Shown here piece by piece: positions 1-64,000 of a stretch of DNA of 64,000 nucleotides (positions within the stretch are counted from its first letter, which is position 1; each line of letters opens with the position of its first letter). The notes beneath the pieces are model-generated. The model worked only from the letters and a program-made list of their open reading frames with translations, did no database searches and was not told the origin of the DNA. The translations under genes were made by a program, and so were the position numbers. Source of the DNA: a virus; the IMG/VR virus record IMGVR_UViG_3300047560_001714, positions 64,001 through 128,000 of that record. One strand, given 5' to 3'.

Positions 1-179
1 AAACGACCTATCAAACTCAACCACATTTGCATCCATTCTTCACGTTGTTTTATGTATCATATATTATATACACGAAAGAATATGGATTAGAATTAAGTGG
101 GGGAAACTATAACCCGGTTTATCCGGGTTTTTTATTGCCCATAGAAAATTTGATAAATATTCATAAACAAGGATTTACT

Positions 180-1967
180 ATGCGTTTTAATGAATTTAAA
201 GTAGAATTAAATGAAGTGTCAATGGCACCAACCAGTCTTGCAAAGATGGCCGGTGAAATTGATGCAACTTGTGGTATAGAATTTGAAATGTATGTACCAA
301 TAGAACAAGCACCAGGTGAAATGTCTGAACGTGAAGATCCACGTTGCCGCAGCATTAACCAAGTTATAGATTTTTTCAATGATTTAGATATGGGTGTTGA
401 CACCAATTCCATGCGTGATACCCTGCAAGAGAAATATTACGAATTTCTTGATAACAAGCGGCAAGAGGCGTGGGACGATGAGAGTGAAGAATATGTCCGT
501 AATTACATAGAAGAAAATTGGGACGAAGATAGCAAATACGAGGAAGCATATGAAGATATGGGGCTTGATGAAGACGAAATATCAGAGGCCGAAGATGCTA
601 GATCATCAAGAGATAAACAAGCACCTGGGTATGATAATTATATAACGGCAAAAGAACGTGTTGAAGAAATGTTACAAGATGATGTTGATTATTCAATGCA
701 ACGCCACGACTCATATTACGATAATGCCAGAGAAGAATGGGATAACGATTACTACGATAATAATGATGAATCTGATTTCTTTGAAGCTGAACGGTGGCAC
801 ACTATGTCAGATATCGCGGATGAATTAGGTGGAGGATGGGACTTTGAGGAGGAGGGATTCTCCAAACTCGATATTGATTTCTTAGCGGAAATAATGACAG
901 ATATACTAGGTGCAGAAGTTGTCGGTTGTGATAGTTATCATGGATGCCAAGGTGACAAAGGTAAAAAATATGTCGTTGAGTTCGATTCTAGTTTAGATAA
1001 TGGCGGTGATGAATTCAAAGGTGTAGAATTGGTGTCACCAGCACTACCATTAGAAGAAATGATAGCACAAATTGATAATGTTAAACGCATGGCTAACAAA
1101 CTTAATTGTTTTACCGATGAAAGCACTGGTCTACATATGAATATCAGTTTAAACAATGTTGACTTAGAATCAATCGACTATGTTAAATTAGTGTTATTCC
1201 TTGGCGATAAGTATGTATTAGATTCATTTGACCGCAGTACTAATGCGTATTGCAAAAGTGCGATGGCACATCTTGAATCATATATGCAATCATATAGTTA
1301 TGGCCCAAACACTATGAAACTTGAGGTGTTAGAGTTACTTCAGAAATCACTTTCAACAATTGCATCACGTATCATATTCCAACAGTTACCATCAAATCGT
1401 GGTAGTGTTAATGTCGCACACATTTCTAACATGGATCTAGCCAGTAGACGTATTGAATTCAGAAGTCCAGGTGGTGATTGGATTTCAACTGATAGTAAAA
1501 AATTAATCAGTACTATTAACAGATTCGTGGTTGCATTAGATATAGCGTGTGATCCATCTAAACACCAACGAGAATATGCTAAAAAACTTTATAAATTGAT
1601 TAATCCGTCGCACCCCCGTGTTGGCGAGGCTATTAACATCTTTACACAATACAAAGCTGGTGAAATTGATGCAGCCACCTTGAAATCATCTTTACAAACG
1701 CTTGAGCTTAGACGTTCTGTTAAAAAAGAAAAAGAGGCACCACAGGCACCACACACCGGTAATCAATTGTGGACGGTTCAATTACCACCAAGAAATCCGT
1801 TGGAAATCAATGCAAACAGTGCGTCGGCTGCTATCAAAGCGTATCGCGCACAATTTAAATTAAACACGGTCGCATACCCAGATTCAGCATTTACGGCGGT
1901 TCCGGCTAACCAAGCACAAAATAATCCAGAAATTGAAAAAAATATCTCGACAAATGATCAATTATAG
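180..1967 (+). CDS. Putative amidoligase-domain protein with acidic N-terminal insert
   Basis: GIEFE, DSSL..GVELVSP, STGLHMNIS and RIEFRSPG motifs. Start moved to ATG 180, after GGA and a TAAATA late-promoter-like motif. Confidence 0.75.
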   Translation: MRFNEFKVELNEVSMAPTSLAKMAGEIDATCGIEFEMYVPIEQAPGEMSEREDPRCRSINQVIDFFNDLDMGVDTNSMRDTLQEKYYEFLDNKRQEAWDDESEEYVRNYIEENWDEDSKYEEAYEDMGLDEDEISEAEDARSSRDKQAPGYDNYITAKERVEEMLQDDVDYSMQRHDSYYDNAREEWDNDYYDNNDESDFFEAERWHTMSDIADELGGGWDFEEEGFSKLDIDFLAEIMTDILGAEVVGCDSYHGCQGDKGKKYVVEFDSSLDNGGDEFKGVELVSPALPLEEMIAQIDNVKRMANKLNCFTDESTGLHMNISLNNVDLESIDYVKLVLFLGDKYVLDSFDRSTNAYCKSAMAHLESYMQSYSYGPNTMKLEVLELLQKSLSTIASRIIFQQLPSNRGSVNVAHISNMDLASRRIEFRSPGGDWISTDSKKLISTINRFVVALDIACDPSKHQREYAKKLYKLINPSHPRVGEAINIFTQYKAGEIDAATLKSSLQTLELRRSVKKEKEAPQAPHTGNQLWTVQLPPRNPLEINANSASAAIKAYRAQFKLNTVAYPDSAFTAVPANQAQNNPEIEKNISTNDQL

Positions 1968-1975
1968 TGTATAAT
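1947..1975 (+). promoter_or_regulatory. sigma70-like promoter upstream of the ORF-free structured region
   Basis: TCGACA-17nt-TATAAT with TG extended -10. Confidence 0.6.
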
Positions 1976-1981
1976 CGCATC

Positions 1982-2540
1982 TAATAATTAAGGCACCTAT
2001 CAGGCAACACTCAGGCACACACACTTCATATGATACTCGCACCGGTAAGGAAAATAGGTGCCGCGAGATAAGGGATGTACTCCGCTTAGAGCGAACTGGG
2101 ATGAAGCAGTAAACTTAGCAACTACCCGAAAGGATGATGATTGGACATGCCTTCCCATATAACCAATTTTGCTATTTTAAGGAACCATAGGCTAAATGAG
2201 GGTTAAAAACCCACCTTATACATATATGATTAGTGTATATATGTATAAGCACCGTCAGACATAAGAAACAAAAACGCGCTTCGAGGTACCGGCTGACCGC
2301 CTCTGTAATTAGCGTAACACTAGTGTCCGTGATTAAGTAACTCAGATGAAATCACTGGATAATTTTTGAATACCATTTGTATTCAAATTTTTTTGCTCCC
2401 GTAAGGGGGCAATAATGTCCGAAATATCATAATCTAGATGAATATATATAAAGAAACATAATTAAACATCATGTCTCTATAATTAATTAAAAAAGATTGT
2501 GAGGAACGTAAGTGACGAACAGGGGAACATTGTTCCCCTT
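1982..2540 (+). ncRNA. Candidate large structured ncRNA (class unknown)
   Basis: No ORF of 60 aa or more. Many stems: GGCACCTAT/ATAGGTGCC, CTTATACATATA/TATATGTATAAG, TTTGAATAC/GTATTCAAA, TTGCTCCC-GTAA-GGGGGCAA, terminal AGGGGAAC-ATT-GTTCCCCT. Confidence 0.45.
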
Positions 2541-2555
2541 AACATTATATAAAAC

Positions 2556-3077
2556 ATGATTAAATATATTTCACCTATAAATTTAAATATTGATTTAGAT
2601 TATATTAAAAAATTAGTATTGAATTCATTATGTGTGGATACCTCGGATAGAAAATATTCAACATTGAGATTTTGCTGTGATGATGAATATATGGCATCTT
2701 TACATAATAAATGGTATTGGATGTCTAATAAATATAATATACTATATACATCAAATGGTATTGGATTTCCTATTCATGTTGATATAGCTAGATTAAGTGC
2801 ATTAAATATTCCTATTCATGGAGGTGAGCATTCTAGTACTATATTTTATGAATCAATTGGTGAAATGAAGACTTATACGTCACCTAATGAAAGAGGATAT
2901 TTACTATTATCTGATACATCCGAAGCATATAGATTTACATTATCCGAGCCAACTATAATAAATACACAAGCGATTCATTCCGTTGATGTTGCAGATAATT
3001 CTGAACGTATAATAATAAGTTGGGGTTCTAATGCATCATATGAAGAAACGATTGAATTGTTTAATAAACAGATTTAA
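2556..3077 (+). CDS. Cupin/2OG-Fe(II) oxygenase-like protein
   Basis: HxD (IHVD) and distal HSV in a jelly-roll-like pattern. Confidence 0.55.
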   Translation: MIKYISPINLNIDLDYIKKLVLNSLCVDTSDRKYSTLRFCCDDEYMASLHNKWYWMSNKYNILYTSNGIGFPIHVDIARLSALNIPIHGGEHSSTIFYESIGEMKTYTSPNERGYLLLSDTSEAYRFTLSEPTIINTQAIHSVDVADNSERIIISWGSNASYEETIELFNKQI

Positions 3078-3118
3078 AACCACTTTTTTAAATAATTTGC
3101 TAAATAAAAACATAATAC

Positions 3119-3146
3119 TTGACAAAATAATTTTTGATAGTATAAT
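3119..3146 (+). promoter_or_regulatory. sigma70 promoter
   Basis: TTGACA-16nt-TATAAT. Confidence 0.75.
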
Positions 3147-3170
3147 CTAACACAACTTAAAGGAATTAAG

Positions 3171-3278
3171 ATGATTAACAAAATTAACGGAATACAACTC
3201 AACGGACAATATAGCCACGGCTATTCTTCGCCTGTTAATCCGGAGTATTGCACATCATCTAAGGGTTATAAGTTATAA
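3171..3278 (+). CDS. 35-aa small ORF, possible leader peptide (MINKINGIQLNGQYSHGYSSPVNPEYCTSSKGYKL)
   Basis: AGGA Shine-Dalgarno; lies between a promoter and a terminator. Confidence 0.5.
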   Translation: MINKINGIQLNGQYSHGYSSPVNPEYCTSSKGYKL

Positions 3279-3309
3279 AGTAATATTCATTTGTTTACTT
3301 TCCTTATAT

Positions 3310-3338
3310 AACCCGATACTAACACTATCGGGTTTTTT
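3310..3338 (+). terminator. Intrinsic terminator
   Basis: AACCCGATA-7nt-TATCGGGTT followed by T-run. Confidence 0.75.
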
Positions 3339-3361
3339 GTTTTAAGGGATTTAAAAAAAGC

Positions 3362-3390
3362 TTGACAAGATGGGAATAACAGTATAGAAT
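3362..3390 (+). promoter_or_regulatory. sigma70 promoter
   Basis: TTGACA-17nt-TAGAAT. Confidence 0.7.
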
Positions 3391-3648
3391 ATTACTACAG
3401 TGAACGATGTACCTGCATCGAACAACACTTAAACAAGTTCAGTTAAAGGGGGTTCTGGAGATGGATAATCAATAGACAAGTTATCGACGTGATAACATTA
3501 ATTTTAAATCTTCTAGCTTGGCTAGTATATAAGAGTATACTTAATCGGGTCAACGAGCCTTTGCTTATCCCGAAGAGTGGTACATATAATGTGGCACCTT
3601 GTATAGTGCTGGTGGATTTAAAATTAATATGAGAAAACTATATGGAAA

Positions 3649-3906
3649 ATGTACAAGATTATAAAACTTGGCGTGATAAGTTTTTTTGAAACAACCGTCA
3701 CTCAAGAAGCAAAAGAAGATATGAATAATCCAAATGGTATTGATATACGTGGTGTTATTGATGGGTTATTTCAAGCTATCATCAATTCTGTTCATAGACC
3801 AGAAACCATGGAAAAATGTTTTTATGAAAATGACACATTTAGCGATGGGTATAACATTGTAGTTGACAAATATGAAAAATATTGTAAAAAAGATGTTGAC
3901 AAATAG
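3649..3906 (+). CDS. Hypothetical protein
   Basis: ORF on coding strand; no recognisable motif. Confidence 0.45.
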   Translation: MYKIIKLGVISFFETTVTQEAKEDMNNPNGIDIRGVIDGLFQAIINSVHRPETMEKCFYENDTFSDGYNIVVDKYEKYCKKDVDK

Positions 3907-3923
3907 TTTTAAACGTGTATAAT
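3896..3923 (+). promoter_or_regulatory. sigma70 promoter for first tRNA cluster
   Basis: TTGACA-16nt-TATAAT. Confidence 0.7.
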
Positions 3924-4008
3924 AACCCCATCATTAGGAAATAACGATGGAAACACAAGAAATTAAATATACACTTGAATTTCTTGAAAAAGAAGTATAA
4001 AAAATATT

Positions 4009-4093
4009 GGAGGTCGAGCGGCATAGGTGACTGCAGCGGACTGTAAATCCGTGCCTTTTACGGCACCTGGTTCGAATCCAGGGACCTCCACCA
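4009..4093 (+). tRNA. tRNA-Tyr(GTA)
   Basis: Cloverleaf; GCGGA-CTGTAAA-TCCGT; long variable arm; CCA end. Confidence 0.93.
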
Positions 4094-4101
4094 AATATAA
4101 T

Positions 4102-4175
4102 TGGGATATAGTGTAATGGTAACACAACAGATTTTGATTCTGTCATTCTAGGTTCGAGCCCTAGTATCCCTGCCA
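4102..4175 (+). tRNA. tRNA-Gln(TTG)
   Basis: ACAGA-TTTTGAT-TCTGT; U1-U72 mismatch; CCA. Confidence 0.93.
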
Positions 4176-4181
4176 AATGTT

Positions 4182-4277
4182 AGATTAAGATATAACAGGT
4201 TCGAATCCTGTCGTTCAAGGACAACCCCATAGGGGACGACTTACACTTGTGATCAAAGGAGATTTTATCTTAATCTG
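4182..4277 (+). ncRNA. YrlA-like tRNA mimic (variant of the CAGCA-stem family)
   Basis: 11-bp outer stem AGATTAAGATA/TATCTTAATCT + G, enclosing a T-arm (CAGG-TTCGAAT-CCTG) at the 5' side. Confidence 0.55.
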
Positions 4278-4282
4278 TTTTA

Positions 4283-4366
4283 GCTCTGGTGGCGAAATGG
4301 TAAACGCGGTGGTCTTAGAAACCACTACCGAAGGGTTTGGGAGTTCAAGTCTCCCCTAGAGTACCA
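4283..4366 (+). tRNA. tRNA-Leu(TAG)
   Basis: GTGGT-CTTAGAA-ACCAC; variable arm; CCA. Confidence 0.93.
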
Positions 4367-4383
4367 AATAAGACACATTAGGT

Positions 4384-4459
4384 GTGACTATGACGGAATT
4401 GGTAGACGTCCTCGATTGTGATTCGAGATTTTGTGGGTTCAAGTCCCACTAGTCACCCC
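4384..4459 (+). tRNA. tRNA-His(GTG)
   Basis: CTCGA-TTGTGAT-TCGAG; C73; CCA incomplete. Confidence 0.9.
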
Positions 4460-4479
4460 TAATGTGTTTAAAAATGATT

Positions 4480-4554
4480 GTCGCTATCGTCTATCGGTTA
4501 GGACACAAGATTTTCATTCTTGTAAGCGGGGTTCGACTCCCCGTAGCGACGCCA
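4480..4554 (+). tRNA. tRNA-Glu(TTC)
   Basis: CAAGA-TTTTCAT-TCTTG; CCA. Confidence 0.93.
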
Positions 4555-4563
4555 ATTAACAAA

Positions 4564-4640
4564 CTCCCATTAGCGCAGTCTGGTAGCGCGATCCGTTTGG
4601 GGCGGATAGGTCGGCGGTTCGAATCCGTCATGGGAGACCA
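4564..4640 (+). tRNA. tRNA-Pro(TGG)
   Basis: ATCCG-TTTGGGG-CGGAT; CCA. Confidence 0.93.
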
Positions 4641-4645
4641 AATAT

Positions 4646-4708
4646 AGGATGGTAACAGCAAATCTTTAGCCTTAGAATTCGGATCTAAACAGCCTAAACC
4701 CCATCCTG
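4646..4708 (+). ncRNA. CAGCA-stem element E1 (contains Leu-TAG loop heptamer CTTAGAA, weakly stemmed)
   Basis: AGGATGG|TAACAGCAA...CCATCCT|G. Confidence 0.65.
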
Positions 4709-4719
4709 CTTTACAATCT

Positions 4720-4777
4720 AGGATACAACCAGCAACAATTACGCCAGACTGATAATCTGAAAATGTAACGTATCCTG
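4720..4777 (+). ncRNA. CAGCA-stem element E2 with Ile(GAT) anticodon stem-loop
   Basis: AGGATAC|AACCAGCAA...CAGA-CTGATAA-TCTG...GTATCCT|G. Confidence 0.7.
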
Positions 4778-4800
4778 TTTTTATAACTAATCGGACAACT

Positions 4801-5055
4801 ATGAAAGTAACAAAACTTGACAAACGATTTACATTATATCACAGGGGTTATATTCACGCTGTCATTGATGTTGAACAGTATGGTCCATTTATGGATCATG
4901 TTAAAACCTACTTTGCAGATAAAAAACATTTGTATGATTTTACCACCCAACGTAAACGAATTCATGGGTTGCCTTCTTACCGACGCAGTGTAGCTGTAAT
5001 CGGTTTTAGACGCGAAGAAGATTTAACTATGGTCCTATTATCTTTTAACAATTAA
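4801..5055 (+). CDS. Small phage hypothetical protein (paralog of 5751..5990)
   Basis: Shares MK..KLDKR..LY..GY and F.REE.LT..LLS with 5751..5990. Confidence 0.7.
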   Translation: MKVTKLDKRFTLYHRGYIHAVIDVEQYGPFMDHVKTYFADKKHLYDFTTQRKRIHGLPSYRRSVAVIGFRREEDLTMVLLSFNN

Positions 5056-5099
5056 CGATTATTCCAGATTTATCAAAATAAAAACAATAAAGGTACAAT

Positions 5100-5327
5100 A
5101 TGAATAAAGAAGAATTACGCGAAATATTTTCAGAACAAACCACGAAATCGTCATCTGTGATGTTTATGATATCAACTTTAAAAGAAGTAATTGATGATAA
5201 ACAACATATTAGTTTACAAGTGTTAACCACTGAATCTGAAAAAATTGATGAACTGTTAGATAACGAATTGGTGGGATGTGAATTCGAATCATATGTGAAC
5301 GATATTCCAAAGTTCGTAAAACAATAA
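5100..5327 (+). CDS. Hypothetical protein
   Basis: ORF with AAGG Shine-Dalgarno. Confidence 0.55.
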   Translation: MNKEELREIFSEQTTKSSSVMFMISTLKEVIDDKQHISLQVLTTESEKIDELLDNELVGCEFESYVNDIPKFVKQ

Positions 5328-5442
5328 CAAATTATATGGATGAATACCGCATTTTTAGCTGGCTTACGATCGTTCATTATTAACAAATGTCATCGTCGGC
5401 TTGCAGACAAAAATCATCCAGCTTTAACCACAGGATAATATT

Positions 5443-5748
5443 ATGTTTTTTAATAAAGAATTACTAAACCAAATAGCGAAACTCACCACAATCGCTGAAA
5501 AGCTTCACGATGAAAATACAATGATGCGTAACACTTTTACAATGCTTGGGGAAACCATCAAAGAAATGGACGCTAAAATTAGCACATTAGAAGGTGAGGT
5601 TAAGAATTTAAGGACTCTGAATCAACTTGACCACCAGTACCCAATCGCAGTTAATAAGTGGGGAAGATGGAATTCTCACGGAGTTAAGAACCAAACGCCC
5701 CCAGATAAAGATTCTGGATGTAATCGTAAACACTGTGAATGTGACTAA
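5443..5748 (+). CDS. Hypothetical coiled-coil protein
   Basis: AGGA Shine-Dalgarno; heptad pattern. Confidence 0.6.
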   Translation: MFFNKELLNQIAKLTTIAEKLHDENTMMRNTFTMLGETIKEMDAKISTLEGEVKNLRTLNQLDHQYPIAVNKWGRWNSHGVKNQTPPDKDSGCNRKHCECD

Positions 5749-5750
5749 TA

Positions 5751-5990
5751 ATGAAAATTATTAAATTAGATAAACGCCATCGACTTTACTGTGAAGGATA
5801 TCGTTATGCAATTTCTAAAATTTATTTGGATAGAGGTATTGCAAAACATATCCGCAAGTATTATAATAAAGATTCGGAGATATTCAAGCAATATGCAACA
5901 ATCAATCGAACTTTTTTACCTTATGGATACATTGCATTTAAACGTGAAGAACATTTAACGCTGGCGTTGTTATCCTATGAAAATTATTAG
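5751..5990 (+). CDS. Small phage hypothetical protein (paralog of 4801..5055)
   Basis: Shared N- and C-terminal motifs. Confidence 0.7.
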   Translation: MKIIKLDKRHRLYCEGYRYAISKIYLDRGIAKHIRKYYNKDSEIFKQYATINRTFLPYGYIAFKREEHLTLALLSYENY

Positions 5991-6018
5991 TTGACAAATG
6001 AAAATGATGCTGTATAAT
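5991..6018 (+). promoter_or_regulatory. sigma70 promoter for second tRNA cluster
   Basis: TTGACA-16nt-TATAAT, 11 nt before a tRNA. Confidence 0.8.
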
Positions 6019-6029
6019 AGCTAACAAAT

Positions 6030-6106
6030 GGCGGTGTAGCTCAGTTGGTTAGAGCAATCCTTTCATACGGGATAGGTCGTAGGTTCGATTCCTACTGTCG
6101 CCACCA
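6030..6106 (+). tRNA. tRNA-CAT (elongator Met or Ile2)
   Basis: ATCCT-TTCATAC-GGGAT; CCA. Confidence 0.88.
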
Positions 6107-6114
6107 ACTAAATT

Positions 6115-6189
6115 GCCCTTATCGTTTAATGGATAGGACATGGGATTTCTACTCCCAGAATGGAGGTTCGATTCCTTCTAAGGGTGCCA
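6115..6189 (+). tRNA. tRNA-Arg(TCT)
   Basis: TGGGA-TTTCTAC-TCCCA; CCA. Confidence 0.9.
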
Positions 6190-6280
6190 GTGGTGCTAGA
6201 TATGGCCCACGTTAAAAACAGAATATATCAAACTGATTAGTTTGTGGTGTTAGTTGTGACCCACGTTAAAAACAGATAAC
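6190..6280 (+). repeat. Two tandem copies of a preQ1-I-like H-type pseudoknot motif
   Basis: GTGGTG.TAG....G.CCCACGTTAAAAACAGA at 6190 and 6244. Confidence 0.55.
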
Positions 6281-6287
6281 AATTTAT

Positions 6288-6362
6288 GCCCCTATAGCTC
6301 AATGGTAGAGCGTATTCCTCATAAGAATTTGGTTATAGGTTCGAACCCTGTTGGGGGCACCA
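6288..6362 (+). tRNA. tRNA-CAT (Ile2 or elongator Met)
   Basis: ATTC-CTCATAA-GAAT; CCA. Confidence 0.88.
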
Positions 6363-6368
6363 ACAAAT

Positions 6369-6443
6369 ATATCGGTGGTGTAATGGTAACATACGGGCCT
6401 CCAAAGCCTTGAGATTAGGGTTCAAATCCTTACCGGTATGCCA
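6369..6443 (+). tRNA. tRNA-Trp(CCA)
   Basis: GGC-CTCCAAA-GCC; acceptor ATATCGG/CCGGTAT; CCA. Confidence 0.85.
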
Positions 6444-6454
6444 AACAAAAAATA

Positions 6455-6544
6455 GGAAGAGTGGCAGAGTGGTTTAATGCAGCGGTCTTGAAAACCGCCG
6501 ACGGTTAGTCCCGTCCGTGAGTTCGAATCTCACTTCTTCCGCCA
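6455..6544 (+). tRNA. tRNA-Ser(TGA)
   Basis: GCGGT-CTTGAAA-ACCGC; long variable arm; CCA. Confidence 0.93.
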
Positions 6545-6549
6545 AATAT

Positions 6550-6605
6550 TGGATGCTAACAGCAATTACTTATAATTTCTTTTGGTGAAACTTAAATGCA
6601 TCCAG
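6550..6605 (+). ncRNA. CAGCA-stem element E3 with Gln(TTG)-like anticodon stem-loop
   Basis: TGGATGC|TAACAGCAA...TTTC-TTTTGGT-GAAA...GCATCCA|G; near-duplicate of 13935..13990. Confidence 0.7.
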
Positions 6606-6726
6606 CTTAAATAATGTTCTGTCGTATAACAGCTACATAGTAGTGAAATATGTCCCACACCACTGGGGAAGATATTGGTGAAAATCCATTCAGAACTAAC
6701 ATTTCTAAACAACTTGAGAGATTATT

Positions 6727-6996
6727 ATGAAAAAATTACTTTTACTTGCTGGCCTAACTTTATTAGTAACTGGTTGTGCTGCAACCGGTGAATTAGATAC
6801 AGTTCCGGACCGTGTTAACAAACTAGAAGCCGCTGATAAGGTATTCAAAACCGATTTGAAAACTTTAACTGATAAAACCGCATCGTTGACAAATACACAA
6901 CAACAATGTATTAATCATTGTAAACTTTCTTCAAGTCGAATGAACAATTTCGATAGAAAACTTGATAACGCTTTCAACAAAGCACTAATTAAGTAA
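6727..6996 (+). CDS. Small lipoprotein, Lpp/OprI-like coiled coil
   Basis: Signal peptide with lipobox LVTGC; heptad repeats; K-rich C-terminus. Confidence 0.7.
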   Translation: MKKLLLLAGLTLLVTGCAATGELDTVPDRVNKLEAADKVFKTDLKTLTDKTASLTNTQQQCINHCKLSSSRMNNFDRKLDNAFNKALIK

Positions 6997-7067
6997 TTTA
7001 AAAAAATCCTTGACAAATCTATAAACACACACTAGAATAACCTTTTATTTAATTGGAGGTAAACACG

Positions 7068-7265
7068 ATGTCTGAACAACTTAGTAGAATGATGTACACT
7101 GGCTTATTCCTTTTAATATTTGCGGTTATCTGTTCGACGTTTGGTGGATATGTCGTATATAACCACATGAGTAAAAATTATTTCCCAATCCAAGATAGCA
7201 ATATCGGTGGGTTTGTGTTTAGAAAAGGAAAAGTTTATTCATTAGAAGAAGTCAAGGATTTATAA
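7068..7265 (+). CDS. Small single-TM membrane protein
   Basis: GGAGG Shine-Dalgarno; hydrophobic N-terminal helix. Confidence 0.6.
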   Translation: MSEQLSRMMYTGLFLLIFAVICSTFGGYVVYNHMSKNYFPIQDSNIGGFVFRKGKVYSLEEVKDL

Positions 7266-7798
7266 TGAAAACTTTATCAACTATATTTTTTCTATTACTA
7301 TCACACTCAGCGTGTGCTGATGTGGTCAAAGTGATCGATACAAAGACCGGTAATATTGAATTAGTTAAAACACGTTCTTTCTCTCTAGCTAAAAATATAG
7401 ATAAAAAGATTTATTCAAAAGCTGACATAAATCGATTTGTCAAATTAGCATCAATTAAGAACAAGGTTGACGAAAAACTGATTCACGCTGTTATTAAGGC
7501 TGAAAGTAGTTATAGAAAAAATGCAATAAGTAAAGTAGGCGCAGCTGGTTTGATGCAACTCATCCCAGCAACTGCCACTAGATTTGGTGTGACCGACCGA
7601 TTTGATGTTAAACAGAATATTGACGGTGGTACCAAGTATCTTAAATTCCTACTAAATACGTTTAAGAACACACCACTTGCTCTGGCTGGTTATAATGCAG
7701 GGGAAAATGCAGTCATTAAATATAACTACAAAATTCCCAACTACCCAGAAACTAAAAATTATGTTAAAGTGGTGATGGAAAATTACGTAACGGAATAG
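7265..7798 (+). CDS. Soluble lytic transglycosylase with signal peptide
   Basis: IKAESS catalytic Glu, GAAGLMQL, ALAGYNAG, ET..YV. Confidence 0.92.
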   Translation: MKTLSTIFFLLLSHSACADVVKVIDTKTGNIELVKTRSFSLAKNIDKKIYSKADINRFVKLASIKNKVDEKLIHAVIKAESSYRKNAISKVGAAGLMQLIPATATRFGVTDRFDVKQNIDGGTKYLKFLLNTFKNTPLALAGYNAGENAVIKYNYKIPNYPETKNYVKVVMENYVTE

Positions 7799-7801
7799 AC
7801 T

Positions 7802-8563
7802 ATGATAACACTACTTAATATATATAAACAATCACTGTTAATGGCTAAACTAAGTTCATTGGCATATAATACTGACCAATCATTCAAAGATCTCGGATAT
7901 GATAGTAAGTATATATTTAGGAAAGGTTCCGAAGCATATGTTTTGTGGGATAACGACGATTTTATTATAGTTTGTCGTGGTACACAACCAAATAAGTTTG
8001 AAGACATTATAGCTGATATTAGACTCAATTTGGTACCTAGCTATTCTAACCGTGGTAGAGCGCACGCCGGATTTAAACACAGCGTCGATCTATTGTGGCC
8101 AGAACTGGAAAAACTTATTATTAAGTATGGTTCAAACAGAAAAATCTGGTGTACTGGACACAGTCTAGGTGCAGCAATGGCAACATTGATTACAGCAAGG
8201 TTGCCATTATTAAAGACCACTACCCCAACATTATTTACATTTGGTAGCCCTCGTGTTGGCGATGCTGATTTACACGATTATCTAATCGAGTTAGGTGTTG
8301 AACATCATAGATGGGTCAATAATGCGGATATGGTTACACGTAACCCAGTATTCCCATATCGTCATCACGGTATACTATATTATATGAATCATCATGGTGA
8401 ACTTGCCACGATGAGTATAATTAGAACCGCGATTGATAGAATTAAAGGTTTCATTACTGGTATTAAGAAAGGAAAAGTAAATTTCTTTGTTAATCACTTC
8501 ATTGAAAATTATATTAACAACATAGAAAAAATGGTTGATGATGAAAAAAATAGCAATTCCTAA
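7802..8563 (+). CDS. Lipase class 3 family
   Basis: CRGT, TGHSLG nucleophile elbow, FGSPRVG. Confidence 0.92.
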   Translation: MITLLNIYKQSLLMAKLSSLAYNTDQSFKDLGYDSKYIFRKGSEAYVLWDNDDFIIVCRGTQPNKFEDIIADIRLNLVPSYSNRGRAHAGFKHSVDLLWPELEKLIIKYGSNRKIWCTGHSLGAAMATLITARLPLLKTTTPTLFTFGSPRVGDADLHDYLIELGVEHHRWVNNADMVTRNPVFPYRHHGILYYMNHHGELATMSIIRTAIDRIKGFITGIKKGKVNFFVNHFIENYINNIEKMVDDEKNSNS

Positions 8564-8816
8564 TTTTACGGATGATGAATCCGACCCTTTCTGGTGGGAT
8601 AAATTTGCGTCAGACATCGGGTATCTTGACATACAGGAATACCAATATGATGAATATGCAAAAATATTAACGAATAAAGCCAATAACATATTATTAGAAT
8701 ATAATGCCACATTTGAGTTATCACTAATGGCCGATCCAAGTGCTATTTGTGATTATGCAGTTATTACCTTTAAAGATGAAGCAAAGTATAATTGGTTTTT
8801 ACTAAAATACACATAA
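8535..8816 (+). CDS. Small phage hypothetical protein
   Basis: C-terminal F.DE..Y.WFLLKY pattern; overlaps neighbouring genes. Confidence 0.55.
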   Translation: MMMKKIAIPNFTDDESDPFWWDKFASDIGYLDIQEYQYDEYAKILTNKANNILLEYNATFELSLMADPSAICDYAVITFKDEAKYNWFLLKYT

Positions 8817-9490
8817 TGCGGTCGGATGAATATAAAAATAAAATAATAAATAACCTTTCATCACCGTATAGGATTGATAATTTTATAACAGAAACTGAGC
8901 GTAATTTATTAAAAGACTATTTTAACGATAGTTCACATAAAATAATTAAAAATACTGGACCTATTGTACTACATCTATCTGAATATGATTACCAGAATGA
9001 AGTACTGTATGGTATAAAAACTAGAGTTGAGCAATTATTAAATTCATCTGTATATTTTGGGCATTTTTTCTATACGAATCGACCACATATAATTCATAAT
9101 GATGATAGTTTAAGTATCAACGTGCCGTATAAAGGTATAAACATACCAATCGAAACGTGTGAGGAAACATCATTGTGTATTTTTGATCAATTCTACCTAG
9201 ATGGCCCATGTAAATTTTTTAATGGGTCAACTGATATACCAACCTATCATAATTTACAAAAATATGAATATTCTGGTGTTCAAGGATTGGTCGATGGTGA
9301 TTTTGATGAAAGTTTTCGTATAAAACATTTAAACCATTTAGAACCATCATGGTTACAAGGGCTTTCTATAAAAGAAATGATTCAGCAAACCATGAATTGT
9401 GGTATAGTATTTGATACAGTAAACTTACACTGTTCAACAAATTTTAAACAATCCAAACTTGGATTAAGTTTTTTTACACATTTGATATGA
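8816..9490 (+). CDS. Hypothetical, possibly 2OG-Fe(II) oxygenase-like
   Basis: IHND and distal LHC motifs. Confidence 0.5.
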   Translation: MRSDEYKNKIINNLSSPYRIDNFITETERNLLKDYFNDSSHKIIKNTGPIVLHLSEYDYQNEVLYGIKTRVEQLLNSSVYFGHFFYTNRPHIIHNDDSLSINVPYKGINIPIETCEETSLCIFDQFYLDGPCKFFNGSTDIPTYHNLQKYEYSGVQGLVDGDFDESFRIKHLNHLEPSWLQGLSIKEMIQQTMNCGIVFDTVNLHCSTNFKQSKLGLSFFTHLI

Positions 9491-10026
9491 TCAACAAAGA
9501 TGCGTTCTCGAATGGCCAAATTGATAGTAAACTATGGTTATGCCAAGAATTAGAAAATTTAGAATGGACGTCAGAACTAACGCAAATATACGGTGGATGG
9601 TATGGAATTACCGCATTTTTATTATTAAGTCGTGAAAAATTCAAAGTAACGCGCATAGAAAGTTATGATATTGACCCATCGTGTCAGGTTATTGCTGATA
9701 TGATTAATGAAAATTGGGTATTTAAAAATTGGCAATTTAAAGCACATACCGCTGATTGTAATAATATATTAACACAGCCAGATTTAATTATTAATACCTC
9801 AACTGAACATTTTGATGAAATGGACTGGTTTCATAACATAAAACCAGGTACACGAGTGATATTACAAGGCAACAATATGCCACATGACGATCACTTTATA
9901 CACAGTCAATCACTTAAAATGTTTATTGACAACTACCCATTAACTAGTATATACTATACTGGTGAATTAGATTTTAAATACCCATCTTGGGGATTCACTA
10001 GATACATGATTATCGGTGTGAAATAA
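9487..10026 (+). CDS. SAM-dependent methyltransferase-like protein
   Basis: YGGWYG motif I, SYDID, INTSTEH. Confidence 0.65.
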   Translation: MINKDAFSNGQIDSKLWLCQELENLEWTSELTQIYGGWYGITAFLLLSREKFKVTRIESYDIDPSCQVIADMINENWVFKNWQFKAHTADCNNILTQPDLIINTSTEHFDEMDWFHNIKPGTRVILQGNNMPHDDHFIHSQSLKMFIDNYPLTSIYYTGELDFKYPSWGFTRYMIIGVK

Positions 10027-10046
10027 TCATATCACTAAATATTGTT

Positions 10047-10502
10047 ATGTTAAATATATACACAAAAGAATTGATGGGTAGTTTTAAAAATATTAATGAT
10101 AAGATTGACAAATTAAACGAAATTGGTGTAACATATACACGGATTGATCTTGATGGTAGTTACATTGGTGAAATAAAGTTCTTGCATAATGTTCCTTATC
10201 ATGATACAATATCTGTAAATGAAAATACTGAGAATTATCCAGAATTAAGAAACAAGTTTAAACGTGAACATACTCATGATGACTTTGAAATGAGATTATT
10301 CACACACGGTACAGCATCTTTTTTCATAAATGCTAATGATTTAGTTTATGAATTAGTTGTTGGACCAGCTGATTTAATCAGTATACCAGCTAATACCAAA
10401 CATTGGTTCGATGCTGGTGACAACCCAGACTTTTCGGCAATTAGGTTTTTTACAGACGAAGATGGATGGATTGCAAAATATACTGATGAAAAAAATGCTT
10501 GA
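10047..10502 (+). CDS. mtnD: Acireductone dioxygenase (methionine salvage)
   Basis: EHTH.D.E metal motif, GPADLISIPANTKHWF, IRFFTDEDGW. Confidence 0.85.
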   Translation: MLNIYTKELMGSFKNINDKIDKLNEIGVTYTRIDLDGSYIGEIKFLHNVPYHDTISVNENTENYPELRNKFKREHTHDDFEMRLFTHGTASFFINANDLVYELVVGPADLISIPANTKHWFDAGDNPDFSAIRFFTDEDGWIAKYTDEKNA

Positions 10503-10527
10503 CAAGTTAAAAAGATAAGTGTATAAT
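10499..10527 (+). promoter_or_regulatory. sigma70 promoter for tRNA/ncRNA operon
   Basis: TTGACA-17nt-TATAAT. Confidence 0.8.
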
Positions 10528-10544
10528 TTGTCACATATTGAAAC

Positions 10545-10556
10545 AGTTCTTTAACA
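10545..10556 (+). promoter_or_regulatory. rrn-type boxA antitermination-like site
   Basis: AGTTCTTTAACA, 10/12 match to E. coli TGCTCTTTAACA, in the transcript leader. Confidence 0.5.
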
Positions 10557-10562
10557 AATTAT

Positions 10563-10639
<77 letters not shown>

Positions 10640-10643
10640 ATAT

Positions 10644-10775
10644 AGGATCTTAACAGCATATTCTATTTGCCTTCTAAGCACGAGATGTGGGTTCGAATCC
10701 CACACGTAATTTGCGGACTAATGTAGCAAATAACGTTAGCTTAACGGGATAGAGCACGATAAAAATAAGATCCTG
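10644..10775 (+). ncRNA. CAGCA-stem element E5: circularly permuted tRNA-Arg(TCT)-like body
   Basis: AGGATCT|TAACAGCAT, TGC-CTTCTAA-GCA, T-arm GTGGGTTCGAATCCCAC, closed acceptor hairpin, D-arm TAGCTTAACGGGATAGAGC, AGATCCT|G. Confidence 0.75.
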
Positions 10776-10783
10776 ACCCTTAT

Positions 10784-10900
10784 AGGTTTCTAACAGCAAG
10801 TATTATGGGGATCGGAAATGGTAGGTTCGAGTCCTACTATGCAGTCGTATGATTGCATAAGGGCTACGGGTGGTGCCGCCGATTATAAAAATGAAACCTG
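10784..10900 (+). ncRNA. CAGCA-stem element E6: YrlA-like (T-arm, closed acceptor, D-arm)
   Basis: AGGTTTC|TAACAGCAA, ATCGG/CCGAT, GTAGGTTCGAGTCCTAC, TATGCAGTC-GTAT-GATTGCATA, GAAACCT|G. Confidence 0.75.
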
Positions 10901-10909
10901 TTAATTTTA

Positions 10910-11025
10910 TGAATGCTAACAGCAATTTAATAACACCTGACGTGTCGTGAGTTCGAATCTCACCGTGTAAGTAATTACACGTAGCTCAGTTGGTAGAGCA
11001 TCTGGCCATAAAAAAATGCATTCAG
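10910..11025 (+). ncRNA. CAGCA-stem element E7: YrlA-like (T-arm, closed acceptor, D-arm)
   Basis: TGAATGC|TAACAGCAA, GTGAGTTCGAATCTCAC, CGTGTAA-GTAA-TTACACG, TAGCTCAGTTGGTAGAGCA, GCATTCA|G. Confidence 0.8.
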
Positions 11026-11034
11026 TATATATTT

Positions 11035-11096
11035 TGGTTGTTTTCAGCAATTTTAAAGATTCGATTTCTTATTTTTCCCAGGTGGGATACAACCAG
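11035..11096 (+). ncRNA. CAGCA-stem element E8 (T-loop-like hairpin)
   Basis: TGGTTGT|TTTCAGCAA...AAGA-TTCGATT-TCTT...ACAACCA|G. Confidence 0.6.
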
Positions 11097-11343
11097 TAAC
11101 TTTTGACTTTTGGTAACACTATGTTTATACTTATTACTGCTGAATCAATTATATTATTATTAACAATATACTTTGGTTGGCGTATTTGGACAAAGATTTC
11201 AAACAAAATTACGGAGTTTTTCAAATGACTACTGATACATCGGATGATGAAGCTGTTTTAACAATGGACCCCGAAACTTTTGCAAAACTGTTTCGAGATG
11301 AACTTGAAAAGCTTAAACAAAAGCAGAACGACGCACAATAATT

Positions 11344-11430
11344 GGAAGGTTGCCAGAATGGTATTGGAGCGGATTGCTAATCCGTCAACGGGAAACCGTT
11401 GTATAGGTTCGAACCCTATACCTTCCGCCA
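11344..11430 (+). tRNA. tRNA-Ser(GCT)
   Basis: GCGGA-TTGCTAA-TCCGT; long variable arm; CCA. Confidence 0.93.
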
Positions 11431-11443
11431 ATTACCTATAAAT

Positions 11444-11510
11444 TGGATACATACAGCATATTTAAAATCACTGCAAATGACCTTTCCGGGTGATAACCGG
11501 AGGTATCCAG
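11444..11510 (+). ncRNA. CAGCA-stem element E9 with Cys(GCA) and Ile(GAT)-like anticodon hairpins
   Basis: TGGATAC|ATACAGCAT...TCA-CTGCAAA-TGA...TCCGG-GTGATAA-CCGGA...GTATCCA|G. Confidence 0.7.
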
Positions 11511-11532
11511 ATTAAATTTTAAGGAGACATTT

Positions 11533-11760
11533 ATGAGAATAGTAGTCCCAGCGTACCACGTACCAGTTGTTGCAAATTATATTTCAAGAGCACCATATGT
11601 AATTTGCCCAAAAGATGCGTTGGTATTAAATCGTTATGATGTTGGAACACAAAAAGAAACTGCTGATGTATTATTCTATACATTATATGCAGGTGGTGGG
11701 ATACATATGCATCGCGTTAAAGATGTGTCTGAAATAAACACAATAAACGTATACGCATAA
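11533..11760 (+). CDS. Hypothetical protein
   Basis: AAGGAG Shine-Dalgarno. Confidence 0.6.
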   Translation: MRIVVPAYHVPVVANYISRAPYVICPKDALVLNRYDVGTQKETADVLFYTLYAGGGIHMHRVKDVSEINTINVYA

Positions 11761-11784
11761 AAATTTAACAATAAAAAATAATAT

Positions 11785-11859
11785 TCCCTAATAGCTCAGT
11801 GGTAGAGCAGACGGCTGTTAACCGTCCGGTCGGTGGTTCGAGCCCATCTTAGGGAGCCA
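11785..11859 (+). tRNA. tRNA-Asn(GTT)
   Basis: GACGG-CTGTTAA-CCGTC; CCA. Confidence 0.95.
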
Positions 11860-11883
11860 ATTTAACATTAAAAAGGAAATGCT

Positions 11884-12036
11884 ATGAGCAATTGGCACGG
11901 TGGAAAGGGTTCTAAACAACGACCCTTTGATAGACAAAAATTTTCAGACAACTGGGACGCTATCTTTAAAAAAACCCCAGATAACGTCCAAGAAAATAAA
12001 CCAAACCAAGAAAAAGATGACAATGAAAAAAAATAA
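11884..12036 (+). CDS. Small phage protein (GGKGS..RP...NWD.IF type)
   Basis: AAGGA Shine-Dalgarno; 50 aa MSNWHGGKGSKQRPFDRQKFSDNWDAIFKK... Confidence 0.65.
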   Translation: MSNWHGGKGSKQRPFDRQKFSDNWDAIFKKTPDNVQENKPNQEKDDNEKK

Positions 12037-13540
12037 AATAGTAATTGTCGGGGGCGGTTCAGCTGGATGGATTACGTTATCATATTTATCAGCAACCACC
12101 GACGCTGAACTAGTATTAATCCACTCAAATGAAATCGATTCTATTGGAGTTGGCGAAAGCACAACACCAACTATTAAACATATTGCGGAAACCGTTGGCG
12201 TACCGGAATACGAATGGATGAAACAATCCAAAGCAACATTTAAATACGGTGTTGATTTCCATGACTTTAACAGTTTAGGTTCACGATGGGTACATACCTT
12301 TGATGATATGATACCACATCAGGCATTTACTAGACCATTATGCGATAATGGTAAAGAAGAATTTAAACGTGATTTGACTAGTGTTGATTATTTTTTACAT
12401 CATTATGGTAAAGATGTTTCATTATTTAACGAAACCCATGGACCACAAGAATACTTGATAAAAAATAAATTAAGTCCATTTAATAAAAATGGAATTAACA
12501 ATATAAACAAATTTCCAGGATATGGGTATCATGTTAATGCATTTGAATTTGGAAAATGTTTAAAAAATCACGTACCAGAAACCCGATATGAAGAAATAAA
12601 CGCAACCATAATTGAAGTTGTAGAAAATAATGATGGTATTGAGTACGTTGTATTAGACACTGGTGAAAAAATCTATGGTGATATATTCTTTGATTGCTCT
12701 GGGTTTACTAGGGTACTTATGAAAAATCTATCAACCTGGGATTCATATACTGAATTAGTAAATGACCGTGCAATATGGGGTGAAATTCATAATGTTACCT
12801 CAGACGAACCAGTTACGGGTGTATATGCGCAAGAATCAGGATGGATATGGACTATCCCAACATGGAACCAAATTGGTTCTGGGTATGTATATTCTAATAA
12901 ATTTAGTTCTGATGAACGGGCCGAAGAAGTAATTACAGACTTTTGGCGTGAACGTGGTTACAAATTTGTTAAAAGAAAACAAGTTGCGTTTGACGCCGGA
13001 AGATTAAACAATGTTACATTTAAAAATGTAATTAGCAATGGATTGGCCCAAAGTTTTATAGAACCATTGGAAGCCACCAGCTTAATGATTACGTGCGTAA
13101 CAGTACGCAGTTTTAGTGATTTATACAATAAGCATAAAATATGGAGTGCAAAAACTAGTTCAATTCATGATCGAATAATGAAACGGTTTATTGACCATAC
13201 TAAAAAGTTTGTTCTATATCATTATAGACTATCTGAAAGAATAGATACACCATATTGGCGGTCAGTTGGTAACGATCCAACCGCAGTGCAAGAGGTATCT
13301 GATTATATAGATATTTTGGCATCAAGTAAATGGGTTGGCAAAGGGGATACCCTATTGAATCAATGGAACTGGGTAAGTATGCTCCTTGGCTTTAATAAAA
13401 AATATACTAATAAATTAAAATCAGATGTTGACATTGACGATTATTTATTATATAATAAAACCTTAATTTATCATTACCAGTCATTAGTTGGTCAAAATAT
13501 TCCAATACTTGATTTGTTAAATAAAATTAATAATACTTGA
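12017..13540 (+). CDS. Tryptophan halogenase-like flavin-dependent enzyme
   Basis: GGGSAGW, GVGEST, DCSGF, GWIWTIP, FIEPLEATS; true start at 12017 or 12023. Confidence 0.88.
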   Translation: MTMKKNKIVIVGGGSAGWITLSYLSATTDAELVLIHSNEIDSIGVGESTTPTIKHIAETVGVPEYEWMKQSKATFKYGVDFHDFNSLGSRWVHTFDDMIPHQAFTRPLCDNGKEEFKRDLTSVDYFLHHYGKDVSLFNETHGPQEYLIKNKLSPFNKNGINNINKFPGYGYHVNAFEFGKCLKNHVPETRYEEINATIIEVVENNDGIEYVVLDTGEKIYGDIFFDCSGFTRVLMKNLSTWDSYTELVNDRAIWGEIHNVTSDEPVTGVYAQESGWIWTIPTWNQIGSGYVYSNKFSSDERAEEVITDFWRERGYKFVKRKQVAFDAGRLNNVTFKNVISNGLAQSFIEPLEATSLMITCVTVRSFSDLYNKHKIWSAKTSSIHDRIMKRFIDHTKKFVLYHYRLSERIDTPYWRSVGNDPTAVQEVSDYIDILASSKWVGKGDTLLNQWNWVSMLLGFNKKYTNKLKSDVDIDDYLLYNKTLIYHYQSLVGQNIPILDLLNKINNT

Positions 13541-13565
13541 CATTATAAATAAATACTGATATAAT
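13537..13565 (+). promoter_or_regulatory. sigma70 promoter
   Basis: TTGACA-17nt-TATAAT. Confidence 0.75.
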
Positions 13566-13576
13566 AGGTACATAAA

Positions 13577-13765
13577 ATGACAGTAGCTAGTAAAGCAAAC
13601 CGAAAAGCGAATCCGCTTAAAACTAAAAATGACAAAACACGTATTAACGTGTTAAGTGACAAACAGTTAGTATTAGCATTAGAAAAAGCAACACGCGGCC
13701 GTGATAAATCAAAAATCAGAAGTCGTATTGCATTTAAACTTAAAAATCATTCACAACAACCCTAG
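13577..13765 (+). CDS. Small basic hypothetical protein
   Basis: ORF directly after promoter. Confidence 0.6.
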   Translation: MTVASKANRKANPLKTKNDKTRINVLSDKQLVLALEKATRGRDKSKIRSRIAFKLKNHSQQP

Positions 13766-13774
13766 AGGTGTATT

Positions 13775-13921
13775 ATGGCAGTAGAAGTAAAAAAATGTAA
13801 TTGCAGTGGTTCACTAGCGGCTAAGTTCCAAGATAAAGAATATGGTCAAGGAATGCGCGTTATGAATCAAACCTTGAAAAAAGAATACAATTGTACAGTT
13901 TGTGGTGCAAAACACAAATAG
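13775..13921 (+). CDS. Small Zn-binding protein (CxC...QD..YG.G.RV.N...CxxC)
   Basis: GAGG Shine-Dalgarno; 48 aa with CNC and CTVC. Confidence 0.65.
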   Translation: MAVEVKKCNCSGSLAAKFQDKEYGQGMRVMNQTLKKEYNCTVCGAKHK

Positions 13922-13934
13922 TTACACCTAATTT

Positions 13935-13990
13935 TGGATGCTAACAGCAATTACTTATAATTTCTTTTGGTGAAAATAAAATGCATCCAG
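13935..13990 (+). ncRNA. CAGCA-stem element E10 (Gln-TTG-like loop; duplicate of E3)
   Basis: TGGATGC|TAACAGCAA...TTTC-TTTTGGT-GAAA...GCATCCA|G. Confidence 0.7.
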
Positions 13991-14003
13991 CATAAATTAA
14001 TAT

Positions 14004-14079
14004 GCCACCGTAGCTCAATCGGTAGAGCGCCTCACTTGTAATGAGGATGTTGAGGGTTCGATTCCTTTCGGTGGCTCCA
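14004..14079 (+). tRNA. tRNA-Thr(TGT)
   Basis: CCTCA-CTTGTAA-TGAGG; CCA. Confidence 0.95.
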
Positions 14080-14102
14080 TTCACAATAACTTAAATGATC
14101 TT

Positions 14103-14309
14103 ATGACACCGGAACCAGACGATTTAGAAAACATTTTAAATAATCTTACTGATGACGATTTCGACAGCATCAACGAATCTATAAATTCTGACATTGACGA
14201 CGAGTTCGACGACGATGAGGAACTGTCGATTGAAGAAATGAAAGATATTTGGGGCGTAGACTTTGATGACGATGATTTAGACCCATTTGATATCCCTGGC
14301 GACAGGTGA
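14103..14309 (+). CDS. Very acidic small protein
   Basis: D/E-rich 68-aa ORF. Confidence 0.55.
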   Translation: MTPEPDDLENILNNLTDDDFDSINESINSDIDDEFDDDEELSIEEMKDIWGVDFDDDDLDPFDIPGDR

Positions 14310-14319
14310 TAACCACTTT

Positions 14320-14376
14320 TGGATACTTACAGCATATTAACTTCGACTTGAAACTTGAAAACAACTATGTATCCAG
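14320..14376 (+). ncRNA. CAGCA-stem element E11 with Ser(TGA)-like loop
   Basis: TGGATAC|TTACAGCAT...TTCGA-CTTGAAAC-TTGAA...GTATCCA|G. Confidence 0.65.
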
Positions 14377-14400
14377 AATTAAACATGTAGTGTAATCTGA

Positions 14401-14471
14401 GCGGGATTGGTATATAGGTTGTGCCTTAGCCTTCCAAGCTAATGAAACGAGTTCGACTCTCGTATCCCGCT
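14401..14471 (+). tRNA. tRNA-Gly(TCC), no encoded CCA
   Basis: TTAGC-CTTCCAA-GCTAA; U73; acceptor stem extended by flanking inverted repeat. Confidence 0.88.
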
Positions 14472-14498
14472 CAGATTACAATCCGTGTAACTCTTACA

Positions 14499-14688
14499 AG
14501 AATAGTTTCAGCAACATACTACAAATAACTTACTGGAAATGGTATTTTATCGTGGGTTTTAGCCCAACAAAACCGATGGAATATCTAGTGTTGGTAGAAT
14601 ACCAAATAGGCTAGTAGAATACTAGATAGGATCTGGTTGGGTAGACCGAGACTGACTGAAAACTAATTTCACCCAAAAAGCTATTCTG
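14499..14688 (+). ncRNA. CAGCA-stem element E12 (long, multi-hairpin)
   Basis: AGAATAG|TTTCAGCAA...CTATTCT|G; internal hairpins TTGGTA-GAA-TACCAA and CTAGTA-GAA-TACTAG. Confidence 0.6.
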
Positions 14689-14716
14689 TTTCCTTTAACC
14701 TTACAATGAGAAAAAT

Positions 14717-14989
14717 ATGTCTAATATTACAGCAAACCATATCTTAGTAGAAACGCTTGAACAAGCACAAGACTTACAACGCCAGTTATCGGAAGGCGCA
14801 TCATTCTCAGACTTAGCAAAATCTCACAGCAAATGTCCGAGTGGTACACGTGGCGGTGATTTAGGTTCATTTGGTAGAGGCCAAATGGTACCAGAATTTG
14901 AAAATGCCGCATTTGGCTTAGATGTCGGTGGGTTTAGTGAACCAGTACAAACACAATTTGGATACCATTTAATTAATCGCACCGCTTAA
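14717..14989 (+). CDS. ppiC: Parvulin-type peptidyl-prolyl isomerase
   Basis: HILV, F.DLAK.HS.CPSG..GGDLG, MVPEFE.AAF, TQFGYHLI. Confidence 0.93.
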   Translation: MSNITANHILVETLEQAQDLQRQLSEGASFSDLAKSHSKCPSGTRGGDLGSFGRGQMVPEFENAAFGLDVGGFSEPVQTQFGYHLINRTA

Positions 14990-14990
14990 T

Positions 14991-15278
14991 ATGGATTACA
15001 CTGTATTATATGATCGGGTTTTAATTAAACCGATTGAAGAAAACAAAACATTAAGTTCTGGTATTGTTTTAGTAGCAGAACAAAAAAGTACAACCACCAC
15101 TGGTACAGTAATTGCAATTGGTGATGGAAAACAGTATGATAATGGTAAGATAATCCCATTAACAGTCCAAGTTGATGATAATGTGTTATTCATGAAAAAT
15201 ACCGGTATCCCAACTAAATTAGATGGCGTTGAATATCTTATCTTGCGAGAATCAGAAATTCTTGGTATCATAGAATAA
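14991..15278 (+). CDS. groES: Co-chaperonin GroES
   Basis: LYDRVLIK, SGIVL, GTVIAIGDG, ILRESEILG. Confidence 0.93.
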   Translation: MDYTVLYDRVLIKPIEENKTLSSGIVLVAEQKSTTTTGTVIAIGDGKQYDNGKIIPLTVQVDDNVLFMKNTGIPTKLDGVEYLILRESEILGIIE

Positions 15279-15291
15279 AATATAGTATTAA

Positions 15292-15387
15292 AGGTTAATT
15301 TCCGCATACCATTTTTCTCCAGAGATGTACAAGACCCCATTGATCAGTGGTGAGATATGAAAAATCTCAAATATGATCATTAACCTG
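15292..15387 (+). ncRNA. CAGCA-stem element E13 (CCGCA variant) with Phe(GAA)-like loop
   Basis: AGGTTAA|TTTCCGCAT...TGAGAT-ATGAAAA-ATCTCA...TTAACCT|G. Confidence 0.6.
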
Positions 15388-15402
15388 ATTACCCATACCA
15401 AT

Positions 15403-15477
15403 GCACCAGTGACAGAATGGCTATGTAGCAGTCTGCAAAACTGTTTAATGCAGGTTCGACTCCTGTCTGGTGCTCCA
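15403..15477 (+). tRNA. tRNA-Cys(GCA)
   Basis: GCAGT-CTGCAAA-ACTGT; U73; CCA. Confidence 0.93.
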
Positions 15478-15508
15478 AATAAATATGTTATAAACTAGGA
15501 GTATTGAC

Positions 15509-15808
15509 ATGCATCACGAACGATTATCAGAATATGCTGTAATCAGAGATAAACTTTCAACCCGCCGGGCATTTTTATTACATCTCATCGATGAGGATTC
15601 ATATGAACTTGTTGGAATCGTAAACTTTGAAACCGGCGAATTCCAAACAGAAAATATCGTTGAACCGGAGCACGATTTAGATGATTACCCATTTCTTTAT
15701 ACTGTAAAGGATACAGATTGGTATTGTCATCCAGATGATCACGACGCAATGATTAAAAAATATGCGGAAGAAAGTCTTAAAGAAACATTTAAAAAATTAA
15801 ATATTTAA
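15509..15808 (+). CDS. Hypothetical protein
   Basis: AGGAG Shine-Dalgarno. Confidence 0.65.
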   Translation: MHHERLSEYAVIRDKLSTRRAFLLHLIDEDSYELVGIVNFETGEFQTENIVEPEHDLDDYPFLYTVKDTDWYCHPDDHDAMIKKYAEESLKETFKKLNI

Positions 15809-15814
15809 TTTTAC

Positions 15815-15842
15815 TTGACAACCGCCAAAAACCTGGTATAAT
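15815..15842 (+). promoter_or_regulatory. sigma70 promoter of the TROVE/Ro60-like gene
   Basis: TTGACA-16nt-TATAAT. Confidence 0.8.
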
Positions 15843-15851
15843 TACCCACAT

Positions 15852-15887
15852 AGATTAGATACAGCAACTATTTTTTACACTAAACTG
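15852..15887 (+). promoter_or_regulatory. Minimal CAGCA-stem element E14 in the 5' UTR of the TROVE gene (candidate autoregulatory site)
   Basis: AGATTAG|ATACAGCAA...CTAAACT|G (6/7 bp), immediately before Shine-Dalgarno AAGGTG. Confidence 0.65.
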
Positions 15888-15900
15888 AAAGGTGAATTAC

Positions 15901-17304
15901 ATGACATTAATTGCAGAAAAAACAACAACAACAACAACAAATGGTATGGCGGCGTTAAACACATCAACGACAGCCCTTACCGATTTATTCTTTAACATTG
16001 GTGCTATGCGTGGTAAAGATATTATTCCACAATTCACCAGTGCATTATCTGAAAATCGTGAGTTAGCATTACGAATTGCACTATGGTCGCGTGATGCTCG
16101 TGGTGGCGCTGGTGAAAGACAACTTTTCAGAGATATTCTAAATCATTTAGAAAACACCGATGTTTCCGCCGCCGAAGCATTAGCAAACCGCGTTGGTGAA
16201 TTGGGCAGATGGGATGATTTGTTTGTGTTTAAAACCAAACATATGAAAGAATTTGGGTTTGAGTTAATTAAACAAGCGTTGGCAGCTAAGAATGGATTGG
16301 CAGCTAAATGGACCCCACGTAAAGGACCAATTTCGGTTGAATTACGCAAATACTTGGGTTGGAGTCCAAAGCATTATCGTAAAACATTGGTGGCATTGAC
16401 ATCAGTGGTTGAAACCCAAATGTGTGCTAATGATTGGGATAACATCAATTTCAGCCACGTGCCATCTGTTGCTAGTGCTAGATACAAAAAAGCTTTCAAT
16501 AGACATACACCTAAGTTTGCTGAATATGTTAATGCACTGGTTTCTGGTGATACATCAGTTAAAGTCAATGCTGGTGCAATCTATCCATATGATGTTTTAA
16601 GTGCGTTGAAAGGTTATAATGTTGATTCAACGATTAAAAACCATGTTATTGCACAATGGGCCGCATTACCAAACTTTGTTGGTGACGCTAATATTTTACC
16701 ATTAGTTGACGTTAGTGGTTCTATGTCGTGTTCAGCGGGTGGTAAAAACGCATCTCTAACTTGTATGGATGTTGCAGTTTCCCTTGGGTTGTATCTTTCA
16801 GATAAAAACTTAGGTGAATTCAAAAACAAGTTTATTACGTTTCATGAAAAACCAGAATTGATAACACTTGAAGGGGATATTGTTCAACAGAACCAGCAAA
16901 TGCTAAGATCAAAATGGGGCATGAGTACAAACTTGGAATCAGCATTTAACTTGATTTTAAATTTAGCAACCAGTTGCAATGTTCGTAACGCAGATATGCC
17001 AGAAATTTTGTTGATTTTATCGGATATGCAATTTAACCAGGCGGTTACATCTCCAAGTGATACCGCAATGGAAATGATTGAACGTGCATATGCCGCTGCT
17101 GGATATTCTGTTCCTAAAATTGTATTCTGGAATTTAAATGCAAGTGGGAATGTCCCAGTAACATCGGATAAATCTGGCGCAGCATTGGTATCTGGGTTCT
17201 CACCATCAATTATGACTAGTTTATTATCTGCCGATATGTCTGAGTTTACACCATACGGCATTATGATTAAAACAATCATGAATGAACGGTATGACCACCA
17301 GTAA
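15901..17304 (+). CDS. TROVE/Ro60-like protein with vWA domain (DUF2828-type)
   Basis: RDARGGAGER, GRWDDL, AAKWTPR, VNAGAIYPYD, VDVSGSM (MIDAS), LSDMQF, IVFWNL; start ATG 15901. Confidence 0.85.
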   Translation: MTLIAEKTTTTTTNGMAALNTSTTALTDLFFNIGAMRGKDIIPQFTSALSENRELALRIALWSRDARGGAGERQLFRDILNHLENTDVSAAEALANRVGELGRWDDLFVFKTKHMKEFGFELIKQALAAKNGLAAKWTPRKGPISVELRKYLGWSPKHYRKTLVALTSVVETQMCANDWDNINFSHVPSVASARYKKAFNRHTPKFAEYVNALVSGDTSVKVNAGAIYPYDVLSALKGYNVDSTIKNHVIAQWAALPNFVGDANILPLVDVSGSMSCSAGGKNASLTCMDVAVSLGLYLSDKNLGEFKNKFITFHEKPELITLEGDIVQQNQQMLRSKWGMSTNLESAFNLILNLATSCNVRNADMPEILLILSDMQFNQAVTSPSDTAMEMIERAYAAAGYSVPKIVFWNLNASGNVPVTSDKSGAALVSGFSPSIMTSLLSADMSEFTPYGIMIKTIMNERYDHQ

Positions 17305-17311
17305 TAACAGT

Positions 17312-17336
17312 GGAGGGGTTTTACCCCTCCTTTTTT
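17312..17336 (+). terminator. Intrinsic terminator after TROVE gene
   Basis: GGAGGGG-TTTTA-CCCCTCC + T6. Confidence 0.85.
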
Positions 17337-17359
17337 CAACCCCCTTATATATAAAACAA

Positions 17360-17647
17360 ATGAATATTGAGATTGCACCAACCGACCATATATTAACAAA
17401 TTGGAAAGATGCCAACAGTTATTGCGAACATTTAGATTATGGTGGGAAACATGATTGGCGACTTCCGACTGTTGCTGAACTTGAAGAATTGCAACAAAGT
17501 TCAGAATATTCATACAAAGAGTTTTACTGGGCAAACAAAGCACAAAGTTACTTTTTATCTTGGGCAACAAATATGAGTACCGGGCTGTCAAAGTTGATTT
17601 TTAAAGACTATAAAGCATACGTGCTTCCAGTTAGAACAGTATCTTGA
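17360..17647 (+). CDS. DUF1566/Lcl C-terminal-like protein
   Basis: NWKDANSYC..L..GG..DWRLPT..EL. Confidence 0.75.
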   Translation: MNIEIAPTDHILTNWKDANSYCEHLDYGGKHDWRLPTVAELEELQQSSEYSYKEFYWANKAQSYFLSWATNMSTGLSKLIFKDYKAYVLPVRTVS

Positions 17648-17652
17648 TTTTT

Positions 17653-17766
17653 AGGCAGTTTCGGCACTGTATAACAGTATTACTGCCTCGGCTGAAGCGA
17701 AATGACCGAAATGGGCTGCTCTCACGGGGTTTCTGTAGTTGTACCTGACACACGAGAACAACTACA
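17653..17766 (+). ncRNA. Candidate structured (pseudoknotted) RNA upstream of Pth2
   Basis: AGGCAGT/ACTGCCT stem; TTTCGG/CCGAAA cross-pairing; TGTAGTTGT/ACAACTACA hairpin. Confidence 0.4.
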
Positions 17767-17785
17767 TCTATTTTATGTGGATAAT

Positions 17786-18169
17786 ATGACAATTGAACCA
17801 AAACAAGTAATTGTAGTAAGAAAAGACCTTAACATGCGCAAAGGTAAAATGATAAGCCAAGGCTGTCACGCATCCGTAGGCGCAGTTCTTAAATGTATGA
17901 ACAAAGTGAACAAAGGTGATGATAGTAATTTTGATGCCTTAGAAGAATGGTTAGCCGGTCGATTCACCAAAATTTGTGTGTATGTTGAAAGTGAAAAAGA
18001 ACTATTAGATATCTACGCAAATGCAAAGGATGCCGCACTTAATGTTAAATTGATTAAGGACGCTGGTTTAACTGAATTTAATGGGGTACCGACTTTAACT
18101 TGCTTGGCAATTGGGCCAGATTACCCAGACAAAATAGATAAAATAACTGGCCATTTAAAGCTGTTATAG
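17786..18169 (+). CDS. pth2: Peptidyl-tRNA hydrolase, PTH2 (archaeal/eukaryotic-type) family
   Basis: KQVIVVRKDL.M.KGK...Q..HAS, KICV.V.SE.EL, DAG.TEF...TLTCLAIGP. Confidence 0.92.
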   Translation: MTIEPKQVIVVRKDLNMRKGKMISQGCHASVGAVLKCMNKVNKGDDSNFDALEEWLAGRFTKICVYVESEKELLDIYANAKDAALNVKLIKDAGLTEFNGVPTLTCLAIGPDYPDKIDKITGHLKLL

Positions 18170-18256
18170 AATATTTTCTCGGCTGATACTAGAGGTTGTA
18201 CCAAGTGTACAATATTTTGGTATCGGCCTTTACACTTCAAATCAATACAACTATTT

Positions 18257-18496
18257 TTGATGCTGTGTTTTCCACATATTAAACCAATGAACTATATAAA
18301 CCAACGATTACGAAAAATAACTCAATATTTTACTGAACAAAATTATACACTAAGCGAACACGATATAGATTTTATCGGTGACATTTTAGCAAATGCTATT
18401 ATTGCTGGTAAAATTGATGATGAATTATTCCGAGATGCTATAAAATGGCGACAAGAACTTAGAGACACTAAAAATGACACTATTAACGAAAATTAA
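18257..18496 (+). CDS. Hypothetical protein
   Basis: ORF in operon; start uncertain. Confidence 0.45.
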   Translation: MMLCFPHIKPMNYINQRLRKITQYFTEQNYTLSEHDIDFIGDILANAIIAGKIDDELFRDAIKWRQELRDTKNDTINEN

Positions 18497-18911
18497 AGAA
18501 GATCAGTTTGCCGCGAGAAAAAACGGAACTGATAAAATTAAAATATCATTACTTACCGTACTATTTAACGAAGCTATTAACGTGGGTTTCAATGATGGTA
18601 AACGTGACACCACCGATGCTGAAGTAATTACAGTAATAAAAAAATTGTTAAAAAGTATTGATGAATGTATTTCAGCCGGTTCGTCTAAAGGAATCGATAT
18701 CAGCCCATACGAGGTGGAACGAGATATTCTGAATACCTATTTACCCCAACAATTAACGTCCGCTGAGATTAAAGAATTAATACAAGACATCATCAAGCAC
18801 GGTGGTAAACCTGCTGGGATGAAATTTTTAAAAGAGAATCATGCCGGTAAATATGATGGTAAAATTGCATCCGCTGCCATCGATGAATTGCTCACCCAAA
18901 GTACTGGCTAA
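18474..18911 (+). CDS. GatB/YqeY domain protein
   Basis: LL.KIK.D...A.K, E..IL..YLPQQL, M..LK..HAGKYDGK.AS. Confidence 0.82.
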   Translation: MTLLTKIKEDQFAARKNGTDKIKISLLTVLFNEAINVGFNDGKRDTTDAEVITVIKKLLKSIDECISAGSSKGIDISPYEVERDILNTYLPQQLTSAEIKELIQDIIKHGGKPAGMKFLKENHAGKYDGKIASAAIDELLTQSTG

Positions 18912-19230
18912 ATTTTTTCAATTCACCCTCTGAAAGATTATTCTTTGCGCGATTCGCACGAAATGATATTATTTCAATATTATCCTTAACATAACCCAAA
19001 GATGAATCTTTTCTATCAAAAGAATACGAGTCATCTTTGGGTGCTCCTCTATTCCATTTCAATGGTATCCCTAAGATTGGGCAAGTCAATGGCATCCCAA
19101 TTTCTTCAATATCTGAAACAGTTAAATCAAAATAAATCCCTCTTTTTTTAGCTGAACTTTTTAATCTTTTAATAATCTCTGCTGATGCTAATGGTTTTAA
19201 CAGTGTATTCATAATAATATTTATTGACAT
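18892..19230 (-). CDS. HNH-like endonuclease-family protein, inverted orientation
   Basis: CPILGIPL, S.DR.DSS.GY..DNI.IIS.RAN..K. Confidence 0.7.
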   Translation of the reverse strand: MSINIIMNTLLKPLASAEIIKRLKSSAKKRGIYFDLTVSDIEEIGMPLTCPILGIPLKWNRGAPKDDSYSFDRKDSSLGYVKDNIEIISFRANRAKNNLSEGELKKFSQYFG

Positions 19231-19281
19231 TTATTTTTTATTGTGTATAATTTGTATTTTATAACACAACTGGAGAATACA

Positions 19282-19656
19282 ATGACAGACTTTAACGCTG
19301 CGGCGGAATTGAAAGGGTTGCAAACCCAACTTGCAAAATCTATCGCAAACAAAGAGATTTTGCAAAATGATGTAAAACTTAAACAAAAAGAACTTGCTGA
19401 ATTGACAGATAAAATCAACGGTATGCAAACTAGAATTGCTGAAATAACATCCGATGAAAAAGAGCCTGTAATATCTGAACACGCTATTTTACGATATCTT
19501 GAACGTATTAAAGGACTTGATATTACGGCAATTAAAGATGAAATCTTGGATGAAAAAACCATTGCAAATATTAAGTTTATAAAACGTAATGGTAAAATTA
19601 AACGTGACGCGTTTAATTTAGTGGTTAAAGATAATATTGTGGTATCCATTTACTAA
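19282..19656 (+). CDS. Coiled-coil hypothetical protein (SEHAILRYLERI motif)
   Basis: GGAG Shine-Dalgarno; TTGACA-TATAAT upstream near 19225. Confidence 0.65.
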   Translation: MTDFNAAAELKGLQTQLAKSIANKEILQNDVKLKQKELAELTDKINGMQTRIAEITSDEKEPVISEHAILRYLERIKGLDITAIKDEILDEKTIANIKFIKRNGKIKRDAFNLVVKDNIVVSIY

Positions 19657-19665
19657 GGAGGAAAC

Positions 19666-20217
19666 ATGGCGGTATATATAACTAGTGACTTGCATTTTCA
19701 TCACAAAAACATTCTTACGTTTAATAGTAACACTAGACCGTATCAATCAGTAGAACACATGAACGCAGAAATCATTCGTGAATGGAATAACACTGTTACT
19801 GATGATGATACCGTCTATATTTTAGGTGATGTTGGGTTGTGTTCACAACGTAAAGCTATCGATGCGATGGCGGCGTTAGCCGGAAGTAAAATTTTGATTC
19901 AAGGCAACCATGATAAGTACTTTGTTCAAAATAAACACTTTGTAAACTGCTTTACTGAAATTCATCAATATCTCGAAATAAAACATAACAAACATAAAAT
20001 ATGTATGTTTCATTTCCCTATATCAGAATGGCATGCGTGCCACCATGGAAGTATCCATCTACACGGACATTTACATGGGGCACCATCTGGACTTGAAAGG
20101 TATAGAGTTAGAGATGTTGGGATGGATGCAACTGGTAAAGTTGTATCATTGCTAGACGACATTTTAGCAGACGCATTAACAGGTGAAATTAAAAATCATG
20201 GTGGAATAAATGGATAG
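19666..20217 (+). CDS. Calcineurin-like metallophosphoesterase
   Basis: SDLHF.H, LGDV, GNHD, HFP, HGH.H. Confidence 0.92.
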   Translation: MAVYITSDLHFHHKNILTFNSNTRPYQSVEHMNAEIIREWNNTVTDDDTVYILGDVGLCSQRKAIDAMAALAGSKILIQGNHDKYFVQNKHFVNCFTEIHQYLEIKHNKHKICMFHFPISEWHACHHGSIHLHGHLHGAPSGLERYRVRDVGMDATGKVVSLLDDILADALTGEIKNHGGING

Positions 20218-21109
20218 ATATATTACTAGTGCCGATATGAAACAATTTGTAGAAACCAATCCAGAATTGGTAACATGCAAACAATCATCCTATGATAATG
20301 TTTATGTGTTGAAATACAAACGTAAAGTATTCTATGATAATTTATGGAATGACTTTTTGGAAGAATGTCGTGGTACATTAGTCGATAAAGATTATAACGT
20401 GGTATCACGACCATTTACTAAAATCTATAACTACGGTGTTGAAGAAAATGCTCCAAAGTTAGATGATGCTACACGGGTGCGAGCGTTTAGAAAAGTCAAT
20501 GGTTTCATGGTGGCAATTACTTGGCATAACGGTGATATACTAGTTAGCACCACTGGCTCAACTGATTCTGATTTTGTGAAAATGGCATACGACCATATTG
20601 ATATTGCCGCATATCGTGAAGTATGTCACAATTGGAACGGCTATACGTTTATGTTTGAATGTGTTCATGAAAATGATCCACATATTATCCAAGAAAAAAC
20701 AGGAATGTATGTACTTGGCTTTCGTAAGAATTCTTGGATTAGTAATGTTGAAGTAGATCCAGGTGTGCTGTATGTGTTGGCAAAACAATTTAACTGCTAT
20801 ACACCAGAATTTATTGAAACGAATGTGTGTAATTTGATTAGATTGGCCAAATGTGTAAAACATGAAGGCTATGTCGCATACACGGCCAACGGGTATCATT
20901 CATTTAAAATAAAATCACCTTTCTACTTAGTGTCAAAACTAATGGCAAGAGTGAAAGATACTAGTAAACTACTTGGTAATAATGTCAAAAATCGAGTGGA
21001 TGAAGAATTCTACCCATTGGTTGACCACATTAAATCCAATGTTGAAAGTTTTGAAATCATGACAGAACAACAACGTCTGCAATTAATTAGAGAATTTCTC
21101 GGATCATAA
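20210..21109 (+). CDS. T4 Rnl1-like RNA ligase
   Basis: ECRG, F.KIYN, KVNG (motif I), STTGS, TFMFE, EGYV, FKIKS..Y. Confidence 0.82.
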   Translation: MDRYITSADMKQFVETNPELVTCKQSSYDNVYVLKYKRKVFYDNLWNDFLEECRGTLVDKDYNVVSRPFTKIYNYGVEENAPKLDDATRVRAFRKVNGFMVAITWHNGDILVSTTGSTDSDFVKMAYDHIDIAAYREVCHNWNGYTFMFECVHENDPHIIQEKTGMYVLGFRKNSWISNVEVDPGVLYVLAKQFNCYTPEFIETNVCNLIRLAKCVKHEGYVAYTANGYHSFKIKSPFYLVSKLMARVKDTSKLLGNNVKNRVDEEFYPLVDHIKSNVESFEIMTEQQRLQLIREFLGS

Positions 21110-21110
21110 T

Positions 21111-21746
21111 ATGGTTTTGACGTTGAATACCTCTGGAAGTACTGCTGACCCAAAATGTATCACACATCAAAATATACTTCATCATGCACAAAGATGCGTC
21201 GATGAGGTTAATTTGACCAGTTCAGACATTGTGTTGGACGTATTTCCATCTAACGTGATTGCACATTACACTATAACAGCGGTACCAGCGTTAATTGCTG
21301 GTGCCCATTTAGTTTCAATGATGTTCGACCCATACCAATATATAAAAACATTTAATCAATATCAGCCAACGTATATTTCATTGATCCCTAGACATATTAC
21401 CATTCTAGAAAAAACAAAAGAATGGGCAAATTTAGATATGTCATCGGTTAGGTATATGGTCACGGGCAGTCAGCCTGTACCACAACAGATGATTGATATG
21501 TTACTTTCAAAAGGTGTGAAATTGGTTGCTAACTGGTATGGAATGACAGAATTCCCTCCACCCGTGATGATTGGGTATAATTCAGAATGCTTTGAAACAA
21601 TCTCTAACCATTATGCGGTAACTTTTGCACAAGATGGTGAATGTATAATAAATGGCGCACCAACTGGTGATATATTTGATACAACCAGAAATTTATTTCT
21701 GTATAGAAAAAATGGCAATCAAAATTTAACTTGGAAAACCAAGTAA
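21111..21746 (+). CDS. Truncated AMP-binding (ANL-type adenylating) enzyme
   Basis: TSGST..PK, YGMTE, TGD. Confidence 0.75.
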   Translation: MVLTLNTSGSTADPKCITHQNILHHAQRCVDEVNLTSSDIVLDVFPSNVIAHYTITAVPALIAGAHLVSMMFDPYQYIKTFNQYQPTYISLIPRHITILEKTKEWANLDMSSVRYMVTGSQPVPQQMIDMLLSKGVKLVANWYGMTEFPPPVMIGYNSECFETISNHYAVTFAQDGECIINGAPTGDIFDTTRNLFLYRKNGNQNLTWKTK

Positions 21747-22346
21747 ATCTAATGCTAATTTACGCTCGTTGTAATAATTATCCACATTTATTCGCCATAC
21801 TGTTTGAGATGTTGAATAAAGCATAAAATTGTCATAAACTTTTTCAATCACCCCAGTCTTTGCCACTAATGGCATTATTCGTGAATCTAATCGTTGACTA
21901 GACGCAAAATGGGTCTTATTAGAGAGGTTATTAGTAGTTAAATAGAACTCAGCGTTATTATATAAACTAGAAATATATTCAATTTGTAGCCACAAGAATA
22001 AACTAATATGCATACCGGTATGCATAACATTTTTACTAAATCTATTTGACAATAAATATCCTGGTAGTTGCGCCCCTCTGAATAAACATCTCCACGCATT
22101 CTCACCAATTTCAGGAAGTTGATGTACCCCAGCCAAAGACCATATCTTATTTTGTAAATGATCAAATCCAATAAAAAAAGCCCCATATGGCATTACCATC
22201 GTCTGTAATTTAATTGAATTAAAATCACTATTATTTGCCCATCCGAATTCTTTACATGTATTGCAAAATACTTGTAACTTTGGAAAATCCGAAACTTGCA
22301 GCAGTCTAATTTCTAAATGTGGGTGGGTTGGGATAAAAAAATTCAT
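21726..22346 (-). CDS. Hypothetical, possibly GNAT-like
   Basis: ORF co-oriented with adjacent oxygenase; weak fold cues. Confidence 0.5.
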   Translation of the reverse strand: MNFFIPTHPHLEIRLLQVSDFPKLQVFCNTCKEFGWANNSDFNSIKLQTMVMPYGAFFIGFDHLQNKIWSLAGVHQLPEIGENAWRCLFRGAQLPGYLLSNRFSKNVMHTGMHISLFLWLQIEYISSLYNNAEFYLTTNNLSNKTHFASSQRLDSRIMPLVAKTGVIEKVYDNFMLYSTSQTVWRINVDNYYNERKLALDLLGFPS

Positions 22347-22993
22347 ACCATCAAACTCAATAGTATGTCGTGGGTTCGTTGATTTAATTTAACTGTTAAA
22401 ATTAAATTATATAAATTATCAGTAAAACTAATTACACTATGCGAAATTTGAAAATTTACAAAATAAACATCCCCTGCGTCTGGATAGAATGGTTTCTGTC
22501 CTAAAATTTGAACATAATCTGTGTTCTTACAATTTCCAAATACACAACAGATTCGAAAGTATTCTGGGGCAATGCCTTGAAAGTCTCTATGTGGCGGAAA
22601 ATATCCACCCGTATCAACCCTCAATAAATGTACCCGCCCAATATCTGGGTTAAATAAATCCACTAATTTTCTTAATTCTGGTATTTTATAATAAACCTCA
22701 GTTGGTGTTGTAAAATCCGACTCTTGTAACAACGTATTATGATATTTCTGCATATAACCAAAACTATTTAAATGGTAATTATCCATTACATCACCGCTGT
22801 GGCTGGTGATCGGCAAACCCCATCTATTATTATTTTTGTCTTTTTTAATGTTATATGGGCACCAATTATCTTGAAATTCCACCAACTGCTGTATTACCTC
22901 ATCTTGTAAAATACTAATATTTAACTTACGGAAAGGTGCGGTTTTCACTAGGTTATCCCATAATAATGCGCGGTCTATTATATCTGAATTCAT
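22343..22993 (-). CDS. Asp/Asn beta-hydroxylase-like 2OG-Fe(II) oxygenase
   Basis: GGYFPPHRD, HSV. Confidence 0.75.
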   Translation of the reverse strand: MNSDIIDRALLWDNLVKTAPFRKLNISILQDEVIQQLVEFQDNWCPYNIKKDKNNNRWGLPITSHSGDVMDNYHLNSFGYMQKYHNTLLQESDFTTPTEVYYKIPELRKLVDLFNPDIGRVHLLRVDTGGYFPPHRDFQGIAPEYFRICCVFGNCKNTDYVQILGQKPFYPDAGDVYFVNFQISHSVISFTDNLYNLILTVKLNQRTHDILLSLMV

Positions 22994-23036
22994 AATTCAT
23001 ATTTAGTATACTGATAATGAATAACTTGCGATTTTT

Positions 23037-23051
23037 CATAAATACAAGAAA
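23037..23051 (+). promoter_or_regulatory. T4-like late promoter motif
   Basis: CATAAATACAAGAAA, identical at 52604; both precede virion-type genes. Confidence 0.55.
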
Positions 23052-23083
23052 GATCTAATGATCATAAAACATGGAGATAGCAA

Positions 23084-24079
23084 ATGTCGCTACGATTAAG
23101 ACGAGGAACGGATGCAGATAGACAATCAGGTATTATCTTTGATCCGGGCGAATTAGTTTATACAACAGATACAAAAAAACTATATATAGGTGACGGGGTG
23201 GCGAATGGTGGAAACCACGTTTTAAAAACTTCCGCTGGTGTTGGATTAGTTTGGGATGATAGCACACAAACATTAAACATTGGTGCTGCAAACCTATCAA
23301 CTGGGTACATCAGTGAGGATTCAACCCACTTATATTTCACACCAGAACGCGCACAGGATGCGGTTGCAGGACTTTTTACGCATTCAACCCATAGTGGTAT
23401 AACATATGCGTACAATGACGTTGATAATATAATAACATCAACTGTAACCGTAAATATTGAATCAGATACATCACCATCATTGGGTGCGAATTTAGATTTG
23501 AATAGTCACAATATTACAGGAACTGGTAATATTAATATAGATGGTTCATATACTAATACCGCGTTAACATTATCAGCTAGTGTATTTACAACCGGTGATA
23601 ACGGATTAACTGTAAATTCAACTAGATCCAGAGTATTAGACCTGGTTACATTATCATCGCAAAATAGTATTCAAGGTATTTCTCATCTTGCTATCAGCGC
23701 ATCTAATGGTACGTTGGGTTCACCAACCCCGCTTGCATCCGATGACCATATAGGTGGTTTACTGTTCCGTGGATATAATTCATCAGCCAGCTGGACCGTT
23801 ACCTCTGGAATTTATTCTAAGTTGTCCGATTCCGCCGATATTGATACGCAGTTCCCATCATCCATTGTAAATATTTTTACTGGGACTAATTCGTCATCAA
23901 TGAATACGTTTTCGTTTACTGAAAAAGGTGTACTTAGCGCCCCGATTCTGAAAACAGCGTCGTATGCAACGAGTAATTACCCATCGACCCCCGAAGCTGG
24001 ATGGATTATCTACGATTCAACATTAAATCAATTCATTGGATATGCTGGTTCAACCAGAGGATGGATTGTTTTAGGGTAA
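23084..24079 (+). CDS. Virion structural/tail-associated protein (LRRGT N-terminus)
   Basis: MSLRLRRGT...GEL.YTTDTKKLYIGDG...GG; T/S/G-rich. Confidence 0.7.
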   Translation: MSLRLRRGTDADRQSGIIFDPGELVYTTDTKKLYIGDGVANGGNHVLKTSAGVGLVWDDSTQTLNIGAANLSTGYISEDSTHLYFTPERAQDAVAGLFTHSTHSGITYAYNDVDNIITSTVTVNIESDTSPSLGANLDLNSHNITGTGNINIDGSYTNTALTLSASVFTTGDNGLTVNSTRSRVLDLVTLSSQNSIQGISHLAISASNGTLGSPTPLASDDHIGGLLFRGYNSSASWTVTSGIYSKLSDSADIDTQFPSSIVNIFTGTNSSSMNTFSFTEKGVLSAPILKTASYATSNYPSTPEAGWIIYDSTLNQFIGYAGSTRGWIVLG

Positions 24080-24090
24080 ATCACATAAAT

Positions 24091-24115
24091 TAATGGCACT
24101 AATATAGTGCCATTA
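24091..24115. terminator. Hairpin between convergent genes
   Basis: TAATGGCACTA-ATA-TAGTGCCATTA. Confidence 0.6.
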
Positions 24116-24123
24116 ACATTTTT

Positions 24124-24630
24124 TTAAAAAGTATCTAAAATACTATTTATAATGTCATATGTTTCTTTACTAGAACCTAATTTAATTTCAAGGTAATAAA
24201 CACCATTGATAAAACTATGAAATGATATGTGCTTGCTAGTATTAAACAAATACAACGAATTTACTTGAATATTAACAATCTCACTATTTGAAACTAAATT
24301 GACATGTCCTTCATAATAATCACCAAAAAATAAAAATAGTGAAATAGTTTTAGGGTGATTATAAAATTCTGGAATATATCCCCCTAATGTAACTTTACGA
24401 ATATCTGCGCTTATTATTACCGCACTATCAAAAATATTCAAGACATTGGAAAGTTCATCACAGTTAATAATATCATTGGCCGTATTCGCTGGAATAGTTA
24501 AGATATTATTCTTATATTCACCCCACTGTATATCACCTTTAATATATTGATCCATATTATGAAACCTAGGTGACAACTTAATAAAATTACCCAGATTAAA
24601 TAAACTGCTACTATAAATGTCAAACTCCAT
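24124..24630 (-). CDS. Hypothetical, degenerate oxygenase-like
   Basis: GGYIPE / NTSKHI pattern resembling neighbours. Confidence 0.45.
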   Translation of the reverse strand: MEFDIYSSSLFNLGNFIKLSPRFHNMDQYIKGDIQWGEYKNNILTIPANTANDIINCDELSNVLNIFDSAVIISADIRKVTLGGYIPEFYNHPKTISLFLFFGDYYEGHVNLVSNSEIVNIQVNSLYLFNTSKHISFHSFINGVYYLEIKLGSSKETYDIINSILDTF

Positions 24631-24631
24631 T

Positions 24632-25342
24632 TTAATGCCTATGTAATAAATGTGACATGACTACCGCAACATTATCAGAGGTCAATGGTATATTTAATAT
24701 TAAATGAATACTGTCATCCACCCAAGATATTGTTCTATGAGTTTGCATTGTGTTTACATAATATGCTCTCCCCATCTCAATAGACATCTTTTTATCGACC
24801 CCTTGAATCCAATCATAATCCATGGGTGAACAGTTATTTAAAAAGACCACAATACGAAATACATCTCTAGGCATTACAGGGTGATCTCTGTGTGGAACAA
24901 AATATCCGCCTATATTTGACTTTATTAAAAATGATCTGCCTAGCGAATCGAATAAACTTAATATTGGGCGTAAACTATGACAACTATGATACACATCGGT
25001 TGGTGAATTGAATAATAACTCCGAAAGTTTGTTTCCGCCAGCCCGAACAATTGCTTCTGCTAAACTAGGATCCTCATTATGCAATTTTCCTGGTAAATTA
25101 TATAACACCAATGCTTGTCTATTGTTAACACGGTCGGTTCTTGGTAAGTAATCCACCCATTCCCCATCATATTTTGCTATTTCTTGCATAAATGACGCAC
25201 AATCAATCTTTATATCTAACGGCTCAAAATCGCCAATTTTGGACAAAGATACCTCATTTGCTAGTGTTTCTAAATTGATATTTTCCGAATTATATATTGG
25301 TCGTTGACCAGATGATCCAGGCGGTACTTTTATTTGTTCCAT
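24632..25342 (-). CDS. Asp/Asn beta-hydroxylase-like 2OG-Fe(II) oxygenase
   Basis: GGYFVPHRDH, NT..TH; paralog of 22343..22993. Confidence 0.75.
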   Translation of the reverse strand: MEQIKVPPGSSGQRPIYNSENINLETLANEVSLSKIGDFEPLDIKIDCASFMQEIAKYDGEWVDYLPRTDRVNNRQALVLYNLPGKLHNEDPSLAEAIVRAGGNKLSELLFNSPTDVYHSCHSLRPILSLFDSLGRSFLIKSNIGGYFVPHRDHPVMPRDVFRIVVFLNNCSPMDYDWIQGVDKKMSIEMGRAYYVNTMQTHRTISWVDDSIHLILNIPLTSDNVAVVMSHLLHRH

Positions 25343-25409
25343 AATGAGTTGTCTCCGAAAATATCACGTATTTAGTAATACGGTATGCACACAACCATAA
25401 ATATAAATC

Positions 25410-26078
25410 ATGAATACAATCTATATAGGATATGACGAAAACAGTCCAGTTACCTATCACGTCTGTTCAAACAGTATTATTAGAAAAAGTACCACACCGG
25501 TAGCGTTAATACCATTAGTATTACCATCGTTGCCATATAACGAAACCCATACTGATGGCAGTAACCGATTCGTATACTCTCGATTTTTGGTACCATATTT
25601 ACAAAACTTTACTGGGTGGGCATTATTTATAGATGGGGATATGGTCGTGACCGATGATATTACCACATTATTTACAGAGTTCTTAGACCCATCTAAAGGG
25701 GTGGTTGTTGTTAAGCATTCTTATACAACCAACTCTAAAATAAAATATCTAAACCATACGAATGATGATTATCCGAGAAAAAATTGGAGTAGTGTAATAT
25801 TATGGAATTGTTCCTATTACAAAAATAAAATATTAACCCCAAAAACAATATCTGAATCAACCGGTAGTTTCTTACATAGGTTTTCTTGGTTGGACGATTT
25901 TGAGATAGGAGAATTACCGATCGAATGGAACTGGTTACCTGATGAATTTGGTGAAAATCCAAAAGCAAAAATAATTCATTACACATTAGGTGCACCGTGC
26001 TTTAATGGATACGAAACTACGCCAATGAATGAATTATGGCATCAAGAATTGAAAAACACAATATATTGCGTACAATAA
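25410..26078 (+). CDS. Glycosyltransferase (GT-A, GT8-like)
   Basis: F.YSRFLVP, FIDGD, YPRKNWSS, EWNWL, IIHYT.G.P. Confidence 0.85.
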   Translation: MNTIYIGYDENSPVTYHVCSNSIIRKSTTPVALIPLVLPSLPYNETHTDGSNRFVYSRFLVPYLQNFTGWALFIDGDMVVTDDITTLFTEFLDPSKGVVVVKHSYTTNSKIKYLNHTNDDYPRKNWSSVILWNCSYYKNKILTPKTISESTGSFLHRFSWLDDFEIGELPIEWNWLPDEFGENPKAKIIHYTLGAPCFNGYETTPMNELWHQELKNTIYCVQ

Positions 26079-26080
26079 TT

Positions 26081-26968
26081 ATGAGACCAAGTTGGAAAAT
26101 AGAAAAATATAATAATACAAAAATAAATTTGGCAAATAACGTTTGTTATGATACAATTTTGCTAAACCAAGTATCAAGTTTAATTAAATCGACAAAAATC
26201 GACTTACGGCAATACCCAGAGGAGGTTCATGTTTATAGAGCTATATCTGCACATCATGAAATATCAATGGATAATATTGCAATTGGGTTTGGGATTGGTG
26301 AACTAATAGTTAGAGTATTGAATCTTAAACAAAATAAAAAAATATCAATTGTTAGCCCAACCTGGCCGATGGTTGAAACATATAGTGAAATATTTAATAT
26401 AGAGTATTGTACTAAATTTGATGAAACAGCAACCACCTTATATTTGGCTAATCCAAATGGAATGTCTGGTGAATGCCTCACTAGACAACAAGTATTAGAG
26501 TTATTACCGAAATTTGATTTAGTAATAGTGGATGAAGCATACGGCGAATTTGCAACTATACAATACAGCGTGATAGATATAGCTGCAAAGGTTGATAATT
26601 TAATAGTTTTAAAGACATTTTCTAAAAGTTTATCACTAGCTGGTATACGATTAGGGTATGCCATTGCTAACACAGAAATAATAAAGCAGCTTCAGTTAAC
26701 ACGCCCAAGTGGTGTACCTTGTGGGATTATTACCCCGATAATAACAGATTTATTTAATTTGATTCCATCGCACGTAAGTAGGATGAACGAAACCCGTAAT
26801 TTCTTAGAATCTAATTTTGATTGTATTCCGTCAAATGGGAATTTTGTATTAATGAAAGAACCACCAATTGGGTTGAGTGATCATTTTTTAATGCGAACCC
26901 TTGATAATGGTATTTGTAGAATGGCACTTGCCGACTTGACTATGATAAAAAATGCTTGTAAATTTTAA
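26081..26968 (+). CDS. PLP-dependent aminotransferase class I/II (HisC-like)
   Basis: ANPN, DEAY, KTFSKSLSLAGIRLGY. Confidence 0.88.
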   Translation: MRPSWKIEKYNNTKINLANNVCYDTILLNQVSSLIKSTKIDLRQYPEEVHVYRAISAHHEISMDNIAIGFGIGELIVRVLNLKQNKKISIVSPTWPMVETYSEIFNIEYCTKFDETATTLYLANPNGMSGECLTRQQVLELLPKFDLVIVDEAYGEFATIQYSVIDIAAKVDNLIVLKTFSKSLSLAGIRLGYAIANTEIIKQLQLTRPSGVPCGIITPIITDLFNLIPSHVSRMNETRNFLESNFDCIPSNGNFVLMKEPPIGLSDHFLMRTLDNGICRMALADLTMIKNACKF

Positions 26969-27764
26969 CACACTTCGAGAAATGCAATCACACGGGGTTA
27001 CTGATTTATTATCAACTTTGCGTGTCGTAGAAATAAACCCAATTGATGCTTGTAATCGTTCGTGTTCCTTTTGCCCAAGAAGTATTAAAGAATACTCGGC
27101 TAACAAAATCAAACTATCATTAGATACTATAAAAAAGATAGCAACGGATTTGCAAGAAATATCATTTGATGGACGTATTAGTTTTGCTGGATTTGGTGAG
27201 CCAACTTTATACAAACATCTAATTGAATCAATTTCAATAATTCGAAGTACCGTACCAACCGCCAAGTATATTGAAATAATTACAAATGGTGATTTATTAA
27301 CAAAGCCAATGGTTGCCGAATTGGAAACTGCTGGGTGCACTAACGTCACCATTAGTATGTACGATTACGATAAAACGGCAATTATTGCACCATTATTCGA
27401 AAATACGTCTATTCAGTTGACACTAAAAGATTCATACAATGGTTTTGCAATGGTAAATCGAACTGAAATATTTTCAGAATCAGCCACATTATATAAACAA
27501 AAAGAATGTTATCTACCATTTTATAAAATGTTTATAGATACAGATGGAAATGTGATATTATGCGCAAATGATTGGAAACGTACCTCAATTATAGGGAATG
27601 TGTTAGATGAAACTATACAAGCTATATGGTTAGGTGAGGGATATAAACAATACCGGCAACATTTATTACAACAAACCAGAGATTTAATTCCTTGTAAATT
27701 TTGTAATATTGATGGTACATTGTACGGACGCGCTAGTTTTATAAAATGGTCAACAAATGATTAA
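26952..27764 (+). CDS. Radical SAM/SPASM protein
   Basis: CNRSCSFC, GFGEP, ITNG, C..PF...DG.V.LC..D. Confidence 0.9.
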   Translation: MLVNFNTLREMQSHGVTDLLSTLRVVEINPIDACNRSCSFCPRSIKEYSANKIKLSLDTIKKIATDLQEISFDGRISFAGFGEPTLYKHLIESISIIRSTVPTAKYIEIITNGDLLTKPMVAELETAGCTNVTISMYDYDKTAIIAPLFENTSIQLTLKDSYNGFAMVNRTEIFSESATLYKQKECYLPFYKMFIDTDGNVILCANDWKRTSIIGNVLDETIQAIWLGEGYKQYRQHLLQQTRDLIPCKFCNIDGTLYGRASFIKWSTND

Positions 27765-28440
27765 AGAATTGCAACAATTACTAGATGAATGGGATATACA
27801 TGTTGCATATCGGTTCCATAATAATATTTATATAAATATTGGTCCTGAAGATCAATATATGTGGAAACGTACTGAAAATGGTGTTTTTATGTGGAAACAG
27901 TATAAAGCATTTTTCTTTCATAATAATGGTATGGTTTATAAACTAACAAATTGGGAAAAAGTCAATGATTGGGCCAATCATGCTAATTTATACAAAATAT
28001 CCTCTAACAATCAAAAATTTTGTATAGAGAAACCAATTGAGTTTCAAACATTTGAACATAATAAAGAATTATGGTTATATTACGTTGTACAACGACCTTG
28101 GGGGAGGAATGGGTGTACTTTTATGGAGGATATACTCCGAGAACATACCGATACTGAGTATTTTTTAAAACTAGTCGATGACCACTCATCACTTTTAAAA
28201 TATTTAAAAATATTAAACTCTATGACTAAGTGTAATTTACCAGCTATTACACCAAAGCGAATAATATACAATGATATGATATGCTGGACTGATTTTAAAG
28301 ATTGGTCACTAACCCCATCCCAATACATAGCCAATACAACCGCATCCATATATCATAGTATGCTAGCAATTGAATCGATGACACGTAAAAAGTTAAATAA
28401 AAAAGCAGTGATAGAAAGGATAACTGATACATGGAAATAA
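27757..28440 (+). CDS. Hypothetical protein
   Basis: Overlaps neighbouring genes. Confidence 0.6.
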   Translation: MIKELQQLLDEWDIHVAYRFHNNIYINIGPEDQYMWKRTENGVFMWKQYKAFFFHNNGMVYKLTNWEKVNDWANHANLYKISSNNQKFCIEKPIEFQTFEHNKELWLYYVVQRPWGRNGCTFMEDILREHTDTEYFLKLVDDHSSLLKYLKILNSMTKCNLPAITPKRIIYNDMICWTDFKDWSLTPSQYIANTTASIYHSMLAIESMTRKKLNKKAVIERITDTWK

Positions 28441-28676
28441 CCGCAAACTATATTATGTATAAAAATGGTACTCTTATCAATAGTGCTGAAGTGCCAATTG
28501 ACTTGCTATTGATTTTAGCACCAATACGGCATACCGGAGTTTATGACCGACTGTATATAGAATTCAATGGCTCAACTCATAATTTTAATCCGTGTTCATA
28601 TGACCATACAATTGATTCTGATATAACACTAGCCGAACATAATAATTTAATACAACCGCAAATGTATATACATTAA
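28431..28676 (+). CDS. Hypothetical protein
   Basis: Coupled ORF. Confidence 0.45.
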   Translation: MEITANYIMYKNGTLINSAEVPIDLLLILAPIRHTGVYDRLYIEFNGSTHNFNPCSYDHTIDSDITLAEHNNLIQPQMYIH

Positions 28677-28737
28677 AAATTTGACAACTAGTTTGTAATC
28701 TTATATAATATCAATTTTTAACTATTCGGTGCTTAGT

Positions 28738-29061
28738 ATGAGAATTACTTTTATTTTACTTATGTTGACTTTTATTACATCTGCATATGCTGAAAGTCCA
28801 TACGATAAATTTTCTACAGCTGATAATTACACCAACAAAGTAACCGTCGAATGGCAATCTGCCGATGACATACAAACAGCGTGTAATAAACAACGTACTG
28901 ACAATGGTGAACAACCATATACCTATGCTGTACAAGCTTGCTCTATATGGTATGCAAATGGTCAAAAATCAACGTGTACCATTATCACAAGTAAAAATGT
29001 ATCTATGTGGTCAATAGGACATGAAATTAGACACTGCTTTCAAGGAGCTTTTCATAAATGA
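28738..29061 (+). CDS. Secreted small protein with HExxH motif
   Basis: Signal peptide; GHEIRHCF; promoter at 28681. Confidence 0.65.
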   Translation: MRITFILLMLTFITSAYAESPYDKFSTADNYTNKVTVEWQSADDIQTACNKQRTDNGEQPYTYAVQACSIWYANGQKSTCTIITSKNVSMWSIGHEIRHCFQGAFHK

Positions 29062-29489
29062 ACGATTTAAATGATTTAGAGGATGACGACTTTGATTTTT
29101 CTGCGTTCCTTGCCGGATTAAGGATACGAGATGATAAAATGTCGCCTGAACATAATATGGAATATACCATGATGAACACCGAATGGTTTGTTGAAAAAGT
29201 TAAACAATCCGAAAGTTATTCACAAAATTTATACGCAGCCCTGTGCAATAATGATTTTGCAGAATTGGACGATACTTGGAGTATCCTTAACGAAGATTGG
29301 TGGTCATGTTCATGGCGTACAGCTGGTGGAATTGTTGCTAACTTGCGTGATGAGGGTGATTACTTAGATTGGTATTGTTCTGGTATGAAAGGTTCATCAG
29401 ATAGTAATAGTGATGTTTCAGAAGGTTATGTAACTGAAGAAATCAAAGAAGATTTAAAAAAACTGGGATGGGCCCCAGTTAGAAATTAG
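29058..29489 (+). CDS. Phage hypothetical protein
   Basis: YAQ/SQNLYAALCNN, WSCSWR.AGGIVA, Y.DWYCSG. Confidence 0.7.
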   Translation: MNDLNDLEDDDFDFSAFLAGLRIRDDKMSPEHNMEYTMMNTEWFVEKVKQSESYSQNLYAALCNNDFAELDDTWSILNEDWWSCSWRTAGGIVANLRDEGDYLDWYCSGMKGSSDSNSDVSEGYVTEEIKEDLKKLGWAPVRN

Positions 29490-29506
29490 GAGAAACTTAA
29501 AAATAC

Positions 29507-29722
29507 ATGAAAGAAGATTTAATAGAAATGACAGGTGTGGTTAATGACGTGCTGCCTGGCAATATGTTTAAAGTGCAAATCGATGATACCACGCATGAAC
29601 TAATTTGCTACTTAGGAGGAAAGCTTAAACAACACAAGATTCGAGTAATTATGGGTGACAAGGTGAAAATTGAGGTCAGTCCATATGATTTAAACCGTGG
29701 TCGAGTAATTTACCGTTTATAG
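29507..29722 (+). CDS. infA: Translation initiation factor IF-1
   Basis: KED.IEM.G.V...LP..MF.V, GK..., GD.VK.E.SPYDL.RGR..YR. Confidence 0.95.
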   Translation: MKEDLIEMTGVVNDVLPGNMFKVQIDDTTHELICYLGGKLKQHKIRVIMGDKVKIEVSPYDLNRGRVIYRL

Positions 29723-29731
29723 GACACTATC

Positions 29732-30580
29732 ATGACAGACAAATTTCGCATAAAACTAGTTTCAGACTTGCATTTGGAGTTCAGTCCAATTGTAATACCA
29801 AATGATCAGAATTACGATTTACTCATTTTATCGGGTGATATCTTGATATCACAATATCTACATGATTATTCGGAAAACGATGAAAGTGAATCTGGGTATG
29901 CTGATCTTGCACAAAGATTTAGAGAATTTCTCACACAAGTAAATAATGATTTTCCAAAAGTAATCTATGTTGCGGGTAACCATGAACTATATCATGGTGG
30001 ATTTAACAAAGGTATTCAATATCTTTATGATGAATGCGCCAAATATCCAAACGTATTCTTTTTAGAAAAAGATTATTGTATTATTAATGATACAGCTTTT
30101 ATTGGCGCAACGTTATGGACTGATTGTAATAAAAATGACCCATTAAGTTCACACGTGGTACAAGGTAGTTTAAATGATTATCGCTTGATTAGAGATGATA
30201 CAAATGGGTATCGTAAAATCACAGCACTTGATACCATTGCACGCCATTATAAGACTATACTTTATTTTGATACCACTATTACCCAATTACAAGACTCTGG
30301 GATTGAGAAATTTGTAATAGTAGGGCATCATAGTCCCAGTTTTAAAAGTTTATCAACTAAATATCCAGCGAATTCGCAGGTAAACTATGCGTACCATAAC
30401 AATTTGGATGAGTATATCTTAGAACATCCAGAAATTGTATTATGGACACATGGACATTCGCATTGTCCAATGGATTATTGTATAGGAACTACCCGCATTG
30501 TATGTAACCCACGTGGGTACGAAGGATCTTCATATAATGAATGTACCGGTTGGGACCCAAATATATTAATTGAAATTTAA
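29732..30580 (+). CDS. Metallophosphoesterase
   Basis: SDLHLEF, SGDI, GNHE, GATLWTD, HH.P, HGH.H, NPRGY. Confidence 0.9.
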   Translation: MTDKFRIKLVSDLHLEFSPIVIPNDQNYDLLILSGDILISQYLHDYSENDESESGYADLAQRFREFLTQVNNDFPKVIYVAGNHELYHGGFNKGIQYLYDECAKYPNVFFLEKDYCIINDTAFIGATLWTDCNKNDPLSSHVVQGSLNDYRLIRDDTNGYRKITALDTIARHYKTILYFDTTITQLQDSGIEKFVIVGHHSPSFKSLSTKYPANSQVNYAYHNNLDEYILEHPEIVLWTHGHSHCPMDYCIGTTRIVCNPRGYEGSSYNECTGWDPNILIEI

Positions 30581-30634
30581 TTGTTGACATTTTAATAAAA
30601 CTTGGTATAATATCATTTCATTTTGGAGAATACG

Positions 30635-30814
30635 ATGACCGATGAAAAACTATCAGTTAGTAAACTATTGCGAACAACTGTTACAAATAGTAATGACTTT
30701 TATATGCAAGTTGCTGACCACATCGACAAGCTTGAACAAACAATTCGTGAACTAACGACCGAACTCAATGATTTGAAAAAAACGTTAGACAACGAAATTG
30801 ACGATCACAAATAA
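30635..30814 (+). CDS. Small coiled-coil protein
   Basis: GGAG Shine-Dalgarno; promoter at 30584. Confidence 0.6.
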
Positions 30815-30837
30815 TTTTAACTTTACTGGAGACACAC

Positions 30838-31419
30838 ATGGCTGGATTAATTCCAATGGTTGTAGAACAAGAAGCACACGGCGAACGATCTTATGACATC
30901 TATAGCAGATTATTAAAAGATCGTATCGTAATGCTTGACACAGATGTAAATGAACATTCTGCAAGTGTTATTGTTGCGCAACTTCTATTTTTAGAAAGTC
31001 AAGGCAATGATGATATTAGCTTCTTTATTAATAGTCCAGGCGGTTCAGTAACCGCTGGTATGGCTATCTATGATACAATGAACTTTATTAAACCAGACGT
31101 CTCGACGATTGTAATGGGGCAAGCGTGCAGTATGGGTAGTTTGCTCGCATCCTCTGGTGCAAAAGGCAAACGTAAAATTCTGCCATCCGCACGGCATATG
31201 ATTCATCAAGTTAGTTCCGGTACTCGTGGTACCGCAATTGATATGAAAATTGCGCTCGAAGAAACATTGAAGTTAAATAAGTACTTAACTGAGGTGTATG
31301 TGAAAAACACTGGACATTCTTACGAAAAGCTTGAACAGGATATGAGTCGTGACTATTACATGAGTGCGCAAGAAAGCGTTGATTACGGGCTTGCAGATTT
31401 AATTATTACATCACGTTAA
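30838..31419 (+). CDS. clpP: Clp protease proteolytic subunit
   Basis: [23 protein letters not shown] (Ser), MIHQ (His), RD. Confidence 0.96.
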
Positions 31420-31429
31420 TTTCAACGGT

Positions 31430-31453
31430 ACCACCCTTCGGGGTGGTCTTTTT
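31430..31453 (+). terminator. Intrinsic terminator
   Basis: ACCACCC-TTCG-GGGTGGT + T-run. Confidence 0.85.
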
Positions 31454-31464
31454 TAAGGATTATT

Positions 31465-32781
31465 ATGCTTACACCATACCAAGCTATTATACAACTTCGA
31501 ACTACAAACAGTAGATTAGAGAAAGTAGGATATATTAAACACCAAGCAAATGTAAATAATACTGAATTTTTTGAAGGATGTCGTCTTGCATTAGACAACA
31601 TGATTACGTTTGGGGTAAAGAAAGTCCCAATTAAGAAAGACGCCGACGGACCTGGGTTATCGTGGGAGGATTTCTTAACTGTTGCAAACGATTTAAGATC
31701 ACGCAAACTAACTGGTAATGCTGCCAAAGCCGCAATTGACACACTTATGGCATCTGCGACTGATAAACAATGGAATCGATGGTATCGCCTTATTCTGATT
31801 AAAGATCTAAAATGTGGAGTTAATGTTAAAACTCTTAACAGCGCTATTATGGATTCGTCACATCCAGAATTTACTGTCCCAGTCTTTCAATGTCAATTGG
31901 CTAAAGATATTGATAAACACGCCGCAAAAGGTGTTGGTAAGAAATTACTCGAATTTAAACTGGATGGCGTTAGAGTGTTAACGGTGGTCTACCCAAATGG
32001 TGAGGTAACGCAATATTCTCGTTCTGGTAAAGAATTTAACAATTTCACTGCTATCAAAGAACGATTCGCAACGGTTGCCTATACGCTAACTAAACCATTG
32101 GTATTTGATGGCGAGGTTATGAGTACATCATTCCAAGATCTAATGAAACAGGCAAGACGTGAAGAAAATGTTGAAACTGAGAATTTGCAATTAAATCTGT
32201 TTGATGTAATCCCACTTGAGGATTTTCTAAAAGGCAAGTGTCAAATGCCGCAGGCATCCAGATCTGCATATCTTAACCTATGGTATTCTGAAAATTCGTA
32301 TGCCTTACCAAATATCAATGTTCTCCCACAGCTCGAGGTTGATTTAGATACTGAGGAAGGTATTGCTGAGTATAATGCATTCAACGATAAAGCCTTGATC
32401 GAGGGATATGAAGGTATTATGGTTAAAGACCCACTTGCACCATATGAATGCAAAGTTGGTACTAACTGGATGAAACGTAAACCATTTATTGAGGTAACAC
32501 TTGCTGTCATTGGATATGAAGAAGGTGAAGGACAATTTGAAGGTTCGCTTGGTGCATTGATTTGTCAAGGTGTTGATGATGGAATTGCAATAACTGTAAC
32601 AGTTGGTGGCGGTTTCACCCCACAAACTCGTGCTGAAATTTGGGCAGACCGTGAAAACGTTGTCGGACGCATGGTAGAAGTTCGTGCTGGTGAAATTACA
32701 CAAAATCAAAATGGAAATTACAGTTTAAGATTCCCACGTTTCAAATGTTTTAGAGGATTTGAAAAAGGTGAAAAATTGTAG
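31465..32781 (+). CDS. ATP-dependent DNA ligase
   Basis: KLDGVR (motif I), DGEV, EGIMVK, W.K.K, SLRFPRF. Confidence 0.95.
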   Translation: MLTPYQAIIQLRTTNSRLEKVGYIKHQANVNNTEFFEGCRLALDNMITFGVKKVPIKKDADGPGLSWEDFLTVANDLRSRKLTGNAAKAAIDTLMASATDKQWNRWYRLILIKDLKCGVNVKTLNSAIMDSSHPEFTVPVFQCQLAKDIDKHAAKGVGKKLLEFKLDGVRVLTVVYPNGEVTQYSRSGKEFNNFTAIKERFATVAYTLTKPLVFDGEVMSTSFQDLMKQARREENVETENLQLNLFDVIPLEDFLKGKCQMPQASRSAYLNLWYSENSYALPNINVLPQLEVDLDTEEGIAEYNAFNDKALIEGYEGIMVKDPLAPYECKVGTNWMKRKPFIEVTLAVIGYEEGEGQFEGSLGALICQGVDDGIAITVTVGGGFTPQTRAEIWADRENVVGRMVEVRAGEITQNQNGNYSLRFPRFKCFRGFEKGEKL

Positions 32782-32840
32782 TTGACAAAAACAAAAAACC
32801 GAGTATAATATACCACAACTTGGAACCAATCGTATAAATA
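32782..32840 (+). promoter_or_regulatory. Dual promoter of pmoC (sigma70 plus T4-like late)
   Basis: TTGACA-16nt-TATAAT at 32782..32809; TATAAATA at 32833..32840. Confidence 0.65.
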
Positions 32841-32888
32841 ATACGAAATACCATACTAATTTAGTATGGAATACAGAATCTCCCAACC

Positions 32889-32922
32889 CGTGACTTGACG
32901 GGCGTTAAGTCACGATTTTTTT
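32889..32922 (+). promoter_or_regulatory. Terminator-like hairpin in the pmoC 5' leader
   Basis: CGTGACTTGAC-GGGC-GTTAAGTCACG (11 bp) + T7. Confidence 0.5.
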
Positions 32923-32947
32923 ACATTTTTTACCACTGGAGGTAACT

Positions 32948-33700
32948 ATGTCTGCTGTTTCAACAGATGTACAATTAGCGGTTGCGGAAGCACCGATGTT
33001 AAATAAAAGAAATATGTTTGCTGGCGCTGCCTTATATGTTTTATTTTATGGGTGGGTTCGCTGGTACGAGGGTGTTTATGGATGGTCTGCAGGTTTGGAC
33101 TCATTCGCACCTGAGTTCGAAACATACTGGATGAACTTTCTCTATATCGAAATGGTACTAGAAATCGTAACTGCTTCAGTATTATGGGGATATATCTGGA
33201 AAAGCCGTGATCGTAAAGTGATGTCAATCACACCGCGTGAAGAATTGCGTCGTCATTTCACACATTGGGTATGGTTGGTAATGTATGGTATCGCTATCTA
33301 TTATGGCGCATCTTACTTCACTGAACAAGATGGTACATGGCATCAAACAATCGTTCGTGACACTGACTTTACTCCAAGTCACGTGATTGAGTTTTACTTA
33401 AGTTATCCAATTTACATTATTACTGGTGTTGCTGCTTTCTTATACGCAAAAACACGGTTACCATCATATCAAAAAGGCTTACCTTTACAATATATGGTAT
33501 CAGTAATTGGTCCGTTCATGATTCTTCCTAATGTTGGTCTGAACGAATGGGGTCACACATTCTGGTTTATGGAAGAATTGTTCGTAGCTCCATTGCATTA
33601 CGGGTTTGTATTCTTTGGTTGGGCTGCACTTGGGGTTTTAGGTGTGGTTAACATTGAAGTACAAGCAATTTCAAGATTGCTTAAATCCGAATTAGCTTAA
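32948..33700 (+). CDS. pmoC: Particulate methane monooxygenase subunit C
   Basis: WYEGVYGWSAGLDSFAPEFETYW, EQDGTWHQ, DFTPSH, NEWGHTFWFMEELF.APLH. Confidence 0.98.
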   Translation: MSAVSTDVQLAVAEAPMLNKRNMFAGAALYVLFYGWVRWYEGVYGWSAGLDSFAPEFETYWMNFLYIEMVLEIVTASVLWGYIWKSRDRKVMSITPREELRRHFTHWVWLVMYGIAIYYGASYFTEQDGTWHQTIVRDTDFTPSHVIEFYLSYPIYIITGVAAFLYAKTRLPSYQKGLPLQYMVSVIGPFMILPNVGLNEWGHTFWFMEELFVAPLHYGFVFFGWAALGVLGVVNIEVQAISRLLKSELA

Positions 33701-33724
33701 CAAGGTTATTATGGGAGATAAAAA

Positions 33725-33746
33725 GGGGACTTCGGTCCCCTTTTTT
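33725..33746 (+). terminator. Intrinsic terminator
   Basis: GGGGAC-TTCG-GTCCCC + T6. Confidence 0.9.
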
Positions 33747-33811
33747 AATGCTGGTATTTTTACAAAATACCATTTATAATGAATCAACTTTAACAATTAC
33801 GGAGATTACGC

Positions 33812-36800
33812 GTGGCTAAAAAGCAATTCATGACATACGATGAAGCAAAATCATACATTCAATCAGTTGAATTTAACGGTAAGAAAATCCAATCCTCACT
33901 GCAATATCGGAACTGGAGAAAATCTGGTGCAGTTACACCTATGACGTTTCCTCGTAGTCCTAATTCTGTTTATAAAAAAAATAAATTCAGCTGGGGGGAT
34001 TTCTTGGGAACTGGTAGAATAACAACTTTGGGTAGAACATATATGTCATATGATGAGGCAAAGACATTTATCCAATCAATTGAATTTAATGGTGTAAACA
34101 TCCAAACTGAAAAACAGTTTAATGAATGGCGGTGTCTTGCGGATAACGTCCCAGATAACTTACCTCGTTCTCCAAAAAGTGTATACCAACGATGCCATTT
34201 TACATGGGCTGATTTTCTTAATACTAATACAAAACGAAATGCACCATTTATGTCATATGATGAAGCAAAAACATACATTCAATCAATTGAATTTAATGGT
34301 AAAAAAATAACTACATCCACACAATTTTGTGAATGGCATAAAACCGCATCAATCCCCTATAATTTTTCAAGATCACCGGACAAACGTTACCGCCGTGATA
34401 ATTTCAGTTGGGGCGATTTTCTTGGAACTGGGAGAATATCAAACTCTCGCAGAACATTTATGACGTATGAGGAAGCGAAAGAGTACATACAATCAGTTGA
34501 ATTTAACGGTGAGTACATTACGACTGAAAAAAAATTTATTGAATGGACGAACAGCAACCATTATAATACTTCAATACCAAAGCGGCCACATCGTTATTAT
34601 ATCACTGCTACTTTTAAATGGGCCGATTTTCTGGGGACTGGTAGATTTAGCCGTAGAAACATACCATATATGAATTATCAGGATGCACAGAAATATATAC
34701 AATCCATTAACTTTAATGGGGGACCTATCACCTCCGGTGATATATTTAGAGAATGGATAAACTCCGGTGTTGAACTACCAGAAATGTTTCCTACACAACC
34801 AGGATATGCATATAGAAATCAAAATTTTAAATGGAGGGATTTTCTTGGCACCGAGGGCTTGACCTATTCAATAAAGAATTATATGCCATATGAAGACGCA
34901 AAAGCATATATTCAATCAATTGAATTTAATGGTGCGAAAATTAAATCAAAAGAAATGTATCATAAATGGTATGACTCTGGAGTTGAATTACCGGCAAAAC
35001 TACCAAGAACGCCGTGGACAGCGTATCGTCACCATGGGTTTTGTACTTGGGACTTTTTTGGAAAACCCTACAAATATTTGTGGAATACAGAACGGTTACG
35101 GAACTTTTTACAATCAATGGCTGCCACTATTGATAAATTATCATCAGTTGAACGGTACAGTATTTTGGCTGCGGCAGGATTACTAGACTTATCGACAAAC
35201 ACAAAAAACCAAGCCTTCAAACGTGTTATTTCCAATGCACTAAATGGTAAACAATATAGCGTAGATGATTTAACTGATTTTGATATTGATGATAATGATA
35301 TTGATATTGATATTGATATTGATGATACCATGCAATTTGCCGAGATAGAACCAATGATTAACGATATTTCCAAGCATAATATGTCTGTACCAGCAATTTT
35401 AGACACTATTGATACAGTTACCGAAATTCAAAAACAATTTAGTGGTGATGTCTTAGGTGATTTCTTTGTAAAAACTCGTGTGATGATGTGCTGGAACCTA
35501 GTAATCAATACGAACAAGCCAGTTGACGATGTAATTTCAGAAATCACACATCATAACACTGGTGAATATGGTACCAAAATTAAGAATGAGTTTTTACATG
35601 AATTTGATGAAACTTATAATATGTTGTTACCAAATGGATATTCATTCCACAAAAATGGGCAATTGGTGCAACCAAACTTAATGCAGAAATATATTTCTCA
35701 TGTTCTGACAACTAGAACTAGATATGGACAATGGTCAGATATGGGAGCAGGTAAAACTTTGAGTGCTATTCTTGCTTCAAGAACATTAAATTCAAAATTA
35801 ACAGTTGTAATTACGGTTAATAATACGGTACATGATGAATTTACTGGATGGGCAGGTGAAATTAAAAATGCATTCCCAGATTCACATGTATTATTAAAAG
35901 ACACAACATATCTCCAGTTTGATACTACCAATCCAAATTTTTTATTGTTAAATTATGAAAAATTTCAATTACCTGGTACACAGGATATGATTATCAACTT
36001 GGTTGAGAACCATAAAATTGATATGATTGTACTTGATGAAATTCATAGTGCGAAAAAACGTGATAATACCAAAGAAAGTATCCGACGTGCTAATATCAAT
36101 GCATTTATTACATCGGCAACCACTAAAAATCCAGCATGTCGAGTTCTCGGTATGTCAGGTACTCCAGTAGTAAATGATTTGGCAGAAGCAGTGTCGTTAC
36201 TGGAAATGGTTACTGGTGACGATTATAGTTTCTTATCGACGACTAATTCGATCAACAATGCTATAGAAATTCATAAGTATTTGGTACTTAATGGCATCAG
36301 ATTTAAACCAACATTGCACACTATGCACTTAAATGAAACAATTATTGATATTCCTGTTTCAGATGTAGAAATAATTAAAAATATTGCGGCATTACCAAAA
36401 GGAGCAATGCTTCAAATGGAACAACAGTTATTGCAACCAAAAATCCAAACGATTATTGATAATTGCCAACCACAAACTATCATTTATACACAATATGTTG
36501 ATGGTATTGTGGATGAAATATCAGAGGTTCTTAGTAAAAACAGTATTTCACATGGATTCTTCACTGGTAATGATAAGGCTGGATTGGAACAATTCAAGAA
36601 CAAACAAATTGATGTTTTGATCGCATCTAGCCCGATTAGCACAGGGGTCGATGGGTTGCAATATATTTGTAATAAAATGATAATTGTTTCTTTACCATGG
36701 ACACATTCATTGTACCAGCAATTGGTGTGTCGTTTATATAGACAAGGTAGTAATTTTACTGATATTGAAATTGTAATACCAAAAGTTATAATTGAGAATA

Positions 36801-36979
36801 ACGGTGATGAATGGTCGTGGGATAATACCAGATTGGAACGTATCAAATATAAACGTACTCTCGGTGATTGTGCGGTAGATGGGGTTATTCCAAACAGTAA
36901 AATCCTATCTGAAACACAAGAGTTCGACAAATGCAAAGAAGCGTTGAATATGATTATCAAAAAAATTGAAAACAAATAG
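33812..36979 (+). CDS. SF2 helicase with six N-terminal ~70-aa repeats
   Basis: Repeats M.Y.EAK.YIQS.EFNG...P..P...Y...F.W.DFLG; MGAGKT, DEIH, SGTP, CRLYRQG; GTG start. Confidence 0.85.
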   Translation: MAKKQFMTYDEAKSYIQSVEFNGKKIQSSLQYRNWRKSGAVTPMTFPRSPNSVYKKNKFSWGDFLGTGRITTLGRTYMSYDEAKTFIQSIEFNGVNIQTEKQFNEWRCLADNVPDNLPRSPKSVYQRCHFTWADFLNTNTKRNAPFMSYDEAKTYIQSIEFNGKKITTSTQFCEWHKTASIPYNFSRSPDKRYRRDNFSWGDFLGTGRISNSRRTFMTYEEAKEYIQSVEFNGEYITTEKKFIEWTNSNHYNTSIPKRPHRYYITATFKWADFLGTGRFSRRNIPYMNYQDAQKYIQSINFNGGPITSGDIFREWINSGVELPEMFPTQPGYAYRNQNFKWRDFLGTEGLTYSIKNYMPYEDAKAYIQSIEFNGAKIKSKEMYHKWYDSGVELPAKLPRTPWTAYRHHGFCTWDFFGKPYKYLWNTERLRNFLQSMAATIDKLSSVERYSILAAAGLLDLSTNTKNQAFKRVISNALNGKQYSVDDLTDFDIDDNDIDIDIDIDDTMQFAEIEPMINDISKHNMSVPAILDTIDTVTEIQKQFSGDVLGDFFVKTRVMMCWNLVINTNKPVDDVISEITHHNTGEYGTKIKNEFLHEFDETYNMLLPNGYSFHKNGQLVQPNLMQKYISHVLTTRTRYGQWSDMGAGKTLSAILASRTLNSKLTVVITVNNTVHDEFTGWAGEIKNAFPDSHVLLKDTTYLQFDTTNPNFLLLNYEKFQLPGTQDMIINLVENHKIDMIVLDEIHSAKKRDNTKESIRRANINAFITSATTKNPACRVLGMSGTPVVNDLAEAVSLLEMVTGDDYSFLSTTNSINNAIEIHKYLVLNGIRFKPTLHTMHLNETIIDIPVSDVEIIKNIAALPKGAMLQMEQQLLQPKIQTIIDNCQPQTIIYTQYVDGIVDEISEVLSKNSISHGFFTGNDKAGLEQFKNKQIDVLIASSPISTGVDGLQYICNKMIIVSLPWTHSLYQQLVCRLYRQGSNFTDIEIVIPKVIIENNGDEWSWDNTRLERIKYKRTLGDCAVDGVIPNSKILSETQEFDKCKEALNMIIKKIENK

Positions 36980-37042
36980 GTGTTGTAAATTTTTCAAAAT
37001 CAACGTATAATCTATTTTTCACTACTAACACTTGGTAATACT

Positions 37043-38062
37043 ATGACACACAAAATTGGTTTCGCATGCAAATGGATTGACAACGCATCACAAGTCGATG
37101 GCATCAAATCATCCGACGATTGCAAAAAATATAACACTGGTACAACCACTGTTGCGTGGCTTGACCGCCAAACCCCACATACTGCTGAGAAAAAATTATG
37201 GGACTTACTCAAACAAAATATCGAGGCAACTCGCAAGTTAGTTCACAAAGTTTCTACACTTGCTGAACCATTGCGTATGGTGCGTCTAAGTAGTGACATA
37301 CTCCCAGTATATACACATACTAAATATGCTGAATTTTATCGTCGTCCAGATGTTGTTGCCTATGCCGCACGTGAGTTTGCTCGTATTGGCGAGATTGCAC
37401 GACAAACTAATACCCGTCTATCATTCCATCCTGGCCAGTTTTGTGTATTAGCGTCAGACCGCCCAGATGTTGTCGATAACAGTATTGCAGAATTTGAATA
37501 CCACGCTGATATGGTACGTTGGCTTGGTTTTGGTACCACTTTCCAAGATATGAAAATTAACGTGCATATTGCTGGTAAACTTGGCCCTACTGGTATGCTT
37601 GCTGCATATGACCGATTAAGCGATGTTGCTAAAAATTGTATTACTATTGAAAATGAGGAGATTTCCTTTGGACTTGATGACTGCCTTACCCTTGCTAGTA
37701 GAATTCCTGTGGTTTTGGATATACACCACCACTTTATTAAGACAGGAGAATATATCCAACCCAATGACCCGCGTGTACAACTTGTTATTGATAGTTGGCG
37801 TGGTTGTCGCCCCACTATGCATTATTCTGTTAGTCGGGAAGATGTACTACCAACCCATTGCAAATCAACTTTGCCAGAACTTCAACTATTGCTTGAGGCT
37901 GGACTAAACAAACAGAAATTGCGTGCGCATTCCAATTTTATGTGGAATTCTGCTGTTAATCAATGGGCGTTAACATTCTTAGATAGTTTTGACATTATGG
38001 TCGAAGCCAAAGCAAAAAACCTTGCATCGTTTGCGCTATATGAGTTATCTAAAAATAGATAA
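37043..38062 (+). CDS. uvsE: UV damage endonuclease
   Basis: KIGFAC, RLSSDILP, SFHPGQF, IENEE, LDIHHH, MHYS, HS, MVEAKAK. Confidence 0.92.
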   Translation: MTHKIGFACKWIDNASQVDGIKSSDDCKKYNTGTTTVAWLDRQTPHTAEKKLWDLLKQNIEATRKLVHKVSTLAEPLRMVRLSSDILPVYTHTKYAEFYRRPDVVAYAAREFARIGEIARQTNTRLSFHPGQFCVLASDRPDVVDNSIAEFEYHADMVRWLGFGTTFQDMKINVHIAGKLGPTGMLAAYDRLSDVAKNCITIENEEISFGLDDCLTLASRIPVVLDIHHHFIKTGEYIQPNDPRVQLVIDSWRGCRPTMHYSVSREDVLPTHCKSTLPELQLLLEAGLNKQKLRAHSNFMWNSAVNQWALTFLDSFDIMVEAKAKNLASFALYELSKNR

Positions 38063-38338
38063 CTATTGACATGGTGGGAAGTATATGATATACTTCTCAC
38101 CTAAATTAATTGGACATACCGATGACCCTTAAAACAATTTATGCGGTGCGGCAAGAGGATGACGTAATTGCCGCATATGAAAATAAACAAGATGCATTAG
38201 ATTATGTGGACTTTATCACTGAGCAAGATTCTTCTTGTGATGTTATAGAAATACCATATTATTATGGTGCATAAATGACACCACCTATTAAAACACACAG
38301 TAAATACAGAGAGGAAACCAAAATAATGGACGGATAAT

Positions 38339-38575
38339 ATGCAAAAAATACCTGAAAACATTGAACATAGAATTCAATTGAAAAAAATTGAAATTAAAAA
38401 TTATGAACAATCAATAAAAAACTACCCGCCACAACGTATGCAAACACATGGCGAACCATATCTTCGACAGCTAAAAAACGAGTTAATAATTCTCAATAAT
38501 GAATTAGAAGACCGTGAAAAGCAGATACGTAAAGACATTTACCATAAACGTAGGAATAAGAGAAAAACAGTATGA
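38339..38575 (+). CDS. Hypothetical coiled-coil protein
   Basis: ORF in operon. Confidence 0.5.
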   Translation: MQKIPENIEHRIQLKKIEIKNYEQSIKNYPPQRMQTHGEPYLRQLKNELIILNNELEDREKQIRKDIYHKRRNKRKTV

Positions 38576-38766
38576 TGCAAACCATTACATTCGAAACATT
38601 CTTTATTATGGATGGTGAAAAAATATTAGTTGGCCCATTGTCAAATGCAGGGTGTGCTTTGCGTAAGAAAGCAACCTACAAAAAGAGATACTACCCAAAT
38701 TTGACAATTGCCAAAAAAATTAATACAGTGGAACTACGAGTAAATGGCGACGGAATCAGAAGATAA
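38572..38766 (+). CDS. Hypothetical protein
   Basis: Coupled ORF. Confidence 0.45.
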   Translation: MMQTITFETFFIMDGEKILVGPLSNAGCALRKKATYKKRYYPNLTIAKKINTVELRVNGDGIRR

Positions 38767-38917
38767 AAGTAACTATACTAAAAATATCTGCCCAGAATGT
38801 GGCGGACCATTATTACTGTTCATGTCAATGAACTTAAAATGCTGCAATGATTGCAGGCGAGAATATACGTGGCTATTGTCACCGAAACAGAAACCCTTAG
38901 TACAACATCAGAGGTAA
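38744..38917 (+). CDS. Small Zn-ribbon protein
   Basis: 57 aa; CPECGG and CNDC. Confidence 0.5.
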   Translation: MATESEDKSNYTKNICPECGGPLLLFMSMNLKCCNDCRREYTWLLSPKQKPLVQHQR

Positions 38918-38919
38918 TT

Positions 38920-39171
38920 ATGAAAGAAACCAGTATTGCAGCGATAATCACGGGTGCCCTTATTGTTATTTTAGTAGGTGCTGTCGGATTTGCGATATAC
39001 AATGAGTCACAATTTGAAACAAAGCTGCAAAATCAGACACCATCTGGCTGCACATTTTTAGGACAAGCACGCGATTTACGTAAAGTAGCTTTTTATGCCT
39101 GCGGTTCTGATAAAGAAATTATTATGGCATTTTCTGGCAATCAACCAAACTATAAAGGAGACAATAAATGA
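38920..39171 (+). CDS. Small single-TM protein
   Basis: GAGGT Shine-Dalgarno; N-terminal hydrophobic helix. Confidence 0.55.
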   Translation: MKETSIAAIITGALIVILVGAVGFAIYNESQFETKLQNQTPSGCTFLGQARDLRKVAFYACGSDKEIIMAFSGNQPNYKGDNK

Positions 39172-39542
39172 GTGTTTTTACAGATCAAGAAAAATTTATG
39201 ACAGCATGTGACCAATCGGTTGATAAGTTCAACGACCCACAATATAAGCTGTATATCGACTTAATCAAAGAAGAAGTCCAAGAATTGAACGATGCCATCA
39301 AAGATGGGGATCTTACCGAACAATTAGATGCATTGATTGATATCTTAGTTGTAACAACTGGTGCTATTCATTCGGCTGGGTTTGATGCAAACGGCGCTTG
39401 GGACGAAGTTATGAAAACTAACTTTGCTAAAATCGACCCAACGACTGGTAAAGTTAACAAACGAGCCGATGGGAAAGTACTAAAACCAGAAGGCTGGGTT
39501 GCCCCCAACCTAATTCCATTTTTAAGAAAACGCGGAGAATAA
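39168..39542 (+). CDS. MazG-like NTP pyrophosphohydrolase (PRA-PH family)
   Basis: LIKEEVQEL, DALIDILVVT, EV...N..K, DGKVLKPEGW..P. Confidence 0.88.
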   Translation: MSVFTDQEKFMTACDQSVDKFNDPQYKLYIDLIKEEVQELNDAIKDGDLTEQLDALIDILVVTTGAIHSAGFDANGAWDEVMKTNFAKIDPTTGKVNKRADGKVLKPEGWVAPNLIPFLRKRGE

Positions 39543-39543
39543 A

Positions 39544-40209
39544 ATGACAACATTGACAAAAGAATTGGTATATACGCCGATGGTGCGTGTTTATAAAAAC
39601 ATGCTATTATCGATTTTAACGACCTTTGTCACTATTTTTTTCGTTGGAACACACTTTCCATCGTTTACATTTTTGTATAATGGTGCGATGTTATGGGTGA
39701 CAATATTATTACCACTCCCAGCAATATTTGCGGTATCATCTATTTTACAGAATTGCAAAACAGATGCGCTTAACTATGCTGCATTTCTAGGATTTGCTGT
39801 TTTAATGGGTCTGTCGTTGGCGCCTGTGGTAATAGTGTCCCCATTAGAATTAGTTGGAACCGCATTTGGTTCAGCGGCGTTACTGTTTACCACAATGGCT
39901 GCGTATGGTGCATATACCAAACGAGATTTATCTAGTTGGGGCAGTTTCTTAATGGTTGGATTAATTGCGTTAATTATAGCTAGTTTTATTAACATTTTTG
40001 TGTTAAACTCTATGCTAAATTTAATTATTAGTGGTATTACTATTATTGTGTTCTTAGGACTAACTGCGTATGATGTACAATCGATTCAAGAAATGATTCG
40101 TTATGAACAAAATACTGGTTTAGAATTAATGGGCGCATTATTGTTATACATGAATTTCATCAACTTATTCCTAAGTATCTTACGAATACTTAGTGAAACG
40201 CACGATTAG
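39544..40209 (+). CDS. Bax inhibitor-1/YccA family membrane protein
   Basis: Seven TM segments; TKRDLS.WG.FL, TAYD.Q.I, LY..FINLF. Confidence 0.9.
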   Translation: MTTLTKELVYTPMVRVYKNMLLSILTTFVTIFFVGTHFPSFTFLYNGAMLWVTILLPLPAIFAVSSILQNCKTDALNYAAFLGFAVLMGLSLAPVVIVSPLELVGTAFGSAALLFTTMAAYGAYTKRDLSSWGSFLMVGLIALIIASFINIFVLNSMLNLIISGITIIVFLGLTAYDVQSIQEMIRYEQNTGLELMGALLLYMNFINLFLSILRILSETHD

Positions 40210-40218
40210 ATTACATTT

Positions 40219-40246
40219 AAAGCCCTGGAAATTTCCAGGGCTTTTT
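40219..40246. terminator. Bidirectional intrinsic terminator
   Basis: AAAGCCCTGGAA..TTCCAGGGCTTTTT. Confidence 0.8.
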
Positions 40247-40263
40247 ACTACACAGGAGATACT

Positions 40264-41076
40264 ATGAGAAAAAGTTATTGGTCATGTTCAGAGTTTGCTG
40301 ATTGGTTGCGTGGAACTAAAAAGTTACCGTATGGTACAAGCGATGAATGGGATGATTGGGATTCTTTAGCAAAAGCAAATAATCAAATTAGATTTTGGCT
40401 GGCTGAAACCGCATTGGACAAACTACAGGATATTATAATGTGGCCGATTGACACAATTTATAATATCAAATATTATTGTGTAAACCGATGGGTAACCAAA
40501 ACACACCAACTTACAGCTGCGCCGCAGGACATTAAACCAGGTGAATGGTGTGATGTAGGTAATAGGTTTTTGCCTTGTTTATTCAACGAATTAGTCAATT
40601 TTGTTGAGGTTGAGCAAGCGTGGCATCATATTGCGTGGGATGAGGATGCTAGTAAAAAATACGAGGCACCATTCAATGCTAGTGGATATTTTAATACTCG
40701 AACTTGGAGATGTCCGGAAGCTGGGTTAGAATATTTAGACTGGGCAAGTGAATTAAGATACGATGCCAATATAATGGCATCTGATCATCCTAAGTTTGGC
40801 CATCTTACTGACCAAGCATTAGCGGCACGTGAGATTAGAGAACTTTACTACTGGTGGAAAGTGCAACGCCCACAGCGGGTTGACCCATATGATGCCAGTG
40901 GGTTTAATGAGTTAATTGACCAGGATGCAAAATTTTTTACATCTTTGAAAAACATGGATAAAGACAAATCTAAAAAAGCTAATGAAATGATACGAGATTT
41001 GGAAGAACTTTACGAAAATGAGGATGAAGAAATGATGATTAGGCTAATAAAAATTAGGCAAGGATTGTGGACATGA
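40264..41076 (+). CDS. Phage hypothetical protein
   Basis: GGAG Shine-Dalgarno; W-rich; ends M.IRLIKIR..LWT. Confidence 0.7.
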   Translation: MRKSYWSCSEFADWLRGTKKLPYGTSDEWDDWDSLAKANNQIRFWLAETALDKLQDIIMWPIDTIYNIKYYCVNRWVTKTHQLTAAPQDIKPGEWCDVGNRFLPCLFNELVNFVEVEQAWHHIAWDEDASKKYEAPFNASGYFNTRTWRCPEAGLEYLDWASELRYDANIMASDHPKFGHLTDQALAAREIRELYYWWKVQRPQRVDPYDASGFNELIDQDAKFFTSLKNMDKDKSKKANEMIRDLEELYENEDEEMMIRLIKIRQGLWT

Positions 41077-42446
41077 CTAATGAAGAAAGAATTAGAATTT
41101 TAGACGAAAAGCGAGAAAAAATCGATGAAATAAGTCCTAGTTTTTGCACAGCAAAATGGTTGCAAACAACTTTATATCTACAAAACGGGTATAACCATAG
41201 TTGCCACCATCCTAGTCCTCATAAGATTCCACTTGCTGAAATTAAAATAGATCCTGCGTCATTGCACAATAGCTCTTTTAAAAAGTCGCAACGTGTTATG
41301 ATGAAGCAAGGTCAACGACCGCCTGAATGTGAATATTGTTGGAAAATTGAAGACCTTAATAAAAATTATTTTTCTGACAGGCATTATAAAACATCTGATA
41401 CGTGGGCATGGCCCCGATTTGATGAAATTGCCGCATCTGATCCTACCATTAACGTATTTCCGAGTTACCTTGAAGTTAGTTTTAGTAATGCATGTAACTT
41501 TGCATGTGCGTACTGTTCTCCAGAAATAAGCAGTAAATGGATGGAAGACATAGTTGAGTACGGCCAATATCCAACTGAACATAGCAGTCATAGTCTAAGT
41601 TATTTAGAGAGTGTCGGTAAGATGCCGTATAAAAACAATGAAGAGAATCCATATGTAGATGCATTTTGGCAATGGTTCCCAGAAGCGTTACCTAACTTAA
41701 AAGTTCTTCGAATCACTGGTGGCGAGCCCACTATGGCAAAATCAATGTGGCGATTGTTAGATTACCTAATTGAGAATCCAAATTTAGATCTAAATATTGC
41801 GATTAACACAAATGCATGTGTTGACAATAAACTGATTGATAAACTAATCGAAAAGATCAACAAATTAACAGAGATTGGGATATCTGTTGATATATACACA
41901 AGTCTAGAAAGTATTGGTGAGCAAGCCGAATATGTGAGAGATGGGTTATCATACGATCAATGGTGTAGGAATGTACATCGTTTTCTCTCCGAAACTTCGT
42001 CAACAGTTTCATTAATGACAACTATTAATATATTGAGTCTTCCGACTTTTACGAAGTTCATCTCATTAATTATGGAATTTCGTAAAATTTACAATAAAGA
42101 TTTTGCATACAATCGAATCCCATTAAGTATAAATTACTTACGGTGGCCACCGCATTTGCAAGCAACGCTGTTGGATCAAGATACTAGGACAACTTATGCA
42201 ACTGAAATTGAAGAGTTTTGCGAACAATGGTTGAAATACTATAGTCCAGAACTTTATGCAAGAATTTACCTTGAAGAGTTTGATCAAATAAAAAGATTCT
42301 GTGATTATTTAAGAACATCCGTCACTGAATTAAATTACAGAAAAGACTTTGTGAACTATATAAATACATACGATTTTCGACGAGGAAAAAATTTCGCAGA
42401 ATGTTTTCCAGAATATAAAAACTTATTAGAGAAGTGGAATGCCTAA
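41073..42446 (+). CDS. Radical SAM protein (twitch-type N-terminus)
   Basis: C.AKW..SCHHP, CNFACAYC, ITGGEP, INTN. Confidence 0.9.
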   Translation: MTNEERIRILDEKREKIDEISPSFCTAKWLQTTLYLQNGYNHSCHHPSPHKIPLAEIKIDPASLHNSSFKKSQRVMMKQGQRPPECEYCWKIEDLNKNYFSDRHYKTSDTWAWPRFDEIAASDPTINVFPSYLEVSFSNACNFACAYCSPEISSKWMEDIVEYGQYPTEHSSHSLSYLESVGKMPYKNNEENPYVDAFWQWFPEALPNLKVLRITGGEPTMAKSMWRLLDYLIENPNLDLNIAINTNACVDNKLIDKLIEKINKLTEIGISVDIYTSLESIGEQAEYVRDGLSYDQWCRNVHRFLSETSSTVSLMTTINILSLPTFTKFISLIMEFRKIYNKDFAYNRIPLSINYLRWPPHLQATLLDQDTRTTYATEIEEFCEQWLKYYSPELYARIYLEEFDQIKRFCDYLRTSVTELNYRKDFVNYINTYDFRRGKNFAECFPEYKNLLEKWNA

Positions 42447-43890
42447 AAAACCAGAAGAAAGTTTAAAACAATACCGAATTCGTGTATTAGATAGCAAGAG
42501 CAATAGCTTTTGTGGTGCAAAGTGGTTTAATGCAACCACATGGTTAGGTAGCGGAACAACTGCTAGTTGTCATCACCCTCCTGCACACACTATTCCAATA
42601 TCCGAAGTAAACGAAAATTTTACAGCGATACATAACACCTCTCATAAAAAAGCAATGCGTCGAATGATGCAAGAAGGTGAAAGACCTCGTGAATGCGAAT
42701 ATTGCTGGAAGATGGAAGACATGGGTAAAGATGCTGTGAGTGATCGTGTTTTCAAAAGCATAATTTACACAGACGAAGAACTTGATATCGCATATAATAC
42801 ACATCAAGATGAAAACGTGCAACTTAAAACATTTGAAATCGCATTCGACCGAGTATGTAATTTAGCATGTTCGTATTGTAATGCATCTTTTTCAACTACA
42901 TGGGCTAAGGACATTAAAAACAATGGTCCTTATCAGAACTTAGTCAGTGACGGTGCAGGCGCGTATCATCATGCTGGAGATTGGGCTCAACCGTTTAAGG
43001 ATGATCAAGAAAATCCATACATACAAGCATTTTGGAAGTGGTGGGACAATGGTCTTTCGGACAGTTTGCAAGAACTAAGAATTACTGGCGGCGAACCTCT
43101 AATGAGTGGAAATACGTGGAAGTTAATGGATTGGTTCGAATCACAGAACTCAGATATTCGATTTGCGATTAATACCAACCTAATTGCAAAAAAAGATATT
43201 ATTGACGCACTAATAGATAAATCGCATAATATTAAGAATTTTGATTTATATACTAGCTGCGAATCAGTTGGTGCTCATGCTGAGTATATCCGAGATGGAT
43301 TAGATTACAATCTATGGTTAGCAAACTTGACTAGAGTTTTAACTGAAGCTCGTTATCATGAGGTAAATGTAATGATGACCATTAATAGTCTTTGCTTGTT
43401 TAGCATTACTGACTTTTTAGATGAAATTTATAAATTAAAAGAATTAACACAAAGTAAAAGTCCTGCTGTTAGTTTAAACTTACTTAGATTTCCTAGTTTT
43501 CAAAGTCCTCTCGCATTACCAACACACATAAAAGATGTATTGCATAAAAATCTTTCAGAATGGTACGAACAGAAAAAATCATTGCCGTATTGGGATACCT
43601 TTGAAAAAACAAATATTGAACGGTTAATCGATTACTTAATCACGGTTGATGCTCCACACCGCCGCACAAGTAATTCAATTACATTATGGAGAGATTTTAA
43701 AACATTCTATAAACAATACGATGTCCGTAGAAACAAAGATATAAATGTTTTCCCTCCGATATTAACCGAGTGGATTGAAAGTATTCCGGATACTGATTCT
43801 GCTATTCAAGAATTAGCTGAGAAAGAAGGTTGGATATTAACACCTGATAACAAAAATATAGATAACCCAACGGCAACATATGACAAATAA
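42439..43890 (+). CDS. Radical SAM protein (twitch-type N-terminus)
   Basis: CGAKW..SCHHP, CNLACSYC, ITGGEP. Confidence 0.9.
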   Translation: MPKKPEESLKQYRIRVLDSKSNSFCGAKWFNATTWLGSGTTASCHHPPAHTIPISEVNENFTAIHNTSHKKAMRRMMQEGERPRECEYCWKMEDMGKDAVSDRVFKSIIYTDEELDIAYNTHQDENVQLKTFEIAFDRVCNLACSYCNASFSTTWAKDIKNNGPYQNLVSDGAGAYHHAGDWAQPFKDDQENPYIQAFWKWWDNGLSDSLQELRITGGEPLMSGNTWKLMDWFESQNSDIRFAINTNLIAKKDIIDALIDKSHNIKNFDLYTSCESVGAHAEYIRDGLDYNLWLANLTRVLTEARYHEVNVMMTINSLCLFSITDFLDEIYKLKELTQSKSPAVSLNLLRFPSFQSPLALPTHIKDVLHKNLSEWYEQKKSLPYWDTFEKTNIERLIDYLITVDAPHRRTSNSITLWRDFKTFYKQYDVRRNKDINVFPPILTEWIESIPDTDSAIQELAEKEGWILTPDNKNIDNPTATYDK

Positions 43891-45202
43891 AATCGGAAAA
43901 TATTTTTGTGTTGCTCCATGGACTCATACATATCTAAGTCCACAAAGTGAACGCCGTATATGTTGCGCAAGTCGGGAACCAGCAGCATGGCAACGGCAAT
44001 ACATAGATTCGAAAGGTACAGACTGCGATACATACTCTCCAAAAACTCTTGAAGAACATTGGAATAGCGAACACATGAAAAGTGTTCGCAAACGAATTCT
44101 AGCAGGGGAAAAAATCCCAGAATGTCAAGTATGCAATGATCAGTTACTAAACCTTCATACTTATAGACAATATTTTACAGATTCTTTATTTCCTCATAAA
44201 ATAGAAGATATTATAAATTCTACCGACGAAACCGGCTATACGACAATGAATCCGATTAGTTTTGATTATAGAATTTATAACTTATGTAATTTTAAATGTC
44301 GTATGTGTGGAGAACAGCTATCTAGTTCTTGGGAATCAGAAAAACGCCAGATGAATAACTGGAGTTCAATTCACGACAAGTGGATGATTTTAGAAAATAA
44401 ACAGTTAATCCAGGAGTTCCAGCAAGGAGTTGCTGAACAAGAATTATGGAAAAGTGTTAAAAATCATACTATAGAAGAAATTTATTGGGTAGGCGGTGAA
44501 CCATTGATGTACAACATTCACTGGGATGTTATGAACTACTTAGTCAAATCAGGGCATAGCAAGAACGTGGTTGTTAGATATAATACTAATTTAAGTCGTA
44601 CTAGTTATAAAGATAACAATTTATATGATTTACTAACTCATTTTAAGAGGGTGAATATATGTGCAAGCATAGATGCAACAAAAGAGATTGGAGAATGGAT
44701 ACGAACCGGTCTTAACTGGAACGAATGGCTCGACAACTTTAAATCCGGTATTTTTTTAAATGAAAAATATGGAATGGACGCAATGGTGTTAGATGTAACA
44801 TTAACATTACCTGGTTTACTAGGAATCAAGGATATGATCGATTTAGCGGTGGAATTAAATGTTAAAAGTTACGTGAAGATTACATTTGATTTTGATTCTA
44901 GTGCAATTATGAGTCCAATGTGTTTACCTAAAGAAATTTTAAATGAAATTTGTAATGATTTAATCGAATACGAAACCCAACATGGAAATTTATTAACTAG
45001 AATCTATAGTCAAACGTTCCGAGATATGCTGAATCGACCGACTTTTGAGGATAAATATCCTGATTATAGACAAGGACTAATTAAAGGTAAGGAACGATAC
45101 AAAAATATCGCAGAATTTAGGAAAGACGGCCAAATAGCTGTGACAATAGAAGATATCTTCAAAAAAAATAACAAAATTTTTAATTGGTGGAATTCTATAT
45201 GA
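43880..45202 (+). CDS. Radical SAM protein (SPASM/twitch)
   Basis: CVAPW..CC, CNFKCRMC, VGGEP, YNTN. Confidence 0.9.
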   Translation: MTNKIGKYFCVAPWTHTYLSPQSERRICCASREPAAWQRQYIDSKGTDCDTYSPKTLEEHWNSEHMKSVRKRILAGEKIPECQVCNDQLLNLHTYRQYFTDSLFPHKIEDIINSTDETGYTTMNPISFDYRIYNLCNFKCRMCGEQLSSSWESEKRQMNNWSSIHDKWMILENKQLIQEFQQGVAEQELWKSVKNHTIEEIYWVGGEPLMYNIHWDVMNYLVKSGHSKNVVVRYNTNLSRTSYKDNNLYDLLTHFKRVNICASIDATKEIGEWIRTGLNWNEWLDNFKSGIFLNEKYGMDAMVLDVTLTLPGLLGIKDMIDLAVELNVKSYVKITFDFDSSAIMSPMCLPKEILNEICNDLIEYETQHGNLLTRIYSQTFRDMLNRPTFEDKYPDYRQGLIKGKERYKNIAEFRKDGQIAVTIEDIFKKNNKIFNWWNSI

Positions 45203-46356
45203 GTACCTTATGTCCTCTACCGTGGATACATTTAGCAAGTCACCCAGAAGGAAAGGTTACACTATGTTGTATTAGTGAACATGCTTGTAATATGAGTGCT
45301 GCTCGAACAAACGGCGAGACCTTAAATTTAAACAAACACTCTGTATTTGAAATTGTAAATAACGATTACTTTAAAAAAACAAGACTAGAAATGTTAGCCG
45401 GAGTCAAACCTACCGCGTGTTCTCGATGTTATCGAGAGGAAGAGTTAACCGGAAAAAGTAAGCGATTATCCGAAAAATTAAAATTTAGTGTCGATTATTC
45501 AACTAATACAGACGGATCTATTATTCCTAATTTAAAATTTATCGAACTTCGACTAGGTAACCTATGTAACGTTAAATGCAGAACATGCAATCCTGCATCT
45601 AGCACACAGTGGATACAAGAATATAATAAATTACAACAGGAATTAAATTTTGTAGCAAACTATGACACTAAGATTAATACAGATTGGACACAAAGTGACA
45701 AGTTTTGGGATGATTTATTAGAAAATAGTAAGGACATAGAATTAATTTATATTAACGGTGGGGAGCCCACGTTAGTTGAGAAACATTGGACTTATCTTGA
45801 AAGATTGATCGACGCAAATTTAAATGAACAAGTTACTCTTTGGTATAACATTAATATGACAAATGTACCAGACAATCTTGTTAATATCTGGAGACAATTT
45901 AAGAAAGTTATTGTTCACGGGTCAATCGACGATATTAACGAACGCAACTCATATATTAGAAAAGGTACTAATTGGAATTCTGTAGAATCTAACTTAATTA
46001 AGTTAAAATCTTTAGATTGGATCGAGTTGCATGTCACTCAAACCGTCAGTTGGTTAAACATTTACTATGTTCCCGAATTTAATGATTATTTTGAATCACA
46101 CCAGATAAATACGCATATTAATTTAGTCTATGATCCGATTTTTTTAAGCCCATTTGTAATTCCAAATTATGCTAAAGAAGAATTATTTAAAAAATTTAGT
46201 GGAACAAAATTTAACTGGCTTATACCGTTAATTAAGACAGGAGAAGACTTAGAAATATTCAAGCAAGGCGTTGAATATAACAGATGGTTAGACCGATCAA
46301 GAAACGAAAATTTTCAAACACATTTTTCCGAATGGACAACTATTTTAAGGATATAA
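45199..46356 (+). CDS. Radical SAM protein (SPASM/twitch)
   Basis: CPLPW..LCC, CNVKCRTC, NGGEP. Confidence 0.9.
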   Translation: MSTLCPLPWIHLASHPEGKVTLCCISEHACNMSAARTNGETLNLNKHSVFEIVNNDYFKKTRLEMLAGVKPTACSRCYREEELTGKSKRLSEKLKFSVDYSTNTDGSIIPNLKFIELRLGNLCNVKCRTCNPASSTQWIQEYNKLQQELNFVANYDTKINTDWTQSDKFWDDLLENSKDIELIYINGGEPTLVEKHWTYLERLIDANLNEQVTLWYNINMTNVPDNLVNIWRQFKKVIVHGSIDDINERNSYIRKGTNWNSVESNLIKLKSLDWIELHVTQTVSWLNIYYVPEFNDYFESHQINTHINLVYDPIFLSPFVIPNYAKEELFKKFSGTKFNWLIPLIKTGEDLEIFKQGVEYNRWLDRSRNENFQTHFSEWTTILRI

Positions 46357-46357
46357 C

Positions 46358-47215
46358 ATGACACAATGCCCCAATAACGACACCCTCTCTGAATTAAAAC
46401 TAAGGAGTCCATTACTAGCGAAAACTCCATCAGACATACTGTATTACAGTAACATGCAAAATCGAGCCGAATTAGCTCAAGGTTTCCCACCACCGGGATT
46501 TCACACGTTTATAAACACACAAGAAAAAAACAGAAGTAATAGTAACTGGGAAGAGCCATTCTCGTATTATATCAATGAGCTCGGCTTTAGAGGTAATTAT
46601 CCCCGAACTGATATAAAAAATATTATAGGATTTTTTGGATGTAGTTGTACATTTGGTGAAGGATTGCCAGAAACTAGGCTCTTTTCATCTATTGTCGGAT
46701 CACACAGAAATTATCCGATACTTAATTTAGGAATGCCAGGTACTGGATGTCATCGAATTGCCATGACTTTTTCGGCTGCTGCAAACATATGGAAAATAGA
46801 TACTGCTATAGTAACATTACCGAATTACAGCCGATTTAATTATGTATCTAAATACAATTTAATGTATTCGATTTTACCAGCACATCCTACTATGCCCGAT
46901 GAAGCTGAAACTGTTAGGCTTGACCTTGTTAAACATTTTAGTGAAGAATATTTTATATCTGCGGCTAAAGATGCGATTACATGGATCGTTACAACTGCAC
47001 GTCAGAAAAAGATTAAACTCATCTTAGGTTCTTGGGATCCGCATACATTAAAAATAATCGAAACTGTAACTGAATACAACCCACCCTTTTTTAATATGTA
47101 CCCTATAGGTTCTACACCTGCTAGAGATACGATTCATCCAGGAACTGCGGCTAACCGGATGTATGCAGAAACGCTAATAAATTACATGGATAACACCAAC
47201 TATGTGCAGACCTGA
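46358..47215 (+). CDS. SGNH/GDSL-like hypothetical protein
   Basis: Y.INELGFRG, FFGCSCTFG, NLG.PG, D..HPG. Confidence 0.65.
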   Translation: MTQCPNNDTLSELKLRSPLLAKTPSDILYYSNMQNRAELAQGFPPPGFHTFINTQEKNRSNSNWEEPFSYYINELGFRGNYPRTDIKNIIGFFGCSCTFGEGLPETRLFSSIVGSHRNYPILNLGMPGTGCHRIAMTFSAAANIWKIDTAIVTLPNYSRFNYVSKYNLMYSILPAHPTMPDEAETVRLDLVKHFSEEYFISAAKDAITWIVTTARQKKIKLILGSWDPHTLKIIETVTEYNPPFFNMYPIGSTPARDTIHPGTAANRMYAETLINYMDNTNYVQT

Positions 47216-48020
47216 TAAAATAAGTATCGCTATAATTACATTTCATAATGACTTTGAGTTGCTAAAAAAATTATTAAATTCAATATATGCTTACTGGGAC
47301 CCGGTAGAAATAGATTCTATTAAAATTGTATTAAATGACGGTCCTGAATATTACTCTCAATTTAATGAGTTAATCGACGAGGTCACGGTTCCTGACTTTA
47401 AAATAGATAAAGTATTCCATTATGAATTAGCACCAAAAGTATTTTTGTTAAATTGGACTAGCCAACAATTATTTAAATGTGTAATATCTAAAAAAATTAC
47501 AACAGAATGGTATTTAATAAACGATTGTAAAGATACTTATAATGCTCCTACCGGAATTACCGATTGCTTTACTCAAGACGGAAAAGCTATAATGCATCTC
47601 GATCACAATCGGTATACCGATCAAAATGAACCAATGACTCATTGGGGGTTTGGACCGTTTAGTTCGGCATTTCGAAACTCGTGTCTTCTTTTTAATGTTG
47701 ACCCCGAAGATTGTAAAAATTATCACTTACCATTTTTAACTCCGTTTTTAGTTAAAACATCTATGATGCAAGATATGGTACAAGATGTTAAAAGTATGAT
47801 GCAAGGAATGTTTCCGTTTTTATTTGCGATAAATCTTGACGGTGCGTTCTTTGTAACTGAATTTTTACTATACAACGCATATTGTTATTCAAAAAACAAA
47901 TTAACTGATTATGCCGACTGGGAGATAAATTATCGAAAATTTTTTAGTTCGGTGAGCCAATCTATTGAACAACGGAGTACAACTGGGGTTAGGATTATGG
48001 ATTTTTCTAGAAATGAGTAA
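47202..48020 (+). CDS. Hypothetical, glycosyltransferase-like
   Basis: W..QQLFK, TPF, TEFLLY..Y. Confidence 0.5.
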   Translation: MCRPDKISIAIITFHNDFELLKKLLNSIYAYWDPVEIDSIKIVLNDGPEYYSQFNELIDEVTVPDFKIDKVFHYELAPKVFLLNWTSQQLFKCVISKKITTEWYLINDCKDTYNAPTGITDCFTQDGKAIMHLDHNRYTDQNEPMTHWGFGPFSSAFRNSCLLFNVDPEDCKNYHLPFLTPFLVKTSMMQDMVQDVKSMMQGMFPFLFAINLDGAFFVTEFLLYNAYCYSKNKLTDYADWEINYRKFFSSVSQSIEQRSTTGVRIMDFSRNE

Positions 48021-48816
48021 ACTTTTATTAAATCAACTGCAACCATCAAAAATACAAATCACTGACTTGTACATTTTAAATCATTTTGTGCATTGTTATT
48101 CACGCATGAATAATTTATTGGGTAAATCTTATTCAACTCGTGAATTGCTTCTTAGCGAGCCAAATGCAGTAAACGATCCTTGGGAGTATCGAATAAATCA
48201 ATATGGATATCGCGGCGACGATTGGGAATTCACATCGCCAACCATACCATTTTTTGGATGTAGCTTTGTATTTGGAATTGGTGTAAACATTCCGGTTTCT
48301 GAATTAGTTCAATCTCGTATTAACGTGCCATGTTATAATTTAGGTCAACCAGGTGCAAATATTCTTAATATTTTAAAAACATTTATATCATTTAATAATA
48401 TATTTCCGACTACGTATGCTATTATTGTATTACCTGGATTTCACAGACTTCATTTACCTAAATATAACGATATAACTAGAGAATGGGAATATCATAATAT
48501 CCATCCCATGCATGGGAGACTATTCGATGAATCAATAAGAATTATTACATCGGATGTTATATTAACATACGTTATTGATTACATAGATTGGGCATCTGCA
48601 CAAGCCCAAAAGTCTAATACAACAATTCTTTGGTCGGCATGGGATTCTGAAGTATTTGAACTGTTATGTGAGTTGTTTCCAAAAGAATATGTTTTTGACC
48701 CACCAAACCAAGTTGATTACGGACGAGACGCCGGACACTATGGACCAATTACTGTAAAGAACTGGGCAGATATTATATGTAATAAGTATCAGACACAACC
48801 ACCTGAATCAATATGA
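48013..48816 (+). CDS. SGNH/GDSL-like hypothetical protein
   Basis: YRINQYGYRG, FFGCSFVFG, NLGQPG, D..HYG; paralog of 46358..47215. Confidence 0.65.
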   Translation: MSKLLLNQLQPSKIQITDLYILNHFVHCYSRMNNLLGKSYSTRELLLSEPNAVNDPWEYRINQYGYRGDDWEFTSPTIPFFGCSFVFGIGVNIPVSELVQSRINVPCYNLGQPGANILNILKTFISFNNIFPTTYAIIVLPGFHRLHLPKYNDITREWEYHNIHPMHGRLFDESIRIITSDVILTYVIDYIDWASAQAQKSNTTILWSAWDSEVFELLCELFPKEYVFDPPNQVDYGRDAGHYGPITVKNWADIICNKYQTQPPESI

Positions 48817-50087
48817 CTATACAAATTAACTCAATTAAAACATTTAAAAAAACAGTTTGTCCAATACCTTGGATGCATTTAGCATTCGAACCAAGTGGTA
48901 AAGTTATTCCTTGTTGTTTAACCTCAGTTCATAATTACTTTGCTGGAGACCTCACCACTCAATCTATTGATGAAATCTGGAATAGTGATAATATGAAACA
49001 ACTTCGCAAACAGATGATTAATGGTGTTAAACCAGATGTATGTCGTAAATGTTTTGAACGGGAAGCAGTTACGGGTGAAAGTAGTAGAATACATCATGAA
49101 AGATATTTCCCAGATGTAATTGAACGCATACCAGAAATTACACTAGAAGATGGAACTTGTACTGAAATGAAACTTAAATATTGGGACTTTCGTTTTAGTA
49201 ACTTATGCAATTTCAAATGTCGTAGTTGTTGTGCCAGATACAGTTCATCTTGGGTACCAGATGCAAAAAAACTTGGATTAATTAATGAACAAGAAAAAGT
49301 ATGGTATATACAATCAGTCAATGAACGCGCAAATTTTGATTTTCTAGCAGAACAAGTGAAATATGTTGAAAAGATTTACTTTGCCGGTGGTGAGCCATTA
49401 TTAATGGATGAACATTGGCAAATATTAGACATGTTAACTGAAAATAAACGGTTTGATGTGACTTTAAATTATAATACTAACTGTTCGACATTAACTCATA
49501 ACAACAAAAATGTGATTGATTATTGGAAACAATGGGATTTTGGTAAAATAGAAATATGGGCTAGCATTGATGAAATTGGTGAACGTGCTGAGTTAATTCG
49601 TTCTGGTACTGTTTGGAGTAAGGTTGAAGAAAATCTTAAAGAATTAACAAAGTATGATAACATAATTGTAAAACCAGGTATTACCGTTGGCGCTTGGAAT
49701 GTTTCTAGACTACCAGAAATAATCACCTATTTAAATGAACTAGGTGTACTAAGAGAAAAACTTTATTATAGTAATTTTTTTATAAATTTAATAGAACACC
49801 CAACATATTATCATGTTCACATTCTCCCAGCAGATACTAGAAAAGATATTGTGAATAAACTGGAATCATTTATCCTGGATTATAACACCAACTATAATAC
49901 TAATATTACTAACTTATTTACACATATAATTCATGAATTAAAAAAACCACAATCGTTCAACGATACTAAGAGATTTGTATCTCTTACTGACAAACTTGAC
50001 AATATACGAGATGAAGATTTGTATAAAATAATACCAGAAATGCAAGTATTACTTCCACAGATTGAACCACCAAACAATGACATCTAA
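48813..50087 (+). CDS. Radical SAM protein (SPASM/twitch)
   Basis: CPIPW..PCC, CNFKCRSC, AGGEP. Confidence 0.9.
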   Translation: MTIQINSIKTFKKTVCPIPWMHLAFEPSGKVIPCCLTSVHNYFAGDLTTQSIDEIWNSDNMKQLRKQMINGVKPDVCRKCFEREAVTGESSRIHHERYFPDVIERIPEITLEDGTCTEMKLKYWDFRFSNLCNFKCRSCCARYSSSWVPDAKKLGLINEQEKVWYIQSVNERANFDFLAEQVKYVEKIYFAGGEPLLMDEHWQILDMLTENKRFDVTLNYNTNCSTLTHNNKNVIDYWKQWDFGKIEIWASIDEIGERAELIRSGTVWSKVEENLKELTKYDNIIVKPGITVGAWNVSRLPEIITYLNELGVLREKLYYSNFFINLIEHPTYYHVHILPADTRKDIVNKLESFILDYNTNYNTNITNLFTHIIHELKKPQSFNDTKRFVSLTDKLDNIRDEDLYKIIPEMQVLLPQIEPPNNDI

Positions 50088-51315
50088 AATATGCCCAATA
50101 CCTTGGGTTCACTTAAATATTGATCCAAACGGGGATGTATATCCTTGTTGTCTAATGTCACATACTGGATACATCGTTGGGAATGTACATTCCCAACCAA
50201 TTTCACAAATATGGAACAGCGATGGTATGAAAACATTGCGAAAACAATTCATGAATGGTGAGGAACCTAGTGTTTGTTCTACCTGTTTTGATAGAGAACG
50301 GGTTACTGGTGTAAGTAATAGGATACATAGACTTAGAAATTTTCAAAACACCATTGATAATGTTTCATCTACCACACTCCCAGATGGTACCTGCACTGAA
50401 ATGCAACTAAAATATTGGGATTTTCGTTTTAGTAATTTGTGTAATTTTAAATGTCGAAGTTGCGGTCCGAAATACAGTTCATCATGGATACCAGATGCGG
50501 TAAAACTTGGAAGATCAACCTCTGATTCAAAAGTTACACAAGTATCCTCGATTTATGATATTAATACATATGAATTTCTTGAATCCCAAATTGAATACGT
50601 TGAGAGAATCTATTTTGCGGGTGGCGAACCCCTACTAATGGCTGAACATTGGCAAATTCTAAAATTATTGTTTAAACGTAAGAAATTCGATGTTGAAATA
50701 ATGTATAATACAAATTGTTCGACTCTTACCTTCGGTGGTGAACACGCAATAGATTATTGGAAACATTGGCAGTTCAAAAAATTAGATATTTCCGCTAGTA
50801 TTGACGAAATCGGTGTTCGGGCAGAGTTAATTCGGTCGGGAACTAATTGGAAAAAAGTTGAAGCTAATTTAATAACCATTACTAAACATGAAAATATCAT
50901 TATTCGCCCGAGTATAACAGTTGGTGCGTGGAATGTATTCCGATTACCAGAAATACTAACTCATTTGGTTGATATCGGAGTCATTAAACATTACGAAAAC
51001 CTAGCAAAGTATACTAATTTTCACTTAAACTTACTACAATATCCATCCCACTATCATGTAAGTATTCTTCCAAATGAATACAAAGATGAAATTATTATTA
51101 AACTAACCAATTTCATATCAGAGTTTAATAGTATGTATGAAACAGAAATCGACAGTATGTTTTTACAGATTTTTCATGAATTATCAAAACCATTTGATGA
51201 GACTGCGGCAAAATCTTTCATCAAATTATCAACGACACTTGATAACGTAAGAAATGAAAATATATTTACTATTATACCGGAATTAAATGTCATAAAGGAA
51301 TATATTGACAACTAA
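50077..51315 (+). CDS. Radical SAM protein (tandem paralog of 48813..50087)
   Basis: Shared LKYWDFRFSNLCNFKCRSC, YFAGGEPLLM.EHWQIL, ASIDEIG.RAELIRSGT.W.KVE. Confidence 0.9.
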   Translation: MTSKICPIPWVHLNIDPNGDVYPCCLMSHTGYIVGNVHSQPISQIWNSDGMKTLRKQFMNGEEPSVCSTCFDRERVTGVSNRIHRLRNFQNTIDNVSSTTLPDGTCTEMQLKYWDFRFSNLCNFKCRSCGPKYSSSWIPDAVKLGRSTSDSKVTQVSSIYDINTYEFLESQIEYVERIYFAGGEPLLMAEHWQILKLLFKRKKFDVEIMYNTNCSTLTFGGEHAIDYWKHWQFKKLDISASIDEIGVRAELIRSGTNWKKVEANLITITKHENIIIRPSITVGAWNVFRLPEILTHLVDIGVIKHYENLAKYTNFHLNLLQYPSHYHVSILPNEYKDEIIIKLTNFISEFNSMYETEIDSMFLQIFHELSKPFDETAAKSFIKLSTTLDNVRNENIFTIIPELNVIKEYIDN

Positions 51316-51361
51316 TATAACGAATGGTATACTATATATAATAACTTAAATTGGAAATTGT

Positions 51362-52573
51362 ATGGCCAAAATTAAAAAACAAACTATATCGTTAGCTAAA
51401 AAACCAAAAAAATCAAAAATCACATCGGTTACAATTAGAGAAAATAGAGGTAAAGATTTTAGTCCAGTATGGACGGACGTTGACTCAATGACTGCACCGG
51501 AATATTTACTGCATTTTCAAACATCAATGCAATATTACAATATTCAATTCAATAGTAAAGATCTAAAACCCGCTGTACTTAAATGGATGGAACTTAATGC
51601 ATATGAACCTAAACTAATCCAAGAATTTAAGAAAACCAAAGATTGGCGATGTGGAACAACTATGGGTGCATTGGCGAGTTGTCTTTTAAGAGGTATGCCT
51701 GAGAAACGGGATGATTTTAACAAAGGCAGATGTGCAAAAGAATGGTTAAATAACGCAATTTATTCTGTAATTGAAGATAGTAAAGATGACATCGATGAGG
51801 ATGATGGTGAAAAGCCCGTAACTAAACAACAACCATCTATTCAAGAACGTGTAAAAGACGCAACCATCAGAATGGCGGAAGGGATTGAAGAAATAATTGA
51901 TAATTGGATCAATAATCCAGATAGTATAGATTTAAAACAGATAAAAATACTGAATATACTTAAAAGCAATGATGCTAAACCAGCCCACGCCAGAATTATC
52001 AAAGATTTCTATTCATCTGGGCTAAAAGAAATAACGGAATTACTAACAGAACCAGATGAACAGTTAAAAGAAGCATATCAACATAGAACAAAGAAGCAAT
52101 TAAACACATTATTATCATTATATAAAGAAATAGATGCTGCGTGTACTATGTTAATGGAAGAAGCCAAGCTTACCCGCGCCCCACGTGCAAAAAAAGCTGT
52201 TTCAAAGGACAAGATAGTCGAAAAATTAAAGTATTTGAAGACTTATGAACCCTTAAAATTAGTATCAATCAATCCAACCGATATTATTAATAGTAAAGAA
52301 CTATGGATTTTTAATACTAAGACTAGAAAACTAGGCAAATATGTGGCGGATGAATTAACTGGGCCGCTCACCATCAAAGGTACCACAATAATTGGCTACG
52401 ATGAACATAAAAGTATTCAAAAAACTATTAGAAAACCTGCTGAAAAACTATCTGAGTTTAAGACCGCCGGAAAAATTGCACTGAGAAAGTTTTTGGACGA
52501 TATAAATGCGACAGATACCAAGTTAAACGGTCGTATAAATGAAGAAATTATCTTGTTAAAAACCGCATCTTAG
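51362..52573 (+). CDS. Phage hypothetical protein
   Basis: Promoter at 51306; long ORF with no recognised catalytic motif. Confidence 0.7.
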   Translation: MAKIKKQTISLAKKPKKSKITSVTIRENRGKDFSPVWTDVDSMTAPEYLLHFQTSMQYYNIQFNSKDLKPAVLKWMELNAYEPKLIQEFKKTKDWRCGTTMGALASCLLRGMPEKRDDFNKGRCAKEWLNNAIYSVIEDSKDDIDEDDGEKPVTKQQPSIQERVKDATIRMAEGIEEIIDNWINNPDSIDLKQIKILNILKSNDAKPAHARIIKDFYSSGLKEITELLTEPDEQLKEAYQHRTKKQLNTLLSLYKEIDAACTMLMEEAKLTRAPRAKKAVSKDKIVEKLKYLKTYEPLKLVSINPTDIINSKELWIFNTKTRKLGKYVADELTGPLTIKGTTIIGYDEHKSIQKTIRKPAEKLSEFKTAGKIALRKFLDDINATDTKLNGRINEEIILLKTAS

Positions 52574-52634
52574 AATGTCGTATAAAGAGTTATGATAATA
52601 ACGCATAAATACAAGAAATGCGAGATAAAATAAC

Positions 52635-54104
52635 ATGACTCAAATACTTAATATCAAAGATGACAAGGTAATCGTCGAAAAACTAGTTGTATCTAGCCTA
52701 GAAGGTCCGATTGTATTACCAGATCAGTTACAAATCGGTGGATCTATATCATTAGGTGGTAACTTAACTGTTGCTAATACGATCACGGCCGATACAATAC
52801 AAGTAAAAAACTTAATTACAGATAATGGCCCAATTTATGACATTGGAAATTGGGCCACTAATACCGAATCTGAGCTTAATGGCAAAGGATTCTCATGGGC
52901 ATATGGCGATGGCTGTACACAATTGATGTATCGTTCAGGGAATACCTTATGGACCAACGCAAACCTAGATATTAGTCCAGAATCCTCGTATAATATAGAT
53001 GGTACACCTATTATTACGCTGAACACACTGGGTTCGACCATAATTAATAGTAATTTACGCAAGGTTGGACCTTTAAATTCGTTAAATGTCATCGGTGATA
53101 CCTCAATTGGTGAATTTCTATATGTAAATACCACATTTAATCGAGTTGGTATAGGTACGGATGAACCCTCCGCATCTATTACCATTATAGACAACGATGT
53201 TGAAATTGGAATTGGTAGTCACCAATTCGGTTCAGCGTCAATTGGTACATATTCAAATCATAATTTAGAACTTGTCACTGATGGTATACCAAGAATTCAA
53301 ATAGCAAGAAATGGTGACATCCATTTTGGTAATTCGACCACAAATGATAGTGTTGTAAAAATTCATGGCACCTTATATGCCAATAGCATTGTATCAGACG
53401 CCCATTCGATTGAATTTACCGCAACACCATCTAATCCAATCTACGGGAAAGGATTATTATGGATTGGGGATGGTGAAACCAAATATTTGGTACTAGAACC
53501 TGACCCAGTTAGGCTGCATTCATCAATTTCAATCGATTTATCACCAGATCAAGCCTATTATATTAATAACGCCCCTGTTTTAACCTCGGAAGGGCTAGGT
53601 AATGGTATTGTTCATTCTAATTTAGAACAAGTAGGGGTACTACGGTCACTACGTGTCAATGGTGAAGGCAATATTACAACACTTATATCTGAAAATATTG
53701 CCATATGTGGTGAAACCAATGTACTAAACATATCAACGACCGGTATTACCTCGGATGGCGCTATCACAATTCAATCAAACACCAAACCAGTACTATTTGC
53801 AGACGAAACCCAGATTATTTTAGGTGAACTTAGTACAAAATCCAGACCAGTTAAGATATTTGGTCAGTTGTCAGTTGGTGTTAACAACCCGGACCCAAGT
53901 ATTAGTTTATCGGTACAAGGAAACATAAGCTTCGCTAATAAAAAATTCATTACCGGCACTGAACCGCCCATTTCTGGGATATATTACAAAGGTGACATTT
54001 GCTGGCACTCTAATCCATCAGAGGAAGGGAACGTCGGCTGGATTTGTATTCTTGATGGTACCCCTGGGGAATGGAGAATGTTTGGCACCATCGGGACACA
54101 ATGA
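52635..54104 (+). CDS. Virion structural protein (beta-rich, tail-fibre-like)
   Basis: Late promoter motif at 52604; RVGIGT..P, GD..W...P....GW.C...GTPG.W..FG C-terminus. Confidence 0.65.
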   Translation: MTQILNIKDDKVIVEKLVVSSLEGPIVLPDQLQIGGSISLGGNLTVANTITADTIQVKNLITDNGPIYDIGNWATNTESELNGKGFSWAYGDGCTQLMYRSGNTLWTNANLDISPESSYNIDGTPIITLNTLGSTIINSNLRKVGPLNSLNVIGDTSIGEFLYVNTTFNRVGIGTDEPSASITIIDNDVEIGIGSHQFGSASIGTYSNHNLELVTDGIPRIQIARNGDIHFGNSTTNDSVVKIHGTLYANSIVSDAHSIEFTATPSNPIYGKGLLWIGDGETKYLVLEPDPVRLHSSISIDLSPDQAYYINNAPVLTSEGLGNGIVHSNLEQVGVLRSLRVNGEGNITTLISENIAICGETNVLNISTTGITSDGAITIQSNTKPVLFADETQIILGELSTKSRPVKIFGQLSVGVNNPDPSISLSVQGNISFANKKFITGTEPPISGIYYKGDICWHSNPSEEGNVGWICILDGTPGEWRMFGTIGTQ

Positions 54105-54442
54105 AAGAAATAGAAAATATAATTTTAAAACGAGAACTATCTATTAATGAAATTAATGATAGAAGACGTCGATGGCTATATGCTAGTTCGTTAGTATTCT
54201 TTACATTAGTTGTAACCATATTTAAATGGCCAAGTATTTCCGACATACATGAACCATCAATATGGTGGGTTGTTGTTGCAGTTCTCTTAGTGGTTAGTGT
54301 TAATTGGTGGTATTGGACATTACATGTTATTAACACATTACTAGAAAATCAACGATCCCAAATTGAGGTATTAAAAGTAATAATAGATAATTTACATGAA
54401 ATAGAGCACGATATTAACGATGATAATAAAAAAGGGGCATAA
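54101..54442 (+). CDS. Two-TM membrane protein
   Basis: Two hydrophobic segments. Confidence 0.6.
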   Translation: MKEIENIILKRELSINEINDRRRRWLYASSLVFFTLVVTIFKWPSISDIHEPSIWWVVVAVLLVVSVNWWYWTLHVINTLLENQRSQIEVLKVIIDNLHEIEHDINDDNKKGA

Positions 54443-54454
54443 CGCCCCTTTTTT
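54428..54454. terminator. Bidirectional intrinsic terminator
   Basis: A6-GGGGC-ATAAC-GCCCC-T6 between convergent genes. Confidence 0.85.
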
Positions 54455-54788
54455 ATTTTTTCGCTTTAGTACGAGGTTTTTTTACAGGTGGTTCATTAAC
54501 AATACTAACCACCTCGGCTGATACTGTCTCCACTTTTTTTCGTGTTTTACGAGTTTTAGGGGCAGTCTCGGTAATTGGTTCCACCGTTTCTTTTGGTTTA
54601 GGTGTACGCGGCTTGCTTACCGCTTTGACTGGTTTCTCGACTGCAGCAACCGTTGGTTTAGCTGCTTTCGGGCTTGATACGCCTGGTTTTTTAGTAACAG
54701 CCACTTTTTTTACTTTCTTTGGTGGTACTGGGGCAGGCGTTGGTGCAGGTAGCAACTTACCAAACAATCTTTTTATAAAATTAAACAT
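54453..54788 (-). CDS. K/P/A-rich basic (histone H1-like) protein
   Basis: Low-complexity PKK/KPR repeats. Confidence 0.6.
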   Translation of the reverse strand: MFNFIKRLFGKLLPAPTPAPVPPKKVKKVAVTKKPGVSSPKAAKPTVAAVEKPVKAVSKPRTPKPKETVEPITETAPKTRKTRKKVETVSAEVVSIVNEPPVKKPRTKAKK

Positions 54789-54817
54789 ATTATTCTCCTT
54801 TTCGTATTTATTAAATA

Positions 54818-55108
54818 CTAATTTAACTTATCTATCGTTTTGAGAGAACTAACCGGTAAATCCCAAATATTTTTATTCTCAACCCCTTTTTGTTGAGCAA
54901 ATCTTTTGGAATCACAACTATGACATACGTGATAAACATTATTGTTTAAGCGTTTTGGATCCATTTTTCCGCGTTCACGATTAAACGTGCAACCACAACT
55001 GTCACATCTAAAAGTAATAATCCTCTTTTGACGAGTATATGTGTGTTCCTTTCCTAATTTACTTTTTCTAACATAATTAGAAACAATATATTCGGTTTTA
55101 ATAATCAT
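54818..55108 (-). CDS. Zn-ribbon protein
   Basis: CDSC and CHSC. Confidence 0.7.
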   Translation of the reverse strand: MIIKTEYIVSNYVRKSKLGKEHTYTRQKRIITFRCDSCGCTFNRERGKMDPKRLNNNVYHVCHSCDSKRFAQQKGVENKNIWDLPVSSLKTIDKLN

Positions 55109-55183
55109 ACCTTTATTTATTTACATTAAGATTATAAAAAATTGTTGCTAAATACCTAATAATAATACCACGAGGTGTAACAA

Positions 55184-58100
55184 ATGACAAAACAGGTAAT
55201 TGATATTGGTGTACAGGGGAATGATGGAACTGGTGACAGTATTCGTGAATCATTCAGAAAAGTAAACGAAAATTTTGATGAAATATATGCTATATTTGGG
55301 GCAAGTGGCACGATTTCATTCTCTAGTTTACAAGATGGCGTTGCATATGATGCAAATCAACTCATTATGGGGGACTCAACTGGGGGGACTTTATCCGCGA
55401 GAGATTTAATTGCGGGGGTTGGTATAGAAATTGAACAAAGTGATACCGATTTAACTATTTCTGCAGCTGCAGCAAATTTACAATCAGACCATACCCCATC
55501 ATTATCAGGACCATTAAATGCTTCTGGGGTAACCATCGGCAACCTTAGATATCCATCCGTTGAAGCAGTCAATGATTATAACGCAGTATGGGCACCTAAC
55601 ACAACCACAATTGAACAACTACCAGCAACTGTTGGATATACAAATAACACGTTTGTTGCTAAAACAACAGATGGAATCGTTGGTACTATAACAACTGATG
55701 GAATCATCGAGGCACCATTACGTGTTAGAGATGAACCAATCTTAGCGGATACAACTGATCCCACCTACGATGATACCTTACTTGGAAACTATCTATCAAA
55801 TGAAGTAATGCCTAGAAAAGACACCGTTCGTCGTTCTGGCGACACCATGACTGGTGTTTTGACATTGAGTGATCATCCTGCACCACTTAGTGGGTACGGT
55901 ACGCCATTAAATGCGGACGATCTTCAAGCTGCAACCAAGTTTTATGTTAATAATAGCACGTTTTCTAGTAATATTAACTTATATGTTTCTGCATCAACTG
56001 GTGATGATCTACAAACGAATACACCTCCTGGTAAAGAAGGTAGATTTTGGAACTATGCTTATAAATCATTAGGTGCCGCCGCATTACAAGCTGATAACTT
56101 AATGGAACTTGCTAGTCAAGAACCTGGCCCATATCGCCAACGACTATCATATACAATTGGTGCCGATCAATCTTTTTCAACTGTACAATCAGCTACGTTA
56201 TCTGGTGGGAATGTTGCATTATCTGGATATACGGATGCATATGATCTATTACTAGCAAATAAGTCATTTATCCAATCTGAAGTTATTGCATATATTAACA
56301 AAAAATATGTAAATGATTTCAAATATGATAAAGTTAAATGTCAACGTGACGTTCAGTTAATTTTAAGTGCAATTGGGGACGACTTACTATTTGGAACGAC
56401 CTTCAATTCAACCCGTGCTGCAAACGAGTATTTTAATGCAACATCCGCAAAAGTCATAACAAATCAACTTGCACAAACTATAGATGCCATAAATTTTGTA
56501 AAAAATCAAGTGTTAGGGTTTTCTTACAACAATACTAACGTAATAACCTATGTTACTAATGTAATGACTGCATTAAAATACGATGTTGTATTTTTAGGAA
56601 ACTATCAAAGTATTCAAGTTGCTAGACAATTTGCATCGGCCGGAACTAACCTTGGTGTAACAGAAATTACTGGTATCTTAAATGATATTTCTGATAAATT
56701 AGAAGTTTTGCCAACTATAGCTGCATCGGCACAAATTGTTGGGAACGTAAAATCAAATATTCAAAGCATAATTGATATAATAACCGATGGATTTTACCCA
56801 ACTTTCTTATTCCCAGAAAAACCAAATACCACAATTGGCCAACTAAGTTCACGCGACTTAATTATTAATAATATTGAATTTATCCAAGCTGAATTAATCG
56901 GATATTTCAACGCGGAATATCCAACCTTGTTTATATCCCGTGAAACCATATCTTTAGAAATAGAAAAATTAGTATATGATATTGTTTATGATGTTTTATA
57001 TGGTGGAAACACCCAATCCCTAAACTGGGCAACATACCAAGGGTTATCAGCCAATACCGCAGCAGTGGCCGGGGCGTTGACATACGTTAACACATTAATG
57101 CAAGGTATTATTAATTCAACCACCCTTGTTGTATACCAACAAGGTGTAAAACAGTACCGTAATGAAACTTATGTCGGGGCAGAAACAACGTCGTCCGCTA
57201 TTTCAACTAGTATTACGTTAATTAAAAACAAGATTGTAAACAATACGTCCCCAACTATAGTTTATCCTATATATACAGACGTTGGCGATATATTAACTAA
57301 TGCATTCAATTCTATTACCACTAATACTAGCATATATGCACAAGCTGCAGGTGTTTATATTAATACCCATTATCCATCTGTAAATGATCCAGTAGTATTG
57401 ACAACAATAACAAATCTATTTGATATAATGATCGATGGGTTAACACTTGGTACCACATCGGTGCCAACTTATACTAGCCCAGCTGGAACTATGCCTGGCG
57501 TTACCCATGCTAGAGACGCATTATTGGCAAATCTATCATTTATCTCGGATGAGGTATCAGGATGGATTGCAACAACATACCCAACTTTTACTTATAACGG
57601 AAACCCAGTCACCGGATTGGCTAAATCTAAGCGTGATATTGCTTATATAATCGAAGCTATTTGTTATGATATTACATATGGTGGGACCACTGGAAACTCA
57701 GCAACTGTACACGCAAGTAATCAATATTGGACTGAGAATCCAACCAATGTATTCACATTAAATCTGATATCACCAGCTATATGCAGTGCAGCTCTTACAT
57801 ATATGCAAGGAATAGTTAAGTCCGTTGCAAAAAATGAAACAGTTACAACAACACACACCGCAACCCCTCAAGTACGCAATAGTGTTTGGGCGGATGGTAT
57901 CGCAGTGGCCTCACATACAGATACCTTGATCCAAATAATTGTAAATAGTATCGGTGGAACTCGTACCACAACCGCAATCGAACCAGTTACAACCGGATAC
58001 GATGATAACAACCTTGCGGTTCGTGCATTAATCAATACCAATGCAGCTACTATTGCGCAAAATACCACCAATTACTTGGATGATACTTATAAAGGTGGGT

Positions 58101-61100
58101 TTAATTACAACGAAGCCATTTGTAAACGTGATGTCGGATATCTTATTGATGGTATGGCGATTGATTTGGTAACTGGTGGAACATGGCAATCTGTCTATGC
58201 TGGTAAAAGTTATTATAAGAACTCATCAGCAAAAGCTATCGCAATTGGGGTTCAGTTAACCGAAACGTTAGATGCAATCAACTATGCTAAAACGGTTGGT
58301 TTGCAGGTTTTAAATCAAACAACCGCCACTAGATACCAATCAATAGTTCCACAAGTATTCAACAACGCAAAAGCACCCTCATCTGATGCAAAAACCACGT
58401 TTAATACGAATATGTCAACTGTTATTAGCATTATTCAAAACGGAATTAGTGCTGCGCCTAGTCCATCGTTCGGAACAGGTATATGGAGTGTTGTATTTAC
58501 AAATGGTGGTAAAGGTTATGTTGATCAAGGTTCGCCTAGTAATAATGATATTATCCCTGCAAAGGTATTGATCGGTTTAACATCAAGCGCGTATGGTAGT
58601 ATTGTAAAATATCTTCGCAGTACTGGTGGTAATGGAATGGATACCATTCAATTACGCCTAACCAAACCTGGGTTCTTTACTCCTGGTGAACAACTAGAGT
58701 TTGGTGAAACCGTTCGTGATTTAAACATAACAATAATGCTTGAATCTGGTATCTATTATGAAGACTATCCTATCAAATTACCAGAAAATTGTTCTATTAA
58801 AGGTGATGATTTCCGTAGAACAATAATTAGACCACTTGACAGAATTAGTCAATCTCCTTGGCGGAAAGTATTCTTCTATCGTGATGCTGTTATCGACGGT
58901 CTTGAAATCGGTGTTGTTAATTACACTGGTACTAATTATGCCCCTAGTACATCTATTACAATCAGTGATAATGGTGATACCCCTAGTATAACATTAGGAA
59001 GTGGCCAAGTTCCATCGAGTTGGATTGGTAGAGTACTTGCAGATAATAATATATCTAATGGTAATGCTAAACGCGGTAAAGCTGTTATCAATTCCGTTAG
59101 TGGTAATGTTATGACTTGTTCGATAATATATCCATTTAGTTCGTTAGCTATTGCAGCTGGAAACTGGTCATTATTTGATAGTCTTAACTACGGTCGTCAT
59201 TATTTAAGTGACCCATCTGATGTAAACAGTACTGCATTAAATAACAAAGAAATAGACGTACTGTTATGTAACAACTCCACTAGAGTATGCGATATTACAT
59301 TCCAAGGACACGGTGGGTTTGCGATGGTACTTGATCCAAATGGCCAAGTAAAAACAAAATCACCATATGGTCAAGTTTGTTCTAGTTTTTCGCAAAGTAA
59401 TAATAGACATCGTTTCGCTGGTGGCCAATTGGTTGACGGGTTTACCGGTCGTCTTATTGGTAATATCGTTGATATCGCGGATAGTGGTATCACTGTTACT
59501 ATTCAAGGAACCACTCGCGCCACTGCGACGTATAGTTCTGGTGGGGTTGCATCTACGACTATGCAACTTACAAACGTATACAACACCATATTGGTTGGCG
59601 CAGTTGTATCTGGGTCTGGGTTTATATCAAACCAAACCGTTCTATCTGTAACACAAACTGGTACCACTGCGACTGTTGTATTGAGTGCTGTCGCAGACAG
59701 TACACCTAGTGGTACTTTAGTACTAGGCAAAGAGTCAGGTTTAGATATTAGACCGCCGCAACCACCTTGTGCATTTTATTTACACGGAAACAGATATCAA
59801 ATTAATGATGTTGTTAGTTTTGATGCATCAACCGCAACAGTTGTATTAACATTGGATACTGCCACACCATACAATGCGGCAGCTGCCTATAATAATACTA
59901 AGTGTTCTCGTGACGTTGGTTTAATATTAGACGCAATCACTTACGATCTTGTTCTTGGTTCAAACTTTAGAACCGTTAGAGCTGCAACATCATATTTGCG
60001 TTCATATTCAAGTGTTGTACCAAGTTCGCAAAAAATACAAACAATCGCCGGGGTTAATAAAACTAGAGATTTAGCAAATGCGTTAATAACCAGCAATACT
60101 TCTGCACAAGCGACTATTAAAGCATTGTCAGCAATCGTAACAGGGGTAATATTTGATGGTATTACTTATGCACCATCTTTAGTATATGCAAATCCAGTAG
60201 GTATTTCTGATACATCAAATATCGCAAAAGCAAAAAATATTTTAATTGCAAATAGAGCATTTATACAAAATGAAATTACCGCGTACATCTCGGCCACCTA
60301 TTCAATCAAATTAATCAATAGATATAACGTATTGACATGTCAACGTGACGTTGGCTTGGTCGTTGATGCTATGGTTTATGATTTATTTTATGGTGGAAAT
60401 AGTCAAACCAGAGATGCTGGTGAAGCATATTATGCTTCTGGTGTTAGTAGTATTTTTGGTGAAGAAACGTACACTGTTGCTGCATATGGGCGATTAAAAA
60501 CCGTTATACAACAAATTGTTGCTGGTACCACCGTAACAAAAACATATGGAAATACCGAAACACAAGTTACAACAAACGCACCGTCTAGTATTACATATAC
60601 AGCAACAGCGACAACTAGTGCAATTACCGCAATTGGTACTAAAATCATTACATGTACTAGTGTACCATCTAATATTGGGATAGGTTCACCGATTAGTGGT
60701 ACAAATATACCATCTAATAGCTATGTAATTGGTTTTACCGATACGACTATAACCATTTCTAATAATGTTACGACAGCGGTTGCATCAGGTGTAACATTAA
60801 CGATCAATGGGTCTTTTGCAACGACATTGGCGTCATTGAGTGATATATTAATCGATTATGTGGCAAATGGTGCATATGATACGACCAGTTATATACTATC
60901 ACAACCAATTGTTACCGGTCAAAGCAGTGGTTTAATAACCGCACAATCAACTATCCTTGCAGGCAAAGCTGGTATTCAAACAAGTGTAATTGATTTCTTA
61001 AATAAAGGCGGTGGTGTATCGATTAACATAGAAATGGGTGGTAATAAATCTATGTTAGCTAACGATTTTGCTATGGTCAATGACTTAGGCTATGCAATTT

Positions 61101-64000
61101 TAGCAACAAATGGTGGATTATCCGAACAGGTTTCGACATTCTCGTATTATTGTCACACCCATTACTGGGCAAACAACGGTGGACAAATTAGATCGGTTGG
61201 TGGATCAAACGCACACGGTTCTTATGGGTTGCGTTCATCTGGCTATGACGTTACTGAGTTACCAGATTCGGTTACATTAGCAAATAATTTACTACAGACC
61301 GCTAAAATATATAAACAAGGGTCAACCGCCACATATATGGTTGTTAACACTGACAAAACCCAAGTGGTATCGATCTGGATATACGGATATGAATATACTC
61401 CGACTAATTTATGTGAAATTGAAATAGATCATTCATTATATGGTGGTCCTATTGCTAGATATGGGGTTTCAACAATTGAGCATACCAATATTACTATTAA
61501 TGGCCAAAATGTTCTTAAAGTAAACTTTTCGTCAACTGGTATGGATGGTACAACTGTTACTGGGTTAGCAACTGACTTATATAATGGGCAATTGGTAACT
61601 ATTATTTCATTCCAAAGTGTTAAATGTTACAATATTGATAACGTTAGACCGACTCGTCCGTCAACCGCATTGCAATATACAGATAATCTTGGAAGTATTT
61701 ACCGTGTTATTTCTTATAATTTAACAGAATCAACCGGTGAAACCCTTCCAGCAAATATTGCTATTTTACAAACAGATGCTGGATTTAACTATTACCAATT
61801 ACTTACCGATACATCAAGTTTAACAGTTGTTGACCCAAATGATCCCTCAAAAACACAAGGTTCAAAAGTTGGTGACACTAAAATTGCGATAGTTGCAATT
61901 TCACAAAAAGCAATTATCGACCAAATTAACAAAGGTACATATATTACCGCGTGGAGTGGAAGAATCCATAAGATATCTAGCTACACTTTACCACAAGTTA
62001 TTGCAACCGGTACTTACTATAGTTGGAATAGTACAACTAAGGTTTTAGTTGTATCATCTGTGTATGGGGTAATAGAGGTCAATGATATCGTGGTTGGTTC
62101 TGGCATTACCGGCAACCCAACTGTTGTAAGCTCAACTTATGACTCTGAAACTCTTAGAACATCTGTTACCTTATCAACCGCATCAGGAATAACAACACCA
62201 AGTGGTTCTATTACGTTTGGTATATCCGCAAATGCATATATTTCAATTGAATCCACACCAATCGCAAATAATTCTGCCGATGGAACTGTTATATCAGCAC
62301 TTACACACAAAAGTACAGCAACACAATTAAATAGTTTGACCGCAAAAACGGTTACTTTTGATATACCATACAGTCAATACAACGTTGTACCAGCAATTGA
62401 CAGTTATGTTACAATTGCTAATAATGCAACGACCGCATTTAATGGAACTTATCAAGTTATCGGTAATATTAGTCAAACTGAAATAGCGGTATCCTCTGTT
62501 TCAACACTAGCCGTTGGTATGGTTATATTACCACCGTCTATTAGTGGGGTTACCGCAAGTGGAAACGGGACCTCTATAACCTTTACCTTTGCATCACAAG
62601 CATCAATGCCATTTGTTGTTGGCGGTTCAATTAAAGTTGCAGGTATTATTCCAACCGCATATAATGGTGTGTATACTATTACTGGTGTTAGCTCAACATA
62701 CATTACGGTTGCCGGAACCGTTGCTAGCTCAATAACACAAACTGGTATTATATCTGCACACGATGGGTATATTCCTGATAGTTGTATTATTCAATCAATT
62801 AATAGCTCAACTAACTCTTTTGTGGTTAGTCCAGCGTGCTGGGTGCCATCGAATACGGTGATCAATGCTATTTTATTAGCAACACTAAAAGATATTACTA
62901 TCGTAAATGGTGGTTCAAATTATTCTTCCACTATTCCACCAACTATTTCTATAACAGGTGGTGGTGCGTTAGTTAATGCCCAAGCAACCTGTGTGGTAAT
63001 TGATGGAACTATTTCAAAAATTGTTATAATTAGCACAGGGTATGGTTATACCAGCGTACCTGCGGTGGCGGTGGCTGGTAATGCTATCCTAACCGCTAGT
63101 ATAACAAATACCACGTCAACGACCTTAACCGCTAATAGTGGTATTAATACCACCGCCATTGCATTAAGTTATGCGAGTGACCCAGGTACATTTACACTTG
63201 GAAGTGGTGCAAACGTACTTACATTATCGGCGGCTAGTACGGTAACAACTGCTAATCCAGATGTGCCGGAATATCCATATTACGATGTTACATTTACCAC
63301 CACTGGAACCGCACAAACTGTCGGTAACTACTTCAGAATAACTGGTAATAATAATGCATTATACAATGGATTCTGGAAATGTACTGCAAGTGCAGCAAAC
63401 TCGTTGACATTACGCATGCCATTAGATCCAGGTAAGGCTGGTACAGCCACAGAAACCACAAATGCAACCGCATCTATGGCTACTTCTAGCATTGCTGGTA
63501 CAACCTTAACCATCGGTGGTGCTGTCACAGGCACGGTGGCTATTGGTATGTACTTAACAGGTGGTACTATCCCATCTGGAACTTATATTACTAGCGGTTC
63601 TGGCACAACATGGACTATTAACCAAAGTGTTACACAAGCATCAACAACGATAACTGGAACTAACAATCTAATTACGTTGGGGTCATCAAATGGTCTTTCG
63701 GTTGGTGATCAAATTATATTTACTGGAACATCATTTGGTGGTATAACAGCGTCAACCGTATATTATATCAGTGAGGTGGTATCATCAACACAGATATCTA
63801 TAACAACTAGTTCTACCACACCAGCAGCAAGTGCAAATGTCACATTAACAACAGCCACTGGAATTATGTCATTCTATACCAATAAAGCAAATTTTGGTCA
63901 TACCTATACGGTATCGTCATTTGCTAGTAAAACTGGTACAGGACCATACTTAGTTACGTTAAATATTCCAACTGTGGTTACACCAATATTAGTTGGAAGT
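55184..64000 (+). CDS. Giant virion structural protein, over 2939 aa, runs off the window end
   Basis: GAGG Shine-Dalgarno; [31 protein letters not shown]; internal KCQRD/CSRD repeats; T/S/G-rich; frame open at 64000 and no in-frame terminated ORF in the track. Confidence 0.82.
   Translation, partial: [2939 protein letters not shown]

What the first reader, a model, noticed from the sequence alone, without database searches (positions are those of the whole stretch)
15815..15903. The Ro60-like gene's own 5' leader is a cargo-free copy of the motif, abutting its Shine-Dalgarno
Seen: promoter TTGACA-16-TATAAT (15815..15842), then AGATTAG|ATACAGCAA-CTATTTTTTACA-CTAAACT|G (15852..15887), Shine-Dalgarno AAGGTG at 15889, ATG at 15901, and a terminator at 17312, so the gene is monocistronic. 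Established: many RNA-binding proteins repress their own translation through a mimic of their RNA target. Inference: this is an autoregulatory operator, and the strongest internal evidence that the TROVE protein recognises the CAGCA stem, titrating its level against the pool of elements.
Basis: partly seen in the sequence, partly recalled or inferred. Interest (0 to 1): 0.87.

Follow-up and report, generated by a model that had tools for sequence, protein, structure and literature searches.

The report
Y-RNA-like handle in Ro60-like gene's leader
The messenger RNA of a phage's Ro60-like RNA-binding protein begins with a stripped-down copy of the stem-plus-CAGCA "handle" that closes the phage's own small Y-RNA-like RNAs, placed right against the ribosome-binding site and kept there in well over a hundred related phages, so the protein probably limits its own synthesis by binding this look-alike, although binding has not been shown.

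Summary
All coordinates are correct: promoter, stem/CAGCA element, Shine-Dalgarno (SD), ATG and terminator.

All 78 homologous loci with upstream sequence (63-70% protein identity) carry the element in the leader. Its stem covaries, and its 3' arm ends -1 to +3 nt from the SD in 47 of 49 unique leaders. In a more distant sample, 38 of 68 unique leaders have it, against 0/68 in two controls. The cultured phages DLP_6 and BUCT-ZZ01 also have it.

A model built only from non-leader elements scores relatives' leaders at 42-51 bits, so they belong to the same family. The protein is predicted to fold like Ro60/TROVE. The RNA family co-occurs with the gene in 11 of 11 checked phages that carry the gene and in 0 of 4 that lack it.

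There are caveats. The window's own copy is the weakest: one A×A mismatch, a predicted folding energy of 0 kcal/mol, and only 16 bits (E about 0.1) with the independent model. Binding and repression are untested. Leader stems are systematically weaker than other family stems, which fits a tuned operator but also fits decay.

Autogenous translational control by target mimicry is the best reading (about 0.5). An overlapping window of the same genome noted this stretch before; nothing was noted on other DNA.

The parts
15815..15842 (+). Sigma-70-type promoter: TTGACA, 16-nt spacer, TGgTATAAT (extended -10). The predicted start of transcription is about 15848-15851, 0-3 nt before the stem.
   Evidence: 12/12 match, TG present. 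The start site is inferred from the usual 6-8 nt distance and was not measured.
15851..15858 (+). 5' arm TAGATTAG of the closing stem
   Evidence: It matches the family 5'-half pattern.
15859..15867 (+). Spacer AT plus the invariant core ACAGCA plus A
   Evidence: CAGCA is invariant in 49/49 unique leaders and in 40/40 non-leader elements.
15868..15879 (+). Residual loop CTATTTTTTACA, with no cargo hairpin
   Evidence: Most relatives have a 28-41 nt cargo with an inner hairpin here.
15880..15887 (+). 3' arm CTAAACTG. It pairs with the 5' arm 7 of 8 (U.G at the base, A×A at pair 4).
   Evidence: L037 has TAGTTTAG/CTAAACTG and L122 has TAGATTAG/CTAATCTG, both fully paired.
15889..15894 (+). Shine-Dalgarno AAGGTG, beginning 1 nt after the stem
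   Evidence: The same spacing (-1 to +3 nt) occurs in 47/49 unique leaders.
15901..17304 (+). Ro60-like gene, 467 aa: DUF2828 (PF11443) plus DUF7788 (PF25043), PHROG 850 'RNA-binding protein'
17312..17330 (+). Intrinsic terminator, making the gene monocistronic
4645..14376 (+). Ten other family members in the tRNA region: 4645-4708, 4719-4777, 6549-6605, 10643-10775, 10783-10900, 10909-11025, 11034-11096, 11443-11510, 13934-13990, 14319-14376. A further 5'-half match lies at 14498.
   Evidence: The cargo at 10943-10999 matches the tRNA-like core of Rfam YrlA (37.7 bits, E 2e-5).

Best explanation
The 5' leader of the Ro60-like (DUF2828/vWA) gene is a genuine, conserved and reduced member of the phage's family of small RNAs. 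Each family member is closed by an 8-bp stem carrying an unpaired CAGCA on the 5' strand. Some members enclose YrlA-like tRNA-like bodies, so the stem+CAGCA module sits where the Ro60-binding stem sits in Y RNAs. In the leader only this module survives. It starts at or within a few nucleotides of the predicted transcript 5' end, and its 3' arm ends 1 nt before the Shine-Dalgarno. The most likely mechanism is autogenous translational repression by target mimicry. When the protein exceeds its higher-affinity RNA partners, it binds and stabilises the weak leader stem, and a ring-shaped protein of about 53 kDa placed at -14 and upstream keeps the 30S subunit off the adjacent SD. Shown here: family membership of the leader element, its conservation, stem covariation, its fixed position at the SD, the Ro60-like predicted fold, and co-occurrence of gene and RNA family. 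Inferred: that the protein binds the module, that binding blocks initiation, and that the weaker leader stem sets a lower affinity.
For: (1) All 78 loci of IMG/VR relatives with upstream sequence, plus the window, have the element in the leader, giving 49 unique sequences. (2) The stem covaries: 91% of cells are paired and 73 cells show double-sided changes, against 23.4+-3.3 in shuffles. Slid controls are 23-42% paired. (3) The SD begins -1 to +3 nt after the 3' arm in 47/49 unique leaders, and the ATG lies 11-15 nt after it. Other ORFs preceded by an element mostly have the SD 5-41 nt away. (4) A model built only from 40 non-leader elements scores relatives' leaders at 42-51 bits (E 1e-8 to 1e-10), grading down to 15-22 bits for short-cargo leaders. 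A model built from leaders finds only the tRNA-region elements in the 64-kb window. (5) The module persists where its context changes. 14/48 unique leaders have their own near-consensus promoter ending 6-12 nt before the stem, and 12 of these have lost the cargo. The other 34 follow another element with no promoter. (6) In a second, more distant sample, 38/68 unique leaders have the element, against 0/68 in the reverse complement and 0/68 inside the gene. Several of these are independent cargo-free copies with perfect stems (L132, L143, L134, L177). The cultured phages DLP_6 and BUCT-ZZ01 have it. (7) The leader stem is weaker than non-leader stems of the same locus in 33/37 loci, and mean duplex energy is -6.4 against -9.2 kcal/mol. 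(8) The protein model (pLDDT 93.4) matches Ro60/TROVE structures over its whole length: 9kop, 9l5y, 1yvr, 1yvp and 2nvo, with E from 2e-9 to 8e-7 and TM 0.5-0.63. The profile-versus-PDB search is also topped by Ro60, weakly (E 0.018). Basic residues in the N-terminal domain and the DxSxS MIDAS motif are invariant. (9) The RNA family is found on the gene's strand in 11/11 checked phages that have the gene and in 0/4 that lack it. (10) The cargo of one element matches the tRNA-like core of Rfam YrlA. (11) Established knowledge: hairpin operators just upstream of or over the SD that mimic the protein's main RNA ligand are known for E. coli thrS, T4 gene 43, MS2 coat protein and ribosomal-protein operons.
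Against: No result here shows binding or repression. The window's own hairpin has an A×A mismatch, a predicted MFE of 0 kcal/mol and positive z-scores in longer contexts. It scores only 16.1 bits (E about 0.11) with the independent model, similar to one likely chance hit at 45044. The gene usually lies at the 3' end of an array of such elements: of 226 strict elements, only 7 lie downstream of the gene start. An element in front of the gene could therefore partly reflect synteny. Distant homologs (Ci1, S13, RSP15, Ahp1, Milchi, fjerdesal, Finnry) have the RNA family but no leader copy, so the protein does not need this feedback. The CAGCA motif differs from the known Ro60-binding motifs GGUCCGA and GNCGAAN0-1G (PMC4201824). 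The loci are related, so the counts are not independent events.
Confidence: 0.5

Rival explanations
1. The leader element is a co-transcribed minimal Y-like RNA, or a cis-loading site, rather than a repressor site. The protein may bind it, but the purpose would be co-expression, assembly of the RNP on the nascent transcript, or even activation. The element may be cut away from the mRNA, as the other family members are presumably cut out of tRNA transcripts.
For: Y-like RNAs directly upstream of a phage Ro60 gene are already documented for Thermus phage phiLo (Yrl1 and Yrl2; PMC12135203). In 34/48 unique leaders the element is simply the last of a tandem array with no promoter of its own, and it keeps a full cargo hairpin. 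Family members abut tRNAs within 3-25 nt, so they are probably released by tRNA processing.
Against: Cargo-free copies behind their own promoters keep only the stem, CAGCA and the SD contact. It is hard to see why, if the released RNA were the product. The -1 to +3 nt spacing to the SD is specific to this gene. Cleavage after the stem would leave an mRNA starting at its SD.
Confidence: 0.22
2. The element is a protein-independent RNA element: a 5'-terminal stem-loop that stabilises the mRNA, or a processing or insulator signal recognised by a host RNase. The same signal would then punctuate the tRNA/small-RNA transcripts.
For: The stem starts 0-5 nt from the predicted 5' end in the promoter-proximal class. 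5'-terminal hairpins are known mRNA stabilisers (established knowledge). The elements flank tRNAs and one another at short, regular distances.
Against: The leader stems are the weakest of the family, and the window's is not predicted to form at all, which makes a poor stabiliser. The invariant unpaired CAGCA indicates sequence-specific recognition. The family is present only in phages that carry the Ro60-like gene (11/11 against 0/4), although those phages infect very different hosts. That argues for a phage-encoded partner rather than a host one.
Confidence: 0.15
3. In this particular genome the leader copy is a decaying relic. It is functional in relatives but has lost its cargo and a base pair here, and it no longer does anything.
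For: There is one mismatch relative to L037 (TAGTTTAG/CTAAACTG) and L122 (TAGATTAG/CTAATCTG). MFE is 0 kcal/mol. Duplex energy is -1.6 kcal/mol against a leader mean of -6.4. The independent model gives 16.1 bits.
Against: All family invariants are intact: the U.G base, G at position 3, T at position 6, the WW spacer, ACAGCAA, and C and G in the 3' arm. The SD spacing is the canonical +1. Other promoter-proximal leaders (L002 type, L008) also carry a mismatch at pair 3-4, so a mismatch there may be tolerated or selected. Ro60 is reported to contact mainly the 5' strand of the Y RNA stem (PMC4201824, citing Stein 2005).
Confidence: 0.1

Closest known systems
Ro60/Rsr with Y RNAs (YrlA/YrlB, Yrn1; Thermus phage phiLo phiRo60 with Yrl1/Yrl2)
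   Same: Both have a ring-shaped HEAT-repeat plus vWA protein (predicted fold match). Both have small RNAs encoded next to the gene on the same strand and closed by a stem formed from their 5' and 3' ends. Some of these RNAs have a tRNA-like body that matches Rfam YrlA positions 27-81. In phiLo the Y-like RNAs lie directly upstream of the gene (PMC12135203).
   Different: The protein hits Pfam DUF2828/DUF7788 and not TROVE. The conserved motif is an unpaired CAGCA (sometimes CCGCA), not GGUCCGA or GNCGAAN0-1G/CGAA (PMC4201824, PMC12135203). No element reaches an Rfam gathering score. A copy reduced to the handle alone, fused to the gene's own ribosome-binding site, has not been described for any Ro60. 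A full-text search found no paper reporting such autoregulation.
Autogenous translational operators that mimic the protein's RNA ligand (E. coli thrS operator, T4 gene 43 and gene 32 operators, MS2 coat-protein hairpin, ribosomal-protein operons)
   Same: A small hairpin in the protein's own 5' UTR lies immediately upstream of or over the SD and resembles the protein's main RNA target. In several known cases the operator binds more weakly than the primary target, so that repression sets in only when the target is saturated. This is established knowledge recalled from memory, not tested here. It matches the weaker leader stems.
   Different: No binding, toeprint or reporter data exist for this case. 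The repressor would be a Ro60-like ring protein, a family not known to regulate its own translation.
Small stable RNAs embedded in T4-type tRNA gene clusters (T4 species 1 and 2 RNAs)
   Same: These are non-tRNA small RNAs transcribed together with phage tRNAs and probably released by tRNA-processing enzymes. The elements here start 3-5 nt after tRNA 3' ends or end 4-25 nt before tRNA 5' ends.
   Different: T4 itself has neither the CAGCA-stem family nor the Ro60-like gene. The comparison is from memory and was not tested further.

Membership tests
CAGCA-stem small-RNA family of this phage clade ('the motif') | 5' half: W W G R W T N N, a 2-nt W W spacer, N CAGCA W | tested here: met
   15851-15867 matches the pattern derived from the ten other copies. 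There are 12 matches in the window against 0.24 expected.
CAGCA-stem small-RNA family of this phage clade ('the motif') | 3' arm complementary to the 5' arm and ending C-W-G, with a U.G at the base | tested here: met
   CTAAACTG pairs 7 of 8, including the U.G, with one A×A mismatch.
CAGCA-stem small-RNA family of this phage clade ('the motif') | Significant score with a covariance model built from other members only | tested here: inconclusive
   The window leader scores 16.1 bits, E about 0.11. Orthologous leaders of relatives score 42-51 bits, and short-cargo ones 15-22 bits.
CAGCA-stem small-RNA family of this phage clade ('the motif') | Thermodynamically stable closing helix | tested here: not met
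   MFE is 0 kcal/mol for 15849-15887, against -12.4 for 13931-13990. Duplex energy is -1.6 against a family mean of -9.2 kcal/mol.
CAGCA-stem small-RNA family of this phage clade ('the motif') | Enclosed cargo (hairpin or tRNA-like body) | tested here: not met
   Only 13 nt lie between the core and the 3' arm, with no inner helix. This is the 'cargo-free' state.
Y RNA / YrlA (Rfam RF00019, RF02553) | Reaches the Rfam gathering score | tested here: not met
   There is no Y RNA or YrlA hit at gathering threshold. The leader has no hit even at E<=5. One cargo elsewhere scores 37.7 bits against a cut-off of 69.
Y RNA / YrlA (Rfam RF00019, RF02553) | Ro60-binding motif GGUCCGA or GNCGAAN0-1G in the 5' strand of the closing stem | tested here: not met
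   ACAGCAA occupies that position. The motif definition is from PMC4201824.
Y RNA / YrlA (Rfam RF00019, RF02553) | Encoded next to a Ro60-type gene on the same strand | tested here: met
   The element lies in the gene's own leader. The family is on the gene's strand in 11/11 phages.
Y RNA / YrlA (Rfam RF00019, RF02553) | Bound by the Ro60-type protein | not testable with these tools
   Needs EMSA, RIP or CLIP.
Autogenous translational operator (target mimic) | Lies in the regulator's own 5' UTR, at or next to the ribosome-binding site | tested here: met
   The stem ends at 15887 and the SD starts at 15889. The same spacing holds in 47/49 unique leaders.
Autogenous translational operator (target mimic) | Resembles the protein's primary RNA ligand | tested here: inconclusive
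   The element is the same family as the tRNA-region elements. That these elements are the protein's ligands rests only on co-occurrence and on the Ro60/Y RNA analogy.
Autogenous translational operator (target mimic) | The protein binds the operator and represses its own translation | not testable with these tools
   Needs binding, toeprint and reporter assays.
Ro60/TROVE protein family (for the gene product) | HEAT-repeat ring plus C-terminal vWA domain | tested here: met
   The AlphaFold2 model has pLDDT 93.4 and pTM 0.91. The top 12 listed Foldseek PDB hits are all Ro60/TROVE over the full length.
Ro60/TROVE protein family (for the gene product) | Match to Pfam TROVE (PF05731) | tested here: not met
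   Only DUF2828 and DUF7788 are found, even at E<=10. The profile-versus-PDB search gives Ro60 as top hit at only E 0.018.
Ro60/TROVE protein family (for the gene product) | MIDAS motif DxSxS in the vWA domain | tested here: met
   D270, S272 and S274 are invariant in 100 sequences.

The most novel reading that the evidence does not exclude
Phage Ro60-like (DUF2828) proteins and CAGCA-handled small RNAs form a widespread, previously unrecognised RNP system. In a large clade of T4-like, cyanophage-like and other large phages, the protein senses the free pool of its RNA partners through a low-affinity copy of the handle fused to its own ribosome-binding site. This would be the first autoregulatory Y-RNA mimic for any member of the Ro60 superfamily. 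The bare handle in the leader would also define the minimal protein-binding module.
Probability: 0.45. Interest if true: 0.78.

Novelty: new variant of a known kind. Interest (0 to 1): 0.62.

Why it matters
Ro60 and Y RNAs are a conserved but poorly understood RNP, and how cells or phages set the protein-to-RNA ratio is unknown. This leader gives a natural minimal version of the RNA module: an 8-bp stem plus unpaired CAGCA, 37 nt in all. It points to what the DUF2828-type Ro60-like protein probably recognises. It also gives a simple, directly testable circuit, leader-reporter with and without protein, in cultured phages (Stenotrophomonas phage DLP_6, Synechococcus phage BUCT-ZZ01). If confirmed, it would add Ro60-like proteins to the classic list of RNA-binding proteins under autogenous translational control. 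It would also anchor the functional assignment of a phage RNA family that travels with tRNA genes and RNA-repair or tRNA-rescue genes. If it fails, the conserved stem-SD junction still marks a new, widespread cis element of phage mRNAs.

Tried and rejected
(1) Chance match. Rejected by the pattern statistics, by strand bias (226 strict elements on the gene strand against 0 on the other strand in 777 kb) and by conservation.

(2) Transcription terminator or attenuator. Rejected because no T-run follows the stem. The scan found terminator-like sites elsewhere in 1..20000, and only the one at 17312 belongs to this gene; none lies in the leader.

(3) A pseudoknot or anti-SD pairing between the loop and the SD. 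One MFE fold of 112 nt pairs the U-run with GAAAGGUG, but the centroid is unstructured and the z-score is positive. By eye, leaders with different SD tails show no matching change in the loop. This was not pursued formally.

(4) Membership of Rfam Y RNA or YrlA. Not met.

(5) Sequence-level TROVE assignment. Not met. Only the predicted-fold level supports it.

(6) Nucleotide-level relatives in GenBank phages. None were found.

(9) The review PMC10870794 is not held.

(10) Literature on Ro60 autoregulation. A full-text search for Ro60, autoregulat* and Y RNA returned five papers, none with the terms in title or abstract and none about Ro60 autoregulation by their titles. The phiLo paper has no mention of autoregulation or UTR.
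Full report
**Origin of the window.** The window is bases 64001-128000 of a 187,935-bp IMG/VR virus contig. It has no nucleotide-level relative among GenBank phages. Its best protein-level relatives for the gene in question are large tRNA-rich phages at 43-48% identity: Citrobacter Ci1, Cronobacter S13, Synechococcus BUCT-ZZ01, Stenotrophomonas DLP_6 and Vibrio KVP40.

**The observation.**
- TTGACA lies at 15815-15820, then 16 nt, then TGgTATAAT ending at 15842. This is a 12/12 promoter match with an extended -10.
- The 5' arm T-AGATTAG is at 15851-15858, AT at 15859-15860, and ACAGCA-A at 15861-15867.
- A 12-nt loop follows, then the 3' arm CTAAACT-G at 15880-15887.
- AAGGTG is at 15889-15894 and ATG at 15901.
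- An intrinsic terminator lies at 17312-17330, just after the stop at 17304.
- ATG 15901 is the real start, because homologs begin at the aligned ATG.
- The arms pair 7 of 8, including a U.G at the base, with an A×A mismatch at the fourth pair.

**The family ('the motif').** Ten other copies lie on the + strand between 4645 and 14376, all inside the tRNA region (17 tRNAs).
- They share an 8-nt 5' arm (W W G R W T N N), a 2-nt spacer, N-CAGCA-W, a variable cargo of 33-109 nt, and a complementary 3' arm ending C-W-G.
- A 5'-half pattern written from those ten copies alone has 12 matches in the window against 0.24 expected. The two extra matches are 14498 and the leader.
- Three long cargos contain T-arm and D-arm sequences. 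One (10943-10999) matches the tRNA-like core of Rfam YrlA, positions 27-81, at 37.7 bits and E 2e-5, below the gathering score of 69. Another scores 21.8 bits.
- No element reaches any Rfam gathering threshold.
- The stem+CAGCA module therefore occupies the place of the Ro60-binding stem of bacterial Y RNAs, but with a different motif. YrlA has GNCGAAN0-1G and animal Y RNAs have GGUCCGA (PMC4201824).

The search for related loci returned 80 IMG/VR loci whose protein is 63-70% identical.
- 78 of them have upstream sequence, and all 78 carry a CAGCA element in the leader. With the window this gives 49 unique element sequences.
- The stems differ in sequence but stay paired. Examples are GAATGC/GCATTC, GAATGT/ACATTC, GGTTAA/TTAACC, GGATAC/GTATCC and GTTTAT/ATAAAC.
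- On the alignment A1, 91% of cells form standard pairs. 73 cells have changes on both sides, against 23.4+-3.3 in column shuffles. Sliding the 3' partner by 1-3 columns drops pairing to 23-42%.
- CAGCA is invariant in all 49.
- The SD starts -1 to +3 nt after the 3' arm in 47 of 49 unique leaders, and the ATG follows 11-15 nt after the arm. The 16 other ORFs preceded by an element mostly have their SD 5-41 nt away.
- A second sample was taken around a 49%-identical protein, P0124. It contains proteins 41-63% identical to the window's. There, 38 of 68 unique leaders have the element (core CAGCA or CCGCA). The rate is 9/9 at 58-70% identity, 11/13 at 52-58%, 16/32 at 47-52% and 2/14 at 40-47%.
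- The same test finds 0/68 on the reverse complement of those stretches and 0/68 inside the gene.
- Among eleven GenBank phages inspected, DLP_6 has a perfect copy (TAGATTGA cc ACAGCA, 18 nt, TCAATCTG, with the final G starting the SD). BUCT-ZZ01 has three tandem elements, the last ending 11 nt before the SD.
- KVP40 and Vibrio phage 1.081.O keep only a conserved 5' half (AACGACATTwwACAGCAA). Seven others have nothing recognisable.
- The refuting outcome, motif absent upstream of homologs, did not occur. The leader copy is a feature of a large clade, not of the whole protein family.

**Is the leader copy the same family?** A covariance model built from the leaders (R1) finds nothing in the 64-kb window, on either strand, except the tRNA-region elements and the leader itself.
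- A model built only from 40 non-leader elements (R2) scores the leaders of relatives at 42-51 bits, with E from 1e-8 to 1e-10.
- Leaders with short cargo score lower: L037 22.1, L018 17.8, L002 15.8 and L064 15.1 bits.
- The window's leader gets 16.1 bits, E about 0.11, comparable to one probable chance hit at 45044.
- The leader element as a class is therefore an unambiguous family member. The window's copy is at the reduced end of a graded series and would be only suggestive on its own.

**Two architectures**.
- 14 of 48 unique leaders have a near-consensus promoter whose -10 ends 6-12 nt before the 5' arm, so the transcript should begin at the foot of the stem. 12 of these 14 have lost the cargo. 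The window belongs to this class.
- The other 34 have no promoter and follow the 3' arm of another element by 8-14 nt. 33 of them keep a cargo hairpin.
- More cargo-free leaders with perfect stems occur in the distant sample: L132, L143, L134, L147, L148, L172 and L177.
- What is kept in every context is the stem, CAGCA and the contact with the SD. This argues for a cis function tied to translation of this gene, beyond mere adjacency to an array.
- Adjacency is nevertheless real. Of 226 strict elements in 777 kb of loci, all are on the gene's strand, 61 are leaders and only 7 lie downstream of the gene start.

**Stability.** The window's hairpin is not predicted to form: MFE is 0 kcal/mol for 15849-15887, and z-scores are positive in 72- and 112-nt contexts. 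L037 and L045 leaders fold at about -4 kcal/mol, and the family member 13931-13990 folds at -12.4.
- Leader stems have 2.06 G-C pairs on average, against 3.30 in non-leaders. Duplex energy is -6.4 against -9.2 kcal/mol.
- Within the same locus, the leader stem is weaker than the mean of the other elements in 33 of 37 cases. These loci are related, so the p-values overstate independence.
- A systematically weaker copy at the ribosome-binding site is what a tuned, lower-affinity operator would look like. It is also what relaxed selection would produce.
- The window's single mismatch can be read either way. L037 has TAGTTTAG/CTAAACTG and L122 has TAGATTAG/CTAATCTG, both perfectly paired. Other promoter-proximal leaders (L002 type, L008) also have a mismatch at the same place.

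**The protein.** Pfam gives DUF2828 and DUF7788 only. PHROGs gives family 850, 'RNA-binding protein'.
- The family is large, with 6,090 representative clusters at E<=0.001.
- A profile of 100 members finds Ro60 structures as the top PDB sequence hits, but weakly (E 0.018-0.054).
- An AlphaFold2 model from that alignment has pLDDT 93.4 and pTM 0.91.
- Foldseek against the PDB returns only Ro60/TROVE structures in the top 12 listed rows, aligned over the full length: 9kop and 9l5y (Thermus phage phiLo Ro60), 1yvr/1yvp (Xenopus), 2nvo (Deinococcus Rsr) and human Ro60. E ranges from 2e-9 to 2e-6 and TM from 0.46 to 0.63.
- The MIDAS residues D270, S272 and S274 and several basic residues of the N-terminal domain are invariant.
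- 'Ro60-like' is therefore justified at the level of predicted fold.

**Link between protein and RNA family.** R2 finds family members, always on the gene's strand, in all ten GenBank phages first fetched for carrying the gene.
- Five further large tRNA-bearing phages were chosen as presumed negatives. T4, RB69, T5 and S-PM2 have neither the RNA nor the gene.
- Aeh1 unexpectedly has both. The tally is 11/11 against 0/4.
- Mycobacterium phage Finnry, whose 'Ro-like' protein is 32% identical, has two elements just downstream of the gene, one scoring 41.5 bits with R1.
- This is co-occurrence, not binding. But it holds across phages with very different hosts, which favours a phage-encoded partner for the RNA.

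**Mechanism.** The most likely reading is autogenous translational repression by target mimicry. The protein binds the stem+CAGCA handle of its RNA partners. The leader carries a weaker handle whose 3' arm occupies -21 to -14 relative to the ATG, 1 nt from the SD. Bound protein would then exclude the 30S subunit.
- The closest mechanistic precedents are the thrS operator, the T4 gene 43 and gene 32 operators, the MS2 coat-protein hairpin and ribosomal-protein operators. This comparison rests on established knowledge.
- The steps shown here are anatomy, conservation, covariation, family membership, predicted fold and co-occurrence. The steps inferred are binding, steric competition with the ribosome, and titration against the RNA pool.
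- I put this reading at about 0.5.
- The rivals are: a co-transcribed minimal Y-like RNA or cis-assembly site without repression (0.22; Y-like RNAs directly upstream of the phiLo Ro60 gene are a documented arrangement); a protein-independent stabiliser or processing signal (0.15); and a relic in this particular genome (0.1).

**Known or new.** Ro60/Y RNA pairs in bacteria and phages are known (PMC4201824, PMC12135203). A review of jumbo phages notes TROVE proteins among RNA-repair genes (PMC7824862).
- I found no report of a Ro60-type protein regulated through a Y-like element in its own leader.
- I also found no report of a CAGCA handle associated with DUF2828 proteins. The literature search for DUF2828 returned only unrelated papers.
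- The kind of circuit is classical. Its occurrence in this protein family, with this RNA module, would be new.

**Limits.** No expression or end-mapping data could be obtained. The contigs of the closest relatives could not be fetched. All counts come from related metagenomic phages. The model's E-values are rough, because calibration was shortened.

**Earlier notes of this scan.** Earlier notes on the same genome describe the family and propose the same protein partner. One note (e1-5834003) is this same stretch read in an overlapping window. Nothing was noted on other DNA.

Noticed in passing
window 2034-2177 (+): There is a match to Rfam Polynucleobacter-1 RNA (RF01718) at 53.6 bits, above its gathering score of 37. 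It lies just downstream of a promoter-like site at 1947-1975.
   Followed up: no
window 10499-11096 (+): One promoter (10499-10527) drives tRNA-Met followed by four tandem CAGCA-stem elements spaced 7-9 nt apart. Three of them have permuted tRNA-like bodies (T arm, capped stem, D arm), and one body matches the core of Rfam YrlA.
   Followed up: partly
window 11443-11510 and ORF 11533-11760 (+): A second element sits upstream of an ORF (75 aa, no Pfam or PHROG hit), but with the SD 10 nt after the stem rather than 1 nt. A few relatives have elements 1 nt before the SD of a 93-aa ORF (L035, L042).
   Followed up: partly
alignment A2 (non-leader short elements), e.g. L015:3189-3248, L031:3409-3475, window 6546-6605: Many short cargos are hairpins with 7-nt loops of the form C-T-N-N-N-A-A (CTTGTAA, CTTTTAA, CCGTTAA), like tRNA anticodon loops. 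Earlier notes of this scan treat this separately.
   Followed up: no
GenBank phages: KVP40 (L083 about 3900-3950), Vibrio phage 1.081.O (L089 about 1400-1450): The leaders of the Ro60-like gene keep a conserved half-site AACGACATTwwACAGCAA 20-25 nt before the ATG, with no recognisable 3' arm, behind a strong promoter. Ci1 and S13 keep only AACCTGTATAGAGGA.
   Followed up: partly
Escherichia phage fjerdesal (Felixounavirus) L091:3203-3274 and 3370-3429; Mycobacterium phage Finnry L092:2925-2980 and 3128-3187: Well-studied cultured phage groups carry CAGCA-stem elements between tRNA genes or just downstream of the Ro60-like gene. In Finnry one element overlaps an annotated hypothetical CDS (2987-3202), which may be a mis-annotation.
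   Followed up: no
window 11900-13540, 14717-15278, 17702-18169 (+): Neighbouring genes include a tryptophan-halogenase-like protein (phrog_2928), a PpiC-type peptidyl-prolyl isomerase, a GroES/Cpn10 homolog and a Pth2 peptidyl-tRNA hydrolase.
   Followed up: no
second sample of loci, e.g. L105, L107, L113, L123, L151, L162: Many leader elements of more distant relatives have CCGCA instead of CAGCA in the core. The second position of the core is therefore A or C, while C-GCA is kept.
   Followed up: partly
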